A DNA stretch of 64,000 nt, taken from Octopus sinensis (taxonomy: Eukaryota). Positions within the stretch are counted from its first letter, which is position 1; every line of letters begins with the position of its first letter. The stretch covers positions 7,874,001 to 7,938,000 of the forward strand of contig NC_043011.1 in NCBI RefSeq assembly GCF_006345805.1, written 5' to 3'. The notes beneath the pieces are model-generated. The model made no database searches, was not told the origin of the DNA, and saw only the letters and a list, made by a program, of their open reading frames with translations. Both the position numbers and the translations under genes were made by a program. Shown here in pieces: positions 1 to 64,000 of this stretch.

Positions 1-108
1 GACTAAAGGCAGTGCTCCAGCATGGCCACAGTCAAATGACTGAAACAAGTAAAAGAGTAAAAGAATACACACAAACGTATGCACGCTTACACACATACAT
101 ATACATAT

Positions 109-280
109 AGGCGTAGGAGTGGCTGTGTGGTAAGTAGCTTGCTTACCAACCACATGGTTCCAGGTTCAGTCCCACTGCGTGGCACCTTGGGCAAGTGTCT
201 TCCAATATAGCCTCAGGCTGACCAAAGCCTTGTGAGTAGATTTAGTAGAGGGAAACTGAAAGAAGTCCGCGTATATATGT

Positions 281-329
<49 letters not shown>

Positions 330-1095
330 AATGTAATATGTGACAATTATTGGTAGCCAAGATAAAACTCTGAGTTTCAGATGCCGAGGTGGAAATTCAC
401 ACCACCATCTCTTCAGCATCTGAAACTCAGAGTTTTATCTTGGCTACCAAATAATTGTCACATATTACATTTACAGATAAATTCCTCTATTCACATAATA
501 TCGAGGTCTCTTTCTTTCTTTTGTTATCTTACCGTTTTTATCTCTCTCTCTCTCTCTCTGTATATATATATATATCATCATCATCATCATCATCATCGTT
601 TAACGTCCGTTCTCCATGCTAGCATGGGTTGGACGGTTCGACCGGGGTCTGGGAAGCCAGAAGGCTGCACCAGGCTCCAGTCTGATCTGGCAATGTTTCT
701 AGAGCTGGATGCCCTTCCTAACGCCAACCACTCCGTGAGTGTAGTGGGTGCTTTTTACGTGCCACCTGCACAGGTGCCAGGCGAGGCTGGCAACGGCCAC
801 GGTCGGATTGGTGCATTTTACGTGCCACCTGCACGGAAGCCAGTCGAGGTGGCGCTGGCATCGGCCACGATTCAGATAGTGCTTTTTACGTACCACCAGT
901 CCAGGGGTCCTGGCATCTGCCGGGTGCCAGTCATAGGATTGGTTCAATTTCGATTCCGATTTCGATTTCGATTTCACTTGCCCCAACAGGTCTTCGCAAG
1001 CAAAGGGGGTTGGCATGGGTGCCTGTCGTCAGATGAGGTTCGATATCGACTTCGCTTGCCTCAACAGGTATTTGTGTGTCCAAGGGAGGAAAGGC

Positions 1096-1141
<46 letters not shown>

Positions 1142-1373
1142 ATGCATGTGTGTGTATATGTTTGTGTATCTATGTTTGTCCCCCACAACATCGCTTGACA
1201 ACCGATGCTGGTGTGTTTACGTCCCCGTAACATAGCGGTTCGGTGAAAGAGACTGATAGAATAATTACTAGGCTTGCAAAGAATAAGTCCTGGGGTCGAT
1301 TTGCTTTACTAAAGGCGGTGCTCCAGCTTGACCACAGTCCAATGACTGAAACAAGTAAAACAGTAGAAAGAGT
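109..1373 (+). mobile_element. tRNA-derived SINE (family A), split by a foldback element and an RTE 3' fragment
   Basis: Head aggcgtaggagtggctgtgtggtaag...ggttcagtcc at 109-260; tail ...gactgaaacaagtaaaa at about 1155-1373. More than 20 further copies or fragments, e.g. 7718-8095(+), 9190-9585(-), 10395-10810(-), 28532-28922(-), 34672-35025(+), 39205-39590(+), 40468-40872(-), 42340-42695(-). Confidence 0.85.
327..474. repeat. Foldback element: about 58-bp inverted arms with a hammerhead-like core on the - strand
   Basis: Arms 327-384 and 416-474 differ by one indel. The - strand reads CTGAAGA-gatg...catc-t-GAAA-ctcagag-tt. Confidence 0.7.
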
Positions 1374-3154
1374 ATGATACCAAAGCAAATTTTACATCAC
1401 AACTTTATTGAAAATTTTGTACTTAATTCATCAACCCCGAAAAGATGAAAGGCAAAGTCGACCATGGCAGAATTTGAACTCAGAATGTATAGAAATACTA
1501 CTAAGCATTTTGCCTGGCATGCCAACATTTCTGCCAGCTCGTACAAATGCACACACACACACACAAACACACGAACACACACAAACACATACATACATGT
1601 ACAAACACACACACACACACGAACACACAAACACATACATACATGTAAACACACACACACAACCCCCCCCCCCACACACACACACACACAAACACATACA
1701 CGCACATATATCCCTGAAAATTTCATATCCATCATCAGCGTTACTAAATACATTCGCAAGTATTTCAGGAATTATCTTCCGCACGGCTAATTAATTAATT
1801 GCATTCTTTAAGTTCGTATAATCTATTCCTTCGTCTGGGAGACAGAAGTAGAGAAAATGCCCTGCAGCCAAATTGAGAAAAGCTGTGATGGTCAGATAAG
1901 GAAGGAGAAGGAAATTATTAACAAAATTATAAATTTAATCACTTCACATATGTTAAATATGTGAAACACAAATGAAAAATGTTATAGGTATATATATATA
2001 TATATATATAATATATGTATGTGTGTGTGTATACATTTGGATGTCTGTGTTTGTCCCCCCCAACCGATGCTGGTGTGTTTACGTCCCTGTAACTTAGTGG
2101 TTCAGCAGAAGAGACTGATAGAATAAGTACTAGGCTTACAAAGAATAACTCCTAGGGTCGATTTGCTCAACTAAAGGTGGTGCTCCAGCATGGCCACAGT
2201 CAAATGACTGAAACAAGTAAAAGAGTATACATTACATCATCATGATTGTTTAATGTCTGTCTTGCATACTAATAGGGGTTGAGCTATTTCAAGGGACTCA
2301 AAAGGGCCGAGGACTGCATCAAACTCCAGTATCTACTTTGGGTGGAGGCGCATGGCTTAGTAGTTAGGTTGTTAGAGTCCTAATCACAAGGTTGTAGTTT
2401 CAATTCCTGGAACAAGATATGCATTATGTTCTTGAGCAAAACGCTTCATTTCGCATCGCATCAGTGCACTCGGCTGGCAAAAAAGAGTAAACCTACAGTG
2501 GACCAGCAACCCGTCCAGGTGGGGAATATATACGCCACAGAAACCAGCCATATGATTCTGTGGAGACACATAGCTTAGTGGTTAGGGTATTGGACTCCTA
2601 ACCATAATTTGTGGTTTCAATTCCTGACCCAGACGACACACGTTGTGTTCTTGAGCAAAACACTTCATTTCATGTCGCTCCAGTCCACTCAGCTGGCAAA
2701 GGTGAGTAACCCTGCGTTGGACTGGCATCCCATCCAGTTGGTGAATATACACGCCGTGGAAATCGGGTAATCGCCCCCTTATGCGACAGCATGACTCAAG
2801 AAGGTAACTTCCATCTACTTTGGTTTCAACGGTTGGATGCCCTCCCTAATGCCAACCACTTTACAGAATCAACATGGTGCTTTTTATGTGGTACCTGCAT
2901 TTGGGAAATTGCCATGCAACTCACAAGGACTGAGGATCCAGGCTTCCTTCAGTTTCCATCCATCGAGTCTATCCAGAAAGCTTTGCTCTGACTTAAGCTG
3001 TAGTCAGCCCAGGGCAATTGCACAAGCCACTTGCCCAAATCACCGCAGAGCGGGACTGAACCCAGAACCATGGGGCTGGGAAGCAAACTTCTTACCACAC
3101 AGCCATATCTACACATCTATTCTTTTATTCATATGACTCAAGTACTTGAGGGTT

Positions 3155-3298
3155 TACATTATTTACATTTGATGGATATTCGTTCCTCGTCTTGTTTGTT
3201 GTTAACACAATGTTTCGGCTGATATACCCTCAAGCTTTCATCAGATGTCTTGGGGAAATTTCAAACCTGGGTTCTCATTCCAAAGGTATTTTTTGATG

Positions 3299-3329
<31 letters not shown>

Positions 3330-3473
3330 CATTATTATTATTATTATTATTACATATTTTTCAATGTTGTTGTTATTATTATTCAGGTCACTGCTTGGAA
3401 CTGAACTCGGAATCTTGAGATTAGTAGCCTGTGCTCTTAACCACTACGTCATATGTTCGATTCCAAGCAGTGA

Positions 3474-3509
<36 letters not shown>

Positions 3510-3680
3510 CGAAAAATACCTTAAGAATGAGAACGCAGATTCGAAATTCCCCAAGACACCTGATGAAGGCTGGAGGGTATATCAGCTGAAACGTTGTGTT
3601 AACAACAAACAAGATGACGACAAATATCTGTCAAATGTAAATAATGTACATAATTCCTCATCTCTTAAATATAGAACTGT
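3155..3680. mobile_element. Palindromic tRNA-headed, hammerhead-bearing non-autonomous element (Penelope-like module), copy 1
   Basis: Inverted arms about 3155-3300 and 3505-3648, (TAT)n/(AAT)n spacers, reversed tRNA-like head 3384-3448, forward B-box remnant 3455-3477, one-sided 3' tail 3649-3680. Confidence 0.75.
3555..3600 (+). ncRNA. Minimal type I hammerhead ribozyme motif (no stem III loop, palindromic ACGU)
   Basis: gacac CTGATGA a ggctg gagggtatat cagct GAAA cg tt gtgtt. Stem I gacac/gtgtt, stem II ggctg/cagct. Related copies: 3204-3250(-), 4726-4771(-), 7628-7673(+). Confidence 0.75.
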
Positions 3681-3798
3681 ACCAGGGGGTTTGCCTGAGT
3701 GTATCATCGTGTTCAAAGTTCAATCCCACATTCCCCTTGGTTCACATCCTGTTGATAAAGTCAGTTCTTTCTCTAATTCCATTGTTCTTTAATTCCAG

Positions 3799-3876
3799 GT
3801 CAAGATTCATACAAGCTATTCCACAGACGCATCTTATAACAGAAAGCAGAAATGGGAGTATACAAAATTACTAGAG
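3799..3876 (+). CDS. ADAM17: ADAM17-like exon ([26 protein letters not shown])
   Basis: ttccag| ... |gtaagt, 78 nt, phase 0-0; resembles the ADAM17 segment ending W.vkmLLE. Confidence 0.75.
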
Positions 3877-6800
3877 GTAAGTCACCCATTTTTATACATG
3901 CTTTGGAACACGGCCATGCTGGGGCTCTATCTGTGACAGTTCTTGCTGACCATATCAACCTTAGTTGTTTTTGTTTACCAACCAACATTGGCAGCCACTT
4001 CATAGTTGCTCTACCTGCTGGAAATAGTAGCCAAACCTCCCACAAATCGCATCCTTTTATCTTGTATAAGGACAGTTCAAGTTAGCTGTTGTAGTTCTAA
4101 TGTAACCTCTAAAGTGATGTAATGGCTGGAATGCCTTCAGTCAGTAAATATGTACTGGCGCTAATCTCATTCATCAAAATTTCTAAAGTTCACTTTGGAG
4201 TTAAATGATTTAATACCACAAGGTATTTTTTATTAATCAGTGTTTCGCTTTTTGTTCAGCCTTCTTCTAGCAACACGCATACGTACCTGTATGTATGGTG
4301 CACTCATGATTGCTAGATTCTGGGTTCAATTTCTAGATCGGTCGGTGCATTGTGTTTTTGAACAAAACACTTCATCTCATGTTGCTCTGTGATCACTTCG
4401 ACACCTGACGCATGGCACACCTGACGCATGGCACACCGTGACACCTCTTCAAACAACTTCAATTTGATGGAAAGAGTGAGCTAGTGTGCAGGCATGAACA
4501 TTTGATCACTATAAACAAATCGTTTGTGCAATTTGTTTGGGAAAAACTGAACACTCATACGTTGTCTTTGATGGGGGAGTCCATCAAATATATACACAGG
4601 GTGATTCAAAAGTCGCCATACACAGGAACAATTTATCTTTTTATAAGAAATAGTTTTTTTATTTAACAGGCTCTATATGCATTATTTACATTTGACGGAT
4701 ATTTGACCTCATTTTGTTTGTTGTTAACACAACGTTTCGGTTGATATATCCTCCAGCCTTCATCAGGTGTCTTGGGGAAATTTCGAACCTGGTTTCTCAC
4801 TCCTAAGGTATTTTTTGATGTTATTATTATTGCGTAGTGGTTAAGAGCACAGGCTACTAACCCCAAGATTCTGAGTTCGATTCCAGGCAGTGACCTGAAT
4901 AATAATCATCATCGTTTAGCGTCCGCTTTCCATGCTAGCATGGGTTGGACGGTTCGACCGGGGATCTGGGAAACCAGAAGGCTGCACCAGGCTCCAGTCT
5001 TATCTGGCAATGTTTCTACGGCTGGATGCCCTTCCTAACGCCAACCACTCCGTGAGTGTAGTGGGTGCTTTTACGTGCCACTGGCACATGTGCCAAGCGA
5101 GGCTGGCAATGGCCACAATTGGATGGTGCTTTTTACGTGCCACCGGCACGAGGCCAGTCGGGGCGGCACTAACAACGGCCACATTCAGATGGTTTTCTTA
5201 CGTACCACCGGCACTGGTATCACAGCTGCAATTTCCATTGATGTTGATCGATTCTCACTTGCCTCAACAGGTCTTCACAAGTAGAGTTTTGTGTCCCAAG
5301 ACAGAAAGGTATGCATAAGTGGACTGGCTACATCCCAGGTAGAGGCCATGGGTTATGGTCTCACTTGTCCTGCCGGGTCTTCTCATGCACAGCATACTTC
5401 CATAGGTCTCGGTCTCTAGTCATTTCCTCGGTGACACCTAAAGTTCAAAGGTCATACTTCACTACCTCGTCCCAGGTTTTCCTGGGTCTACCTCTTCTAC
5501 AGGTTCCCTCAACCACTAGGGTGTGGCACTTTTTCACACAACTATCTTCATCCATTCTCGTCACATGACCATACCAGCGCAAACATCTCTCTTGCACACC
5601 ACAACTGATGCTTCTTAGGTTCAACTTTTGTCTCAAAGTACTTACACTCTGTCGAGTATGAACACTGACATTACACATCCATCGGAGCATACTGGCTTCA
5701 TTTCTTGCGAGCTTACGCATATCCTCAGCAGTCATGGCCCATGTTTCACTGCCATGTAGCATGGCTGTTCGTACACATGCATCATACAGTCTGCTTTTAC
5801 TCTGAGCGAGAGGCCTTTTGTCACCAGCAGAGGTAAGAGCTCTCTGAACTTTGCCCAAGCTATTCTTACTCTAGCTGTTACACTTTCAGCACACCCGCCC
5901 CCACTACTGACTTGGTCACCTAGGTAACGGAAGCTATCAACTATTTCTAGCTTTTCTCCCTGGAATGTGGCGGAAGTTGGTCTCAGAGCATTTTCAGCGT
6001 TTATTGCTCCTGAGCATCTGCCACATACAAAAACTGTCTTCCTAGTTAGCCTTCCTTTGACATTGCTGCACCTCTTATGTGTCCATAGCTTACACTTGGT
6101 GCATCTTATAGAGTTTCTACCTACGCCTTTTCTACAGATCGAGCAGGGCCATCTACCTGAAGGCATTTGTGATTTGTCTACCTTCCTACTTATTAAGACT
6201 TTGGTTTTAGCTAGGTTGACTCTAAGGCCCTTCGATTCAAATCCTTGCTTCCACACCTGAAACTTCTCCTCGAGTTCTGATAGTGACTCAGCAATTAGAG
6301 CAAGGTCATCAGCATAGAGGAGCTCCCAGGGGCATCCCGTTTTGAATTCCTCCGTTATTGCCTGGAGGACTATGATAAATAGGAGGGGGCTGAGGACTGA
6401 ACCTTGGTGGACCCCTACCTCTACCCGGAATTCTTCACTGTACTCGTTGTCAGCTCTCACCTTACTAGCAGTGTCCCTGTACATGGCTCGCACAGCTCTC
6501 ACTAACCATTCATCTATCCCTAGTTTCCTCATTGACCACCAGATGAGGGATCGGGGGACCCTATCAAAGGCTTTCTCCATGTCAACGAAAGCCACGTACA
6601 GGGGCTTATCTTTGGCTAGGTATTTCTCCTACAGCTGCCTTACCAGGAATATAGCATCAGTGGTCTTTCCCTGGCACGAACCCAAACTGCATCTCATCTA
6701 AACTAACTCTCTCTCTCTAATTAGTTGGGCTATGACCCTCTCCGTAACCTTCATCACCTGATCCAACAGCTTGATACCTCTGTAATTATTTGTATCTAGG

Positions 6801-7526
6801 GCATCACCTTTACCTTTGTAGCAGTTGACTAGTATGCTGCTACACCAGTCCTTGGGTATGACTCCTTCGTGTATCACCTGATTAACTATATGGGTGACTA
6901 GGCTATAGCCGACACTACCAGATATTTTGAGCATCTCAGCAGTGATTCCTGATGGGCCTTGGACTTTCCCTGTCTTCATGCTTCTAATTGCCTTAACTAC
7001 TACTTTCTTTATTCAGCAACCTTTCATAGTGGTGTTTCCAAGCCTCTCTCTTTGCATCCTCATTTAGCACAAGTGAGCCATGATACATGCGAACACATTT
7101 CTCTCCTACCACATCATGATTCTCTCTCACACACTGTCTTGCAACACGAAATACCTCAAGTCTTTGGTCCTCACGGCACAGAACATTGGCAAATTTTTTC
7201 TTTTCTGCTTCCCCTCTGGTTAAATAGACCTGTCTCCTAGCTTCTCTTTTGGTAGTCTGATACAATTCCCTGCTACCCCCATTTTTCCAGTTCTTCCAAG
7301 CCTGTCTCTTTTCTCTAATAGCCCTGTCTACAACATTGTTCCACCACCACGTTATTTTGGGTCGAGAGGGGACTTTGCACCAGCCACAGATCTGGTCAGT
7401 GGCTCTCAGCAGGTTGTCCCTTAGAAACCGCCAGTTGTCTTCTACCCCATGTGAAGCTATATCCCGTTCTACTTCGTTAAAGGCTTCAAGTAATATGTAA
7501 TAATAATAATAATAATGATGATGATG

Positions 7527-7575
<49 letters not shown>

Positions 7576-10500
7576 TAACATCAAAAAATACCTTAGGAAT
7601 GAGAACTCGGGTTTGAAATTTCCCCAAGATACCTGATGAAGGCTGGAGGGTGTATCAGCTGAAACATTGTGTTAACAAGAAACAAAATGCAGACAAATAT
7701 CCGTAAATGTAAATAATATAGGCGCAGGGTGTGGTAAGCAGCTTGCTAACCAACCACATGGTTCCGGGTTCAGTTCCACTGCGTGGCACCTTGGGCAAGT
7801 GTCTTCTACTGTAGCCCCGGGCCAACCAATGCCTTGTGAGTGGATTTGGTAGATGGAAACTGAAAGAAGCCCGTCGTATATATGTATATATATGTGTGTC
7901 TGTGTTTGTCTCCCTAGCATTGCTTGACAACCGATGCTGGTGTGTTTACGTCCCCGTAACTTAGCGGTTCGGCAAAAGAGACCGATAGAAAAGGTACTTG
8001 GCTTACAAAGAATAAGTCCCGGGGTCGATTTGCTCGACTAAAGGCGGTGCTCCAGCATGGCCGCAGTCAAATGACTGAAACAAGTAAAAGAGTAATGTAA
8101 ATGATTCCTCATCTCTTAAATATAGAACTGTAGGCTCTATGTGGTGACCCCTGTTTTGAACACACATTGCAATACGTTGACCCCAACTCATTGTGAACTC
8201 GTAATCGCACATCTGGGGATACTTGTGCAAAGGGGTTGGTGATGCGTTCCTTCAAATGATTTAGGTCTTTTATCTTTCCGCGATACACCGTGCCTTTCAA
8301 ATGCCCCCAAAGATAAGAATCAAGAGGGGTCAGATCAGGGCATCTAGGGGATCTTATAAACTGTTTCTTATAAAAAAATAAATTTTTCCTATATATGGAG
8401 TCTTTTGAATCACCTGTATTTATATGTGTGTATGCCACAAGTGGAACTGAACCTGGAACTATGTGGTTGCTAAGAGCTTCTGGTACCACTTTAACATGTG
8501 ATCTACCTAGCCATTTATACTTTTGCTACAGTCTAACCCTAACCTTAATCCTAAACCCAGTTTAACCCTAAAATCTTATCCTAAACCCTAACCCTAAACT
8601 CTAACCTTAAACCTTAAAACCTACCCCTATACCCTAAAACCAAATCCTAACCCTATACTTTAACCATAACCTTAAACCCTAACCTTACTGTAATCCTTAT
8701 TCCTAACTATAAAACCTAACCAAAGCCCTGTACTGTTACCCTAACTATAAAACATGACCCTAACGCTTAACCCTAATTCTAAAATGTCACATTATATCTT
8801 AACCCTAAACTGTAACCTTAAACCCTAAAATCTAATCCTAAAACCAAATCCTAACCCTAAACTATAACCTTAAACCCTAAAATCTAATCCTAAAACCAAA
8901 TCCTAACCCTAAACTATAACCTTAAACCCTAAAATCTAATCCTAAAGCCAAATCCTAACCCTAAACTATAACCTTAAACCCTAAAATCTAATCCTAAAAC
9001 CAAATCCTAATCCTAGACTGTAACCTTACACCCTAAAACCTAATCGTAAACCCTAATCCCTAACCCCAAAACCCTAAACTGTAACGTAGATCAGGTCATT
9101 TCACAGCATAAAATTATACTGTGGTCGCCTGCTTGCTAGAGCAGCAATGAGGTTCTTGACCACACAGCCATGTCTGCATCTGTTACTCTTACTTTCTTTT
9201 ACTTGTTTCAGTCATTTAACTGCGGCCATGCTGGAGCACCGCCTTTAGTCGAGCAACTCAACCCCAGGACTTATTCTTTTAAGCCTAGTACTTATTCTAT
9301 CAGACTCTTTTGCCGAACCGCTAAGTAACAGGGGCATAAACACACCAGCATTGGTTGTCAAGCAATGCTAGGGGGACAAACACAGACACAAACACATACA
9401 CACACATACATATATATACATATATACGACGGGCTTCTTTCAGTTTCCGTCTACCAAATCCACTCACAAGGCATTTGTCGGCCCGGGGCTATAGCAGAAG
9501 ACACTTGCCCAAGATGCCACGCAGTGGGACTGAACCCGGAACCATGTGGTTGGCTAGCAAGCTACTTACCACACAGCCACTCCTGCACCTGTCTGCATCT
9601 GTTGTGTATTTTTTTTTTATTTCATGTTTGTATTTATATTATTTATTTTATTTATTTGTTCCTTCCTTTTCTGTTGTTTTTCCATCTCACAGAAGTTTAG
9701 CTGGGATGCCCGGTTCAATCACTATTGCCTTGCTCACCTTTTCACTTTTCAAAAATTCCAAGACGGGGTCCTCGGATTGGCATATATAGCATCACAACGT
9801 CTTAACACAGTCGGAGGTATTTGCTCATCACGTAAGTAATCTTTCTTCTCATTGGTCAGTTATTTAGACAGTTTGATCGACTGGCTGGTTGGTTGGTCAG
9901 TTTGTTGGTCAGTCAGTCTTTTCGTTGACCAGTTGGTCAGTTGGTTGGTTTTGTTGATCGGTTGGTTGGTTGGTTGGTTGGCTGGTCGGTTGGTCAGTTT
10001 GTTGGTCAGTCAGTCTGTTCGTTGACCAGTTGGTTGGTTTTGTTGATCGGTCAGTTGGTCGGTTAGTCATTTGGTTGACTGGTCATTTGGTTGATCACCT
10101 GTTAGGTTAGTTAGCTGTTTGGTCAGTCAGTTGGTTAGTGAGTCTGTCGATTGAAAAGTCAGTCAGTCCGTCAGTAGCTTTTTAAGTGGAGCTTGTCTCA
10201 GTTGCCATTTGGTAATTATAACACACCCTCTAGAGGCAGAAATGATTTCAATAAGTGATAATTTTATGTTGTATGGTATTTGATATACCTGTATTAGTCT
10301 GTTGTTTAAATACATGCCATAGTCAGTCTGAGATGTTTCTCATAACTCTTTTTTTTTGTTTAAACATTTATCATCGACACCAGTCATATCTCTCTTTACT
10401 CTTTTATGTGTTTCAATCATTTGACTGCGGCCATGCTGGAGCACTGCCTTTGCTCGAACAAATCGACCCCGGGACTTAATCTTTGTAAGCCCAGTACTTA

Positions 10501-10595
10501 TTCTATTGGTCTCTTTTGCCGAACTGCTAAGTGACGGGGACGTAAACACGCCAGCATCGGTTGTCAAGCAATGTTGGGGTGGGGAACAAACACAG

Positions 10596-10659
<64 letters not shown>

Positions 10660-13600
10660 GACATGCTTCTTTGAGTTTCCGTCTACCAAATCCACTCACA
10701 AGGCTTTGGTCGGCCTGAGACTATAGTAGAAGACACTTGCCCAAGATGCCACACAGTGGGACTGAACCCAGAACCATGTGGTAGGTAAGCAAGCTACTTA
10801 CCACACAGCACATGTTTTATGTTCAAATTGGCTAGGTCTGGCCTCTTACACCTGCCCTTCACTGTCAGTCTAAAAATAAACAATCACATCATCGTGCTTT
10901 AAAAGAAGACCCATCAAGCTGAGCAAAATCGTCCAACCCATGCCAGCATGGACAACTGACGTTAAATGATGATGATCATCATCATTGAAATCTCAATGTT
11001 GCTGATGCTATCAGGACAAAATCCCCACCAAGAACAAAATCCACCAAGAATAAAATTCCTCCAGACAAATTTTACACAAAAATATAAACTAATAAATATT
11101 CTAAATTTTTTGTAAAATTTCTCTTCCCTAAAATATTTTTATTGTAAAGAAAGAACAACACCCCAGGCGATATTGACTGCCGGGGGACTATGTCCTAGTA
11201 CCACAACTGATAATGCATAATTCATTCAAAACAATGTGAATTAGTAAACATTACATTTGACAGAACAATCTGATTGCTAAAGGTTTAAATTATGCAAATT
11301 ACCAACACCATAAATGTGTTTCTACTCATTTTGCATTTGTCTAAGTTCCTTGGTTACTGGAGATAGGTTAGGGCAGCTGCTGTGTTGATGAGGCATATTG
11401 AGGCAGAAACATGTGTCCATGACTGTCCTCTTGTCTCCAGACAATAAACCTGTCCTTTCAACTTTGGAGAATTCCTAATTCTTGAGATTATCTCCCTTCC
11501 TCGAGTGGAACTGGTCTTATTTGCCATTTGGTTGTTATGATACTTCATCTGGAGGTGGAGGTCATCATCATCATCATCGTTTAACATCCGCTTTCCATGC
11601 TAGCATGGGTTGGATGATTTTGACTAAGGACTGGCGAACCAGATGGCTGCACCAGGCTCCAATCTGATCTGGCAGAGTTTCTACAGCTGGATGTCCTTCC
11701 TAACGCCAACCACTCTGAGAGTGTAGTGGGTGCTTTTACGTGCCACCAGCATGAGGGCAAGTTTGGTGGTACTGGTAAAGGCCACGCTGAAATGGCGCTT
11801 TTTATGTGCCACCTGCACAGGAGCCAGTCCAGCGGCACAGGCGATGACCTCGCTCGAATGTTTCACGTGCCACCAGCAAGAGTGCAAGTAAGGCGACACG
11901 GTAACGATCACGCTCGAATGGTGTGCTTAACGTGCCATCGGCACGAAGGCCAGCTTGTTGCTCTGGCAACGATCTCACTCGTATGGTACTCTTAGCTCTC
12001 CACTAGCAACGGATGCCAGTCACCGAGTTTGATATATGTATGTATATATATATGTATATATATATATATGTATGTGTCTGTGTTTGTTCCTGCACTTTTG
12101 CTTGACAAGCAATGTTGGTGTGTTTACGTCCCCGTAAACTTTTGTAGTTTGACAAAAGGGACCAATAGAATCAGCACTAGGCTTACAAAGAATAAGTCCT
12201 GGGGTCGATTTGTTTGACTAAAGGTGGTGCTCCAGCATGGCTGCAGTCAAATGACTGAAACAAATAAAACGAAAAGAAAAAGAATATATATATAATATAT
12301 TTTCCATGCTGTCATGGGTTGGATGGTTCCCACAAGAAGTAGCAAGTAAGAAAGAATGCATTAATGTCTGGTGTCTGCTTTGGTTTTGGCATCGTTTCTA
12401 TAGATGGATGCCCTTCCTAATACAGATATATTGGTCGCTTCTTTTGCATGGCACCAGCAGTAGCAGCAACAGTGAGTTCAGCAAGCAAGTTGCAAGGCAA
12501 AGACCCTCTTGACTGAGATGGAGCAGAGTAATATTGAGGGACAGGAAAAGCAGTCTTGCATTAGAGGGCAAATGTGGCTCCCTCGAGAGGGCAGAGAGTG
12601 AGAGAAGATGGTGAAGATGTGATAGGGAAACAGGGATAGGGATATATATATATATATATGGCAAAAAGAGACCGATAGAATAAGTACTGGGCTTACAAAG
12701 AATAAGTCCCGGGGTCGATTTGCTCGACTAAAGGCGGTGCTCCAGCATGGCCGCAGTCAAATGACTGAAACAAGTAAACGAAAATATACGTGGTCTGGTC
12801 AATAAGTATGTGGACTGTTGCCATGGTTACGAAGCTAAAGCATGCAGAGTAAAGCCACTTGGCACAGATTGAGCTTGAACTCTGCTGTGCAGGCACACTA
12901 AGTTTTAACATTCTGGCTCACTTCCACTGTTTACAGCAGTGCTTAGAAGGAAGGTGTGTAGCGTGTGATTATCGCATTGACAATGACAGATGGTTGAGCT
13001 GAAAATCTGCATCAAATTTTGCCAAAAGCTTGGTGGTACCTGCTCAGAGGCCTTCGCAAAGTTTTCAAAATGTTTTCATCATTCTCAACACAATCAAGGA
13101 GATCTTGTGCACCTGAAACCCGAATGTCTTCTTGGTCAGCTGAAAACAGTTTTGGCACAAACTTGGCAGACACACATCTCATACCCAAATCTTCAGTGAT
13201 AATGGACTGAACTGAACCATAACTAATCTGCACATCCTCTGGTAACTCACGGATGGTGATTCGACGATTTCCCCTCACAACTGCACACATATCTGCAATG
13301 TTTTTTTCGGTTCTGCTAGTTGCAGATCTCCCAGAATGCTTGTCATCTTGGAAAAATCTGAACCCCTCATACACTTGTGTGCAGCTCATACACTCCTCTC
13401 CATACACTTTCTGTAACTCTACGTAGGCCTGTGAGCAGGTATCACTGTGACAGCTTTCTCTGTCATGTCCAATGTGACGATCACACGCAACACACCTTCC
13501 TTCCAAGCATTGCTGTAAACAGCGGAAGTGAGCTATAACGGTAAAAGTTAGTGCACATGCTCAGCAGAGCTTAAGGTCAATCTTTGTCAAGTGGCTTCAC

Positions 13601-16600
13601 TCTGCATGCTTTAGCCTTGTTACTAAGACAACAGTCTGGATACTTATAGATCAGACCTTGTAAATATATATATGTGTGTGTGTGTTGTGTGTGTGTGTGT
13701 GTAATAATATCTAATATCAAAGATCCTAACCTCTCCATCTAGAGTAAGAACCCAGTCCTGTAACAGCTTGGGGCTCAAAGCCCATAGCTTTTTAGAACCT
13801 TGCCAAAAAGCATACATATTTCTTTACTACCCACAAGGGGCTAAACACACGGATTAAGTCGATTATATAGACCCCAGTGCGTAACTGGTACTTATTTAAT
13901 CAACTGCGAAAGGATGAAAGGCAAAGTCGACCTCGGCGGAATTTGAACTCAGAATGTAGCAGCAGACGAAATACCGCTAAGCATTTCGCCCGGCGTGCTA
14001 ACGTTTCTGCCAGCTCGCCGTCTTAAAGCATACAGATATGAATATGTTCAAAGAACATTTAGACAAATTTTTTATCTGATAAAGCAGATGAACCTACATC
14101 ATAACAAGAAGCACAAAGAAGGACAGCTTTGTCCAACTCACTGCTTTACCAGACTGAGTTTTGAGATGACCGAGAAGTGAATATAAAATGCACAAGCATG
14201 AGCATAAATGGTGGTGCACCAGCATGGCCACAACCTCTAACTGAAGCCAATGAGGCCCAGGCATGGCTGTGTGGTAAGAAACCTACTTCCTAGCCACATG
14301 GTTCTGAGTTCAATCTTCTACTATAGCCTCAGGCCAACCAAATCCTTGTGTGTGGATTTGGTAGGTGGAAACTGAAAGGAATCTGTTGCGTGTGTGTATG
14401 TATGTTCCCCATGACCTCTTGACAACTGGTGTTGGTGTGTTTACATCCCTGAAATATAGCAGTTCAGCAAAAGCAGCCTATAGGGTAAGTACTAGGCTTA
14501 AAGAAATAAGTCCTGGGTTTGTCTAAAAATTCTTCGAGCCTATGCCCCAGCATGGCCGTTCTCTAATGACCAACACAAAGAAAAGATGCATCTTCTCTCT
14601 ATATATAAACGGCAGTTTGTCTGTGTGTCTGTCACGTTGTACCCTCACCCTGACCACGGCTTTCAACCGATTCTGATGAAACTTGACACACACATAGCCC
14701 AATGTCATAATTCAAAACTAACGCAGCGAAAATTTTGAAAAGTTCCCCCAATTCTGAAAAATATCGATAAATTTGACATGGGGTCGAGAATCAGAAACAC
14801 AAACCACAGACTGTCTAGGGGACGCAACTCGACCCTTTTAACTCTCAAAAAAAATTTACCATCATTTTTTTTCCATTTTTTTGCTATTTTTTAGCTATAA
14901 CTCTCTAAAAATGCTTTATAGTTATTTCCCTTACAAACCCGGGCAACGCCGGGCGATACTGCTAGTAATAGATAAATGCAATGTATTTTACAGTCTTTTA
15001 CCAAGACGGATCCTTCTTGACTTTGAATACTGGCTGGAGCAGTTCAATGAACACGCAGGGTCACCGTGTTCTCACTCAAGAAGCCATAATTGTTACCACC
15101 CATGGTAAGTGGATCTTTTTATTGTTGTTGTTGTTGTTGTTGTTGCAATGATGACCTACAGGTGGGTCACAGCCAGCTGCAATGGGTGTGGATGTCTGGG
15201 GATTGTGATGTGTGTAACGAGGGAAAACTTGGGATCGAGGATAATGCTGAGGTCAGTTTTGTGTGGTGCGTAAAACGTGGGGCTTAGCTGTGTGTGGTGT
15301 GTGCAATACCTAGCTTTGTGTATAATATGATACTTAACTATGTTGTTTGATTGTATGACTTGTTTTATTATACACTGCCTGGTTGTATGATGTAACTGCT
15401 TGTGGACAAATTATTGTCTGATTGTATGATAAAACAGATTGTGGATGGATTATTGTCTAATTGTATGATAAAACAGATTGTGGATGGATTATTGTCTGAT
15501 ATGAATATACTGCCAATGTATTGTATGTTGCTTGTGTGTGTTATATATTGTTTGATGATTGTATGATGTAATAGATTGGACAAATTATTGTCTGATTGTA
15601 TGATATAAATATTCTGTCAATATAGGCGCAGGAGCAGCTGTGTGGTAAGTAGCTTGCTTACCAACCACATAGTTCCGGGTTCAGTCCCACTGCGTGGCGC
15701 CTTGGGCAAGTGTCTTCTACTATAGCCTCGGGCCAACCAAAGCCATGTGAGTGGATTTGGTAGACGGAAACTGGAAGAAGCCTTCCCTTCCAGACCTAGA
15801 GTTACGTGGTGGTGGAATAGTACAGTAGACAAAGCCATTAGAGCAAAGAAACAGGCCTGGAAAACTTGGAGGGGTGGGGGTAACAGGGAACTGTACCAGG
15901 TAGCCAGAAGGAAGGTTGGGTGGCAGGTATACATAGCTAAGGGTGAAGCAGAAAAGAAGACGTTTGTCAATGTCCAGCAACGTGGGGATCAAAGAACTGA
16001 GGTATTTTGGATTGCAAGACAGTGTGTGAAAGAAAATTGTGATGTCACAGGAGGGAAATGGGTCCGCATGGATGATGGTGCACTTGCTTTCAATGTTTCT
16101 GAAAAGAAAAAGGCTTGGAGAAGCCATTATGAGAGACTGCTGAATGTGGAGAATGAATGGGAGAAGGAGAGCCTGCCAAATGTTGACCCAGTAGAGGGAC
16201 CAGCTATCCGAATAGACAGCTCCCCAGTAGTTAAGGCAATTAAGGGTATGAAACCAGGAAAAGCCCCCGGCCCATCGGGAATCACTGCTGAGATGCTTAA
16301 AACAGCTGGTTGTGTGGGCTATGGCCTAGTTACCCACATTGTAAACCAGGTAGTTCATAATGGAGTCATACCCAATGACTGGCGTAGCAGCACCATAGTC
16401 AACTGCTACAAGGATAAAGGTGATGCTCTAGATAGAAACAACTACAGGGGTATTAAACTGGTGGATCAGGTGATGAAGGTCACAAAGAGGGTCATAGCCC
16501 ATCTCATCAGGGAGAGAGTTTGCTTAGATGAGATGCAGTTCAGTTTTGTGCCAGGTAGAAGCACCACTGATGCTATATTCCTGGTCCGACAACTGCAGGA

Positions 16601-19600
16601 GAAATACCTAGCTAAAGATAAACCCCTCTACATAGCTTTCGTGGACTTGGAGAAAGCCTTTGACAGGGTCCCCCGATCCCTTATCTGGTGGGCGATGCGG
16701 AAACTGGAGATTGATGAATGGTTAATAAGGGCTGTACAGGCCCTATACTGAGAGGCTGTCAGCAAGGTTAGGATTGGCAATGAGTATAGTGAAGAATTCC
16801 GGGTAGAAGTAGGGGTCCACCAAGGTTCAGCCCTCAGTCCCCTTTTATTCATCATAGTCCTCCAGGCAATAACAGAGGGATTCAAGATGGGTTGCCCCTG
16901 GGAGCTCCTCTATGCTGATGACCTGGCCCTCATAGCAGAATCACTACCGGAACTAGAAAAGAAATTTCTGGTGTGGAAGCAAGGTTTAGAATCAAAGGGC
17001 CTTAGAATAAATGTAGCAAAGACCAACTTGATAGTAAGCAGAAAGGTGAACTCATCACACACACCCTCGGGCAGGTGGCCCTGCTCGATCTGTAGGAAAG
17101 GTGCAGGTAGAAACTCCATAAGATGCACCCATAAGAAGCATCAGATGTGGTGTGCAAGAGAGACGTTTGTGCTGGTATGGTCATGTACTGCGGATGGATG
17201 AGGAGAGATGTGTGAAGAAGTGCCACTCCCAAACAGTTGAAGGTATCAGGAGGAGAGTTAGACCCAGGAAGACATGGGATGAGGTAGTCAAGCATGACTT
17301 TCGAACGTTGGGCCTCACAGAGACAATGATGAAAGACGGAGATCTCTGGAGATATGCTGTGACTGCAAAGATCCTGGCCAGCGCTACCTTGACTGGTTTC
17401 TGTACCGGTGGCACATGACCTGCTGTGCTTGCGGCGACCTGTTGAGTCAAGTACATCAACATCAAAATTAATATCAAATGGAAATAGTAATTGTGATACC
17501 TGTGCTGGTGGCACGTATAAAGCACCATCCGAACGTGTCCGATGCCTGCGCGGCCTTGACTGGCTTCTGTGCCAGTGGCACGTAAAAATCACCAACCGAT
17601 CATGGCCGCTGCCAGCCTCCCCTGGCACCTGTGCCAGTGGCATGTAAAAAGCACCCACTACACTCATGGAGTGGTTGGCGTTAGGAAGGGCATCCAGCTG
17701 TAGAAACACTGCCAGATCAGACCCCAGTCGAACCATCCAACCCGTGCTAACATGGAAAACGGAGGTTAAACGATGATGATGATGATATATATATATTCGG
17801 TGTTTCTCTCCCACCATTGCTTGAGAATTGATGTTCGTGTGTTTACGTCCTTGTAACTTATCGGTTCAGCAAAATAGACTGATAGAATAAGTACTAGGCT
17901 TACAAAGAATAAGTCCTGGGCTCAATTTGTTCGAGTAAAAGTGGTGCTCCAGCATGACCACAGTCAAATGACTGAAACAAATAAAAGAATTCTGTCAATC
18001 TATTGTATGTTGTTTGATTGTATAACTTGATGTGTTAGATATTGTTTGATGGTTGTATGATGTAAAACACTGGTCAAATTATTGTCTGATTGTATGATAG
18101 AAATATACTGTTGATGTATATTATATTCGTTTCCTTTATAATATATCTTCTTATATTTTCTTTCCCACCAAATGCTGTGTCCATCCTTAACAGAAATTGG
18201 TAAGTTAGCATTGTCTTAATCTTTATATTTTTGCATCCCACAACACAAATACTGAATAATGTGGTGCTCCGGCATGGCCATGGAAGTTAAAACAAACTAA
18301 ATACCTGTTTGTTTACTACCCACAAGGGGCTAAACACAGAGAGGACAAACAAGGACAAACGGATTAAGTCGATTATATCGACTCCAGTGCGTAACTGGTA
18401 CTTATTTAATCGACGCCGAAAGGATGAAAGGCAAAGTCGACCTCGGCGGAATTTGAACTCAGAACGTAGCGGCAGACGGAAATACCTCTAAGCATTTCGC
18501 CTGGCATGCTAACGTTTCTGCCAGCTCGCCACCTTCTAAAACAAACTAAATACCGCCACCACCACCAAACTGTGTTTTTTATATGGTTTAGTTACTCATT
18601 ATTCAGGTAGTGATTGGTCATCACATGTCTAAGCGTCAAGTACACAGACAGAAGCACAACTGACTTCTTTGACAAGAAGCTTGCTTCTCAACCATATGGT
18701 TTTCGGTTCAGTCCTGCTGTGCAGCACTCCTAATGCCAACCACTCCAAGAGTGTAATGGGTACTTTTACATGCCAATGGCACGGGTGCCATTTGCATGAC
18801 AACAGGGTGTGTTTAAGTGCCACCGACACAAGTGCCAGTTTGTGCGACACCGGTATCTGTCACAACTGCAATTCTGCTCAGTTTGATGGGTCTTCTTTTA
18901 AAGCACGACATAATGCCAAAGGTCTCGGTCATTGCCTCCATGGGGCCCAACACTCGAAAGGAACACAGCTGCCTTGCCTCCATGCATGTATGCATGCATC
19001 TTTGTGTTTGTTCCCTCCAACTCCCATGCCACTTGACAACTGGTGTTGGTTTGTTTATATCCTTGTAACTTAGCAGTTTGGCAAAAGCAACTAGTAGAAT
19101 AAATACCAGACTTTAAAAAAAAAAAAACCCAAAAATCAAGTAATGACGGGGTTGATTTGTTTGAGTAAACCTTTTCAAGGCAGTGCTCCAGCATGGCCAC
19201 AGCCCAGCGACTGAAACAACCTGAAGCTAAAAGACAAAAAATTTAAATATCAGGGATCAATGAGTTGCTAAGTGATTTTGGGTTCAGACCAGATTTTTTT
19301 GTTTTTTTCTTTTTGTTGTTGAAGGGGTTAGTGTGTCCTTATTTCATTGGTTTTTTTTTTACATCAGGCCATAACTGGGGTAGTGAGCATGACCCTGGCG
19401 AGGGCATCTGTTCCCCTTCATCATTTGACAATGGAAAATATGTCATGTACCCTTATGCTGTCTCAGGGTATGAATTAAATAACTATGTGAGTATTTTTGT
19501 TTCCATGCTTTTGGGTTTTTTTTTTATTTATGTTTTTTTTTTAATATCTTTTATATATTGTTCTAAAATCAAAATCAAGATCGAAATCAAAATGGAAATT

Positions 19601-20392
19601 GTAGTTGTGGCCGATGCCAGTGTTACCTGACTGGCACCCGTACTGGTGGCACGTAACAAGCACCATTCAATTGTGGGTCTACGCCAGTGCCACCTGACTG
19701 GTCCCTGTGCCAGTGGAATGTAAAAAGCACCGTCCAAACGTCGTTGATGCCAGTCCGCCTTCCCATCTGGCTCGTGTGCCTGTGACACGTAAAATATACT
19801 ATACGAACTTAATTAATGCCTGGCTCCCATGCCGGTGGCACATAAAGACCACCCACTACTCTCTCTGAGTAGTTGCTGTTAGGAAGGGCATCCAGCTGTA
19901 GAAACCCTTTCTGATCAGATTGGAGCCTGGTGCAGCCTCCTGGCTAGCCAGCCCTCAGTCAAACCGTCCAACCCATGCCAGCATGGAAAGCAGATGTTAA
20001 ACGATGATGAGGATAATGTTGCATTGTATGGTTTGCAATTTCATTGTTGTCGTGGTTGGGTGGTAAGCAGCTTGCTTCCCAGCTGCATGGTTTCAGGTTC
20101 AGTCCCACTGCTTGGTGTCTTGGGTGGTTGTATTCTGCTCCAGCCTGAGGCCAACCAAAGAGGATTTGGTAAATGCAAACTGAAATCGCTAAACACTCAA
20201 TCCTATTCTTCATTCGGTTTCTTTGCTATTTTCTTCTTTATTATCGGCTCTTGAAGATAGACTTGTAATTTATAGTCAATTTGACTTTTCATCTTTTATA
20301 TTTGTTTCTTTGAGAGTAGATTTAGTGGATGGAAACTGAAAGAATCCCATCATGTATATATATATGTGTGTGTTTGTGTATGTCTATATATA

Positions 20393-20425
<33 letters not shown>

Positions 20426-23400
20426 TCCACATGTATATATATAGGCACAGGAGTGGCTATGTGGTAAGTAGCTGGCTTACCAACCACATGGTCCTGGGTT
20501 CAGTCCCACTGCATGGTACCTTGGGTGAGTGTCTTCTATTATAGCCTTGGGTCAACCAAAGCTATGTGAGTGGATTTGGTAGACAGAAACTGGAAGAAGC
20601 CCGTCATGTTTATATATATATTATATGTATTTCATATCTTTTGTTTCCTACATATGTTTCACCATTGTGGTTATTTGTATGCTCTGCATCAGATGTTTTT
20701 AGTGCAGTTGGTCACTGAACCATAACAGCAGGAATCAAGATCTTACTAGAAATGATTAGAGAAGATACCGGCATAAAACTCTGATTCTGAAACCAAAGTC
20801 TTGATGGGGAACAAGGACAGTTGGAAATAGAGAGTGAAGGATGTCTCCAACTGTTTTGCATATGGAGGACTGGTGGTGACGATACACATAAAGTGTATGA
20901 GCAGGAGTGGGAGAATATGTGTGGGTTCAAGCCTTGCTGTCTTCATATTTCATGTTGATTGCTAATAAACATCAGCATCATATAAACAGTGTTCAGCATT
21001 TGCAATCTGCCATGAAAACATGTCTGGCCATTGTGCTGTTTCTGTTCGAGGATTGAAGAGAAATAGCAATTCCTTTCTTAGAAACAGATTATGTAGGGTT
21101 GGTGACAGCAAGAGCGTCTGGCCATAGAGAATCTGCCTCAACAGTTTTTGTCTGATCCATGCAAGCATAGAAAAGTATGCATTAAGACAATGATGACAAT
21201 GATGATGAGAATGTGCTAAACTGGTTTATTTATTTATTTTCTTTTTCCAGAAATTTTCACCTTGCAGTAGGAAATTTATAAGCAAAGTATTGTTAGCAAA
21301 GGCCGCAACTTGTTTCTCAGGTATGATCAGTTGGTCAGTTTTTTTTTCTTTTTCCACTTCCTATTTTGTTGTGTTCACTATGTTTTCTATGCTATATATA
21401 TATGTCTTGTGAAGACCCGTTGAGACAAGTGAAAATCAAATCAAATCAAATCAAAATCAAAATCAAACCAAATCAAATCAGATATCAGAAAGCAGAACCA
21501 AAATCGAAGTCGATCAACATCAATGGAAATTGCAGCTGTGGTTAAGCGAACCATCCGATCGTAGCCGTTGCCAGCGCCGCCCCGACTGGCCTCCGTGCCG
21601 GTGGCACATAAAAGCACCATACGTTCGTGTCCGTTGCCAGCCTCGCCTGGCCCCGTGCCGGTGGCATGTTAAAGCATCGTCCGTTCATGGCCGTTTGCCA
21701 GCTCCGTCTGGCACCTGTGCGGGTGGCACGTAAAAAGCACCCACTACACTCACGGAGTGGTTGGCGTTAGGAAGGGCATCCAGCCGTAGAAACACTGCCA
21801 GATCAGACTTGGCCTGATGCAGCCTTCTGGCTTCACAGACCCCAGTTGAACCGTCCAACCCATGCTAGCATGGAAAGTGGACGCTAAATGATGATGATGA
21901 TGATATATAATTTTTTTTTTTTTTTACAGAGATGTACTTGCATAGCGTGTGACTTGATCTGAGATCATCTGCTGGAACCAAAACAATTGCAGCGTGGAAG
22001 GTGTTTATAAGCCATTTAAGAAACACACAAAAGCCTTTCGATTCAATCCAACATTTAAATTTAATTTGCCAAAATATTTTCGTCGCTTTGAGACCGCGAC
22101 CTGTTCACTGACAAAATTCCCTGCTGCATCTTTGTTTTGTCAGTGAACAGGTCGTGGTCTCAAAGCGACGAAAATATTTTGGTAAATTAAATTTAAATGT
22201 TGGAGTGAATCGAAAGGCTTTTGTGTGTTTCTTAAATGGCTTATAAACACCTTCCACGCTGCAATTGTTTTTTTTTTTTTTTTGTAATGAGATAAAAAAC
22301 TAAGGCTGTGTAGATTTTAGAACATTTATAGATAGAAGGTCTTACAGCTATTTCCAGGACATTTATTATATCCCTTCATCGGAGACAGTGTGAGACGATG
22401 GTTCAGAAATAGTTATTCTAGATATGATATAAAGTAGAGTGTGAGGTGAAGGAAATAAAAGAAAATGGATGTGAGATATGCAGGGATATTGCAGATCCAT
22501 TTTTTTATGCAGAATGGTATACATATAAGATTCCAATACCTTATGAGTAAAATCCAATAGTCATTCCAAGTATAGAGTTTATACACAGTGTTATTGAATT
22601 AAGGGTTTTATTTAAAGTAACTTAAAATATATATTTATATATATATTTGCAAAATGAATTAAAGTTTTAGCTTAAAATTATAATGTACGAGGGACGTTCA
22701 ATAAGTAATGCTCCTGACCCACTTGCAGTTGTTTGATCTAGCTGAAATTTTGCATGTGCAATTATTTATATCTCTATAGATTAAGTGGCAAATTACAGCT
22801 CTGATCTAATTGTGGTTTATGATTTACAGGTGTTTGAACTAAGTCAAGTGTGAAATGGAGCCTGTTGAGTGGCGAGCAGTGATCCGGTTTTTGTATTTGA
22901 AAGGACGCACACCACGGGAGACTTTTGATGAAATGAAAGTAACTTATGGTGATGATGCCCCATCATATGACCTTGTAAAACGCTGGCATCGTGAATTCAA
23001 ATATGGTTGGAACTCTGTGGAAACAGCTCCCAAATCTGGTCCCCCCCCCCCTTCTGCCATTGATGAGGCATCTGTCTGTCAAGTTGAGTCTACCATTTTG
23101 TAAGATCGACGCATAACGATTCGCCAAATAGCCCATGAGGTCAAGATTAGTACCGGGTCTGTGGAAACTATCATTCATGACCATTTGCATATGCAAAAGG
23201 TGTCTGCCAGATGGATTCCCAGGTTGTTCACACCTTTTCAGAAGCAAGAACGCGTCGAGGGCTCGAGGATGAATTTGGAGATGTGCCAAGAAGATGAGTC
23301 AAAGTTTTTCAAAAGACTGATTGCACAGGATGAAACCTGGGTCCATCACGATGATCCAGAGACCAAAGCCCAGTCAATGCAGTGGAAGCACCATGACTCA

Positions 23401-26400
23401 CCTCCTCCAAAGAAGGCAAGGGTGCAGCCCTCTGCTGGCAAGGTCATGCTCACAGTCTTCTGGGACCAGGACGGAGTAGTGATGACAGATTTCCTGGCAA
23501 AGGGTACCACAATTACAGGAGCCTATTATGCTTCACTTTTGAGGAAATTAAGAGAAGCTATCAAAATCAAGAGGCGGGGCAAGATCAGCAAAGGCATCCT
23601 CCTCTTGCAGGACAACGCTCCGGTCCACAACTCGCGTGTCATAAGATCAGAAGCACCGGCGTGTGGCTATGAACTCCTCCCCCATCCCCCCTACTCTCCT
23701 GACCTTGCACCCTCTGATTTTCACCTCTTCCCAGCCATGAAGTTGTATTTGAAAGGAAAGCGTTTCCCATATGATGCAGCCTTGATTTCTGAAGTCACGT
23801 CGTGGTTGGAAGACCAAGCTGGGGTCTTCTACAAAAACGGTCTCCAGAGCTGCATCAAACAATGCAAGAAATGCGTAACTCTGGGTGGTTCCTATGTAGA
23901 AAAAGACTAATAACTGTGCCAAGTTTCGTTGCTCTACTGTTATGGGAAGTGGGTCAAAGACATTACTTATTGAACGCCCCTCGTATATCTCTTTAAAAGT
24001 GAAGACGTATGGCTCAGTGGTTAGAGTGTCGAACTTATGATCGTAAGGTTTGTGTTCAATTCCCAGACTGGGCTGCATGTTGTATTCTTGAGCAAGACAC
24101 TTTATTTCACGCTGCTCCTGTTTGCTCATCTGTAGAAATGAGTTGCGACGTCACAGGTGCCAAGCCGTATTGGCCCCTTTGCCTTTCCCTTGGATAACAT
24201 CGGTGGCATGGAGAGGGGAGGCCGGTATGCATGGGCGACTGCTGGTCTTCCGTAAACAAACTTGCCCGGACTTTTGCCTCAGAGGGTAACTTTCCAGGTG
24301 CAATCACATGGTCAGTCATGACCAAAGGAAGTCTCCGATTAATTCATACTAGAATATTAGGATAAAATCGCGTTAAGAATTTTTATCAGGTATTCAACAT
24401 GTAATAAAAACTTAAAGGTAATTTATAAGTTAAATTAATAATTATATGTATATGCATATAATTATATTAAGGGGGCAATGGCAAAAAAAAAAGACCTCTC
24501 TCTAACAGGCTTGAAAATGTCGAGGCATTCAGATACTACAATAAAACTCCAAAAATATACACAGATTGTACGTCAACATCATCTTCATCATCGTATAACG
24601 TCCGCTTTCCATGCTAGCATGGGTTGGACGATTTTGACTGAGAGCTGGCGAACCAGATGGCTGCACCAGGCTCCAATCTTGATCTGGCAGAGTTTCTACA
24701 GCTGGATGCTCTTCCTAACGCCAATCACTGCAAGAGTTTAGTGGGTGCTTTTTACATGCCACCGGCATGGGGGCCAGTCAGGCAGTACTGGCAAAGACCT
24801 CGCTCGAATCTTTTTACACATGCCACCAGCATAGGTGCCAGTAAGGCGATGTTGGTAACGATCACACTCAAATGGTGCCCTTTTACGTGACACTGGCACC
24901 GAAGCCAATTGGCTGCTCTGGCAACAATCAGGCTTGGACGGTGCTCTTGGCACCCTACTAGCATGGGGCTTGAGTGCCAGTAAGGCTACAACATCAAAAT
25001 AAATATCAAATGGAAATTGTAGTTGTGATACCTGTGCTGGTGGCACATAAAAAGCACCATCCGAATGTGGCCGATGCCAGCGCTGCCTTGACTGGTTTCT
25101 GTGCCGGTGGCACATAAAAACTACCAACTGATCATGGCCGCTGCCAGCCTCCCCTGGCACGTAAAAAGCACCCACTACACTCACGGAGTGGTTGGCATTA
25201 GGAAGGGCATCCAGCTGTAGAAACACTGCCAGATCAGACTGCAGCCTGGTGCAGCCTCCTGGCTTCCCAGACCCGAGTCAAACCGTCAAACCTGTGCTAG
25301 CACAGAAAACAGATGTTAAACGATGATGATGATGATGTAGGTGAGAAGAAAATAGAGGAAAATAACAAAAAGAAGTGTGTCTTTTGTGCCAGTAAGCCAT
25401 TATTTAATTAGTAAATAAAGGTGAGTCTCACTCTCACCTTTATATACTAATTAAATAATGGCTTACTGGCATAAAAGACACACTTTGTTTCCTTATATTT
25501 CCTCCATTTTCTTCTCTTAGAGACCCTTAATTATAACTTTATATATATATACATATATATACTGTTCCGTGATAGAACGGTCAATGAAAAATGTACTCCA
25601 TCTTGTGAGAAATAAATGTTATTTGTTTAAAGGTCACAATACATGTCTTTAAGTGCTCCTAATATTATCATTTGCTGAGAAATATCTCAGACAGATTCAT
25701 CAGGCACAAACCACATACCAAACCGAAGTAAAAAAAAAAAAAAAGTGAATCTGAGAGGAAATGTGGAAGAACTGAGAAGGCAGAACGTAGAAAATGCAGA
25801 AGGTTGAAATTACGGAAAACCAGGAAGCATCAGCAGTACCATCATCATCACCATCAACAGCAGCACCATCAGGAGGTGCAATGGCCCAATGGTTAGGGCA
25901 GCGGACTCGTGGTCGGAGGATCGCGGTTTCGATTCCCAGACCGGGCATTGTGTGTGTTTATTGAGCGAAAACACCTAAAGCTCCACGAGGCTCCAGCAGG
26001 GGGTGGTGGCAACCCCTGTTGTACTCTTTCGCTCCAACTTTCTCTCACTCTTTCTTCCTATTCCTTGTCCCCGACTTCCAACGCAACCGCTTAACCTGGA
26101 TGCGCATTCATCCATCTGTTGATGCTCTTGGTGTCGGGGGTTGACCTGCTTTCTCTTCTGCAGGTCTTATGAATAGCAAAGGACCACATTTCAGACTTCT
26201 CGCACTAATGGGACGAAGACCGCTTCGCTCAACAAACAAACAAACAAACAAACAGCATCATCATGACTATTGCTACCACCACAACCATTTCCACCACTCC
26301 CATCATCACCACTACCACCATCACCATCATATAAGTGACACTTCCTTTATCATTTCTCTTTGACAGATGGGAGACAGTTTAACTTCTGTGGAAACGGTAA

Positions 26401-29276
26401 AGTTGAAAAAAGCAGAGGTGAAGAATGCGATGTCGGCTTCTTGGCCAACAGTGCCTTCAACCATTGTTGCACTGATAAATGTGTGCTTAGCGCTGGTGCC
26501 GAGTGCAGGTATTGTATTATTCCGCCGTCTTAGAGTCAGCCTTTGGTTTGCTGGGGGGGAGGGGTGGCCTTGTTGTCATCTTTTACTTGTTTCAGTCATT
26601 GGTCTGTGGCCATGCTGGGGCACCACCTTGAATTGGTCCCCAGTATTTGTTTAATATCTGTTTAATATTTGTTTAATATCCTGTCAGTCACATTTAATAA
26701 ACTGCTAAGTTACAGGGACATAAACAAACCAACACCTGTTGTCAAGTAGTGGAGAGCAGACAAACACCAAGCTTCATACAAATCATCATCATCACTACCA
26801 TCATTTAACATCCGTTGTCCATGCTGGCATGGGTTGGACAGTTTCACTGGGTTGGCAAGCTGGAGGGCTGCACCAGACTCCTCAACTGGCCAGCTGTCAA
26901 ACCTATTTCTTTACTATCCCCAAGGGGCTAAACACAGAAAGGACAAACAAGGACAGACAAACGGATTAAGTCAATTATATCGACCCCAGTACGTAACTGG
27001 TACTTATTTCATCGACCCTGAAAGGATGAAAGGCAAAGTCGACCTCAGCGGAATTTGAACTCAGAACGTAGCGGAAGACGAAATACCGCAAAGCATTTCG
27101 CCCAGTGTGCTAACGTTTCTGCCAGCTCACCGCCATTTTTTAAAAAAAGACCATAGTAGAAGACACTTGCCCAAGGTGCCACGCAGTGGGACTGAACCCA
27201 GAACCATGTGGTTCGTAAACAAGCTACTTACCACACAGCCACTCCTACGTCTCTAACCATCCAACCCATGCCAGCATGGAAAACGGATGTTGAATGATGA
27301 TGATGATTGGACTGTATCAAATGTATGAAACATAGTAATTTCACAGACCATGCTGCAGCACTAGGATGTTTTGCACAGAGGCGGTACCATGGCCAATGAG
27401 GTGTACCCGAGGCGTGGTTATTGCTAGTTGAAAACCATTTACTTACGGAAAGGCAACATTTCATTCTGTTGATATTCTGAGAGTCACAAATCTAAGTAGA
27501 GATTTCAAACTTAAAATCTTCAAAGCCACAGTCGAACCAGTTCTACTATATGGCTCAGAAACCTGGATGTTATCAAAGAAGCTTGAGAGGCGGTTGGATG
27601 GAACTTACACTCGCCTCCTTATGAAAGCTCAAAATCTCTCGTGGAAGTGTCATCCAACCAAAGTACAAATATATGGGAAACTACTACCTGTATCATCTCT
27701 TGTGAAAGGTAGAAGAGTCCAGTTTGCTGGACATTGTTGTAGAGCTGAAAAAGAGGTAATTTCTACTCTTCTCCTCTGGAAGCCATCTGCTCGCGATACC
27801 AGAGGGCGCACACTCTCCTACCCTGATGTAATCTCCAGAGATACAGGCATCTAGCAACAGGATCTCCGTAATGCCATGATGGACCGTGAGGTCTGGCGTA
27901 ACATAGTAAATTCCATTGTCTCGACCATGGTTGAACAATGATGATGATGATGCATCGATCTCAGTGTTGCAAATCTTCCTAGGTGTCCTTCATTTGCCAT
28001 TTTCAATTCTGTCAGAAGCAAATCAATTCTATACAGGTTTCCCCAGAACATTATTACAACTGACCTTCCTAGTTTATGTTACTTACTGCAAAATGTTCTC
28101 CACTGACTATTTTATAGAGAAATTCAGAAATTTGACTGTTATTTCTAGCAGGCTGACTAACCACATTAGCACTTCCTTGTTATCCCTCTTAATCATATAT
28201 GTGTTGTTGTTACCTGATTGATTACATTTATTTTACTTATTACCTTAATGCACCAAATTAATTTTTGCTCCCCGTTTATTTCTTTCAGCCCTGTCAACCA
28301 TGAATGTTGCACCCTGGGCTGCAAAATTGCCCCTAAAGGGGTATTATGTCGGTCAGTTGTAGGTGATGCCTCTGATTGTCTCAAGAACTCCATCTGTACA
28401 TATCCTTTATTTCTCATGTTTACTCCTTTGGAGTTTATGGGTTTGCCTCTTTCGGGAGCAAAGGGCCAAATATTTTGCAGGAACCCTGCTGGGATTTTTT
28501 TTGTTCGATTCTGAATTTATTGTTTTTTTTTCTTTTACTTGTTTCAGTCATTTGACTGCGGCCATGCTGGAGCACCGCCTTTAGTCGAGCAACTCAACCC
28601 CGGGACTTATTCTTTGTAAGCCCAGTACTTATTCTATCGGTCTCTTTTGCCAAACCGCTAAGTAACGGGGACATAAACACACCAGCATCGGTTGTCAAGC
28701 AATGCTAGGGGGACAAACACAGACACACAAACACACACACATACATATACATACATATATACGACGGGCTTCTTTCAGTTTCCGTCTACCAAATCCACTC
28801 ACAAGGCTTTGGTCGGCCCAAGGCTATAGTAGAAGACACTTGCCCAAGGTGTCACGCAGTGGGACTGAACCCGGAACCATGTGATTGGTAAGCAAGCTAC
28901 TTACCACACAGCCACTCCTGCGCCTTCGATTCTGAATTTATTGTTTTTTGTTTGTCTTTTTATTTTTATATTATTATCTGTATCTTTGTCTCTACATTTA
29001 CAGTACATATATATGTGTACATATATCTGTATATATTTATATATACAGATATAGAAATACCTTCTTTCCCCACAGATTAATAACAGGTCAGTTATATATA
29101 TATATATGTTCAACTAATTTTATTGTATTTTGTAGTAGGTTTTTTAAATGCTTATATTATTTTATTATTATTAGTTTATTGGATATAACTTTTTATGTGT
29201 ATTCCATACAATAAGGTTATCCTGAAATAGGAGTCAATGTTCTATAGTTAAAATCCCAAATTTGTTATAATATATC

Positions 29277-29321
<45 letters not shown>

Positions 29322-30924
29322 TGTATATGTATGCGTTTATGCATATATAAAATAAAAGAAAAAGAGCAGATAGGTTAATATAATGCATGTTCGATCTTAA
29401 CTGTTGCCCTTGAATACTGTGTCAAACTTATGTATGTATGTGTGTGTGTGTGTGTGTGTAATAGTACATATGTATCTAGAAGTGGATAAGCATATATGAG
29501 TATATAATTTAAGATTATACGTATATTTATGAGTGTGTCTATATGATTGTGTGTACTTGTGTATATGTATATGGTTATATGTGCACAGTTGCACCTCAAC
29601 GTTGTATCCATTCACCGTTAGACGATGATGAGAGGGACAAACACACACCCACACATATATATGTGTGTGTGCGTCTATACTAACATATATGTGTGTATGT
29701 ATACAACCTTCCACAAAGTAAGTCATGTACACAACTTGGACGGACACATGCCAGTACACGGACATAGGTTTATATACACATACACATGTACACACACACA
29801 CAGACGCGTCTGCCCATTCTCCTAGATACTCACATACGTAGCACATAAGTACAAACATACATACATGCGTATGGGCATACACACGTACATACGCACGTAC
29901 ATGTACACACATACACACACATACATACGCATATACATACATACGCACATGCGTACGTACGTGCATACACACATACATACATACATACACACATACATAC
30001 GTATATATATATAACTTGAACTAACTAGATGTAATGGAGAAAAAAAAGATAAGTAATAATAAAACAAAAGGTTTTGATATATTAAATTTCTAAATCTCTC
30101 ATAGAGATATGTACGGTGGTGGGGCAATAGAATGGTTGTATACTGTCAATCTAACGTGACAGTAGGGGATTACACCACCGCTGTTTAGCCCTAGGAAGCA
30201 TCGACGCTTCCTGATGGCTTCGACACATTTTTCCTGTGTCCTTATATATTTACGAAGGGGAGACAAACACCCCCAGCAGCCAGGCCTGCATCTAGAGACA
30301 CGCGTGTTTCAGGATCATTGTCCTTCATCGGTCTAGAGTAGCAGACGCCCGTCAGCCGTTGATATCTGCCTCGACTCGCGAATGTATATATCTAATTTTC
30401 AGTGAAGTTTATTCACCGATTACCAAAATCAGAAATATTAAATTTCTAAATCTCTCATAGCGATATGTACGGTGGTGGGGCGATAGAGATATAGAGATAA
30501 GTGGCTGATAATAGGTTTTAGAGTTTTGTCGGTGGGGTTAAAGGTCATAAAACACTTCCTAGTTTCGGCGGGGGGGGGAGGTTGAAATTTGATATTGCTG
30601 TGATGAGTGGTCAGTCTACACCTATCCACCACTACAAGTTTATAGCTTTAAGTTTATAGTGTGTGTGTGTGTGTGTGCGTGCATATACACACATACATAC
30701 ATACACACATGCGTACGTACGTACATACTTACATACATGCATGCATGCATACATACATACACACATACATACGTACATATATATAACGAACAAACTGTTA
30801 CTTTCTCAGATGCAGCACGGATTTTTGTCAGTGAAGAGGTCGCGGTCTTAAAGCGACGAAAATATTTTGAGAAATTAAACTTAAATGTTGAAGTGAATCG
30901 AACGGCTTTTGTGTGTATATATAT

Positions 30925-30977
<53 letters not shown>

Positions 30978-33669
30978 ATGTGTATAAACACACACAGATA
31001 TAACTGTATATATGTGTGTGTGTGCATGTATAGATATTTATATATGTGTGTGTACATATGTATATATGTTCGTTTCTATGTGTGTGTGTGTGTGTGTGTT
31101 ATATAAATATAAAATACAAAAATGGGACAAGAACGCAAAACATCCTAACTGTATCACCTAACTGTCTGGATGTTTTGCGTTCTTGTCCCATTTTTGTATT
31201 TTTTATATATAAAAATATAGTGGCATATGTACACTTTGGTCTCTGATATATATATATATCATCATCATCATCGTTTAACGTCCGCTTTCCATGCTAGCAT
31301 GGGTTGGACGGTTCAACTGGGGTCTGGGAAGCCCGAAGGCTGCACCAGGCCAGTCAGATCTGGCAGTGTTTCTACAGCTGGATGCCCTTCCTAACGCCAA
31401 CCACTCCGTGAGTGTAGTGGGTGCTTTTTATGTGCCACCGACACAGGTGCCAGACGAGGCTGGCGAACGGCCACGCTCGGATGGTGTTTTTTACGTGCCA
31501 CCAGCACAGAGGCCAGTCAATGTGGTACTGGCAACAGCCACGTTCGGATGGTTTTCTTATGTGCCACTGGCACTGGTATCACAAAACTACAAATTCCATT
31601 GATGTTCATCGATTTGATTTGATTCTTTGATTTTTGATTTTCACTTGCCTCAACAGTTCTTCACAAGTAGAGTTGTGTGTCCCAAGAAGGAAGGTATGCA
31701 CAGGTGGACTGACTACGTCCCACGTAGGGGCCATGGGTTATGGCCTCACTTGTCCTACCGGGTCTTCTCGCGCACAGCATACTTCCAAAAGTCTCGGTCT
31801 CTGGTCATTTCCTCGGTGAGATCTAAAGAGCGAAGGTCGTTCTTCACCACCTCGTCCCAGGTTTTCCTGGGTCTACCTCTTCCACAGGTTCCCTCAACCG
31901 CTAGGATGTGGCACTTTTACACACAACTATCTTCATCCATTCTTACTATGTGTCCATACCAGCGTAGACGCCTCTCTTGCACACCACATCTGATGCTTCT
32001 TAGGTCCAACTTTTATCTCAAGGCACTTACACTCTGTCGGGTATGAACACTGACATTACACATCCAACGGAGCATACTGGCTTTATTTCTTGCGAGCTTA
32101 CACATATCCTCAGCAGTCACGGCCCATGTTCCACTGCCATGTAGCCTGGCTGTTCGCACACATGCATCATACAGTCTGCCTTTTACTCTGAGCGAGAGGC
32201 CTATTGTCACCAGCAGAGGTAAGAGCTCTCTGAACTTTTCCCAGGCTATTCTTACTCTAGCAGTTACACTTTCGGCACACCCACCCCCACTACTGACTTG
32301 GTCACCTAGGTAACGGAAACTATCAACTATTTCTAGTTTTTCTCCCTGGAAATTGACGGAAGATGGTCTCTGCGCATTTTCTGTGTTTATTGCACCAGAG
32401 CATCTGCCACATACAAAAACCATCTTCCTAGTTAGCCTTCCTTTGACATTGCTGCACTTCTTATGTGTCCATAGCTTACACTTGGTGCATCTTATAGAGT
32501 TCCTACCTACGACTTTTCTACAGATTGAGCAGGGCCATCTACCTGAAGGTGTTTGAGATTTGTCTGCCTTCCTACTTATTAGGACTTTGGTTTTAGCTCG
32601 ATTGACTCTGAGGCCCTTCGATTCTAATCCTTGCTTCCACGCCTGAAACTTCTCCTCGAGTTCTGATAGTGATTCAGCAATTAGAGCAAGGTCATCAGCA
32701 TAGAGGAGCTCCCAGGGGCATCCTGTCTTGAATCCCTCCGTTATTGCCTGGAGGACTATGATAAATAGGTGGGGGCTGAGGACTGAGCCTTGGTGGACCC
32801 CAACCTCCACCCGGAATTCTTCACTGTACTCGTTGCCAACCCTCACCTTACTAACAGCGTCCCTGTACATGGCACGCACAGCTCTCACTAACCATTCATC
32901 TATCCCTAGTTTCCTCATTGGCCACCAGATAAGGGAACAGGGGACCCTGTCAAAGGCTTTCTCCAAGTCAATGAATGCCAGGTACAGAGTTTTATCTTTG
33001 GCTAGGTATTTCTGCAGCTGTCTCACCAGAAATATGGCATCAGTGGTGCTTTTCCCTGGCACAAAACCAAACTACATCCCATCTAGGTTGACTCTCTCTC
33101 TAATCAGTTGGGCTATGACCCTTTCCGTAACCTTCATTACCTGGTCCAACAGCTTGATACCTCTGTAATTACTTGTATCTAGGGCGTCACCTTTACCTTT
33201 GTAGCAGTTGACTATTATGCTACTACACCAGTCATTGGGTATGACTCCTTCGTGTATCACCTGGTTAGCTATACGGGTTACTAGGCTATAGCCGACACTG
33301 CCAGATATTTTGAGCATCTCTGCAGTAATTCCTGATGGGCCTGGGGCCTTCCCTGTCTTCATGCTTCCAATTGCCTTAACTACCATGGAACTGTCAACTC
33401 GGATAGCTGGTCCCTCTATTGGGTCGACATTCGGCAGACTCTCTTTATCGCATTCATTCTCTTTGTTGAGCAACCTTTCATAGTGGCATCTCCAAACCTC
33501 TCTCTTTGCATCCTCATTTAGCGCAAGTGAACCATCATCCATGCGAACACATTTCTCTCCTACCACATCACGATTCTCTCTCACACACTGTCTTGCAACA
33601 CAAAACACCTCAAGTCTTTGGTCCTCACGGCGCAGAACATTGGCAAATTTTTTCTTATCTGCTTCCCCT

Positions 33670-33724
<55 letters not shown>

Positions 33725-36403
33725 CAAATGAGAAAACGGAAAGGATATAAAATCGACAGACGTCAGCCAGTAAAGCTTCAAGTATGTCTATTTATTCAAA
33801 TGTATTGGTTGAATATACACACATTTATGAATGATACAGATTAGTGAGTGGAAAACACTGGTAACTGCATAGACAATGGTGTGAATACAATTTACATATA
33901 TAGAAACAAATGTAGTGATGGAGATAACCTGGAAGATTTTGTTACCTCTTGGCAGAAACGGCCGTAAGGAACTAGTACCTGCACCCCCATTTAGATTTTT
34001 GGCCGATGCCAGCGCCGCCTTGACTGGCTTCCGTGCTGGTGGCATGTTAAAAGCACCAACCGATCGTGGCCGATGCCAGACTCCCCTGGCACCTGTGCCG
34101 GTGGCATGTAAAAAGCACCCACTACACTCGCGGAGTGGTTGGCATTAGGAAGGGCATCCAGCTGTAGAAACACTGCCAGATCAGACTGGAGCCTGGTGCT
34201 ACCCTTGGCTTCCCAGACCCCGGTCGAACCGTCCAACCCATACTAGCACGGAAAACGGATGTTAAACGATGATGATGATGATGATGATGTTTCTATATAT
34301 TTATATGTATTCACACCCTTGTCTATGAAGTTACCAGCTTTTTCCACTCGCTAATCTGTACTACTCATACATACATGTGTTTGTGTATTCATCCACTACA
34401 TTTGAATAAATAGACATACCTGAATTTTTACCGGCTGATGTCTGTCGATTTTTATATCCTCTCTGTTTTCTCATTTGCCGTATAAATCAAGAGTAAATCA
34501 CTGTTTTACCCCCGCCCATATATAATACTCAATTGCGAGATTGCCATGCAATAACGAGCACTTGGCTATGAATAATTGGGTACACTACCAGCAGTATATT
34601 GGATAGGTACTATCCCTTAGTTGGTTTTTCAACCTCTAACTCACACAGAAATATATATATATATATATATATAGGCGCAGGAGTGGCTGTGTGGTAAGTA
34701 GCTTGCTTACCAACCACATGGTTCCGGGTTCAGTCCCACTGCGTGGCATCTTGGGCAAGTGTCTTCTGCTATAGCCCCGGGCCGACCAATGTCTTGTGAG
34801 TGGATTTGGTAGACGGAAACTGTATGTATGTGTGTGTATTTGTCCCCCTAGTATTGCTTGACAACTGATGCTGGTGTGTTTACGTCCCCTTCACTTAGCG
34901 GTTCGGCAAAAGAGGCCGATAGAATAAGTACTGGGCTTACAAAGAATAAGTCCCGGGGTCGATTTGCTCGACTAAAGGCGGTGCTCCAGCATGGCCGCAG
35001 TCAAATGACTGAAACAAGTAAAAGAGAAAAGATATATATATATATATACATATTCGAACTTTGAACCTCAGGGAGGCAATGACTAGTGACCGAGACCTTT
35101 GGTGTTATGCTCTGCTTAAGAGGACCCATCAAGCCAAGTGAATCTGTGCTGGTGGCATGTAAAAAAAAAAAAAAAAAAATCAACCTTTGCACACTGGGCC
35201 TCACTGAGTTCCTTTTGAGCATTGGGCTTGATGGAGGCAAAGTTGCTGCGTTCCTTTCAAGCAGACCTCATGCAGGGGGCCTCCTGAAGGGAAAGTGGCT
35301 GAATTCCTTTCAAGTGTTGGTCCTCACGAAGGCAATGACCAAGGTCTTTGGCATTATGTTGTGCTTGAGAAGAAGACCCCTCAAGCTGAGCAAAATTGCA
35401 GGCCTGGCAGATGCTGGCCTCATGCAAATTGGCACCCATGCCAGTGGCATGTAAACACATCCTGGTGTCATGCAAATGGCACTCGTGCCAGTGGCATGAG
35501 TGGTTGGCATTGGGAAGGGCATCCAATCATAGAAAACCATGCAGAATCAGACTGGGCTCTGGTGTAGCCTTCCAGTGTGCCAGACCAATCACTGCCCGAC
35601 CCATGCCAGCATGGACAACAGATATTAAATGATGATGATGACATACATCTGCGGCAAAATAATGATGCTGTGAGTGGACAAACGAAAGATGGGCATTCAA
35701 CACATTTATTGGGAGTTACGTGTATGGATGAAAACAATTTGATTCAAATTCGTTGGTACTCTGAGAGTTTCGAATGTGATGCTAATCTTTGGCCATTTCA
35801 GATTTAAAATGGCTGAAGATTAGCATCGCACTTAAAACTGTCGGAGTACCAATGGATTTGAATCAAACTCCTTTCATTCATATATGTGTGTGTGTGTGTG
35901 TGTGTAAATGTCGTATGAGAATGAGTGCTCAACAAATATTGGTGGATAAAATTTCTTAATTTTTGTATTAAGGCTACCATTGCTTTCATGTTAAGAAAAA
36001 TATATTAATATCTTATCAGTCTTTCTTGCACATCTCTCTCCCTGATGGCAGTGGTGGTGGTGGTGGTAGTGGTCCACCCTCTCCGTTTATCTACCTCTTA
36101 CCATCCCTCATTCAGTCACCCGTTATATTCAGTGAACTATTTTCTCCCTTCTGGGTGTTTACTATTTTTTTCATCTTTGTAAGCGAAATGAATTTTATTT
36201 CCTTAACATTGTTACTGGAAACAATTACAATTGTCCAACACCTGAGTTTAAAGCAGATTCCACCCCATGTTTGGATGGGTAAGTATTATGGCTCTCTTCC
36301 ATATATAAATGTGTGTGTATGTGTGTGTGTGTGTGCAAGTTTAGTGCAACAAACTGGAGAAATAGTACTCTATACATGTGCAGTTTATTTGTATATATAT
36401 GTA

Positions 36404-36450
<47 letters not shown>

Positions 36451-36473
36451 GTATGTATGTGTGTATACATATA

Positions 36474-36505
<32 letters not shown>

Positions 36506-38412
36506 ATTAGGGAATATTATTCCAAACTTACAGGGAAAAATTCAATTTAGTAATACTAAATCAAATTTCACAATATATAATATATGTTTATAAATTAGAG
36601 AAGAACCAACCTTTTATCAATTCAACAATGAAATATCAATGATATAAATTTACATGTTTTATCGTATATTTAATTTTTTTTCTATATGGTATAATTTAAT
36701 TATATCATTGTTATTTCATTGTTGAATTGATAAAAGGTGGTTCTTCTCTAATTTATATATATATAAAGTTATAAATGATGAGAGAAATAGAATGATGGAA
36801 TTTATTTAGCCATTGGAATTTTTTTATCTCACAACTAGTTTCACAACTTAAAACCTGAAAAGATAATTTATTTTATTCTATTCTACAAGTAAATAACATG
36901 TCTGTATTAATATAAACAACTCAATATATATATATATAATATATATATATATCACCATGACCAACCAGGCTATCAGATGTTGCTGGTCACAATGCGCTTT
37001 GCATTGTTTTAGCTTTCAAATGATGCCACCCCGCTGGCTAAGCAAGCAGGCCAACAGAAGAAAGAGTGAGAGAAAGTTGTGGCGAAAGAGTACAGCTGGG
37101 ATTACCACCACCCCCTGCCAAAGCCTCGTGGAGCTTTAGGTATTTTCGCTCAATAAACACTCACAACGCCCAGTCTGGGAATCGAAACCACAATCCTACG
37201 ACTGCGAGTCCACTGCCCTAACCACTGGGCCATTGTGCCTCCATACATATATATATGTACTTCACTAAATTAAGAGACAGTAATGAGTGAAAATTCTGTA
37301 AATAATAATTTTAAGCTTAATCGTATAAGCATTCCGTGTATATTGGCTAAAGAAAATAGTCCAATATTGGGGCCTATAAGCCCTCAGTGGAGAAAAAAAT
37401 GGGTATTAGTACAGGTGAGAATTGAACCCCATCTTTTATTTTCACTTAAGCTTATAATAACCATTTACAAAATTTTCACTTGTCACCATTTCTTAATTTA
37501 ACACAGACTACGCACGTTTCTTTTGCACAATGCTATGAAATCACAATTCTTAAATTAATGGGGGAAAATTGGTGGGTAAGTTGGTGTAATCAGTCAGCAC
37601 ATTTATCACAAACATAAGAGATGTGGGTTCAATTCCCACATCTACTAATACCCATTTTTATTCCCGTCTTGGGCTTATATGCCCCAATATTAGACTATTT
37701 TTCTGTAGCCAATACAGTGATTGCTTATAAGCTTAGGCTTATAATAATAATAATAATAATAATATGGGAACAAAAGGGTTAAAGTGATCTATATGATTAA
37801 CCTTCTATTAAAAATATGTGTTAAATTATGTTCCAAGCACCAGCTTATAAAGGACAAAATAATATTATTAAGTTCTTCGTTATTTTCAAAATTTTTTGAA
37901 ACAAAGGCTGTGTGTTTCACTAGAAATATGGGAACAAAAGGGTTAAAGTGATCTAATCACAATTATTTCTTTTACAGTGGCAAATGTAAAGACGGGAAAT
38001 GCTTACCCTTCTGTGAAGCTCGCAATGTGAAATCGTGCATCTGTGATAATGGTAAGTCCAAGGCCTTCAGAGTTTCTTTTTTTATATTTAAAGTAGAACG
38101 TCAGCTTACAAATGTCTCTCATCTCAAACAAATCAGTTTGCATGCAATTTTTGAAGCATAAAACATCTTGGGTGATGAATAGTGTCTTGAGTAACAAGTG
38201 CACAAAGTGGCAACAGAGGGTGGCAGCAGTCTGTGGGTATCAGTTGGTGACTGTTGGTTGATGTCTGGATCAGTGCACATCCCTGCTTAAATTTGCTTTG
38301 TCTTCTCTTGAATTTTCTGTGGGACAAAATAGTCTTGATTTATAAATATTTCGGGTGAGAAATGGCCTTCAGGAATGAATAAAATTTGTAAACTAAGAGG
38401 GCTACTGTTCAA

Positions 38413-38446
<34 letters not shown>

Positions 38447-41400
38447 CATCATTGTCATCGGTTAGTGTCTGCTTTCCATGCTGGCATGGGCTGGATGGTT
38501 TGACTGAGAACTGGCAAGCCAGGAGGCTGCACCAGACCCTAATCTGATTTGGCAAGGTTTCTACAGCTGGATGCCCTTCCTAACACCAACCACTCAGAGA
38601 GTGTAGTGGGTGCTTTTACGTGTCACTGGCATGGGAGCCATTCAGGTGGCACTGGCATCAGCCACGCACAAATGGTGCTTTTATATATATATATATATGT
38701 ATGTATAAAACAAAACAAGAAAATGGAAATATTTTGATATTATTTATTCTCTATTACACATGTTCCATTTGCTAATAGGAATGACAAAGGTTTACATGTT
38801 ATACAGACCTGTAAGGAATTTCCCATTGGAAAAAGCTGAGGTTTACTCTAACAACTTATATGTTGGAACTTTGGTTTACGAACACTTCCTTTTATGTACA
38901 GTTTTTCAAACTTGAAGTGTCGTGGGTGATGAGTGGTTTGTCGAGTAAAGAACACGCAAGCCAGCAACAACAGTCGGTGACAATCTGGTAGTATCAGTAG
39001 CTGTTCAACTTTCATTCAGTGTACATCCCAGCCTGAATTTGTCTTGCCTTCTTTTGAATACCCTATGGGAAAAAAATAGTCTCAATTTACAAACATTTCA
39101 GGTGACGAACAGCATTCAGGGACAGATTTCATTTGTTAAACCAAGGTTCCACTCTATGCATATTAGAGTTGGCTGTGTAGTTAAGAATTAAGAAATTTGT
39201 TCCACAAGAGTGACTGTGTGGTAAGTAGTTTGCTAACCAACCACATGGTTCTGGGTTCAGTCCCACTGCGTCGCATCTTGGGTAAGTGTCTTCTGCTATA
39301 GCCCCGGGCCGACCAATGCCTTGTGAGTGGATTTGGTAGACAGAAACTGAAAAGAAGCCTGTCGTATATATATGTATATATATGGGTGTGTTTGTGTGTC
39401 TCCCCCTAGCATTGCTTGACAACCGATGCTGGTGTGTTTACGTCCCTGTCACTTAGCGGTTCGGCGAAAGAGACCGATAGAATAAGTACTGGGCTTACAA
39501 AGAATAAGTCTCGGGGTCGATTTGCTTGACTAAAGGCGGTGCTCCAGCATGGCCGCAGTCAAATGACTGAAACAAGTAAAAGAGTAAAGAGTATGATGGG
39601 GGTGCTGAACAGTTCCTGGCTTTGGGTAAAAGAAAATACAAGAGGGTCAGGTGATTATGATGTTAATCAATATATTCTCATCTCGGGTTCAAACACTTAT
39701 TGCAGTGATCCTTTAGATTTTCTAAGCCCTGTAAAAGAACTCAGAAAGCTGGGCCTCCAACAAGGTCTTTTGCGATACCTTTAAAACCAGGAGCTTCACA
39801 GCACCCCCTTGTTCATGGCTACCCTATTTCAAAAAAGGGAATGGAAAGAGAAAGGAGAGAGAGAGAAGACAAAAATGAAGGAAAGAGATCTGTTTATTAC
39901 TTAAAATCTAGAAAATAAAAGAGTGTAAAAATAGAGAAAAAGAAATAAAAAGAATAATAACAAGAGCACTCAGTGAGTGCAAACCTCCGCCAAGGCAACA
40001 CCAATGTTCTTTCAATGATTAGTCAGGGAGGATTTTTAAAATGAGGATATCTGAAATAAACTCGACTGCTCTCACAAACAAGAATACTGAAAATGAACCC
40101 GACCACTCTCAAAACTTAAGCAAATAAACCGGAAGAATAATCCAGAATCCTTGTGTGATACTTGATCGATCCCAATGGTAGTCATGGAATGTGAAGGTGG
40201 CTGTAGAAAATTTAGTAACAGCAATAAATAGTTTGTCTTTATAACAAACTCACCATTGAAAATAGTTTCAATAACGGAGGTAATAATTATAAGTTCTACT
40301 TGGAAATTTTTTAATGAATACTATGAGACCTTTTGGCTTTCTCTTCTCTTAAATAACCCCTTCCTTTAGTATTCTTGTTGTTTTAGATTGATGTATAGAC
40401 TTATGTATATATGTATACTGTAAAGTTTGAATATGTATGTATAATAAATGATATTCTTTTATTCTTTAACTCTTTTACTTGTTTCAGTCATTTTGACTGC
40501 GGCCATGCTGGAGCACCGCCTTTAGTCGCGCAAATCGACCCCGGGACTTATTCTTTTGTAAGCCCAGTACTTATTCTATCGGTCTCTTTTGCCGAATCGC
40601 TAAGTGACGGAGACGTAAACACACCAGCATCGGTTGTCAAGCAATACTAGGGGTACAAACACAGACACACAAACATATACACATACACATTTATATATAC
40701 ATATATATACGACGGGCTTCTTTCAGTTTCCATCTACCAAATCCACTCACAAGGCTTTGGTTGGCCCGAGGCTATAGCAGAAGACACTTGCCCAAGATGC
40801 CACGCAGTGGGACTGAACCCGGAACCATGTGGTTGGTTAGCAAGCTACTTACCACACAGCCACTCCTGCGCCATATATATATATGTTATAGAAATATGTT
40901 AGTGTTATTTAATTTCTGAACGGTTTTGCTGCCGTTTGTTTATGTAGATTGATTTCTTTATCCATCAGTTTCTAATAAGATAGGGATGCGAGAAAAATTG
41001 ACAATAGAGAAATGAAAATAATCCTTTGGAAAAAGCCTCAAGGGAGATAACTGAGAATGACTTGAAAGTCATCGTAAGATCGTAATCGTGTAAAGTAAAG
41101 TAAATATAACAAATTATCCAGAATCCTTGTCTGGTACCAGATCAATCCCAAAATCTAATCAGTTCGTGTTAGACACGAGGTCAATCATCCCTGAAAGTTT
41201 CATCCGAATCCATCCAGCGGATCTTGAGATATCTTCTCCATGGTCAAACAAACACGACTAAAAACTGTACCTCTACCATCGCTAAATCAGAGGTAATAAT
41301 AACTAACTAAAACGAAATAATGCAGATATGCAAATAATTTATCTATTATTAAATATAATAATATAAATTATTTACATGTTTTTAAGTTACGAAACAACTT

Positions 41401-41466
41401 GTCGTGATATTTGAATTTTCTTATCGTTAAATAAAATTTCATCAATTTATTTCTTTGTCACTTATG

Positions 41467-41526
<60 letters not shown>

Positions 41527-41664
41527 CGTTAGGAAGGGCATCCAGCTGTAGAAACACTGCCAGATCTGACTGGCCTGGTGCAGCCTTTGGGCTTGCCAGA
41601 CCCCAGTTGAACCGTCCAACCCATGCTAGCATGGAAAGCAGACGTTAAACGATGATGATGATGA

Positions 41665-41701
<37 letters not shown>

Positions 41702-44322
41702 GTGTGTGTGTGTATATATTTATATACATATATATATCTATATATATTTACATATATATATATATCTATACACACACACACACACACACACTTCTTTCAG
41801 TTTCTGTCTACCAAATCCCTGACAAGGCTTTGGTCGGCCCGAGGTTATAGTAGAAGACACTGGCCCAAGCTGCCATGCAGTGGGACTGAACCCAGAACCA
41901 TTAGCTTCAAAGCAAGGTTATTACCACACAGCCATGCTTGCGAATATAATTGTTTATTTCTAGAAGGACATTGTAGGGTCAGTGTAAGAGGCTGAATCTG
42001 GCCAGTTTGAACATAAAACGGGGAAGATATAGGGGCCGGATATGACTGGTTTAAACCCCAAAAGTTCAAGAATGTATAGGTACCTCATTGTCCTGTTTCT
42101 CTTTATTCTGTTTGCACATGATAACTTGTGAAATGGTCAGTAGTTGACCGATTCCTCTGACTGTATCTGTGTTTCCTTTCAGTAACCGATGCCTGCCTGC
42201 GATGTTGTTATGCTAAAGACAAAATCTGCAGACCTTACGACAGATACTCAATGCTGCCAAACGGTCGACCTTGCGCTCAAGGATACTGTGTTGATGTACG
42301 TACTTTTGTTGTTGCTTTTTATTGCCGTTCTTATCTACTCTTTTACATGTTTCAGTCATTTGGCTGCGGCCATGCTGGAGCGCCGCCTTTAGTCGAGAAA
42401 ATTGACCCCAGAGCTTATTCTTTGTAAGCCTAGTACTTATTCTATTCATTGCTGTTGCTGAACTGCTAAGTTATGGGGATGTAAACACACCAACATCAGT
42501 TGTCAAGCAATGGTGGGGAGACACACACACACATACACGACCGGCTTCTTTCAGTTTCCGTCTTCTAAATCCACTCACAAGGCTCTTGTTGACCCAAGGT
42601 TATATTAGAAGACACTTGCCCAAGATGCCATGCAGTGGGACTGAACCCAGAACCATGTGGATGGGAAGCAAGCCTCTTACCACACAGCCACTCTTGCAAA
42701 TTTCCTCCTTTTATCCTTTCAGAGTCAATAAATTAAGTACCAGTGAAATACTGGGGTCGATGTAATTGACTTACTCCCCAACTCCCAAAATTTCAGACCT
42801 TGTGCCTATACTAGAAAGGATTATTATTATTATTAAGGCAGTGAGCTGTCAGAACCATTACCACTCTGGGTGAAATGCTTAGTGGTTCTGAGTTCAAATT
42901 CTGCCAAGGTCAACTTTGTCTTTCATTCATGGTTGATAAAATAAGTACCAGTTGTGTACTTGGGTCAATATAATTAATTAGTCCCCCACCCCCCAATATT
43001 TCTATAATAGAAAGGTTTATGAAGGTGGCGAGCTGGCAGAATTATTAGCATGGTGGATGAAATGTTTAATGGTATTTCACCAATTGCTACATTCTGAGTT
43101 CAAATTCTGCTGAAGTTGACTTTGCCTTTCATCCTTTCGGAGTCAATAAATTAAGTACCAGTGAAATACTGGGGTTGATGTAATTGACTGGTCCCCTCCC
43201 TCAAAATTCCAGGCCTTGTACCTTTGGGTAGAAAGGATTATTATTATTGAGTGAGAGAGCAGTGCATGCCATCAAAGTGACACTGGGGTAAAATATACGA
43301 AGCCCAATATACCCATTATGACTATCGATCTGATAAGGGTACACCATGTACATGCATCACAACCATGTGTGTGTGTGACATTGTGATCTCATATTAAGAT
43401 AATCAGCGTATAACCTTGCTGGTCGAATAGCCCATCCCACTCGAAAGGTCCCTGAATTAGGGTTGTTTAAAGATGTTGAACGAAACACACATTTCCAAAG
43501 GTGAATTATCCAATCCCAAAGAATTCCTTTCATGGCTATGATGCTCCCCCACTACTTCTGCTCGTGATCAGAGATGCACATATCGTCAGCCACTAAGGGA
43601 CATGCTCAACTGGTTACGGTCAAACAACTGACAAGCAAATCTGTGGTATTGAGCAGAATATTTGCTGTAGCCCATCTTTTATACCAAGACAAAACAATGT
43701 ACATGATAACACTTCCAATCAGTTAAGATGAGAAGCCACGAGAGCCACTGCATAAGAGCCTGGCACTGCATCTGCTGCTGCTGTTAGAATCATTAGCATA
43801 CCAGGAATAATGCTTAATGGAATTTCATCAAGGCGGTGAGCTGGCAGAAACGTTAGCACGCCGGGCGAAATGCGTAGCCGTATTTCGTCTGCTGATAGGT
43901 TCTGAGTTCAAATTCCGCCAAGGTTGACTTTGCCTTTCATCAACTCTGCTTGCAAAGACCTGTTGAGGCAAGTGAAATCAAAATCAAATTCGATGACTGA
44001 CGTCCGTGCTAGCCAGGTGAAAAGAGCACCATATGAGTGTGATTATTGACAGAGTGGCTAACTGGCTTCAGTGCCAGTGGCACTTAAAAGGCACCATTCG
44101 GGCATGATCGTTACCAGCATCACCTTACTGGCCCCGTGCCGGTGGCATGTAAAAGCATCCACTACACTCTTGGAGTGGTTGGCATTAGGAAGGGCATCCA
44201 GCTGTAGAAACTCTGCCAGATCAGATTGGAGCCTGGTGCAGCAATCTGGTTCGCCACTCCTCAATCAAATCGTCCAACCCATGCTAGCATGGAAAGCAGA
44301 TGTTAAAAGATGATGATGATGA

Positions 44323-44370
<48 letters not shown>

Positions 44371-47300
44371 CCCGTGCTGGTGGCACGTAAAAAGCACCAT
44401 CCGATCATGGCCATTTGCCAGCCTCGTCTGGCACCTGTGCCGGTGGCAAAAAGAACCCACTACACTCACGGAGTGGTTGGCGTTAGGAAACACTGCCAGA
44501 TCAGACTGGGCCTGGTGCAGCCTTCTGGCTTCCCAGACCCCAGTTGAAACGTCCAACCCATGCCAGCATGGAAAGCGGACGTTAAACGATGATGATGATG
44601 ATGATGATATATACATACACACACATATGTATGCTCATATGTTCACATGACATGCCTTGGGTAACTAGGTTGTCATGGTTATGTTGTCTCTGTACTTAAC
44701 ATGTGAAGAAAGACTGGTGGGACAAAAGATAAGTTTCTTAAAAAAGTAATGGGTGGGGTGGCAGTTAAACATTGGTGACAGGAGAAGCATCCACTTGTAA
44801 AATACTGTGTTAATAAATCATTTCCAGTCCAAGCTGCTGTTAGATGCTGGTGCAGTGTGGAAGCGCCCAGTACACTCTGTGGAGTGGTTGGCATGAGGGA
44901 GGGCATCCAGCTGTAGAAACCTTGCCAAAACAGGCACAGAGCCTGGGCAAGCTCTTCAGTGGTCAGCTCCTGTCAAACCGTCCAACCCATGCCAGCATGG
45001 AAAATGGATGTTAAATGATGGTGGTGGTGGTGGCGCTGGTGCTGGTTGTGGATACTGGAAAGCAGCCAGCAGTTGAAGGGGATCCACATCAAAATGTTGT
45101 GGACTTATCCCAGACACTTAGTAAAACAGGGTCCACTATGCAAGATACTCTCAAGTAGATTGGGAAAGTGTATCATCATCATCATCATCATCATCATCGT
45201 TTAATGTCTGTTTTCCATGCTGGCATGGGTTGGATGGTTTGACTGACGACTGGCAAGCCAGGAGGCTGCACCAGGTTCCAATCTGATCTGGCAAGGTTTC
45301 TGCAACTGGATGCCCTTTCTAATGTCAACCACTTTGAGAGTGTAGCGGGTGCTTTTTACATGCCACCAGCACGGGACCAGTCAGGTGACACTGGCATAGA
45401 CCATGCACAAATGGTGCTTTTTATGTGGCACTGGCACGGGAGCCAGTCCAGTGGGACTAGCATCGACCACACTCGAATGGTAAGTGAGTACCTCATGAAC
45501 TATCATCTAAGAATAAAGGCAACATGCATTGTAGATAACCCAAGAAAAGACCATTTCTTCATCGATTTGAGAAGCTCTATACCTCACCATTTCTATTCAT
45601 CAGATGTTGCGCCATCAGATTTTCACTTATTTGGGTTATCTGAACACTTTATCAGTTATAAAAGAGTACAGAATCTTGCATGATGTCGAAATGGCACTCC
45701 AAATATATTCCTTTTCTAAAGAATCTGATTTTTTTTTTGTCCATGGAATCAGAAAACTGATTTTGAGTTGCAAAAATGTTATTGCTAATAATGGGGATTA
45801 TAGTTTGAATGAATAAATATATTTACAATGTGCTTTATGCCAATTTAAACTCATTACATGAAATGCAACATATCTCTCTCTCTCTCTCTCAATATATATA
45901 TATGTCTGTGTGTCTCTCTCTCATATTCAGGGTGAATGCAAGAGAGTGGTACGCAACATTGTTCAACGATTCTTTGATGTTTTTGAGAAGGTTATCACTG
46001 ATGACTTTGGTAAGTATGATGAAATTCTTTACAGATTTATACACCCTCTACCTTAATTGTACACTCTTTATCTCAATTATACATCCTTTGCTATAATTAT
46101 ACACCCTTTATCTCAATTATACACCTTTTATCTTAATTATATTTTATAATTTATAATTTGACTCTACCTTAATTACACATGCTTTATTTTAATTATATAC
46201 CCTTTATCTTAATTACACTCTCTCTATCTTTATACACCCTTTATCTCAATTATACATCCTTTGCCATAATTATACACCTTTTACCTTAATTATACACCCT
46301 TTATCTCAATTATACATCCGTTGCTATAATTATACACACTTTATCTCAATTATACACCCTTTACCTTAATTATACACCCTTTATCTCAATTATACATCCG
46401 TTGCTATAATTATACACACTTTATCTCAATTATACACCCTTTACCTTAATTATACACCCTTTATCTCAATTATACATCCGTTGCTATAATTATACACACT
46501 TTATCTCAATTATACACCCTTTACCTTAATTATACACCCTTTATCTCAATTATACATCCGTTGCTATAATTATACACACTTTATCTCAATTATACACCCT
46601 TTACCTTAATTATACACCCTTTATCTCAATTATACATCCATTGCTATAATTATACACTCTTTATCTCAATTATACACCCTCTACCTTAATTGTACACCCT
46701 TTATCTCAATTATACACCCTTTACCTTAATTATTCACACTTTATCTCAATTATACATCTTTTATCTTAATTATACTCCTTAAACCTTTCAGGCCATTGGG
46801 GTCCCGAGGGACCCCCTTTTATTTTTGTAGATTTCCGCACTATCCATAAAGTAATATTTGTTTAATCTCAAGGCGGCGAGTTGGCAGAATCGTTAACACA
46901 CCAGGCAAAATGCTTACCGGTATTTCCTCTGTATTTACAATCTGAGTTCAAATTCCGCCGAGGTTGACTTTGCCTTTCATCCTTTTGAGGTCGATAAATT
47001 ATGTACCAGTTGTGTACTGGAGTCAGTCTAATCGACTGGCCCCATCTCCAAACATTTTGGGTCTTGTGCCTAGAGTAGAAAAGAATATTTGTGTAATCTT
47101 GTATATATGTGTGGGTGCATGATACAGAACAAGAAATTTAGTACTTTATTGGTATATATTTGTAATTATTTGCGTTTAATGAAGAGGAATTACAATATAA
47201 TTTATTGACCAAAAAAGACCTTTATTGAAAGAAATCATCATCTTTTATAGTTTTATAAACTATACATACAACACGAAATATAAAATAAAACAAAATTATT

Positions 47301-50300
47301 TAGTGTATTGATTTATACCAGAACAAATACGAAGAAAATTGATTTATAGTTGATCAGAATATCTGAAAAAAAAGAATAGGAAAATATAATTTCACAGAGG
47401 GCCAATAGGGTCCAGTTGGACTCCAATGACCCTATTTTATGCTATAACATCCATATGACTGGAAATTCTTAACTCAAAATTTGTGTGTGCATTCATAAAC
47501 TGTTGACAGTAAAAGGGATGAGATATAAAATCATTTAAATAAAAAATGTAAACTTTGCATGAATTTTAAAATTAGCTGGGGTCCCTTGGGATCCCACTGA
47601 TCCATGAAAGGTTAATTCTATATAAGGTGTGTATTTGCACAGCCTAATTCACTGTTTCTCACGAATGGTAGTTGGATCCCTGTTTGGATTGAAAAGGGAG
47701 CACACAAATTGCCATGGTTTAAAAAATCTTAAAATTTGCTCGACACCAAGGAGAACAAAGAGGAATTATTAGGAAGGAAACTCTGTTTTCTCATTAATTA
47801 AGAGGGTAATGAGGGGAAGATGATTTCTCTTAATTATTATTTTATTTTTCTTGGTGAAAGTTGAGAGGCAAGCATTTGTTACTTTGAGAATCACTGTTCT
47901 AATTAAACTCATTATCAATATTTAAATATGTTCTGGTCCTGCTTAAAAAAAAGCACCCAGTACATTCTATAAAATGGTTGGTATTAAGAAACCGGCTCTG
48001 GCTCTGAGTACAAATGTCTTGTTTTCATAAGTTTTGAATTAAAATCTTCCACAAAACCTTAATCACAATTTATGTTCTTAACACTAGCTTAATGATAACT
48101 AAGTTATTTTACTAAATTCTTTGTTATATTTAAAATTAATTGAAAGAAACACAGAGCATCTCAACAGAAATATGATAGCGAAAGGGTTAACAAATGGTTA
48201 ATTTAACCCTTTTGATACCAACCTGGCTGTAACCACCTCTGGCTCTATAATACGAATGTCTTGTTTTCAAAAGTTCTAAATTAAAATCTTCCACCAAACC
48301 TTAGTCACAATTTATGTTTGTAACACTCATCATCATCATTGTTCGACCGTGGTCGAGACAATGGAATTTACCATGCTATGCCAGACTTCACGGTCCATCA
48401 TGGCATTACGGAGGTCCTGTTGCTGGATACCTGTATCCCTGGAGATTATATCAGGATAGGAGAGTGTGCACCCTCTGATATTGCGAGCAGATGGCTTCCA
48501 GAGGAGAAGAGTAGAAATTGCTTCGTGATAACTAAGTTGTTTTACTAAGTTCTTTGTTATATTTAAAATTAATTGAAAGAAACACAGAGCATCTCAAAAT
48601 AAATACAGTAACGAAAGGGTTAAACGACCATGATGATATAAATTTTGTATATTGCGTCGTTATTGTCATCACCTAATGTCTGCTCTCTGTGTTGGTATGA
48701 GTTGGACAGTTTGACAAGATCTGATGAGATGGAGGACTGCGTTGAGCTCCGACGTTGTCTGCTCTGGCATGGTTTCTATGAGTAGATGCTCTTTCTAATG
48801 TGAACCGCTTTGCAGAATACACACTGAGTGCTTTTTATGTGTTACCAGCACTAGCATGTAGCAAATTGCAAAACCTAAAGAGGATCCAATAAGCGAAGGA
48901 GAATAGGAGAGAGGGTATGGTGTATCTTCATGGTGAGAGGGTATGGTGGATCTAAGCAAGGTGAGAGGGTGGTAGTGAAGAGAATAACAATATAGATGAC
49001 ACTATTAGGGGGTGGGGAAATATGGAAGGAAGAGAGAAAGGAAAGGAATTGGTGTTAGGTGCTAGTGAGAAAGGAAGGGACAGAATGGTTAGCGTTATGA
49101 GGTGGGTTGTTTGATAGGGACTCCGTTGCCGTCCTACACTATTGGGGCAAGTATAAGCTGAAGGTATGAGGGGAAGAGAACATGAAATAAAGAAACAGAC
49201 GAAGGCAGTAAAGATCACAGCACACAGAGCTGTTCTCTCAGTTGTTCAGAAAAAAAAGACATTAATGCAAATTGATAGAACTGTTGAAATATGAGTAACC
49301 AAAACACTCCTTAATGCGTAATGTGTGTCCCTTTGTTGTTCTGTCTGCAGGGGAGTTCATGAAAACCAACATTGTTACAACAGTGATAATCTTATCGATG
49401 TTTATATGGATACCAGCGAGCTGTTTGATCTCTCGCTATGTAAGTATGGAAATCAAAATTAAACAATTTCTTTTTATTTGCCGGTGGGGGACTGTAATTC
49501 AATATCTCATCATCATCATCATCATCGTTTAACGTCCGCTTTCCATGCTGGCATGGGTTGGACGGTTTGACTAAGGACTGGCAAGCCAGGAGGCTGCACC
49601 AGGCTCTAATCTGATCTGGCAAGGTTTCTACAGCTGGATGCCCTTCCTTAACATCAACCACTCTGAGAGTGTAGTGGGTGCTTTTTACATACCACTGGCT
49701 TGGGAGCCTGTCAGGCGGCACTGGCATCGACAGCGTTCAGATGGTGCTTTATACATGCCACTGGCACAGGGGCCAGTCAGTGGGCACTCTAAATATTCCA
49801 ATATGATTAACAGTTCCTATTTTAAAGTGTTAAATATATTTCAGTATGATACACTTGTGTGTATTACCATCATCATCATTGAATGCCTGCTTTCAGTGGT
49901 GGCCTGGGTTGGATGGTTTGGCAGAAGCTGGCAAGCCTGAGTACTGCAATAAGCTCTGTTTGCTTTGGTATAGTTTCTATGGCTGGATACCATCCCTTTC
50001 TGATGCCAACCACTTCCCAGAATATACTGTATAGATTTTATGTGGAACCAACACAAGTGAGGTCCCTAAGTAACTTGCAAGACAAAGACCCTTCAACTGA
50101 GTGGCGAGTAGTATGGTGGGGAGGTGGCTTTGCGTCATTTGATGAGGGTTTAAACTGTGATAGAGGGACAGAAACAGTTGGCTTACAGTGGAGAAGACGT
50201 GTTGGAAAAGGAGAGAGAAGAAAAGATGGTGAAGATGTGTTGCAGAAGGACACAAACTTGCATCCCTCAGATACAGAGGTGTCGTCATCATCATTTACTG

Positions 50301-51845
50301 TCTGTTTTCCATGCTGGCATGGGTCGGCTGCTTTGTAAGGGTCTAATGATCTGCAAAGCTGCAGTGAGTTCCAATGTCAGTTTTGACATTGTTTCTATGG
50401 CTGGATGCCTTTCCTAACACCAACCAAGTGTTTGGGACTTACCACTGCACATGATCAAATGATGCTGTTGTTTAGCCCTAGGTTAGCCATGACTATTTTT
50501 TTTCCTTCTCATGAGCATTGTGTATCAAGGACTACACTTGCCCAGTATGTCTTTCCTTCTTCAAAACAATAGGCTGCAGTTTGAGTGAAATTTAGCTACA
50601 ATTTCTAGCAGCTATAACGACTACATTGGACCCCTACACCACTCAGTATATTGTTGTTGTTGTTGTTGCTTCTATTGTTACTGTTGTTTTTGTTCTTTTT
50701 TTTTCTTCCTTATTTTTTTCTGCATTTTGTTCCTGTTCTTGTTCTAGGGTTCCTTCCTCTTCTTTCTCTTCCACCCCTTCTTTTCTTCCTCTTCTTCGTC
50801 CCCTTCTTCCTCTTCCTTCTTTTTCTTCTTTTTCTTTTTCTTCTTCTCCTTCTTCTTCCCTCCTCACCAGTACTATGGCATTATTTTCCCCCACCATCCA
50901 TTCTATTACAGGACAACGAGCAACGCAAAAAAGACGAACAAGAAGAAGAATGGTACAGCCCTTCGGTAAATACCTTTTTTTACTTACTTTTTGTTTTGCA
51001 CCATTTCTCATCAGAATAAAACCTTTACCCCCCCACCAACACCATCTTGCTGGAGGACACCTCTGATCATAAGATACAAAGTACCTAATTTTTCTCTTTT
51101 AATTAGGGATCTTGTATCTCAAAAATTCTTTAAAATTGTTTTTAATTTTTTAAAATTTGGGTTGCAGACAGTGTTGGTGTGTTTACATCCTTGTAACTTA
51201 GCAGTTTGGCAAAAGAGCCCAATAAAATAAGTACCAGGCATGGAAAGAAAATAAATAGTGCCCCAGCATGGCCACAGTCTAATGACTGAAAGAAGTATAA
51301 AATAAAAGAGCTGCTGGAAACCCCACCTTGAAGACAACCCCCGAGTGTTCAGTTTTTGCCCGATGACCCGCACAAATGATTTGCTTATAGCGGTCAAATG
51401 TATGTGTTGTACAATTTCCCACTCATTCCATCAAATCGACATGGCCGGAACAGGTGAACTGGGGACCACACGTCAGGTGTTGAAGTGATGGACAGAGCAA
51501 AGTGCAACAAAGTGTTTAGCCCAAGAACACAGTACATCGCCTGGTCTGAGAATTGAACCCACAATCTAACAATTGCATGCTGTACACCCTAACCACCCAG
51601 CCATGCACCTTCGTACATGTAATATATTCTTTCATTTGTTTCAGTCATATTGACTGCGGCCATGCTGGAGCACTGCCTTTAGTTGAACAAATCAACCCCA
51701 GGACTTATTCCTAGTACTTACTCTATCAGTCTCTTTTGCTGAACTGCTAAGTTATGAGGATGTAAACACACCAACACCTGTTGTTAAGCGATGGTAGGAG
51801 GACAAACACAGACACACAAATACACACACACACACATATATATTA

Positions 51846-51876
<31 letters not shown>

Positions 51877-54125
51877 CTATGGGTAGTGGGTAGCGATTTC
51901 CTTCACTACTTCAAGGAGTGACAACTCTGCCTGACACGAGTCCCGGGCTCAGCTGGCTCCAGCTGATAGTACTCGGTATGGGCCCCTATCCAGGGTATAC
52001 ATGAAAGGAGACAACCTTCAAAGAAATCCGGAATGGAGCCCCGTAGGCGGTTTAGTGTTCGACTCGACACTCTTCCGACAGCTCCTGCAACTAAGCTGGT
52101 GCCAAACGTAATGCTCTGCACTCCTTTGGACTACATCAGCAAGGTCGAGAGAGGAATCCTGACGATTGGGTTACCCAGGATTATCTTATTTCTAGCCAAG
52201 GCCTGCGCAAAACTCGAGAGGAAACTGGGAGAGGATATTCCAGTGCTACTGTAAAAAGTGGCAGATTATTTTATGCACAACTCCATTGTCTCCCGAGACA
52301 AAAGGATGCCAACAATATATATATGACAAGCTTCTTTCAGTTTCCATCTACCAAATCCACTCACAAGACTTTAGTCGGCCTGAAGCTATAGTAGAAGAGA
52401 CTTACCCAAGGTGCCACGCAGTGGGACTAAACCCAGAACCATGTGGTTGGAAAACTAACTTCTTACCACACAGCCATTCCTGCACATTATAGATATCATC
52501 ATCATCGTTTAACGTCTGTTTTCCATGCTAGCATGGGTTGGACGGTTCAACTGGGGTCTGGGAAGCCAGGAGGCTGCGCCAGGCCCAGTCTGATCTGGCA
52601 GTGTTTCTACAGCTGGATGCCCTTCCTAACGCCAACCACTCCGAGAGTGTAGTGGGTGCTTTTTATGTGCCACCTGCACAGGTGCCAGACGAGGCTGGCA
52701 AACGATCATGATCAGATAGTGTTTTTTACGTGCCACCTGCACAGGTGCCAGACGAGGCTGGCAAATGATCAGATAGTGTTTTTTACGTGCCACCTGCACA
52801 GGTGCCAGACGAGACTGGCAACTGCCACAATCGGATGGTGCTTTTTATGTGCCACCGGCACGGAGGCCAGTCGGTGCGGCGCTGGCAACGGCCACATTCG
52901 GACAGTTCTCTTACGTGCCACCGGCACTGGTATCTCAGCTACAATTTCCATTGATGTTGAAAGATTTCGATTTCGATTAGATATATATATAATATATTCA
53001 TATATCTTTTATCTTGTACTTGTCCCAGTCATTAGATTGTGGCCATGCTGGGGCACTGCCTTGACGGATTTATTTTAGTCAAACAAGTCGATGCCAGGAC
53101 TTTTGCCGTAGTCCTAAGTTGCAAGGATGTAAACATTCTAACCACAGTTGTCAAGCAGTGGTAGACCAACACACACACACACTCACACATAGATGGTAGC
53201 CTAAAAGTAGGTTTACAGTTATCACGTAGGCACTTTAAATTTCTTTTAAAACCTTTTATTACAATTAAATTTGTATCTTGCAAACTGAACAGGGAGCTTG
53301 ACAAAATTAACTAAATTAGCATAGAATAATGGTTTCATATTCTTTTATAATTAAGATCTAAACTACTAATATATGAAAGCGAAAGAGAAAGTAGAATAAC
53401 TGTAAACCTACTTTGGGGCCACCCGGTATATATTAAATAATGTGTAAACAATGGGCTTCTTTCAATTTCTGTCTACCAAATCCACTCAAGACTTTGGTGA
53501 GCCCAAGGCTATAGTAAAAGACACTTGCTTAAGGTGTTGCACAGTGGGACTGAACCCAGAACCATGTACTTGGGAAGCAAGTTTCTTACCACACAGCCTT
53601 GCCTGTGCTTATTATATATTTACATATTTATTCATCGGTGGCACGTTAAAAGCACCAACCGATCGTGGCCGATGCCGGACCCCCCTGGCACCTGTGCAGG
53701 TGGCACGCAAAACGCACCCACTACACTCGCGGAGTGGTTGGCGTTAGGAAGGGCATCCAGCTGTAGAAACTCTGCCAGATCAGACTGGAGCCTGGTGCAG
53801 CCCCTGGCTTCCCAGATCCCGGTCAAACCATCCAGCCCATGCTAGCGCGGAAAACAGACGTTAAACGATGATGATGATGTTCATGATCTTACCACACATC
53901 TACGCCTGTGCCTACAAACACACACACACACATATGCATATATATTTGGAAAAAATGAATAGAAATGACTTCTCTGATAATTTTATCCACTTTGATAATC
54001 AGATGTTTGTTAACCAATCAACGTTTACAAATCGTGACCCTGTTGTGAGTTTCCTCATTTAAAAGTGGTTTTCAAACTGATAATTTCTGTGTAGGTGGGG
54101 CTGTTGAAAAAGGAACACTCACACG

Positions 54126-54156
<31 letters not shown>

Positions 54157-55254
54157 CCTCCTCCCTTCCCCTCATAATAAAAACAGAATCAGAATGAACA
54201 AGGAGAGGAAGGCTCAGATATAAAAGACACACTTATACATACACTAACACATTTACACACTCACACACATTAAATGATTGGTCCAGAGGACAGTGTAACT
54301 AGAAGCTTTGTTAGCATAACAATCGTTTCGGCTTCATTCTGCACTGTTCCCTTGTGGGTGTGTGGGTGATGTAATGACATCAGATGCAATGCACAGTGCA
54401 ATAAACCTAATCAGGTGATGTAGCATGCTTCAAATGTTACCAGATTTACATTTTCGTTTCGCTTACCGTACACGATGTTGACAAGTCACAAAAATTGCAT
54501 GACATTGATGTCCATCACTCCTTGATGAGATTGATAATAATAATGGTATTTTAATATAAGCTTAAAGCTTTTGGCAATAACTGTGCAATGACGAAGGAAA
54601 ATAATCTAATAAACCTTCTTTTTCTTGTCGAGGACTTATATGCCCCTTTATTAGACTATTTTCTTAGTCATTGCTCAGTGATTGCCATAGGCTTTAAGCT
54701 TGAGGCCTATTGAGTCAAGTACATCAACATCAAAATAAATATCAAATGGAAATAGTAGTTGTGATACCTGTGCCGGTGGCATCCGAACGTGGCCGATGCC
54801 AGCACTGCCGTGACTGGCTTCTGTGCCAGTGGCACGTAAAAAGCTCCAACCGATCATGGCTGCTGCCTGCCTCCCCTGGCATCTGTGCCAGTGGCATGTA
54901 AAAAACACCCACTACACTCACGGAGTGGTTGACGTGAGGAAGGGCATCCAGCTGTAGAAACACTGCCAGATCAGACTGGAGACTGGTGCAGCCTACTGGC
55001 TTCGCAGACACCAGTCGAACCATCCAACCCGTGCTAGCAAAGAAAACAGACATTAAAAGATGATGATGATGATGATATATATATATAGTATTAATAAAAT
55101 AGGAGATGAAATGTGTAATAGACTTTATTGGGTACAACACATGTTTCAACCCGTTCTGGGTCTCTTCGCATACATCAAGAAAAAGTTTGACTAGAGATCT
55201 CTTGAGTCAGCTTACATACTGCTATAAGTCCATCAAATTCGATATATATATATG

Positions 55255-55295
<41 letters not shown>

Positions 55296-58200
55296 TATAG
55301 GAGAATCAGTAAGTTGTCATAATAGAACTCAGAGTTTCAAATGCCAGAGCTCTGAGCTTCTACGCATTTCCGTCGGCTATTTTTCACGATAGATGCTATG
55401 AAAAAAAAGAACAAAAAAAATGTTGACTAAAAGGGAAGTTACTCTGATAGGCATGACAAAAATGTAAGATATAAAATGTTAAAAATAAAAAAAAATGCAT
55501 GCAACCACATTCTCGCAACATATAGAAATCTTCTACGTTCGTAAAATCTGGTTGTGTGTAATTTTTTCATTTATTACACTAGCACTATGACCTGGCATAT
55601 GTCTCTACATAGACATATACTTTTTGGGATCAGGATGATCCTTCGTTTGGTTCTTGAACATCCAAGATTGAAATCCAGTCTGGATGAGGATTTGTTGTGT
55701 GTTGACAGTTGAGAATTTGAATTCTAAAAGAACTCCAAAACTTTGTGAAATTAACAAGTTTTTCACTTAACCCTTTCGTTACCGTATTTATTTTGAGATG
55801 CTCTGTGTTTCTTTCAATTATTTTAAATCTAACAAAGAATTTTGTAAAATAACTTAGCTATCATTCAGCCAGTGTTAGGAATATAAATTGCAACTAAGGT
55901 TTGGTGGTATATTTTGATGCAAAACTTATGAAAACAAGACATTTGTACTACAGAGCCAGAGCCGGGTTAGTAACGAAAGGGTTACTGAATTGAAAGTAAT
56001 ACCATGTTAGTAGGGTACCAATGAATGTTTTATTATTATTTCTCTCTGTTTCTTTTGGAGGTGGGGGGGCTGCAGGCCCAAATAGCCCTCCGCAGGAACT
56101 AGCCTAAAAGTCCACACACTGACTTCTAAGCTAGTACACATAATGTTCGTCCTTCGGTTCGAAGATGACCAACTGACATCATCTGATGGAACTGCCGCCA
56201 TGAGACCGGAGGTGGCTGGTGAGGCCAATCCGGGCAAGGAAGCCCCTCCCACAGGTGGGGCAGAAGTGGGTAGGGGCAGTGCTACTGGTGCAGGCGGCTC
56301 TGACTTTACGCATCTGACGTTTCTGCTCCGCTGACCGAATCCGTCCCTCCTCGGCTGTCCCTGCTCCCACGGTGATTGCGCTGCGCCAGGATGAGCGGTT
56401 GGCAGCAAGTGTCTCCCAGGTCTCTGTTCCGATGGAGAAGTCTTTGAGAGAGACCTTGAGACTATCCTTGTAGCGCTTTTTCTGCCCTCCGACTTTGCGC
56501 CTGCCCTGGCCGAGTTCACCGTAGAAGAGCTGTTTTGGGATGCGAGTGTCGGACATGCGGGAGACATGGCCCGCCCATCTCAGCTGGGCCTTGCGCATGA
56601 TTGTGATGGTGCTAGGGAGATCTGCCTGCTTCAGAACTTCCGTGTCTGGGACTTTGTCCTGCCAGCGGATGTGAAGGAGATTCCGAAGACACCTGAGATG
56701 GAAGTGGTTTATCTGGCGCTCGTGCCTTCGGTAAGCAGTCCACGTCTCGCAGCCGTATAGTAGAGTGGTAAGCACGACTGCCCGGTAGACTTTCAGCTTG
56801 GTGTTGAGGCTGATTCCTCTCCGCTCCCAGACTTTCTTTCGCAGTCTCCCAAACGCGCTGCTTGCCTTGGAGATTCTGTTGATGGTTTCAGCATCTATGT
56901 TGGCATTGCAGGAGAGAGTGCTGCCCAGGTAGGTGAAGTTTTCCACCACTCGTAAGATCCGTCCGTTCACCCTTATCTGAGGCTCATGGTATTGTTTGCC
57001 GGGGGCTGGCTGAAACATCACTTCGGTTTTCTTGGCACTGATGGTGAGACCGAAGTTGTCACAGGCTGATGAGAACCTGTCCATCTCGAGCTGCATCTCC
57101 TGCTCATCGATTGCATTAAGGGCGCAGTCGTCAGCAAAGAGAAAGTCTCTGACGATTGTCTCCCTCACCTTTGTGACAGCCTGCAATCTTCTGGAGTTGA
57201 AAAGTTTCCCGTCTGTCCTGTACTTGATGTCGATACCGGACTTGCAGTCCCTAAAGGCGTCGGACAGCATTGCTGAGAACATGATGCTGAACAGTGTTGG
57301 GGCCAGGACACAGCCCTGCCTGACTCCGTTGGTCACCTGGAAGGCTTCAGATGAGTTGCCGTCTTCAAGGATTCTGGCTGTCATTCCGTCGTGGAACTGG
57401 CGGACAATTGCAATAAATTTGCTGGGGCAACCAAATTTTCCCATGACCTTCCATAGTCCCTCCCGACTGACTGTATCAAAGGCCTTGGTGAGGTCAACAA
57501 AGGTCATGCAGAGGTCAAGGTGCTGCTCCATGCATTTCTCCTGGAGCTGGCGGGCGGCGAATATCATGTCAGTGGTCCCTCGACCCGCACGGAAGCCACA
57601 CTGGCTCTCAGGGAGAAGGCCTTGCTCCAAGTGTTCCAGAAGGCGGTCAAGCAGGACCCGGGCCAGGATCTTGCCTGCTATGGACAAGAGGGAAATACCT
57701 CGGTGGTTGTCGCAGGACTGCCGATCTCCTTTCCGCTTATAAATGTGGACGATTGTTGCATCCCGGAAATCTTGAGGGAGTTGTTCCCTGTCCCACATCG
57801 ACTGGAACAGGCTGGTGAGCTGACTGATCATGGTGGGGCCTCCCGACTTGAACACCTCTGCAGGGATGGCGTCAGAGCCTGGAGCTTTGCCGGTGGACAT
57901 TTTTTTGATGGCTCTGCTCACTTCCCCGACTGCAGGGGGAACAGCCAACTCGTGGTTTGTCGGCACCTGGGGGAGTCGTGCGATGGCTTCCTCGTTGATC
58001 TGGGCTGGTCGGTTGAGCACGATGTTGAAGTGCTCCGCCCATCTCTCCAGGATCAGCCTCTTGTTAGTCAGGAGTGAGGTTCCATCTGAGCTGAGCAGGG
58101 GGGTTGATCCAAAGGAGAACTGCGGTCCATAGACAGCTTTCAGCGCCTCGTAGAATTTCTTGGTGTCGTGTTTGTCTGCGTATCCCTGAATCTCATCCGC

Positions 58201-60085
58201 CTTGGCGCTTAACCATGCATCTTGCATGAGGCGGAGTTTAGCCTGGACTGTGCTGCGAATGTTGTTGAAAGCGGCCTTCTTTGCCGTGCAGGTGGTGTCA
58301 TTTTGGTGAGCCCGCAGCAGACGGCGTTTCTCTTCCAGGAGCTTTTGGATTTCCTGGTCGTTTTCGTCGAACCAGTCCTGGTGGTTCCTCGTAATTTGGC
58401 CCAGAGTTTCAAGGGCGATGGAATGAACCGTGTCCCTGAATGATTCCCACTGCTCATCGAATGTCCAACAGCTTACTGTCCATACGTGACTGGAGATCTT
58501 GTGCAGTCAGCTGGTTCCCTAATTTCGTGATGTTAAGCTTCCTCGTCACTTTCTGACCCTGTGGTCTTCTCTTAGGTCGGATGTAGAAATCCATCCTGGA
58601 GATGATGAGGCGATGGTCCGTCCAGCAGTCAGCTCCGCACATGGCTTTGACCAGTCTCACGTCCCGCCTGTCTTTCGCCCTGACGATGACGTAATCTATC
58701 AGATGCCAGTGTTTGGAGCGTGGATGCATCCATGATGTCTTGTTGCGTGTTGGCAGACGGAACAAGGTGTTGGCGATGGTAAGATCATGAGAGGCACACG
58801 CACGCAGGAGGAGCTGTCCGTTGCTGTTGCACTTTCCGATTCCTTGCTTTCCCAGTACGCGATGCCAGGCTTGGTGGTCAGTCCCGACACGGGCGTTAAA
58901 ATCCCCAAGGAGGATGAGCTTCCCAGGCTGGGCTGACGTGATGAGGGACTCGAGTTCCTCATAGAACCTGTCCTTAACTTCTTCAGGGTTGGTCATGGTG
59001 GGGGCGTAAGCACTGATGATGGTCGCACTAGTCTTGTTTCCAAGTGGGAGCTGCATCTTCATCAGCCGATCGTTGATACCCTCGGGGGGGCTTTCCAGTT
59101 TCCGCACGTGTACTGACTTAATGGCAAAACCAACACCAGCCTCACGACGCTCTTCGCTGCTGCGACCACTCCAAAAGAAAGTGTAGCCGCCGCCTGTCTC
59201 TGTCAGCTGGCCTTTGTCCGCAAGGCGGGTCTCGCTCAGTGCTGCAATATCGACACTGTATCGGCTCAGTTCTCTGGCCACCAGGGCAGTTCGTCTCTCT
59301 GGTCTGTCCGCTTTGGTGTTGTCAAGCAGAGTTCTCACGTTCCAAGTTGCGAAAGTGAGCACCTTTGTTTGTTTTCTTCTTTCTTTGTTTCGACCGCTTG
59401 GAAAGGATCCCCGCCAGCCGCGGTTTGCTGACCAGGGTGAGGTGAGGCAGGCTATGTTTGTGTCAGGTCTCCGCTTGGAGCTACTGGTAACATGTAACCC
59501 AGTACAACCTGTTACATGGTCGGGTCGTTGGCGACTAAACTGGCAACCCCACCAAGATTTCTTGGTGAGGAGGGTGATTTGGACACCCAGCAGGACTAAA
59601 AACAAAACCTGTCAAAGGGCAGAGGAACTCTCTCATGAGTCAATGGCCATCCAAAATCCGGAGTGGAGCCCCTAAGGCGGTTGGATTGCGCCATGCGTGC
59701 CACCTTCCGGCAGCTCCTGCATCTTGGTCTACCCCCAGTCGTCTTGACTTTGTCTTGCCACTGGATCCGGCGCACCAGGACGAGAGAGTGAGGCTGATCC
59801 TGCGCAAGTCACCCTCACTATAATCCAAGTCACGTGCATGTCACGACATCATGACGCCATGACACCATCCCAAAGTCCTGTGGCGATGGGGAAACGGCGA
59901 AGTAGCAGGTGAGGATACACTGGGAGCTGCAGTCGTGAACCCACACACAGGCGGCTCAGGACATGTGGTCGCCCCTCACTGAACTGAGGCAGCAGTGGAG
60001 TCTGGCAGCCTCCTGAGTGACCGAGCAGCCCTCTTCAGGATCGCGCTGCTCGCCTCCCCAGCATGAGGACGGGGCTAGAAAAGCT

Positions 60086-60137
<52 letters not shown>

Positions 60138-60483
60138 ATCATTAAACTTCCATACAGCCACAGTCTGTTGAAATACATTCATAAGACAAGGCTTCACACT
60201 GTGGGATTGAACTTCAGACCACATTGTTGCAAAGTGCATTCCTTAACCATACACCCACCTGTTCATATTATTTATTTACTCATGTTTATTAATGTTTTTT
60301 GTTTCATTTTTGTCGCATTTTAATTTTGATTCTTTTCTTCTTTTCTTTTTGCTCTCTCTCCCTCAACAGAACCGGTCATTCATTGCTTCGTCTGCAGAAA
60401 AACTGAAAATTCACACACCCACCTCAGTTTTCAATGTTTCAGCTAATGCTTCCAATGGGCAAGACCGAGAGACAAGAGTCTAA
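3799..60483 (+). CDS. ADAM17: ADAM17/TACE-like metalloprotease-disintegrin, 3' part. 15 coding exons lie in the window; the prodomain and N-terminal exons are presumably upstream.
   Basis: The spliced translation gives [34 protein letters not shown], Met-turn YVMYP, disintegrin [34 protein letters not shown], a TM segment and a stop. All 14 junctions are phase-compatible. Colinear with ADAM17 as I recall it; orthologue versus paralogue is not established. Confidence 0.9.
4677..8131. mobile_element. Palindromic tRNA-headed hammerhead element, copy 2 (interrupted by an RTE and a SINE)
   Basis: 9-bp TSD AGGCTCTAT at 4668-4676 and 8132-8140; tRNA-like head 4832-4897 (A box TAGTGGTTAAG, B box GAGTTCGATTCC); same tail as copy 1. 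Confidence 0.8.
4907..7494 (-). mobile_element. RTE-clade LINE family A (PHD-bearing), 5'-truncated and frameshifted
   Basis: RT motifs [29 protein letters not shown]; continuous with an approximately 550-bp 3' UTR ending (GAT)n; inserted into an (AAT)n tract. Confidence 0.92.
8533..9085. repeat. Degenerate interstitial telomere-like (CCCTAA-variant) tract with a 52-bp higher-order repeat
   Basis: aaccctaaaatctaatcc recurs at 8821, 8873, 8925 and 8977. Confidence 0.85.
9693..9831 (+). CDS. ADAM17: ADAM17-like catalytic-domain exon ([46 protein letters not shown])
   Basis: ctcacag| ... |gtaagt, 139 nt, phase 0-1; CLAHLFT and GVLGLAY motifs. Confidence 0.95.
9855..10175. repeat. Degenerate (GGTT/GGTC/AGTC)n tetranucleotide satellite directly after a coding exon
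   Basis: Visible 4-nt periodicity. Confidence 0.8.
12789..13660. mobile_element. Mariner-derived foldback element built from two 5' ends
   Basis: TA-flanked; about 270-bp diverged inverted arms, each with TIR, 5' UTR and transposase N-terminus; the - arm continues through RRITIREL...SAKFVPKL. Confidence 0.8.
13818..14022 (-). mobile_element. tRNA-derived SINE family B (central GGTCGACTTTGCCTTTCATCC domain)
   Basis: Near-identical copies at 18309-18532(-), 26905-27135(-), 46869-47084(+), and a tandem cluster at about 42700-43255(+). Confidence 0.8.
14591..14965 (+). mobile_element. Non-autonomous Helitron
   Basis: 5' TC after A, 3' CTAG before T, subterminal hairpin cccgg-gcaacg-ccggg at 14938-14953. 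Confidence 0.8.
14994..15104 (+). CDS. ADAM17: ADAM17-like exon ([37 protein letters not shown]+g), first zinc His
   Basis: tttacag| ... |gtaagt, 111 nt, phase 1-1. Confidence 0.92.
15300..15621. repeat. Degenerate 39-bp minisatellite that continues at 17989-18125 after the SINE/RTE insertion
   Basis: attgtatgataaaacagattgtggatggattattgtct at 15421 and 15460. Confidence 0.75.
15622..17988 (+). mobile_element. SINE family A with nested RTE family A copy (about 15780-17786)
   Basis: 11-bp TSD ATTCTGTCAAT at 15611-15621 and 17989-17999; RTE ORF remnants ([20 protein letters not shown]) with an internal deletion starting inside the PHD finger. Confidence 0.9.
18194..18199 (+). CDS. ADAM17: 6-nt microexon AAATTG completing H-E-I-G-H (catalytic Glu)
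   Basis: ccttaacag|AAATTG|gtaagt. The join cat g|aa att g|gc cat gives HEIGH; the flanking exons alone give HGH. Confidence 0.88.
19368..19486 (+). CDS. ADAM17: ADAM17-like exon ([40 protein letters not shown]): zinc His 2 and 3, Met-turn
   Basis: ttttacatcag| ... |gtgagt, 119 nt, phase 1-0. Confidence 0.95.
21251..21320 (+). CDS. ADAM17: ADAM17-like exon ([23 protein letters not shown])
   Basis: tttttccag| ... |gtatga, 70 nt, phase 0-1; FSxCS motif. Confidence 0.92.
21926..22271. mobile_element. Near-perfect foldback element (about 137-bp arms) with two outward-facing hammerhead-like motifs
   Basis: Arms 21980-22116 and 22135-22271 with 3 mismatches by eye; one-sided extension about 21926-21979. 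Confidence 0.85.
22136..22186 (+). ncRNA. Hammerhead-like motif with G3/C8 core (GUGAACA)
   Basis: tttgtca GTGAACA g gtcgt ggtctcaaa gcgac GAAA atat t t tggtaaa; mirror copy 22065-22115(-); relative 30824-30874(+) with GTGAAGA. Confidence 0.6.
22339..22386 (-). ncRNA. Hammerhead-like motif with U4C core (CCGAUGA), GUA site
   Basis: The - strand reads gtct CCGATGA a gggatat aataa atgtcct g GAAA tagctg t a agac. Confidence 0.55.
22688..23983 (+). mobile_element. Full-length mariner (DD34D) transposon with one nonsense mutation
   Basis: TA TSD at 22686-87 and 23984-85; about 36-bp TIRs; transposase 22855-23910 in one frame with TAA at 23101; [16 protein letters not shown] motifs with D34D spacing. 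Confidence 0.95.
24007..24335 (+). mobile_element. tRNA-derived SINE family C
   Basis: A box tggctcagtggtt, B box gttcaattcc, then tcttgagcaagacac; relatives at about 2346-2815 and 4290-4545. Confidence 0.7.
25345..25517. repeat. Hairpin/MITE-like palindrome
   Basis: Core arms 25373-25425 and 25433-25485 are near perfect with a 7-nt loop; looser outer arms. Confidence 0.8.
25872..26060 (+). mobile_element. tRNA-derived SINE family D
   Basis: gaggtgcaatggcccaatggttagggcagcggactc...gtttcgattccc; reversed copy at about 37025-37242. Confidence 0.75.
26367..26508 (+). CDS. ADAM17: ADAM17-like disintegrin exon ([47 protein letters not shown])
   Basis: tttgacag| ... |gtattg, 142 nt, phase 1-2; CGN..GEECD cysteine pattern. 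Confidence 0.93.
27470..27952 (+). mobile_element. RTEX-like LINE 3' fragment (family B)
   Basis: [30 protein letters not shown] coding remnant and (GAT)n tail; shorter copy 48328-48520(-). Confidence 0.8.
28289..28399 (+). CDS. ADAM17: ADAM17-like disintegrin exon ([38 protein letters not shown])
   Basis: tctttcag| ... |ATATCCTTT (U12 donor), 111 nt, phase 2-2. Confidence 0.9.
30079..30487 (-). mobile_element. 356-bp terminally redundant unit containing a hammerhead motif (retrozyme-like or Penelope-like)
   Basis: 53-bp direct repeats at 30079-30131 and 30435-30487 (2 mismatches); hammerhead at 30291-30337. Confidence 0.6.
30291..30337 (-). ncRNA. Type I hammerhead ribozyme motif, GUC cleavage triplet, U4C core
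   Basis: tctaga CCGATGA agga caatga tcct GAAA cacgcgtg t c tctaga; all three stems pair; stem III is the palindrome ACACGCGTGT. Confidence 0.75.
31111..31202. repeat. Perfect 35-bp inverted repeat with a 22-nt loop
   Basis: aaaatacaaaaatgggacaagaacgcaaaacatcc and its exact reverse complement. Confidence 0.9.
31260..33671 (-). mobile_element. RTE-clade LINE family A (PHD-bearing), 5'-truncated
   Basis: ORF remnants 33072-33608 and 32013-33062; LYADD; PHD at 32400-32531; 3' UTR and (GAT)n tail. Confidence 0.92.
33722..34480. mobile_element. MITE with about 80-bp TIRs (TA-flanked, Tc1/mariner-like) and a nested RTE-A 3' fragment
   Basis: gcaaatgagaaaac...tttattcaaatgta (33724-33803) mirrors 34397-34478, followed by cg|ta. 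Confidence 0.75.
36216..36278 (+). CDS. ADAM17: ADAM17-like exon ([21 protein letters not shown])
   Basis: TTCCTTAACattgttAC| ... |gtaagt, 63 nt, phase 2-2. Confidence 0.9.
36590..36756. repeat. AT-rich inverted repeat (about 59-bp arms)
   Basis: ataaattagagaagaacc...atgatataaatt mirrors 36698-36756. Confidence 0.8.
37324..37730. mobile_element. Second tRNA-headed head-to-head foldback element
   Basis: Diverged arms 37324-37434 and 37619-37730; tRNA-like A/B boxes at 37580-37641. Confidence 0.6.
37978..38051 (+). CDS. ADAM17: ADAM17-like exon ([24 protein letters not shown])
   Basis: ttttacag| ... |gtaagt, 74 nt, phase 2-1. Confidence 0.95.
42183..42295 (+). CDS. ADAM17: ADAM17-like membrane-proximal domain exon ([38 protein letters not shown])
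   Basis: cctttcag| ... |gtacgt, 113 nt, phase 1-0. Confidence 0.92.
45560..45815 (+). pseudogene. Mariner transposase C-terminal remnant
   Basis: [15 protein letters not shown] and FF.HGIRKL...VIANNGDY remnants. Confidence 0.7.
45931..46009 (+). CDS. ADAM17: ADAM17-like stalk exon ([26 protein letters not shown])
   Basis: tattcag| ... |gtaagt, 79 nt, phase 0-1; amphipathic CANDIS-like segment. Confidence 0.9.
46040..46775. repeat. 20-bp minisatellite with an exact 80-bp higher-order repeat
   Basis: Four identical 80-mers from 46301 to 46620. Confidence 0.92.
46783..47611. mobile_element. piggyBac-like MITE with a nested SINE B
   Basis: TTAA flanks; cctttca...tgaaagg termini. Confidence 0.65.
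48207..48619. mobile_element. piggyBac-like MITE family (about 210 bp) with a nested RTEX fragment
   Basis: TTAA|CCCTTT...AAAGGG|TTAA; other copies at 47991-48186, 55771-55981, about 63801-63960; related unit about 37800-37945. Confidence 0.8.
49351..49439 (+). CDS. ADAM17: ADAM17-like transmembrane exon ([30 protein letters not shown])
   Basis: ctgcag| ... |gtaagt, 89 nt, phase 1-0; NIV..hydrophobic..WIP pattern. Confidence 0.92.
50912..50965 (+). CDS. ADAM17: ADAM17-like cytoplasmic exon ([18 protein letters not shown])
   Basis: tattacag| ... |gtaaat, 54 nt, phase 0-0; charged stop-transfer segment. Confidence 0.75.
51881..52310 (-). mobile_element. Non-autonomous RTE-derived short element (5'-UTR-like body, no ORF)
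   Basis: GC-richer island sharing AATCCGGA.TGGAGCCCC..AGGCGGTT...CTTCCG.CAGCTCCTGCA with the 5' UTR of the full-length RTE (59655-59721). Confidence 0.6.
56141..60080 (-). mobile_element. Full-length BovB-like RTE LINE (3940 bp) with one frameshift
   Basis: 13-bp TSD AAGCTAGTACACA at 56128-56140 and 60081-60093; APE endonuclease ([23 protein letters not shown]) at 58454-59605; RT (QGCVLAP, FADD) and terminal C2H2 finger at 56179-58227; frame change near 58460. Confidence 0.95.
60370..60483 (+). CDS. ADAM17: Probable last coding exon ([37 protein letters not shown])
   Basis: Pyrimidine tract then ctcaacag|, phase 0, stop TAA, followed by unique non-repetitive sequence (putative 3' UTR). Homology evidence is weak. 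Confidence 0.65.
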   Translation, partial: NRSFIASSAEKLKIHTPTSVFNVSANASNGQDRETRV

Positions 60484-61865
60484 CATTGGTCGACTCATCT
60501 CCCTGCCTCCCGCCTCCCGGCCAATCGATCCTTTTCCTTCTCCTTTCACCCACCACTAAGGTTGCTATTTTTGTTTAAAAATCGATACTGTTGAAGAACA
60601 AGTTCTGCCTGCAGGAATATTGTACAGTTGAAGGCAAAATTTACCAAAAAAGATACCATTTGATGAATGCCTACATTTTTACATACCTGCAGACCCAATC
60701 ACACACACAACCATATATGTGCCCTCACTATATGCTTGCTTGTTTGATTGCTTAGGATTTGGTAGTTGAAACTGAAATTGGCCAGTCAGGTTCATTTTCA
60801 TCTACGAATTCTTTGGTTACTAACCTCACAATCTTCAGTATGAAGCCTCTGTCGAAGACCAGAATGGTAAATGTTTGGCTGAAGAATGCAGGTTTTATTT
60901 CTGAGTACATGCTCTTTCTTTTTTTTTTGTTGCTTTGCCTTGTAGTGGTATGTGTGTGTTTCCTACATATTTTAAATCTGACCCACAACAGCTAGACGGT
61001 GCCGGTGTGGGCATCAAGTTGTGATTTCTCAACTCTCAAACACTTGATGTTTGAACCTCGTGTTTGGTTCATCTCTTTGACATTACTTCCCACACACTTT
61101 CATTCACTCTTGCACACATACACAGAAAGATAACAAGCTTTTAATCCCTGAAACTTCACTCAATCACTTGCTTTAAATTGGTTCGTTCTCTTTCTTCGTC
61201 AAGACAACTTGCACGCTGCTGATTTGGTTTGTGAGTAAAGGCTCTCAGCTGTTTGGAAGCTGATGAGTTTGGCATGGCTGACAGAACAGTGAACCTGTTT
61301 CGGCATCAATACTTTTTGGCACTAGGGACAGGGGCACACACTCACTCATGTGCATGTGCACACACATACACACTCACATACACACATGCATGCACAAATA
61401 CACATGCACTCTCATTCACACACACATGCATGCACACACATTCACACACATACACGTGTGCATGCATACATGGACACACTGATAGACTCAATCCAATTGG
61501 CCCTGGTTTAACCCCTACAATGTTGGTCTTGTGTGCCTTTAGCGGGGTCCCCTACGTTATTTGAACCTAGACACCATTTCTAACAATAACATCCTACTTC
61601 ACTCCCACTGGTCTTTGCTTCACCACATACTGAAATTTAGAAATAGCTAGTTTTAACTGCTATTTCTAAATTTTGGTATGTGGTGAAGCAAATTTTTTTT
61701 GCTGAACCCTAATTATAATTATACTCATAATTATAAAAAAATTATATATTATATATATATATATATATAAATATAGGGATGGTATTATTGAAATACCATC
61801 ACTAGTGGTAAGCGAATTAGCAGCCGTACAGGCAAATTAATAAAATATTGTATATATATATATAT

Positions 61866-62325
61866 GTTAGTTAGTTAGTTAGTTAATGTTTGGCTCAAAA
61901 AGCAAAATGCAAGGCCATGTAGGGGGACATGGAATTATGTACAGGCTGGTGTTCATGTAAAGAGTTCAGGCCACTTGTGGTCAAGGGAGACTTTGAACCG
62001 AGCGGTTGTCGGCATCTTCACCATCTCGTCCGGCAGCTTATTCCATGGATCCACAACCCGGACGGAGAAAGCCCCTCTCCTTCAATTGAGATGAAATCGT
62101 CGCAGATAGAGCTTTTCGGAGTGACCCCGCAGCCGACGCTCTGGAGCAGGAGTGAAGAACAGCTCTTTCGAGAGGTTACACTTTCCGCTTATGATGTTGT
62201 GAGCGAGAATGAGATCACCACGGCATCGTCGTTTTTCTAGAGAATAAAGGTCGGGCGTCTTCAGCCTTTCTTCATAAGATAAATTCTTGAGACCAAGAAC
62301 CATGCGGGTAGCCAGCTTCTGGACT
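61866..62325 (-). mobile_element. CR1-clade LINE 3' fragment
   Basis: LSYEERL...LEKRRCRGDLI...LRGH coding remnant; (TAAC)n tail at about 61866-61885. Confidence 0.85.
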
Positions 62326-64000
62326 CTTTATATATATATATATAATATATATATATATAAAGTGTAAAAATTATCAAAAATAATAATCTATACTAGTGGC
62401 CAGCAATTATAAAAAATTGTCCATACACTGTAACTTATTTTTATATATGTGTATAACCATATAACCATATACCACTTGGTGGTTTTCCACTTAGCGTATA
62501 ATTACCTATGGTTATACACACATATGTGTGTGTGTGTGTGTGTCTTCAAGTATATGTACACACATTCTCATGTATCTGCATACAAGCACACACACATCTG
62601 GATGTGGGCATATATTAACATATATATGATGGTTGTTGTTTATATTTATATCCGTGTGTGTGTGTGCGGGTCCTTGATAAGTCACCATTATCAACAACAA
62701 CCTCTACTTCATGTAAAATCCTTCCATGCCTTATCTGCTGAAGTGATAATGCTGTGCAGTCTTATCTGTTGCCTGTGTCTCATTATGAAGACATAGGTTA
62801 TCGACCCATTTCCCCATATCAAGTGCCCCCAGTAAGTTATTTCTTAATGAGTGCACCCCCCCCCCCCGGGGTTAACCCTGATCAAAATAACCTTGGCTCA
62901 AATGCATTCCAACCATTACTTTCTAGGACTTCATTATCTAATGTGTCCTTCCCCTTGTAATACAATAGAATATAATTTGATGGAGGTTATCCTGCTATTT
63001 CTAGCAGCTGTAGCTACCACATACAAGTTGGCTTATTTTCTGGGTGTATTAGACGTGCAGGGGCTGTAGTTTTACCCTAGAGAGGCCTGGAAATTGATTC
63101 CCCTTGTTCTTTTAACCAAAATCAGTCTGGTCAAGTTGGCCTAATGCTTAAAGTTACTCTACTCCATCCATGACTGCCCCATCATATAATAGGCATGGTG
63201 TATCTAGGACTGACATTACTCAATGTATCTATGCTTTTTTTGTTAAATGGTTGGCTGTGATTTGTGTGACTTTTGGTTGCTATTTTTAGCACATTGAGCA
63301 ACCTCTTGGGAGATGCTTTGTTTTTGTTCCTTGTTCTTCAATTTTGTTCCTGCAGGTTAATGATCACACCTGTAATATCATTTTATATAGTTTTGTAATT
63401 CTATTTATAGTTTATAAAAAAAAAATTGTTTTGTGTGTTTCATTAGATTTTCTTTTCACGTAAACTCTTTCATGTGTGAATTTGTCTGCTTGTCTGATGT
63501 CACTAACACTCATTTTACAGTTCAGTTGTCACAGGTAAGAAATGAACATTTACCTGTAAGAAAACAGAGACCAATGTAGCTATGACATATACAATACACC
63601 CACACACACACACCTGTTGTACATGTGTACCAGTGACTGTAGTCGTAAGTTCTAGGTGTGCTGGGGTCAGCGCTGTACGGCCACCAAGGCCAGGGTTTTT
63701 AATGTATAATCATGTCTTTTCTTCGTTCCGTGTCTTACAATAATTTAATCACATTCTGTCTTTAAATCTTAAAATGTTTTGCTCAAAATTAACTCGTTAA
63801 CTCTCTTGTTACCGTATTTCTGTCGAAATACACTGCCTTCATTTTTAAATAAAGTTTCGAAACTATGAAGAATTTAGTAAAATAACTTTGTCATTATGAA
63901 GCTGATGTTTGAAACTGAAATTAACCTGAATCTTTTTAGGGAAGATTCTTGGATCACTTGAACCCTTTTACTCTCTTTACTCTCTTTTACTTGTTTCAGT

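Follow-up and report, generated by a model that had tools for sequence, protein, structure and literature searches.

A probable U12-dependent AT-AC intron in the disintegrin domain of octopus ADAM17

Positions 28400-36215 of a 64,000-nucleotide stretch of Octopus sinensis DNA (NC_043011.1, positions 7,874,001 to 7,938,000 of the forward strand; the whole stretch is referred to as the window) very probably form a genuine U12-dependent AT-AC intron, located in the disintegrin domain of octopus ADAM17. The consensus signals, an ungapped exon join and the conservation of both position and intron type uphold the identity proposed by an earlier note on this DNA, namely a U12-type AT-AC intron in ADAM17. 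That the junction is used in RNA and that its splicing depends on the minor spliceosome are predictions from the sequence. The intron belongs to a known class and is unexceptional within it.

Host gene, exon join and splice signals

The intron, its signals and its flanking exons were placed as follows:

28289..28399, plus strand: upstream exon, 111 nt, disintegrin domain; preceded by ttctttcag, ends ...ATCTGTAC in phase 2, aligns to human ADAM17
28400..36215, plus strand: candidate U12-type intron, 7,816 nt, AT...AC ends; orthologous U12-type introns elsewhere
28400..28408, plus strand: U12-type 5' splice site ATATCCTTT, AT-AC subtype, 9/9 against the consensus
36199..36207, plus strand: U12 branch-site motif TTCCTTAAC, by direct reading
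36214..36215, plus strand: terminal AC of the intron, followed by TGGAAAC
36216..36278, plus strand: downstream exon, 63 nt, T GGA AAC ... GAT GG, then gtaagt

A human ADAM17 probe served only to locate exons; the conclusions rest on retrieved sequences. The features used to recognise an orthologue were a reprolysin-type catalytic domain (HExxHxxGxxH), a disintegrin domain and the ADAM17-specific membrane-proximal domain. Pfam Disintegrin and ADAM17_MPD both matched the spliced model, the named best matches were all ADAM17 or ADAM 17-like, and the PDB best matches gave E=6e-30 for human ADAM17 versus 7e-07 for ADAM10. The catalytic motif was pieced together from exon B, a 6-nt microexon and exon C; this microexon, in the gene with the U12-type intron, supplies the catalytic glutamate. 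A 7-nt microexon was searched for without result, and the 6-nt reading fits. By these comparisons, the host gene is identified as an octopus ADAM17 orthologue.

Eleven exons and the 6-nt microexon were found intact, ordered and open, with good splice sites, across 40 kb. The product was about 98.6% identical to the Octopus vulgaris protein outside a short block at the junction (5 differences in 359 residues), and the 373-residue spliced model had 47 homologues in the protein collection. A 58-residue junction peptide had no match in that collection, the index of which is sparse for short queries, and the collection searched held no octopus transcript-derived sequence across the junction.

The intron splits a Thr codon between its second and third bases (AC/T). 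Joining the exons gave ...DCLKNSIC/TGNNYNCP..., an ungapped ADAM17 disintegrin sequence, and the join was free of gaps against human ADAM17 in solved structures (tCKGVSYCTGNSSECP) and against ten orthologue sequences. Residues Cys32, Cys38 and Gly40 of the orthologue alignment were at least 90% conserved, and the Pfam Disintegrin match crossed the junction. The location in the disintegrin domain given by the earlier note was thereby borne out, as were its in-frame flanking exons (the join is open in one frame, in phase 2) and its 7.8 kb length.

Donor, branch site and terminal AC, all three of which had been pointed out before, were present at the exact exon ends by direct reading. ATATCCTTT lies directly 3' of the exon end ...ATCTGTAC. 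The final base of TTCCTTAAC is 8 nt ahead of the last intron base. Counting from the presumed branch adenosine (36206) to the first base of the exon gives 10 nt, and the sequence between TTCCTTAAC and the terminal AC (attgtt) holds no polypyrimidine tract. A branch site was defined as TCCTTAAC at some 8-20 nt from the 3' end with no polypyrimidine tract in between; TTCCTTAAC conforms to this definition with a distance near the lower limit of what is usual, which was counted against the U12 reading. Both U12 signals are perfect consensus matches: a 5' site /ATATCCTT(T) stands at the exon boundary, the intron ends in AC, and the join restores frame and homology.

The frequency of the motifs is not significant on its own (ATATCCTT: 3 observed in the window versus 2.96 expected; TCCTTAAC: 5 versus 2.03), so the argument rests on placement and orthology. 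The only exon-adjacent copy of ATATCCTT on the plus strand is at 28400. Placement of the signals exactly where ADAM17 homology stops and resumes, together with their recurrence in six other protostome genomes, indicates that the arrangement is non-random. When the other copies of ATATCCTT and TCCTTAAC were inspected, no second U12 intron was found in the window: a second ATATCCTT (19057) sits within a SINE, and the TCCTTAAC at 18184 is just 2 nt from its AG, too close for a U12 branch site. The remaining introns of the gene in the window all have ordinary GTAAGT-like donors.

In the proposed splicing pathway, the U11/U12 di-snRNP would recognise ATATCCTTT (5' site) and TTCCTTAAC (branch site) jointly, and U4atac/U6atac.U5 would join next. 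Proximity to the branch adenosine (about 10 nt), and not a polypyrimidine tract, would determine the 3' end, and the 63-nt downstream exon would probably aid via exon definition through its strong U2-type donor (GG/GTAAGT). ADAM17 output would depend on minor splicing if that step is rate-limiting in octopus.

The U12 AT-AC class was first defined with introns of human CMP, SCN4A/SCN5A and NOP2/P120 (intron F) (Hall & Padgett 1994; Tarn & Steitz 1996; both cited by PMC10639083). As in animal introns of this class, the octopus intron has /ATATCCTT at its 5' end, TCCTTAAC near its 3' end, no pyrimidine tract and a terminal AC, and it is the lone such intron in an otherwise U2-type gene. Its signals show no difference from the class; the ADAM17 case differs in that the octopus intron is inflated to 7.8 kb by transposons and that the intron is U2-type in the one mammal examined. 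No paper with both ADAM17 and U12-type was found in the literature searched.

The same position in other animals

U12-type signals were found at the same codon, in phase 2, in a spider, in molluscs and in an annelid (exon/intron boundary, then branch site, distance in nt and intron end):

Caerostris (spider), AT-AC: AA/ATATCCTTTT...TTCCTTAAC+9 nt...AC
Candidula (land snail), AT-AC: AA/ATATCCTTTC...CCCTTAAT+8 nt...AC
Potamilus (bivalve), U12-type GT-AG, GTATCCT...AG: GA/GTATCCTTTC...ACCTTAAC+9 nt...AG
Tegillarca (bivalve), U12-type GT-AG, GTATCCT...AG: GA/GTATCCTTTT...ACCTTAAC+10 nt...AG
Capitella (annelid), U12-type GT-AG, GTATCCT...AG: TC/GTATCCTGC...TTCCTCAAT+11 nt...AG
Aplysia, U12 branch site, 3' side only: TCCTTGAC+12 nt...AG

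Conservation of the position in ADAM17 orthologues, a check that the earlier note had suggested, thus held for six other protostome genomes, all with U12 signals at the same codon. In Dimorphilus the intron was absent (lost). In the one mammal examined, a U2-type intron lies 2 nt downstream, in phase 1 and not phase 2. These comparisons indicate that the intron is ancient and has been U12-type at least since the protostome ancestor, with switches between the AT-AC and GT-AG subtypes since then and a deletion in Dimorphilus. Minor introns are reported to be comparatively numerous in molluscs and arachnids, and Octopus sinensis was among the species in a minor-intron conservation analysis (PMC10639083).

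Subtype switching and U12-to-U2 conversion were described by Burge, Padgett & Sharp (1998), and surveyed in PMC10639083. The ADAM17 position is a mosaic (AT-AC, U12 GT-AG, deleted, U2-type), as expected from the subtype-switching model. It departs from simple U12-to-U2 conversion: because the mammalian U2 intron is 2 nt off and in another phase, conversion at the identical site is not demonstrated. The mammalian offset may reflect sliding, or else the intron may have been lost and later regained at a CAG/GT proto-splice site. The position cleanly marks an ancient U12 intron, with subtype switching, a deletion and, in vertebrates, a U2 intron displaced by 2 nt, and offers a small, well-resolved case for the question of loss versus conversion versus sliding.

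The role that the earlier note proposed for this intron, a second post-transcriptional control point in the gene, is hypothetical. Vertebrate ADAM17, judged from that one mammal, gets by with a U2-type intron here.

The nearby GT-AG pair and the O. vulgaris gene model

A competing or cryptic pair of U2-type sites is implied by the O. vulgaris gene model:

28359..28364, plus strand: putative U2-type donor GTT/GTAGGT, 41 nt upstream of the U12 donor
36182..36183, plus strand: putative U2-type acceptor AG (tttcatctttgtaAG/CGA), 32 nt upstream of the U12 3' site

The exon junction of this alternative would be GGTCAGTT/CGAAATGA, compared with ATCTGTAC/TGGAAAC for the U12 junction. The sole octopus protein on record (O. 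vulgaris P0001) carries the GT-AG junction, adding 10 residues from the 36183 acceptor. The earlier note had named transcripts with nearby GT-AG sites as the observation that would overturn its reading; superficially the O. vulgaris model is such a case, but it deletes two conserved cysteines.

It is distinctly unlikely that the 28359/36183 pair is really used in octopus, with minor-spliceosome activity setting whether a functional ADAM17 sheddase or an isoform short of two disintegrin cysteines is made. Were this so, the gene would hold a switch based on U2/U12 competition in a key signalling protease, alongside the 6-nt catalytic microexon. We regard as very unlikely the closely related reading in which both pairs are used and compete, giving a full-length and a disintegrin-defective isoform in a ratio set by minor-spliceosome activity. 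Both pairs are in frame and the second is seen in the O. vulgaris model; limiting minor splicing is known to switch on cryptic U2 sites close to U12 introns, and there are precedents for U2/U12 competition, for example the competing splice sites of the Drosophila prospero twintron. As in prospero, the U2 and U12 pairs of the octopus gene overlap and are both in frame; unlike in prospero, the octopus U2 pair is predicted only and is not conserved in other species. The alternative peptide is likewise conserved in no other species, in-frame pairs are expected by chance, and loss of two structural cysteines would more probably yield a misfolded product than a working one.

Removal of a U2-type GT-AG intron at 28359-36183 alone (...CRSV/...), with the U12-like motifs incidental, is highly improbable. 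P0001 has exactly this junction, the annotation behind it was fed with Iso-Seq and RNA-seq, the 36183 acceptor has a reasonable pyrimidine tract (ctatttttttcatctttgtaAG), and the product keeps frame. Against this, the donor GTT/GTAGGT is weak, and the 41 nt that the GT-AG pair would make intronic encode a conserved DC...C motif. All other orthologues examined keep the two cysteines that the GT-AG product loses, and a conserved block is swapped in it for a lineage-specific peptide. The 12 extra differences between P0001 and the spliced model all fall inside the 13-residue junction block. In-frame, stop-free GT/AG pairs within ±60 nt are common by chance (16 of 44). In the six other species U12 signals sit at the AT-AC position, with no U2 alternative conserved there, and the Candidula gene model forces a different GT-AG pair. 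The two products, U12 and U2, scored almost alike with the Pfam Disintegrin profile (47.2 vs 48.4 bits), which was dropped as a discriminator; the orthologue alignment does tell them apart.

The U12 reading is thus retained, and the O. vulgaris GT-AG junction is most likely a pipeline artefact. The O. vulgaris annotation (Iso-Seq and RNA-seq input) is EVidenceModeler-based, and it captures the 6-nt microexon. To our knowledge, EVidenceModeler builds consensus models only from GT/GC-AG introns. Since the O. vulgaris model comes from such a pipeline and loses conserved cysteines, it was treated as weak evidence. That the locus could be a decayed pseudogene or mis-assembled, its apparent intron never spliced, may be set aside as practically negligible: the intron is long and repeat-rich and the exons are surrounded by a U4-like retrocopy and many transposon fragments, but the exons and microexon are intact over 40 kb, identity to the O. 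vulgaris protein is 98.6% outside the junction block and all ADAM17 domains are present.

Of the seven protostome gene models examined, three were wrong at the ADAM17 U12 intron: those of O. vulgaris and Candidula force a GT-AG pair, and that of Tegillarca skips exons. This agrees with the earlier description of such introns as easily mis-annotated. Lost cysteines or a missing disintegrin domain would mislead structural or evolutionary work on invertebrate ADAM17. intronIC corrects mis-drawn AT-AC boundaries (PMC10639083, section 13); it seeks a minor 5' site within a ~10-bp window and corrects only non-canonical annotated boundaries (PMC10639083). As with other mis-annotated AT-AC introns, GT/GC-AG pipelines here moved both boundaries to nearby in-frame sites or skipped exons; the O. 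vulgaris case differs in that the shifts (41 nt and 32 nt) lie outside that ~10-bp window. Because these shifts exceed ~10 bp and the annotated boundaries are canonical, automatic correction probably misses it.

Repeats within the intron

About 60% of the intron matched repeats elsewhere in the window, and the octopus intron has been inflated to its present length by SINE and LINE insertions. Identified repeats were absent from its first ~100 nt and last ~560 nt. The following elements were placed:

28504..28952, minus strand: SINE family A, copy 28532-28924, with its flanking repeats (28-nt target-site duplication)
31240..33681, minus strand: 5'-truncated non-LTR retrotransposon (LINE) fragment with an RVT_1 ORF
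33715..34487, no strand assigned: inverted-repeat (foldback/MITE-like) element, arms 33715-33908 and 34288-34487, about 85-88% complementary
34637..35062, plus strand: second family-A SINE, inverted relative to the first, 84.8% over 400 nt
35285..35651, no strand assigned: more interspersed-repeat fragments, including family B at 35498-35641

The description of the intron as filled with transposons was correct in substance (repeat content, LINE RVT_1 ORF, inverted-repeat element), and the SINEs that had been noted correspond to the two family-A copies, one with a target-site duplication. The two hammerhead motifs also claimed for the intron were not recovered. No hammerhead family was among 102 Rfam matches at E<=10 in 28300-36300, and none reached the Rfam gathering score in the whole window. 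The sole loose match to the core motif in the intron (CTGANGA...GAAA; 32086-32113, minus strand) falls inside the LINE ORF. A repeated CTGATGA...GAAA motif outside the intron (3213-7664) also gave no Rfam hammerhead.

SINE family A is ~400 nt long, with about 19 copies or fragments in the window. It has the properties of a SINE: the copies are dispersed, and the 28532-28924 copy has an A-rich tail on the minus strand and is bounded by 28-nt direct repeats (28504-28531 and 28925-28952, TTCGATTCTGAATTTATTGTTTTTT..., 96% identical).

The LINE ORF (32013-33062, minus strand) encodes an RVT_1 domain (E=1.5e-24) and a Cys-rich PHD-like finger. The fragment is 89% identical to window positions 4899-7000, has a (GATG)n-like tail at its 3' end near 31258, and lacks the endonuclease within the intron. 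RTE LINEs are reported in Octopus (PMC9115989), and the RTE label for this element is plausible. The arms of the inverted-repeat element, a candidate for the MITE named in the earlier note, enclose a LINE-tail (family B) fragment at 33997-34310.

The AT-AC intron of octopus ADAM17

Eleven ADAM17 exons were located by tblastn, in order on the forward strand, at ~9.7 to 49.4 kb of the window; the probe was a human ADAM17 sequence, which served for exon location only. The top match of the spliced model (373 residues) was 'ADAM 17-like protease [Octopus vulgaris]' (P0001; 95% identity, full coverage), followed by ADAM17 from gastropods, bivalves, annelids, arthropods and vertebrates. Outside a 13-residue junction block, the model and P0001 differed at 5 of 359 positions, which places the source of the window in an octopus closely allied to O. 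vulgaris. The best solved-structure matches were human ADAM17 chains (E=6e-30), in which ...tCKGVSYCTGNSSECP... aligned gap-free with the octopus junction segment.

H-E-I-G-H was completed by a 6-nt microexon (AAATTG, 18194-18199, +, ag/AAATTG/gtaagt), which encodes the catalytic Glu and the Ile, in agreement with P0001, and is flanked by exon B (end ...ACCACCCATG, 15104) and exon C (start 19368). The three-way split TTH/EF/GHNWG was also present in the Capitella and Aplysia loci, and in Dimorphilus the microexon part was fused to the downstream exon.

The features of the intron and its flanking exons were as follows.

28289-28399 (+): exon F, preceded by ttctttcag, 3' end ...CTCCATCTGTAC
28400-28408 (+): U12-type 5' splice site ATATCCTTT, the first nine bases after exon F
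36199-36207 (+): branch-site motif TTCCTTAAC, followed by attgtt and then AC
36214-36215 (+): terminal AC of the intron, followed by exon TGGAAACAATTAC...
36216-36278 (+): exon G, with a strong GTAAGT donor directly after it

The coordinates (28400-36215) and splice motifs proposed in the earlier note were exact on direct reading of the window, which gave a length of 7,816 nt. The flanking exons were in frame and within the disintegrin domain, as it had claimed: the 28399-36216 join keeps one frame, the junction splits a Thr codon (AC/T, phase 2), and Pfam returned Disintegrin over the junction as well as the ADAM17-specific membrane-proximal domain.

By themselves, the splice motifs are at chance level and not rare in the window (ATATCCTT, 3 observed versus 2.96 expected; TCCTTAAC, 5 versus 2.03). 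One further ATATCCTT copy was dismissed as a splice signal, as it sits within a SINE, and a perfect TCCTTAAC at 18184-18191, 2 nt ahead of the AG of the microexon, was dismissed as a U12 branch site because it is too close. The non-random element is motif placement: the donor motif begins at the exact base where ADAM17 homology stops, and the branch motif lies 8 nt ahead of the exact base where it resumes, in the right phase. Orthology is a stronger argument than placement.

Judged by its sequence, 28400-36215 is a textbook U12-type AT-AC intron, with signals that contain nothing unusual; consensus U12 signals, frame, homology, and conserved position and type were all observed directly. By what is established about minor splicing, we infer that the U11/U12 di-snRNP would bind cooperatively to the 5' site and the branch site, that U4atac/U6atac.U5 would then join, and that the 3' AC would be picked by its ~10 nt distance from the branch adenosine. 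The 63-nt exon G, with its strong U2 donor, would probably help via exon definition. A literature search returned no paper connecting ADAM17 with U12-type introns; genome-wide minor-intron catalogues may list this one.

Orthologous introns

ADAM17 genomic loci were fetched from seven protostomes and the mammal Galeopterus, and the same codon was read in each.

Splice junctions at the orthologous codon (/, exon-intron boundary)
Caerostris extrusa (spider): 5' TGCAA/ATATCCTTTTATTTCTCAT; 3' TTTTCCTTAACATTTAATAC/TGGT; AT-AC
Candidula unifasciata (land snail): 5' TGCAA/ATATCCTTTCC; 3' CCCTTAATTATTTGAC/TGGT; AT-AC
Potamilus streckersoni (mussel): 5' TGCGA/GTATCCTTTC; 3' ACCTTAACTGCTGTTAG/TGGT; U12-type GT-AG
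Tegillarca granosa (clam): 5' TGCGA/GTATCCTTTT; 3' ACCTTAACTAGAAACCAG/TGGT; U12-type GT-AG
Capitella teleta (annelid): 5' TGCTC/GTATCCTGC; 3' TTCCTCAATAGTGATTTCAG/TGGT; U12-type GT-AG, 77-nt intron
Aplysia californica: 5' exon in assembly gap; 3' TCCTTGAC + 12 nt, then AG; U12 branch site
Dimorphilus gyrociliatus: intron absent at both sides; deleted
Galeopterus (mammal): 5' ACAG/GTATGTGCC; 3' TTTATTTCCAG/GTAAT; U2-type, phase 1, 2 nt downstream

Conservation of position, suggested earlier as a check, was borne out: in the loci examined, all protostomes still carrying the intron showed signals of U12 type at this phase-2 position (Aplysia, 3' side only). The mix of AT-AC and GT-AG fits known subtype switching. 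Minor introns are relatively enriched in molluscs and arachnids according to a pan-eukaryotic survey whose reference species included Octopus sinensis (PMC10639083).

The Galeopterus intron (~21880-21890 at the 5' side and ~26125-26135 at the 3' side of the fetched locus, TTTCCAG/GTAAT) is U2-type and phase 1, versus phase 2 for the protostome U12 introns, and is offset by 2 nt downstream. It could have arisen from the U12 intron by conversion to U2 type plus a slide of 2 nt, or the older intron may have been lost and one regained at a CAG/GT proto-splice site. With its subtype switches, its deletion in Dimorphilus and the 2-nt offset of the vertebrate U2 intron, the position offers a clean evolutionary series.

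The octopus (28400-28418, ATATCCTTTATTTCTCAT) and Caerostris (~10205-10224, ATATCCTTTTATTTCTCAT) intron starts were near-identical beyond the consensus; this may be chance likeness of T-rich sequence, as the other species lack it. The Capitella locus carried tandem versions of a catalytic-domain exon (2149-2292 and 2639-2782, 350 nt apart, 44% protein identity) encoding …FCLAHLFT…GVLGLAYI…GG(V/I)CSP, which may be mutually exclusive exons or an exon duplicate. In the Aplysia locus, the GHNWGAEHD…YDENNE exon occurred twice (15314-15433 and 17137-17256), with partial copies beside each (15629-15682 and 17511-17564), reflecting either local duplication or an assembly artefact of the gap-rich scaffold.

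Conflicting gene models

The junction of P0001 maps to a window donor GTT/GTAGGT (28359) and acceptor gtaAG/CGA (36183), shifted upstream from the respective U12 sites by 41 nt and 32 nt; the net change is -9 nt and the product is therefore in frame. The earlier note had named use of nearby GT-AG sites as evidence against the AT-AC intron, and the O. vulgaris model formally has such sites, but it was judged to be no refutation for four reasons. First, alone among eleven aligned sequences, it lacks alignment Cys32 and Cys38, and its replacement peptide has no counterpart in any other of them. Second, chance alone yields many GT/AG pairs that are in frame and stop-free (16/44 within ±60 nt), and none of the GT/AG pairs in that range restores the conserved C-x5-C-x-G-x4-C pattern. 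Third, the Candidula and Tegillarca models also go wrong here, each in its own way (below), which makes the error a systematic one at this intron. Fourth, EVidenceModeler is not known to accept introns other than GT/GC-AG ones, and it was this program, followed by PASA updates, that was used for the O. vulgaris annotation (PMC10700109). The generic Pfam Disintegrin profile did not tell the two products apart (47.2 versus 48.4 bits).

Real use of the 28359/36183 pair in octopus, as a minor or cryptic isoform, nevertheless keeps a small probability, because the O. vulgaris pipeline had Iso-Seq and RNA-seq input and did capture the 6-nt microexon. U2/U12 competition at the intron is likewise a possibility.

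The claim that such introns are easily mis-annotated found support, as the models of three species were judged wrong at the orthologous intron. In Candidula (P0006, locus 27071-29011), a different GT-AG pair was forced around the AT-AC intron, with KYPFLH replacing NGVS; in Tegillarca (P0022, locus 22982-25030), the disintegrin exons were all skipped, although the genome contains them along with a GT-AG intron of U12 type. Annotation fails recurrently at the AT-AC intron and its orthologues, and the boundary shifts in O. vulgaris are probably too large for automatic correction.

Repeats and neighbouring elements

The intron was described earlier as densely filled with transposons, and self-comparison agreed: 60% of it has repeat matches in other parts of the 64-kb window. 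Dinucleotide microsatellites were also present, and the ends (first ~100 nt, last ~560 nt) were spared by repeats.

28532-28924 (-): family-A SINE, ~400 nt, represented in the window by ~19 copies or fragments
31240-33681 (-): 5'-truncated non-LTR retrotransposon, 349-codon ORF, RVT_1 E=1.5e-24, Cys-rich finger
31258-31570, 33997-34310, 35498-35641: family-B fragments, ~300 nt, identical to the LINE 3' end, ~29 copies in the window
33715-33908 and 34288-34487: inverted-repeat element, arms ~190 nt
34637-35062 (inverted relative to the first): second family-A SINE, 84.8% over 400 nt

Only ~105 nt separate the 5' splice site from the start of the first SINE, which is flanked by a target-site duplication of 28 nt (28504-28531 and 28925-28952). 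The LINE and a copy at 4899-7000 share 89% identity. RTE LINEs have been described in Octopus (PMC9115989), which makes the RTE label plausible. The SINE pair (28526-28925 versus 34673-35030) is in opposite orientation, ~5.7 kb apart, and could, speculatively, form a long pre-mRNA duplex looping out ~5.7 kb. Such a stem, if formed, could serve as an ADAR substrate and would bring the splice sites nearer.

Two hammerhead motifs, also claimed for the intron, were not recovered: no Rfam hammerhead was found there at E<=10 and none window-wide at gathering score, and the sole loose match in a core-motif scan lay within the LINE ORF. A 32-nt repeat motif, CTGATGAAGGCTGGAGGGTATATCAGCTGAAA, flanks the LINE copy at 4899-7000 (3213-3244, 3560-3591, 4735-4766 and 7633-7664); its core is hammerhead-like (CUGAUGA–stem–GAAA), and it gave no match to Rfam hammerheads at E<=1.

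The intron that follows exon G contains a tRNA-like sequence (37575-37647, +; Rfam tRNA 47.1 bits, ARAGORN tRNA-Leu CAA); Leu tRNAs are usually longer than its 73 nt, so it may be a pseudo-tRNA or SINE head. The intron ahead of exon F contains a full-length U4 snRNA-like sequence (27367-27502, +; RF00015, 63.4 bits), and directly after it, in the same orientation, comes the C-terminal part of a non-LTR reverse-transcriptase ORF (27503-~27940, +; …DREVWRNIV). Together they look like a U4/LINE chimeric retrocopy, a candidate resembling the mammalian U6/L1 chimeras.
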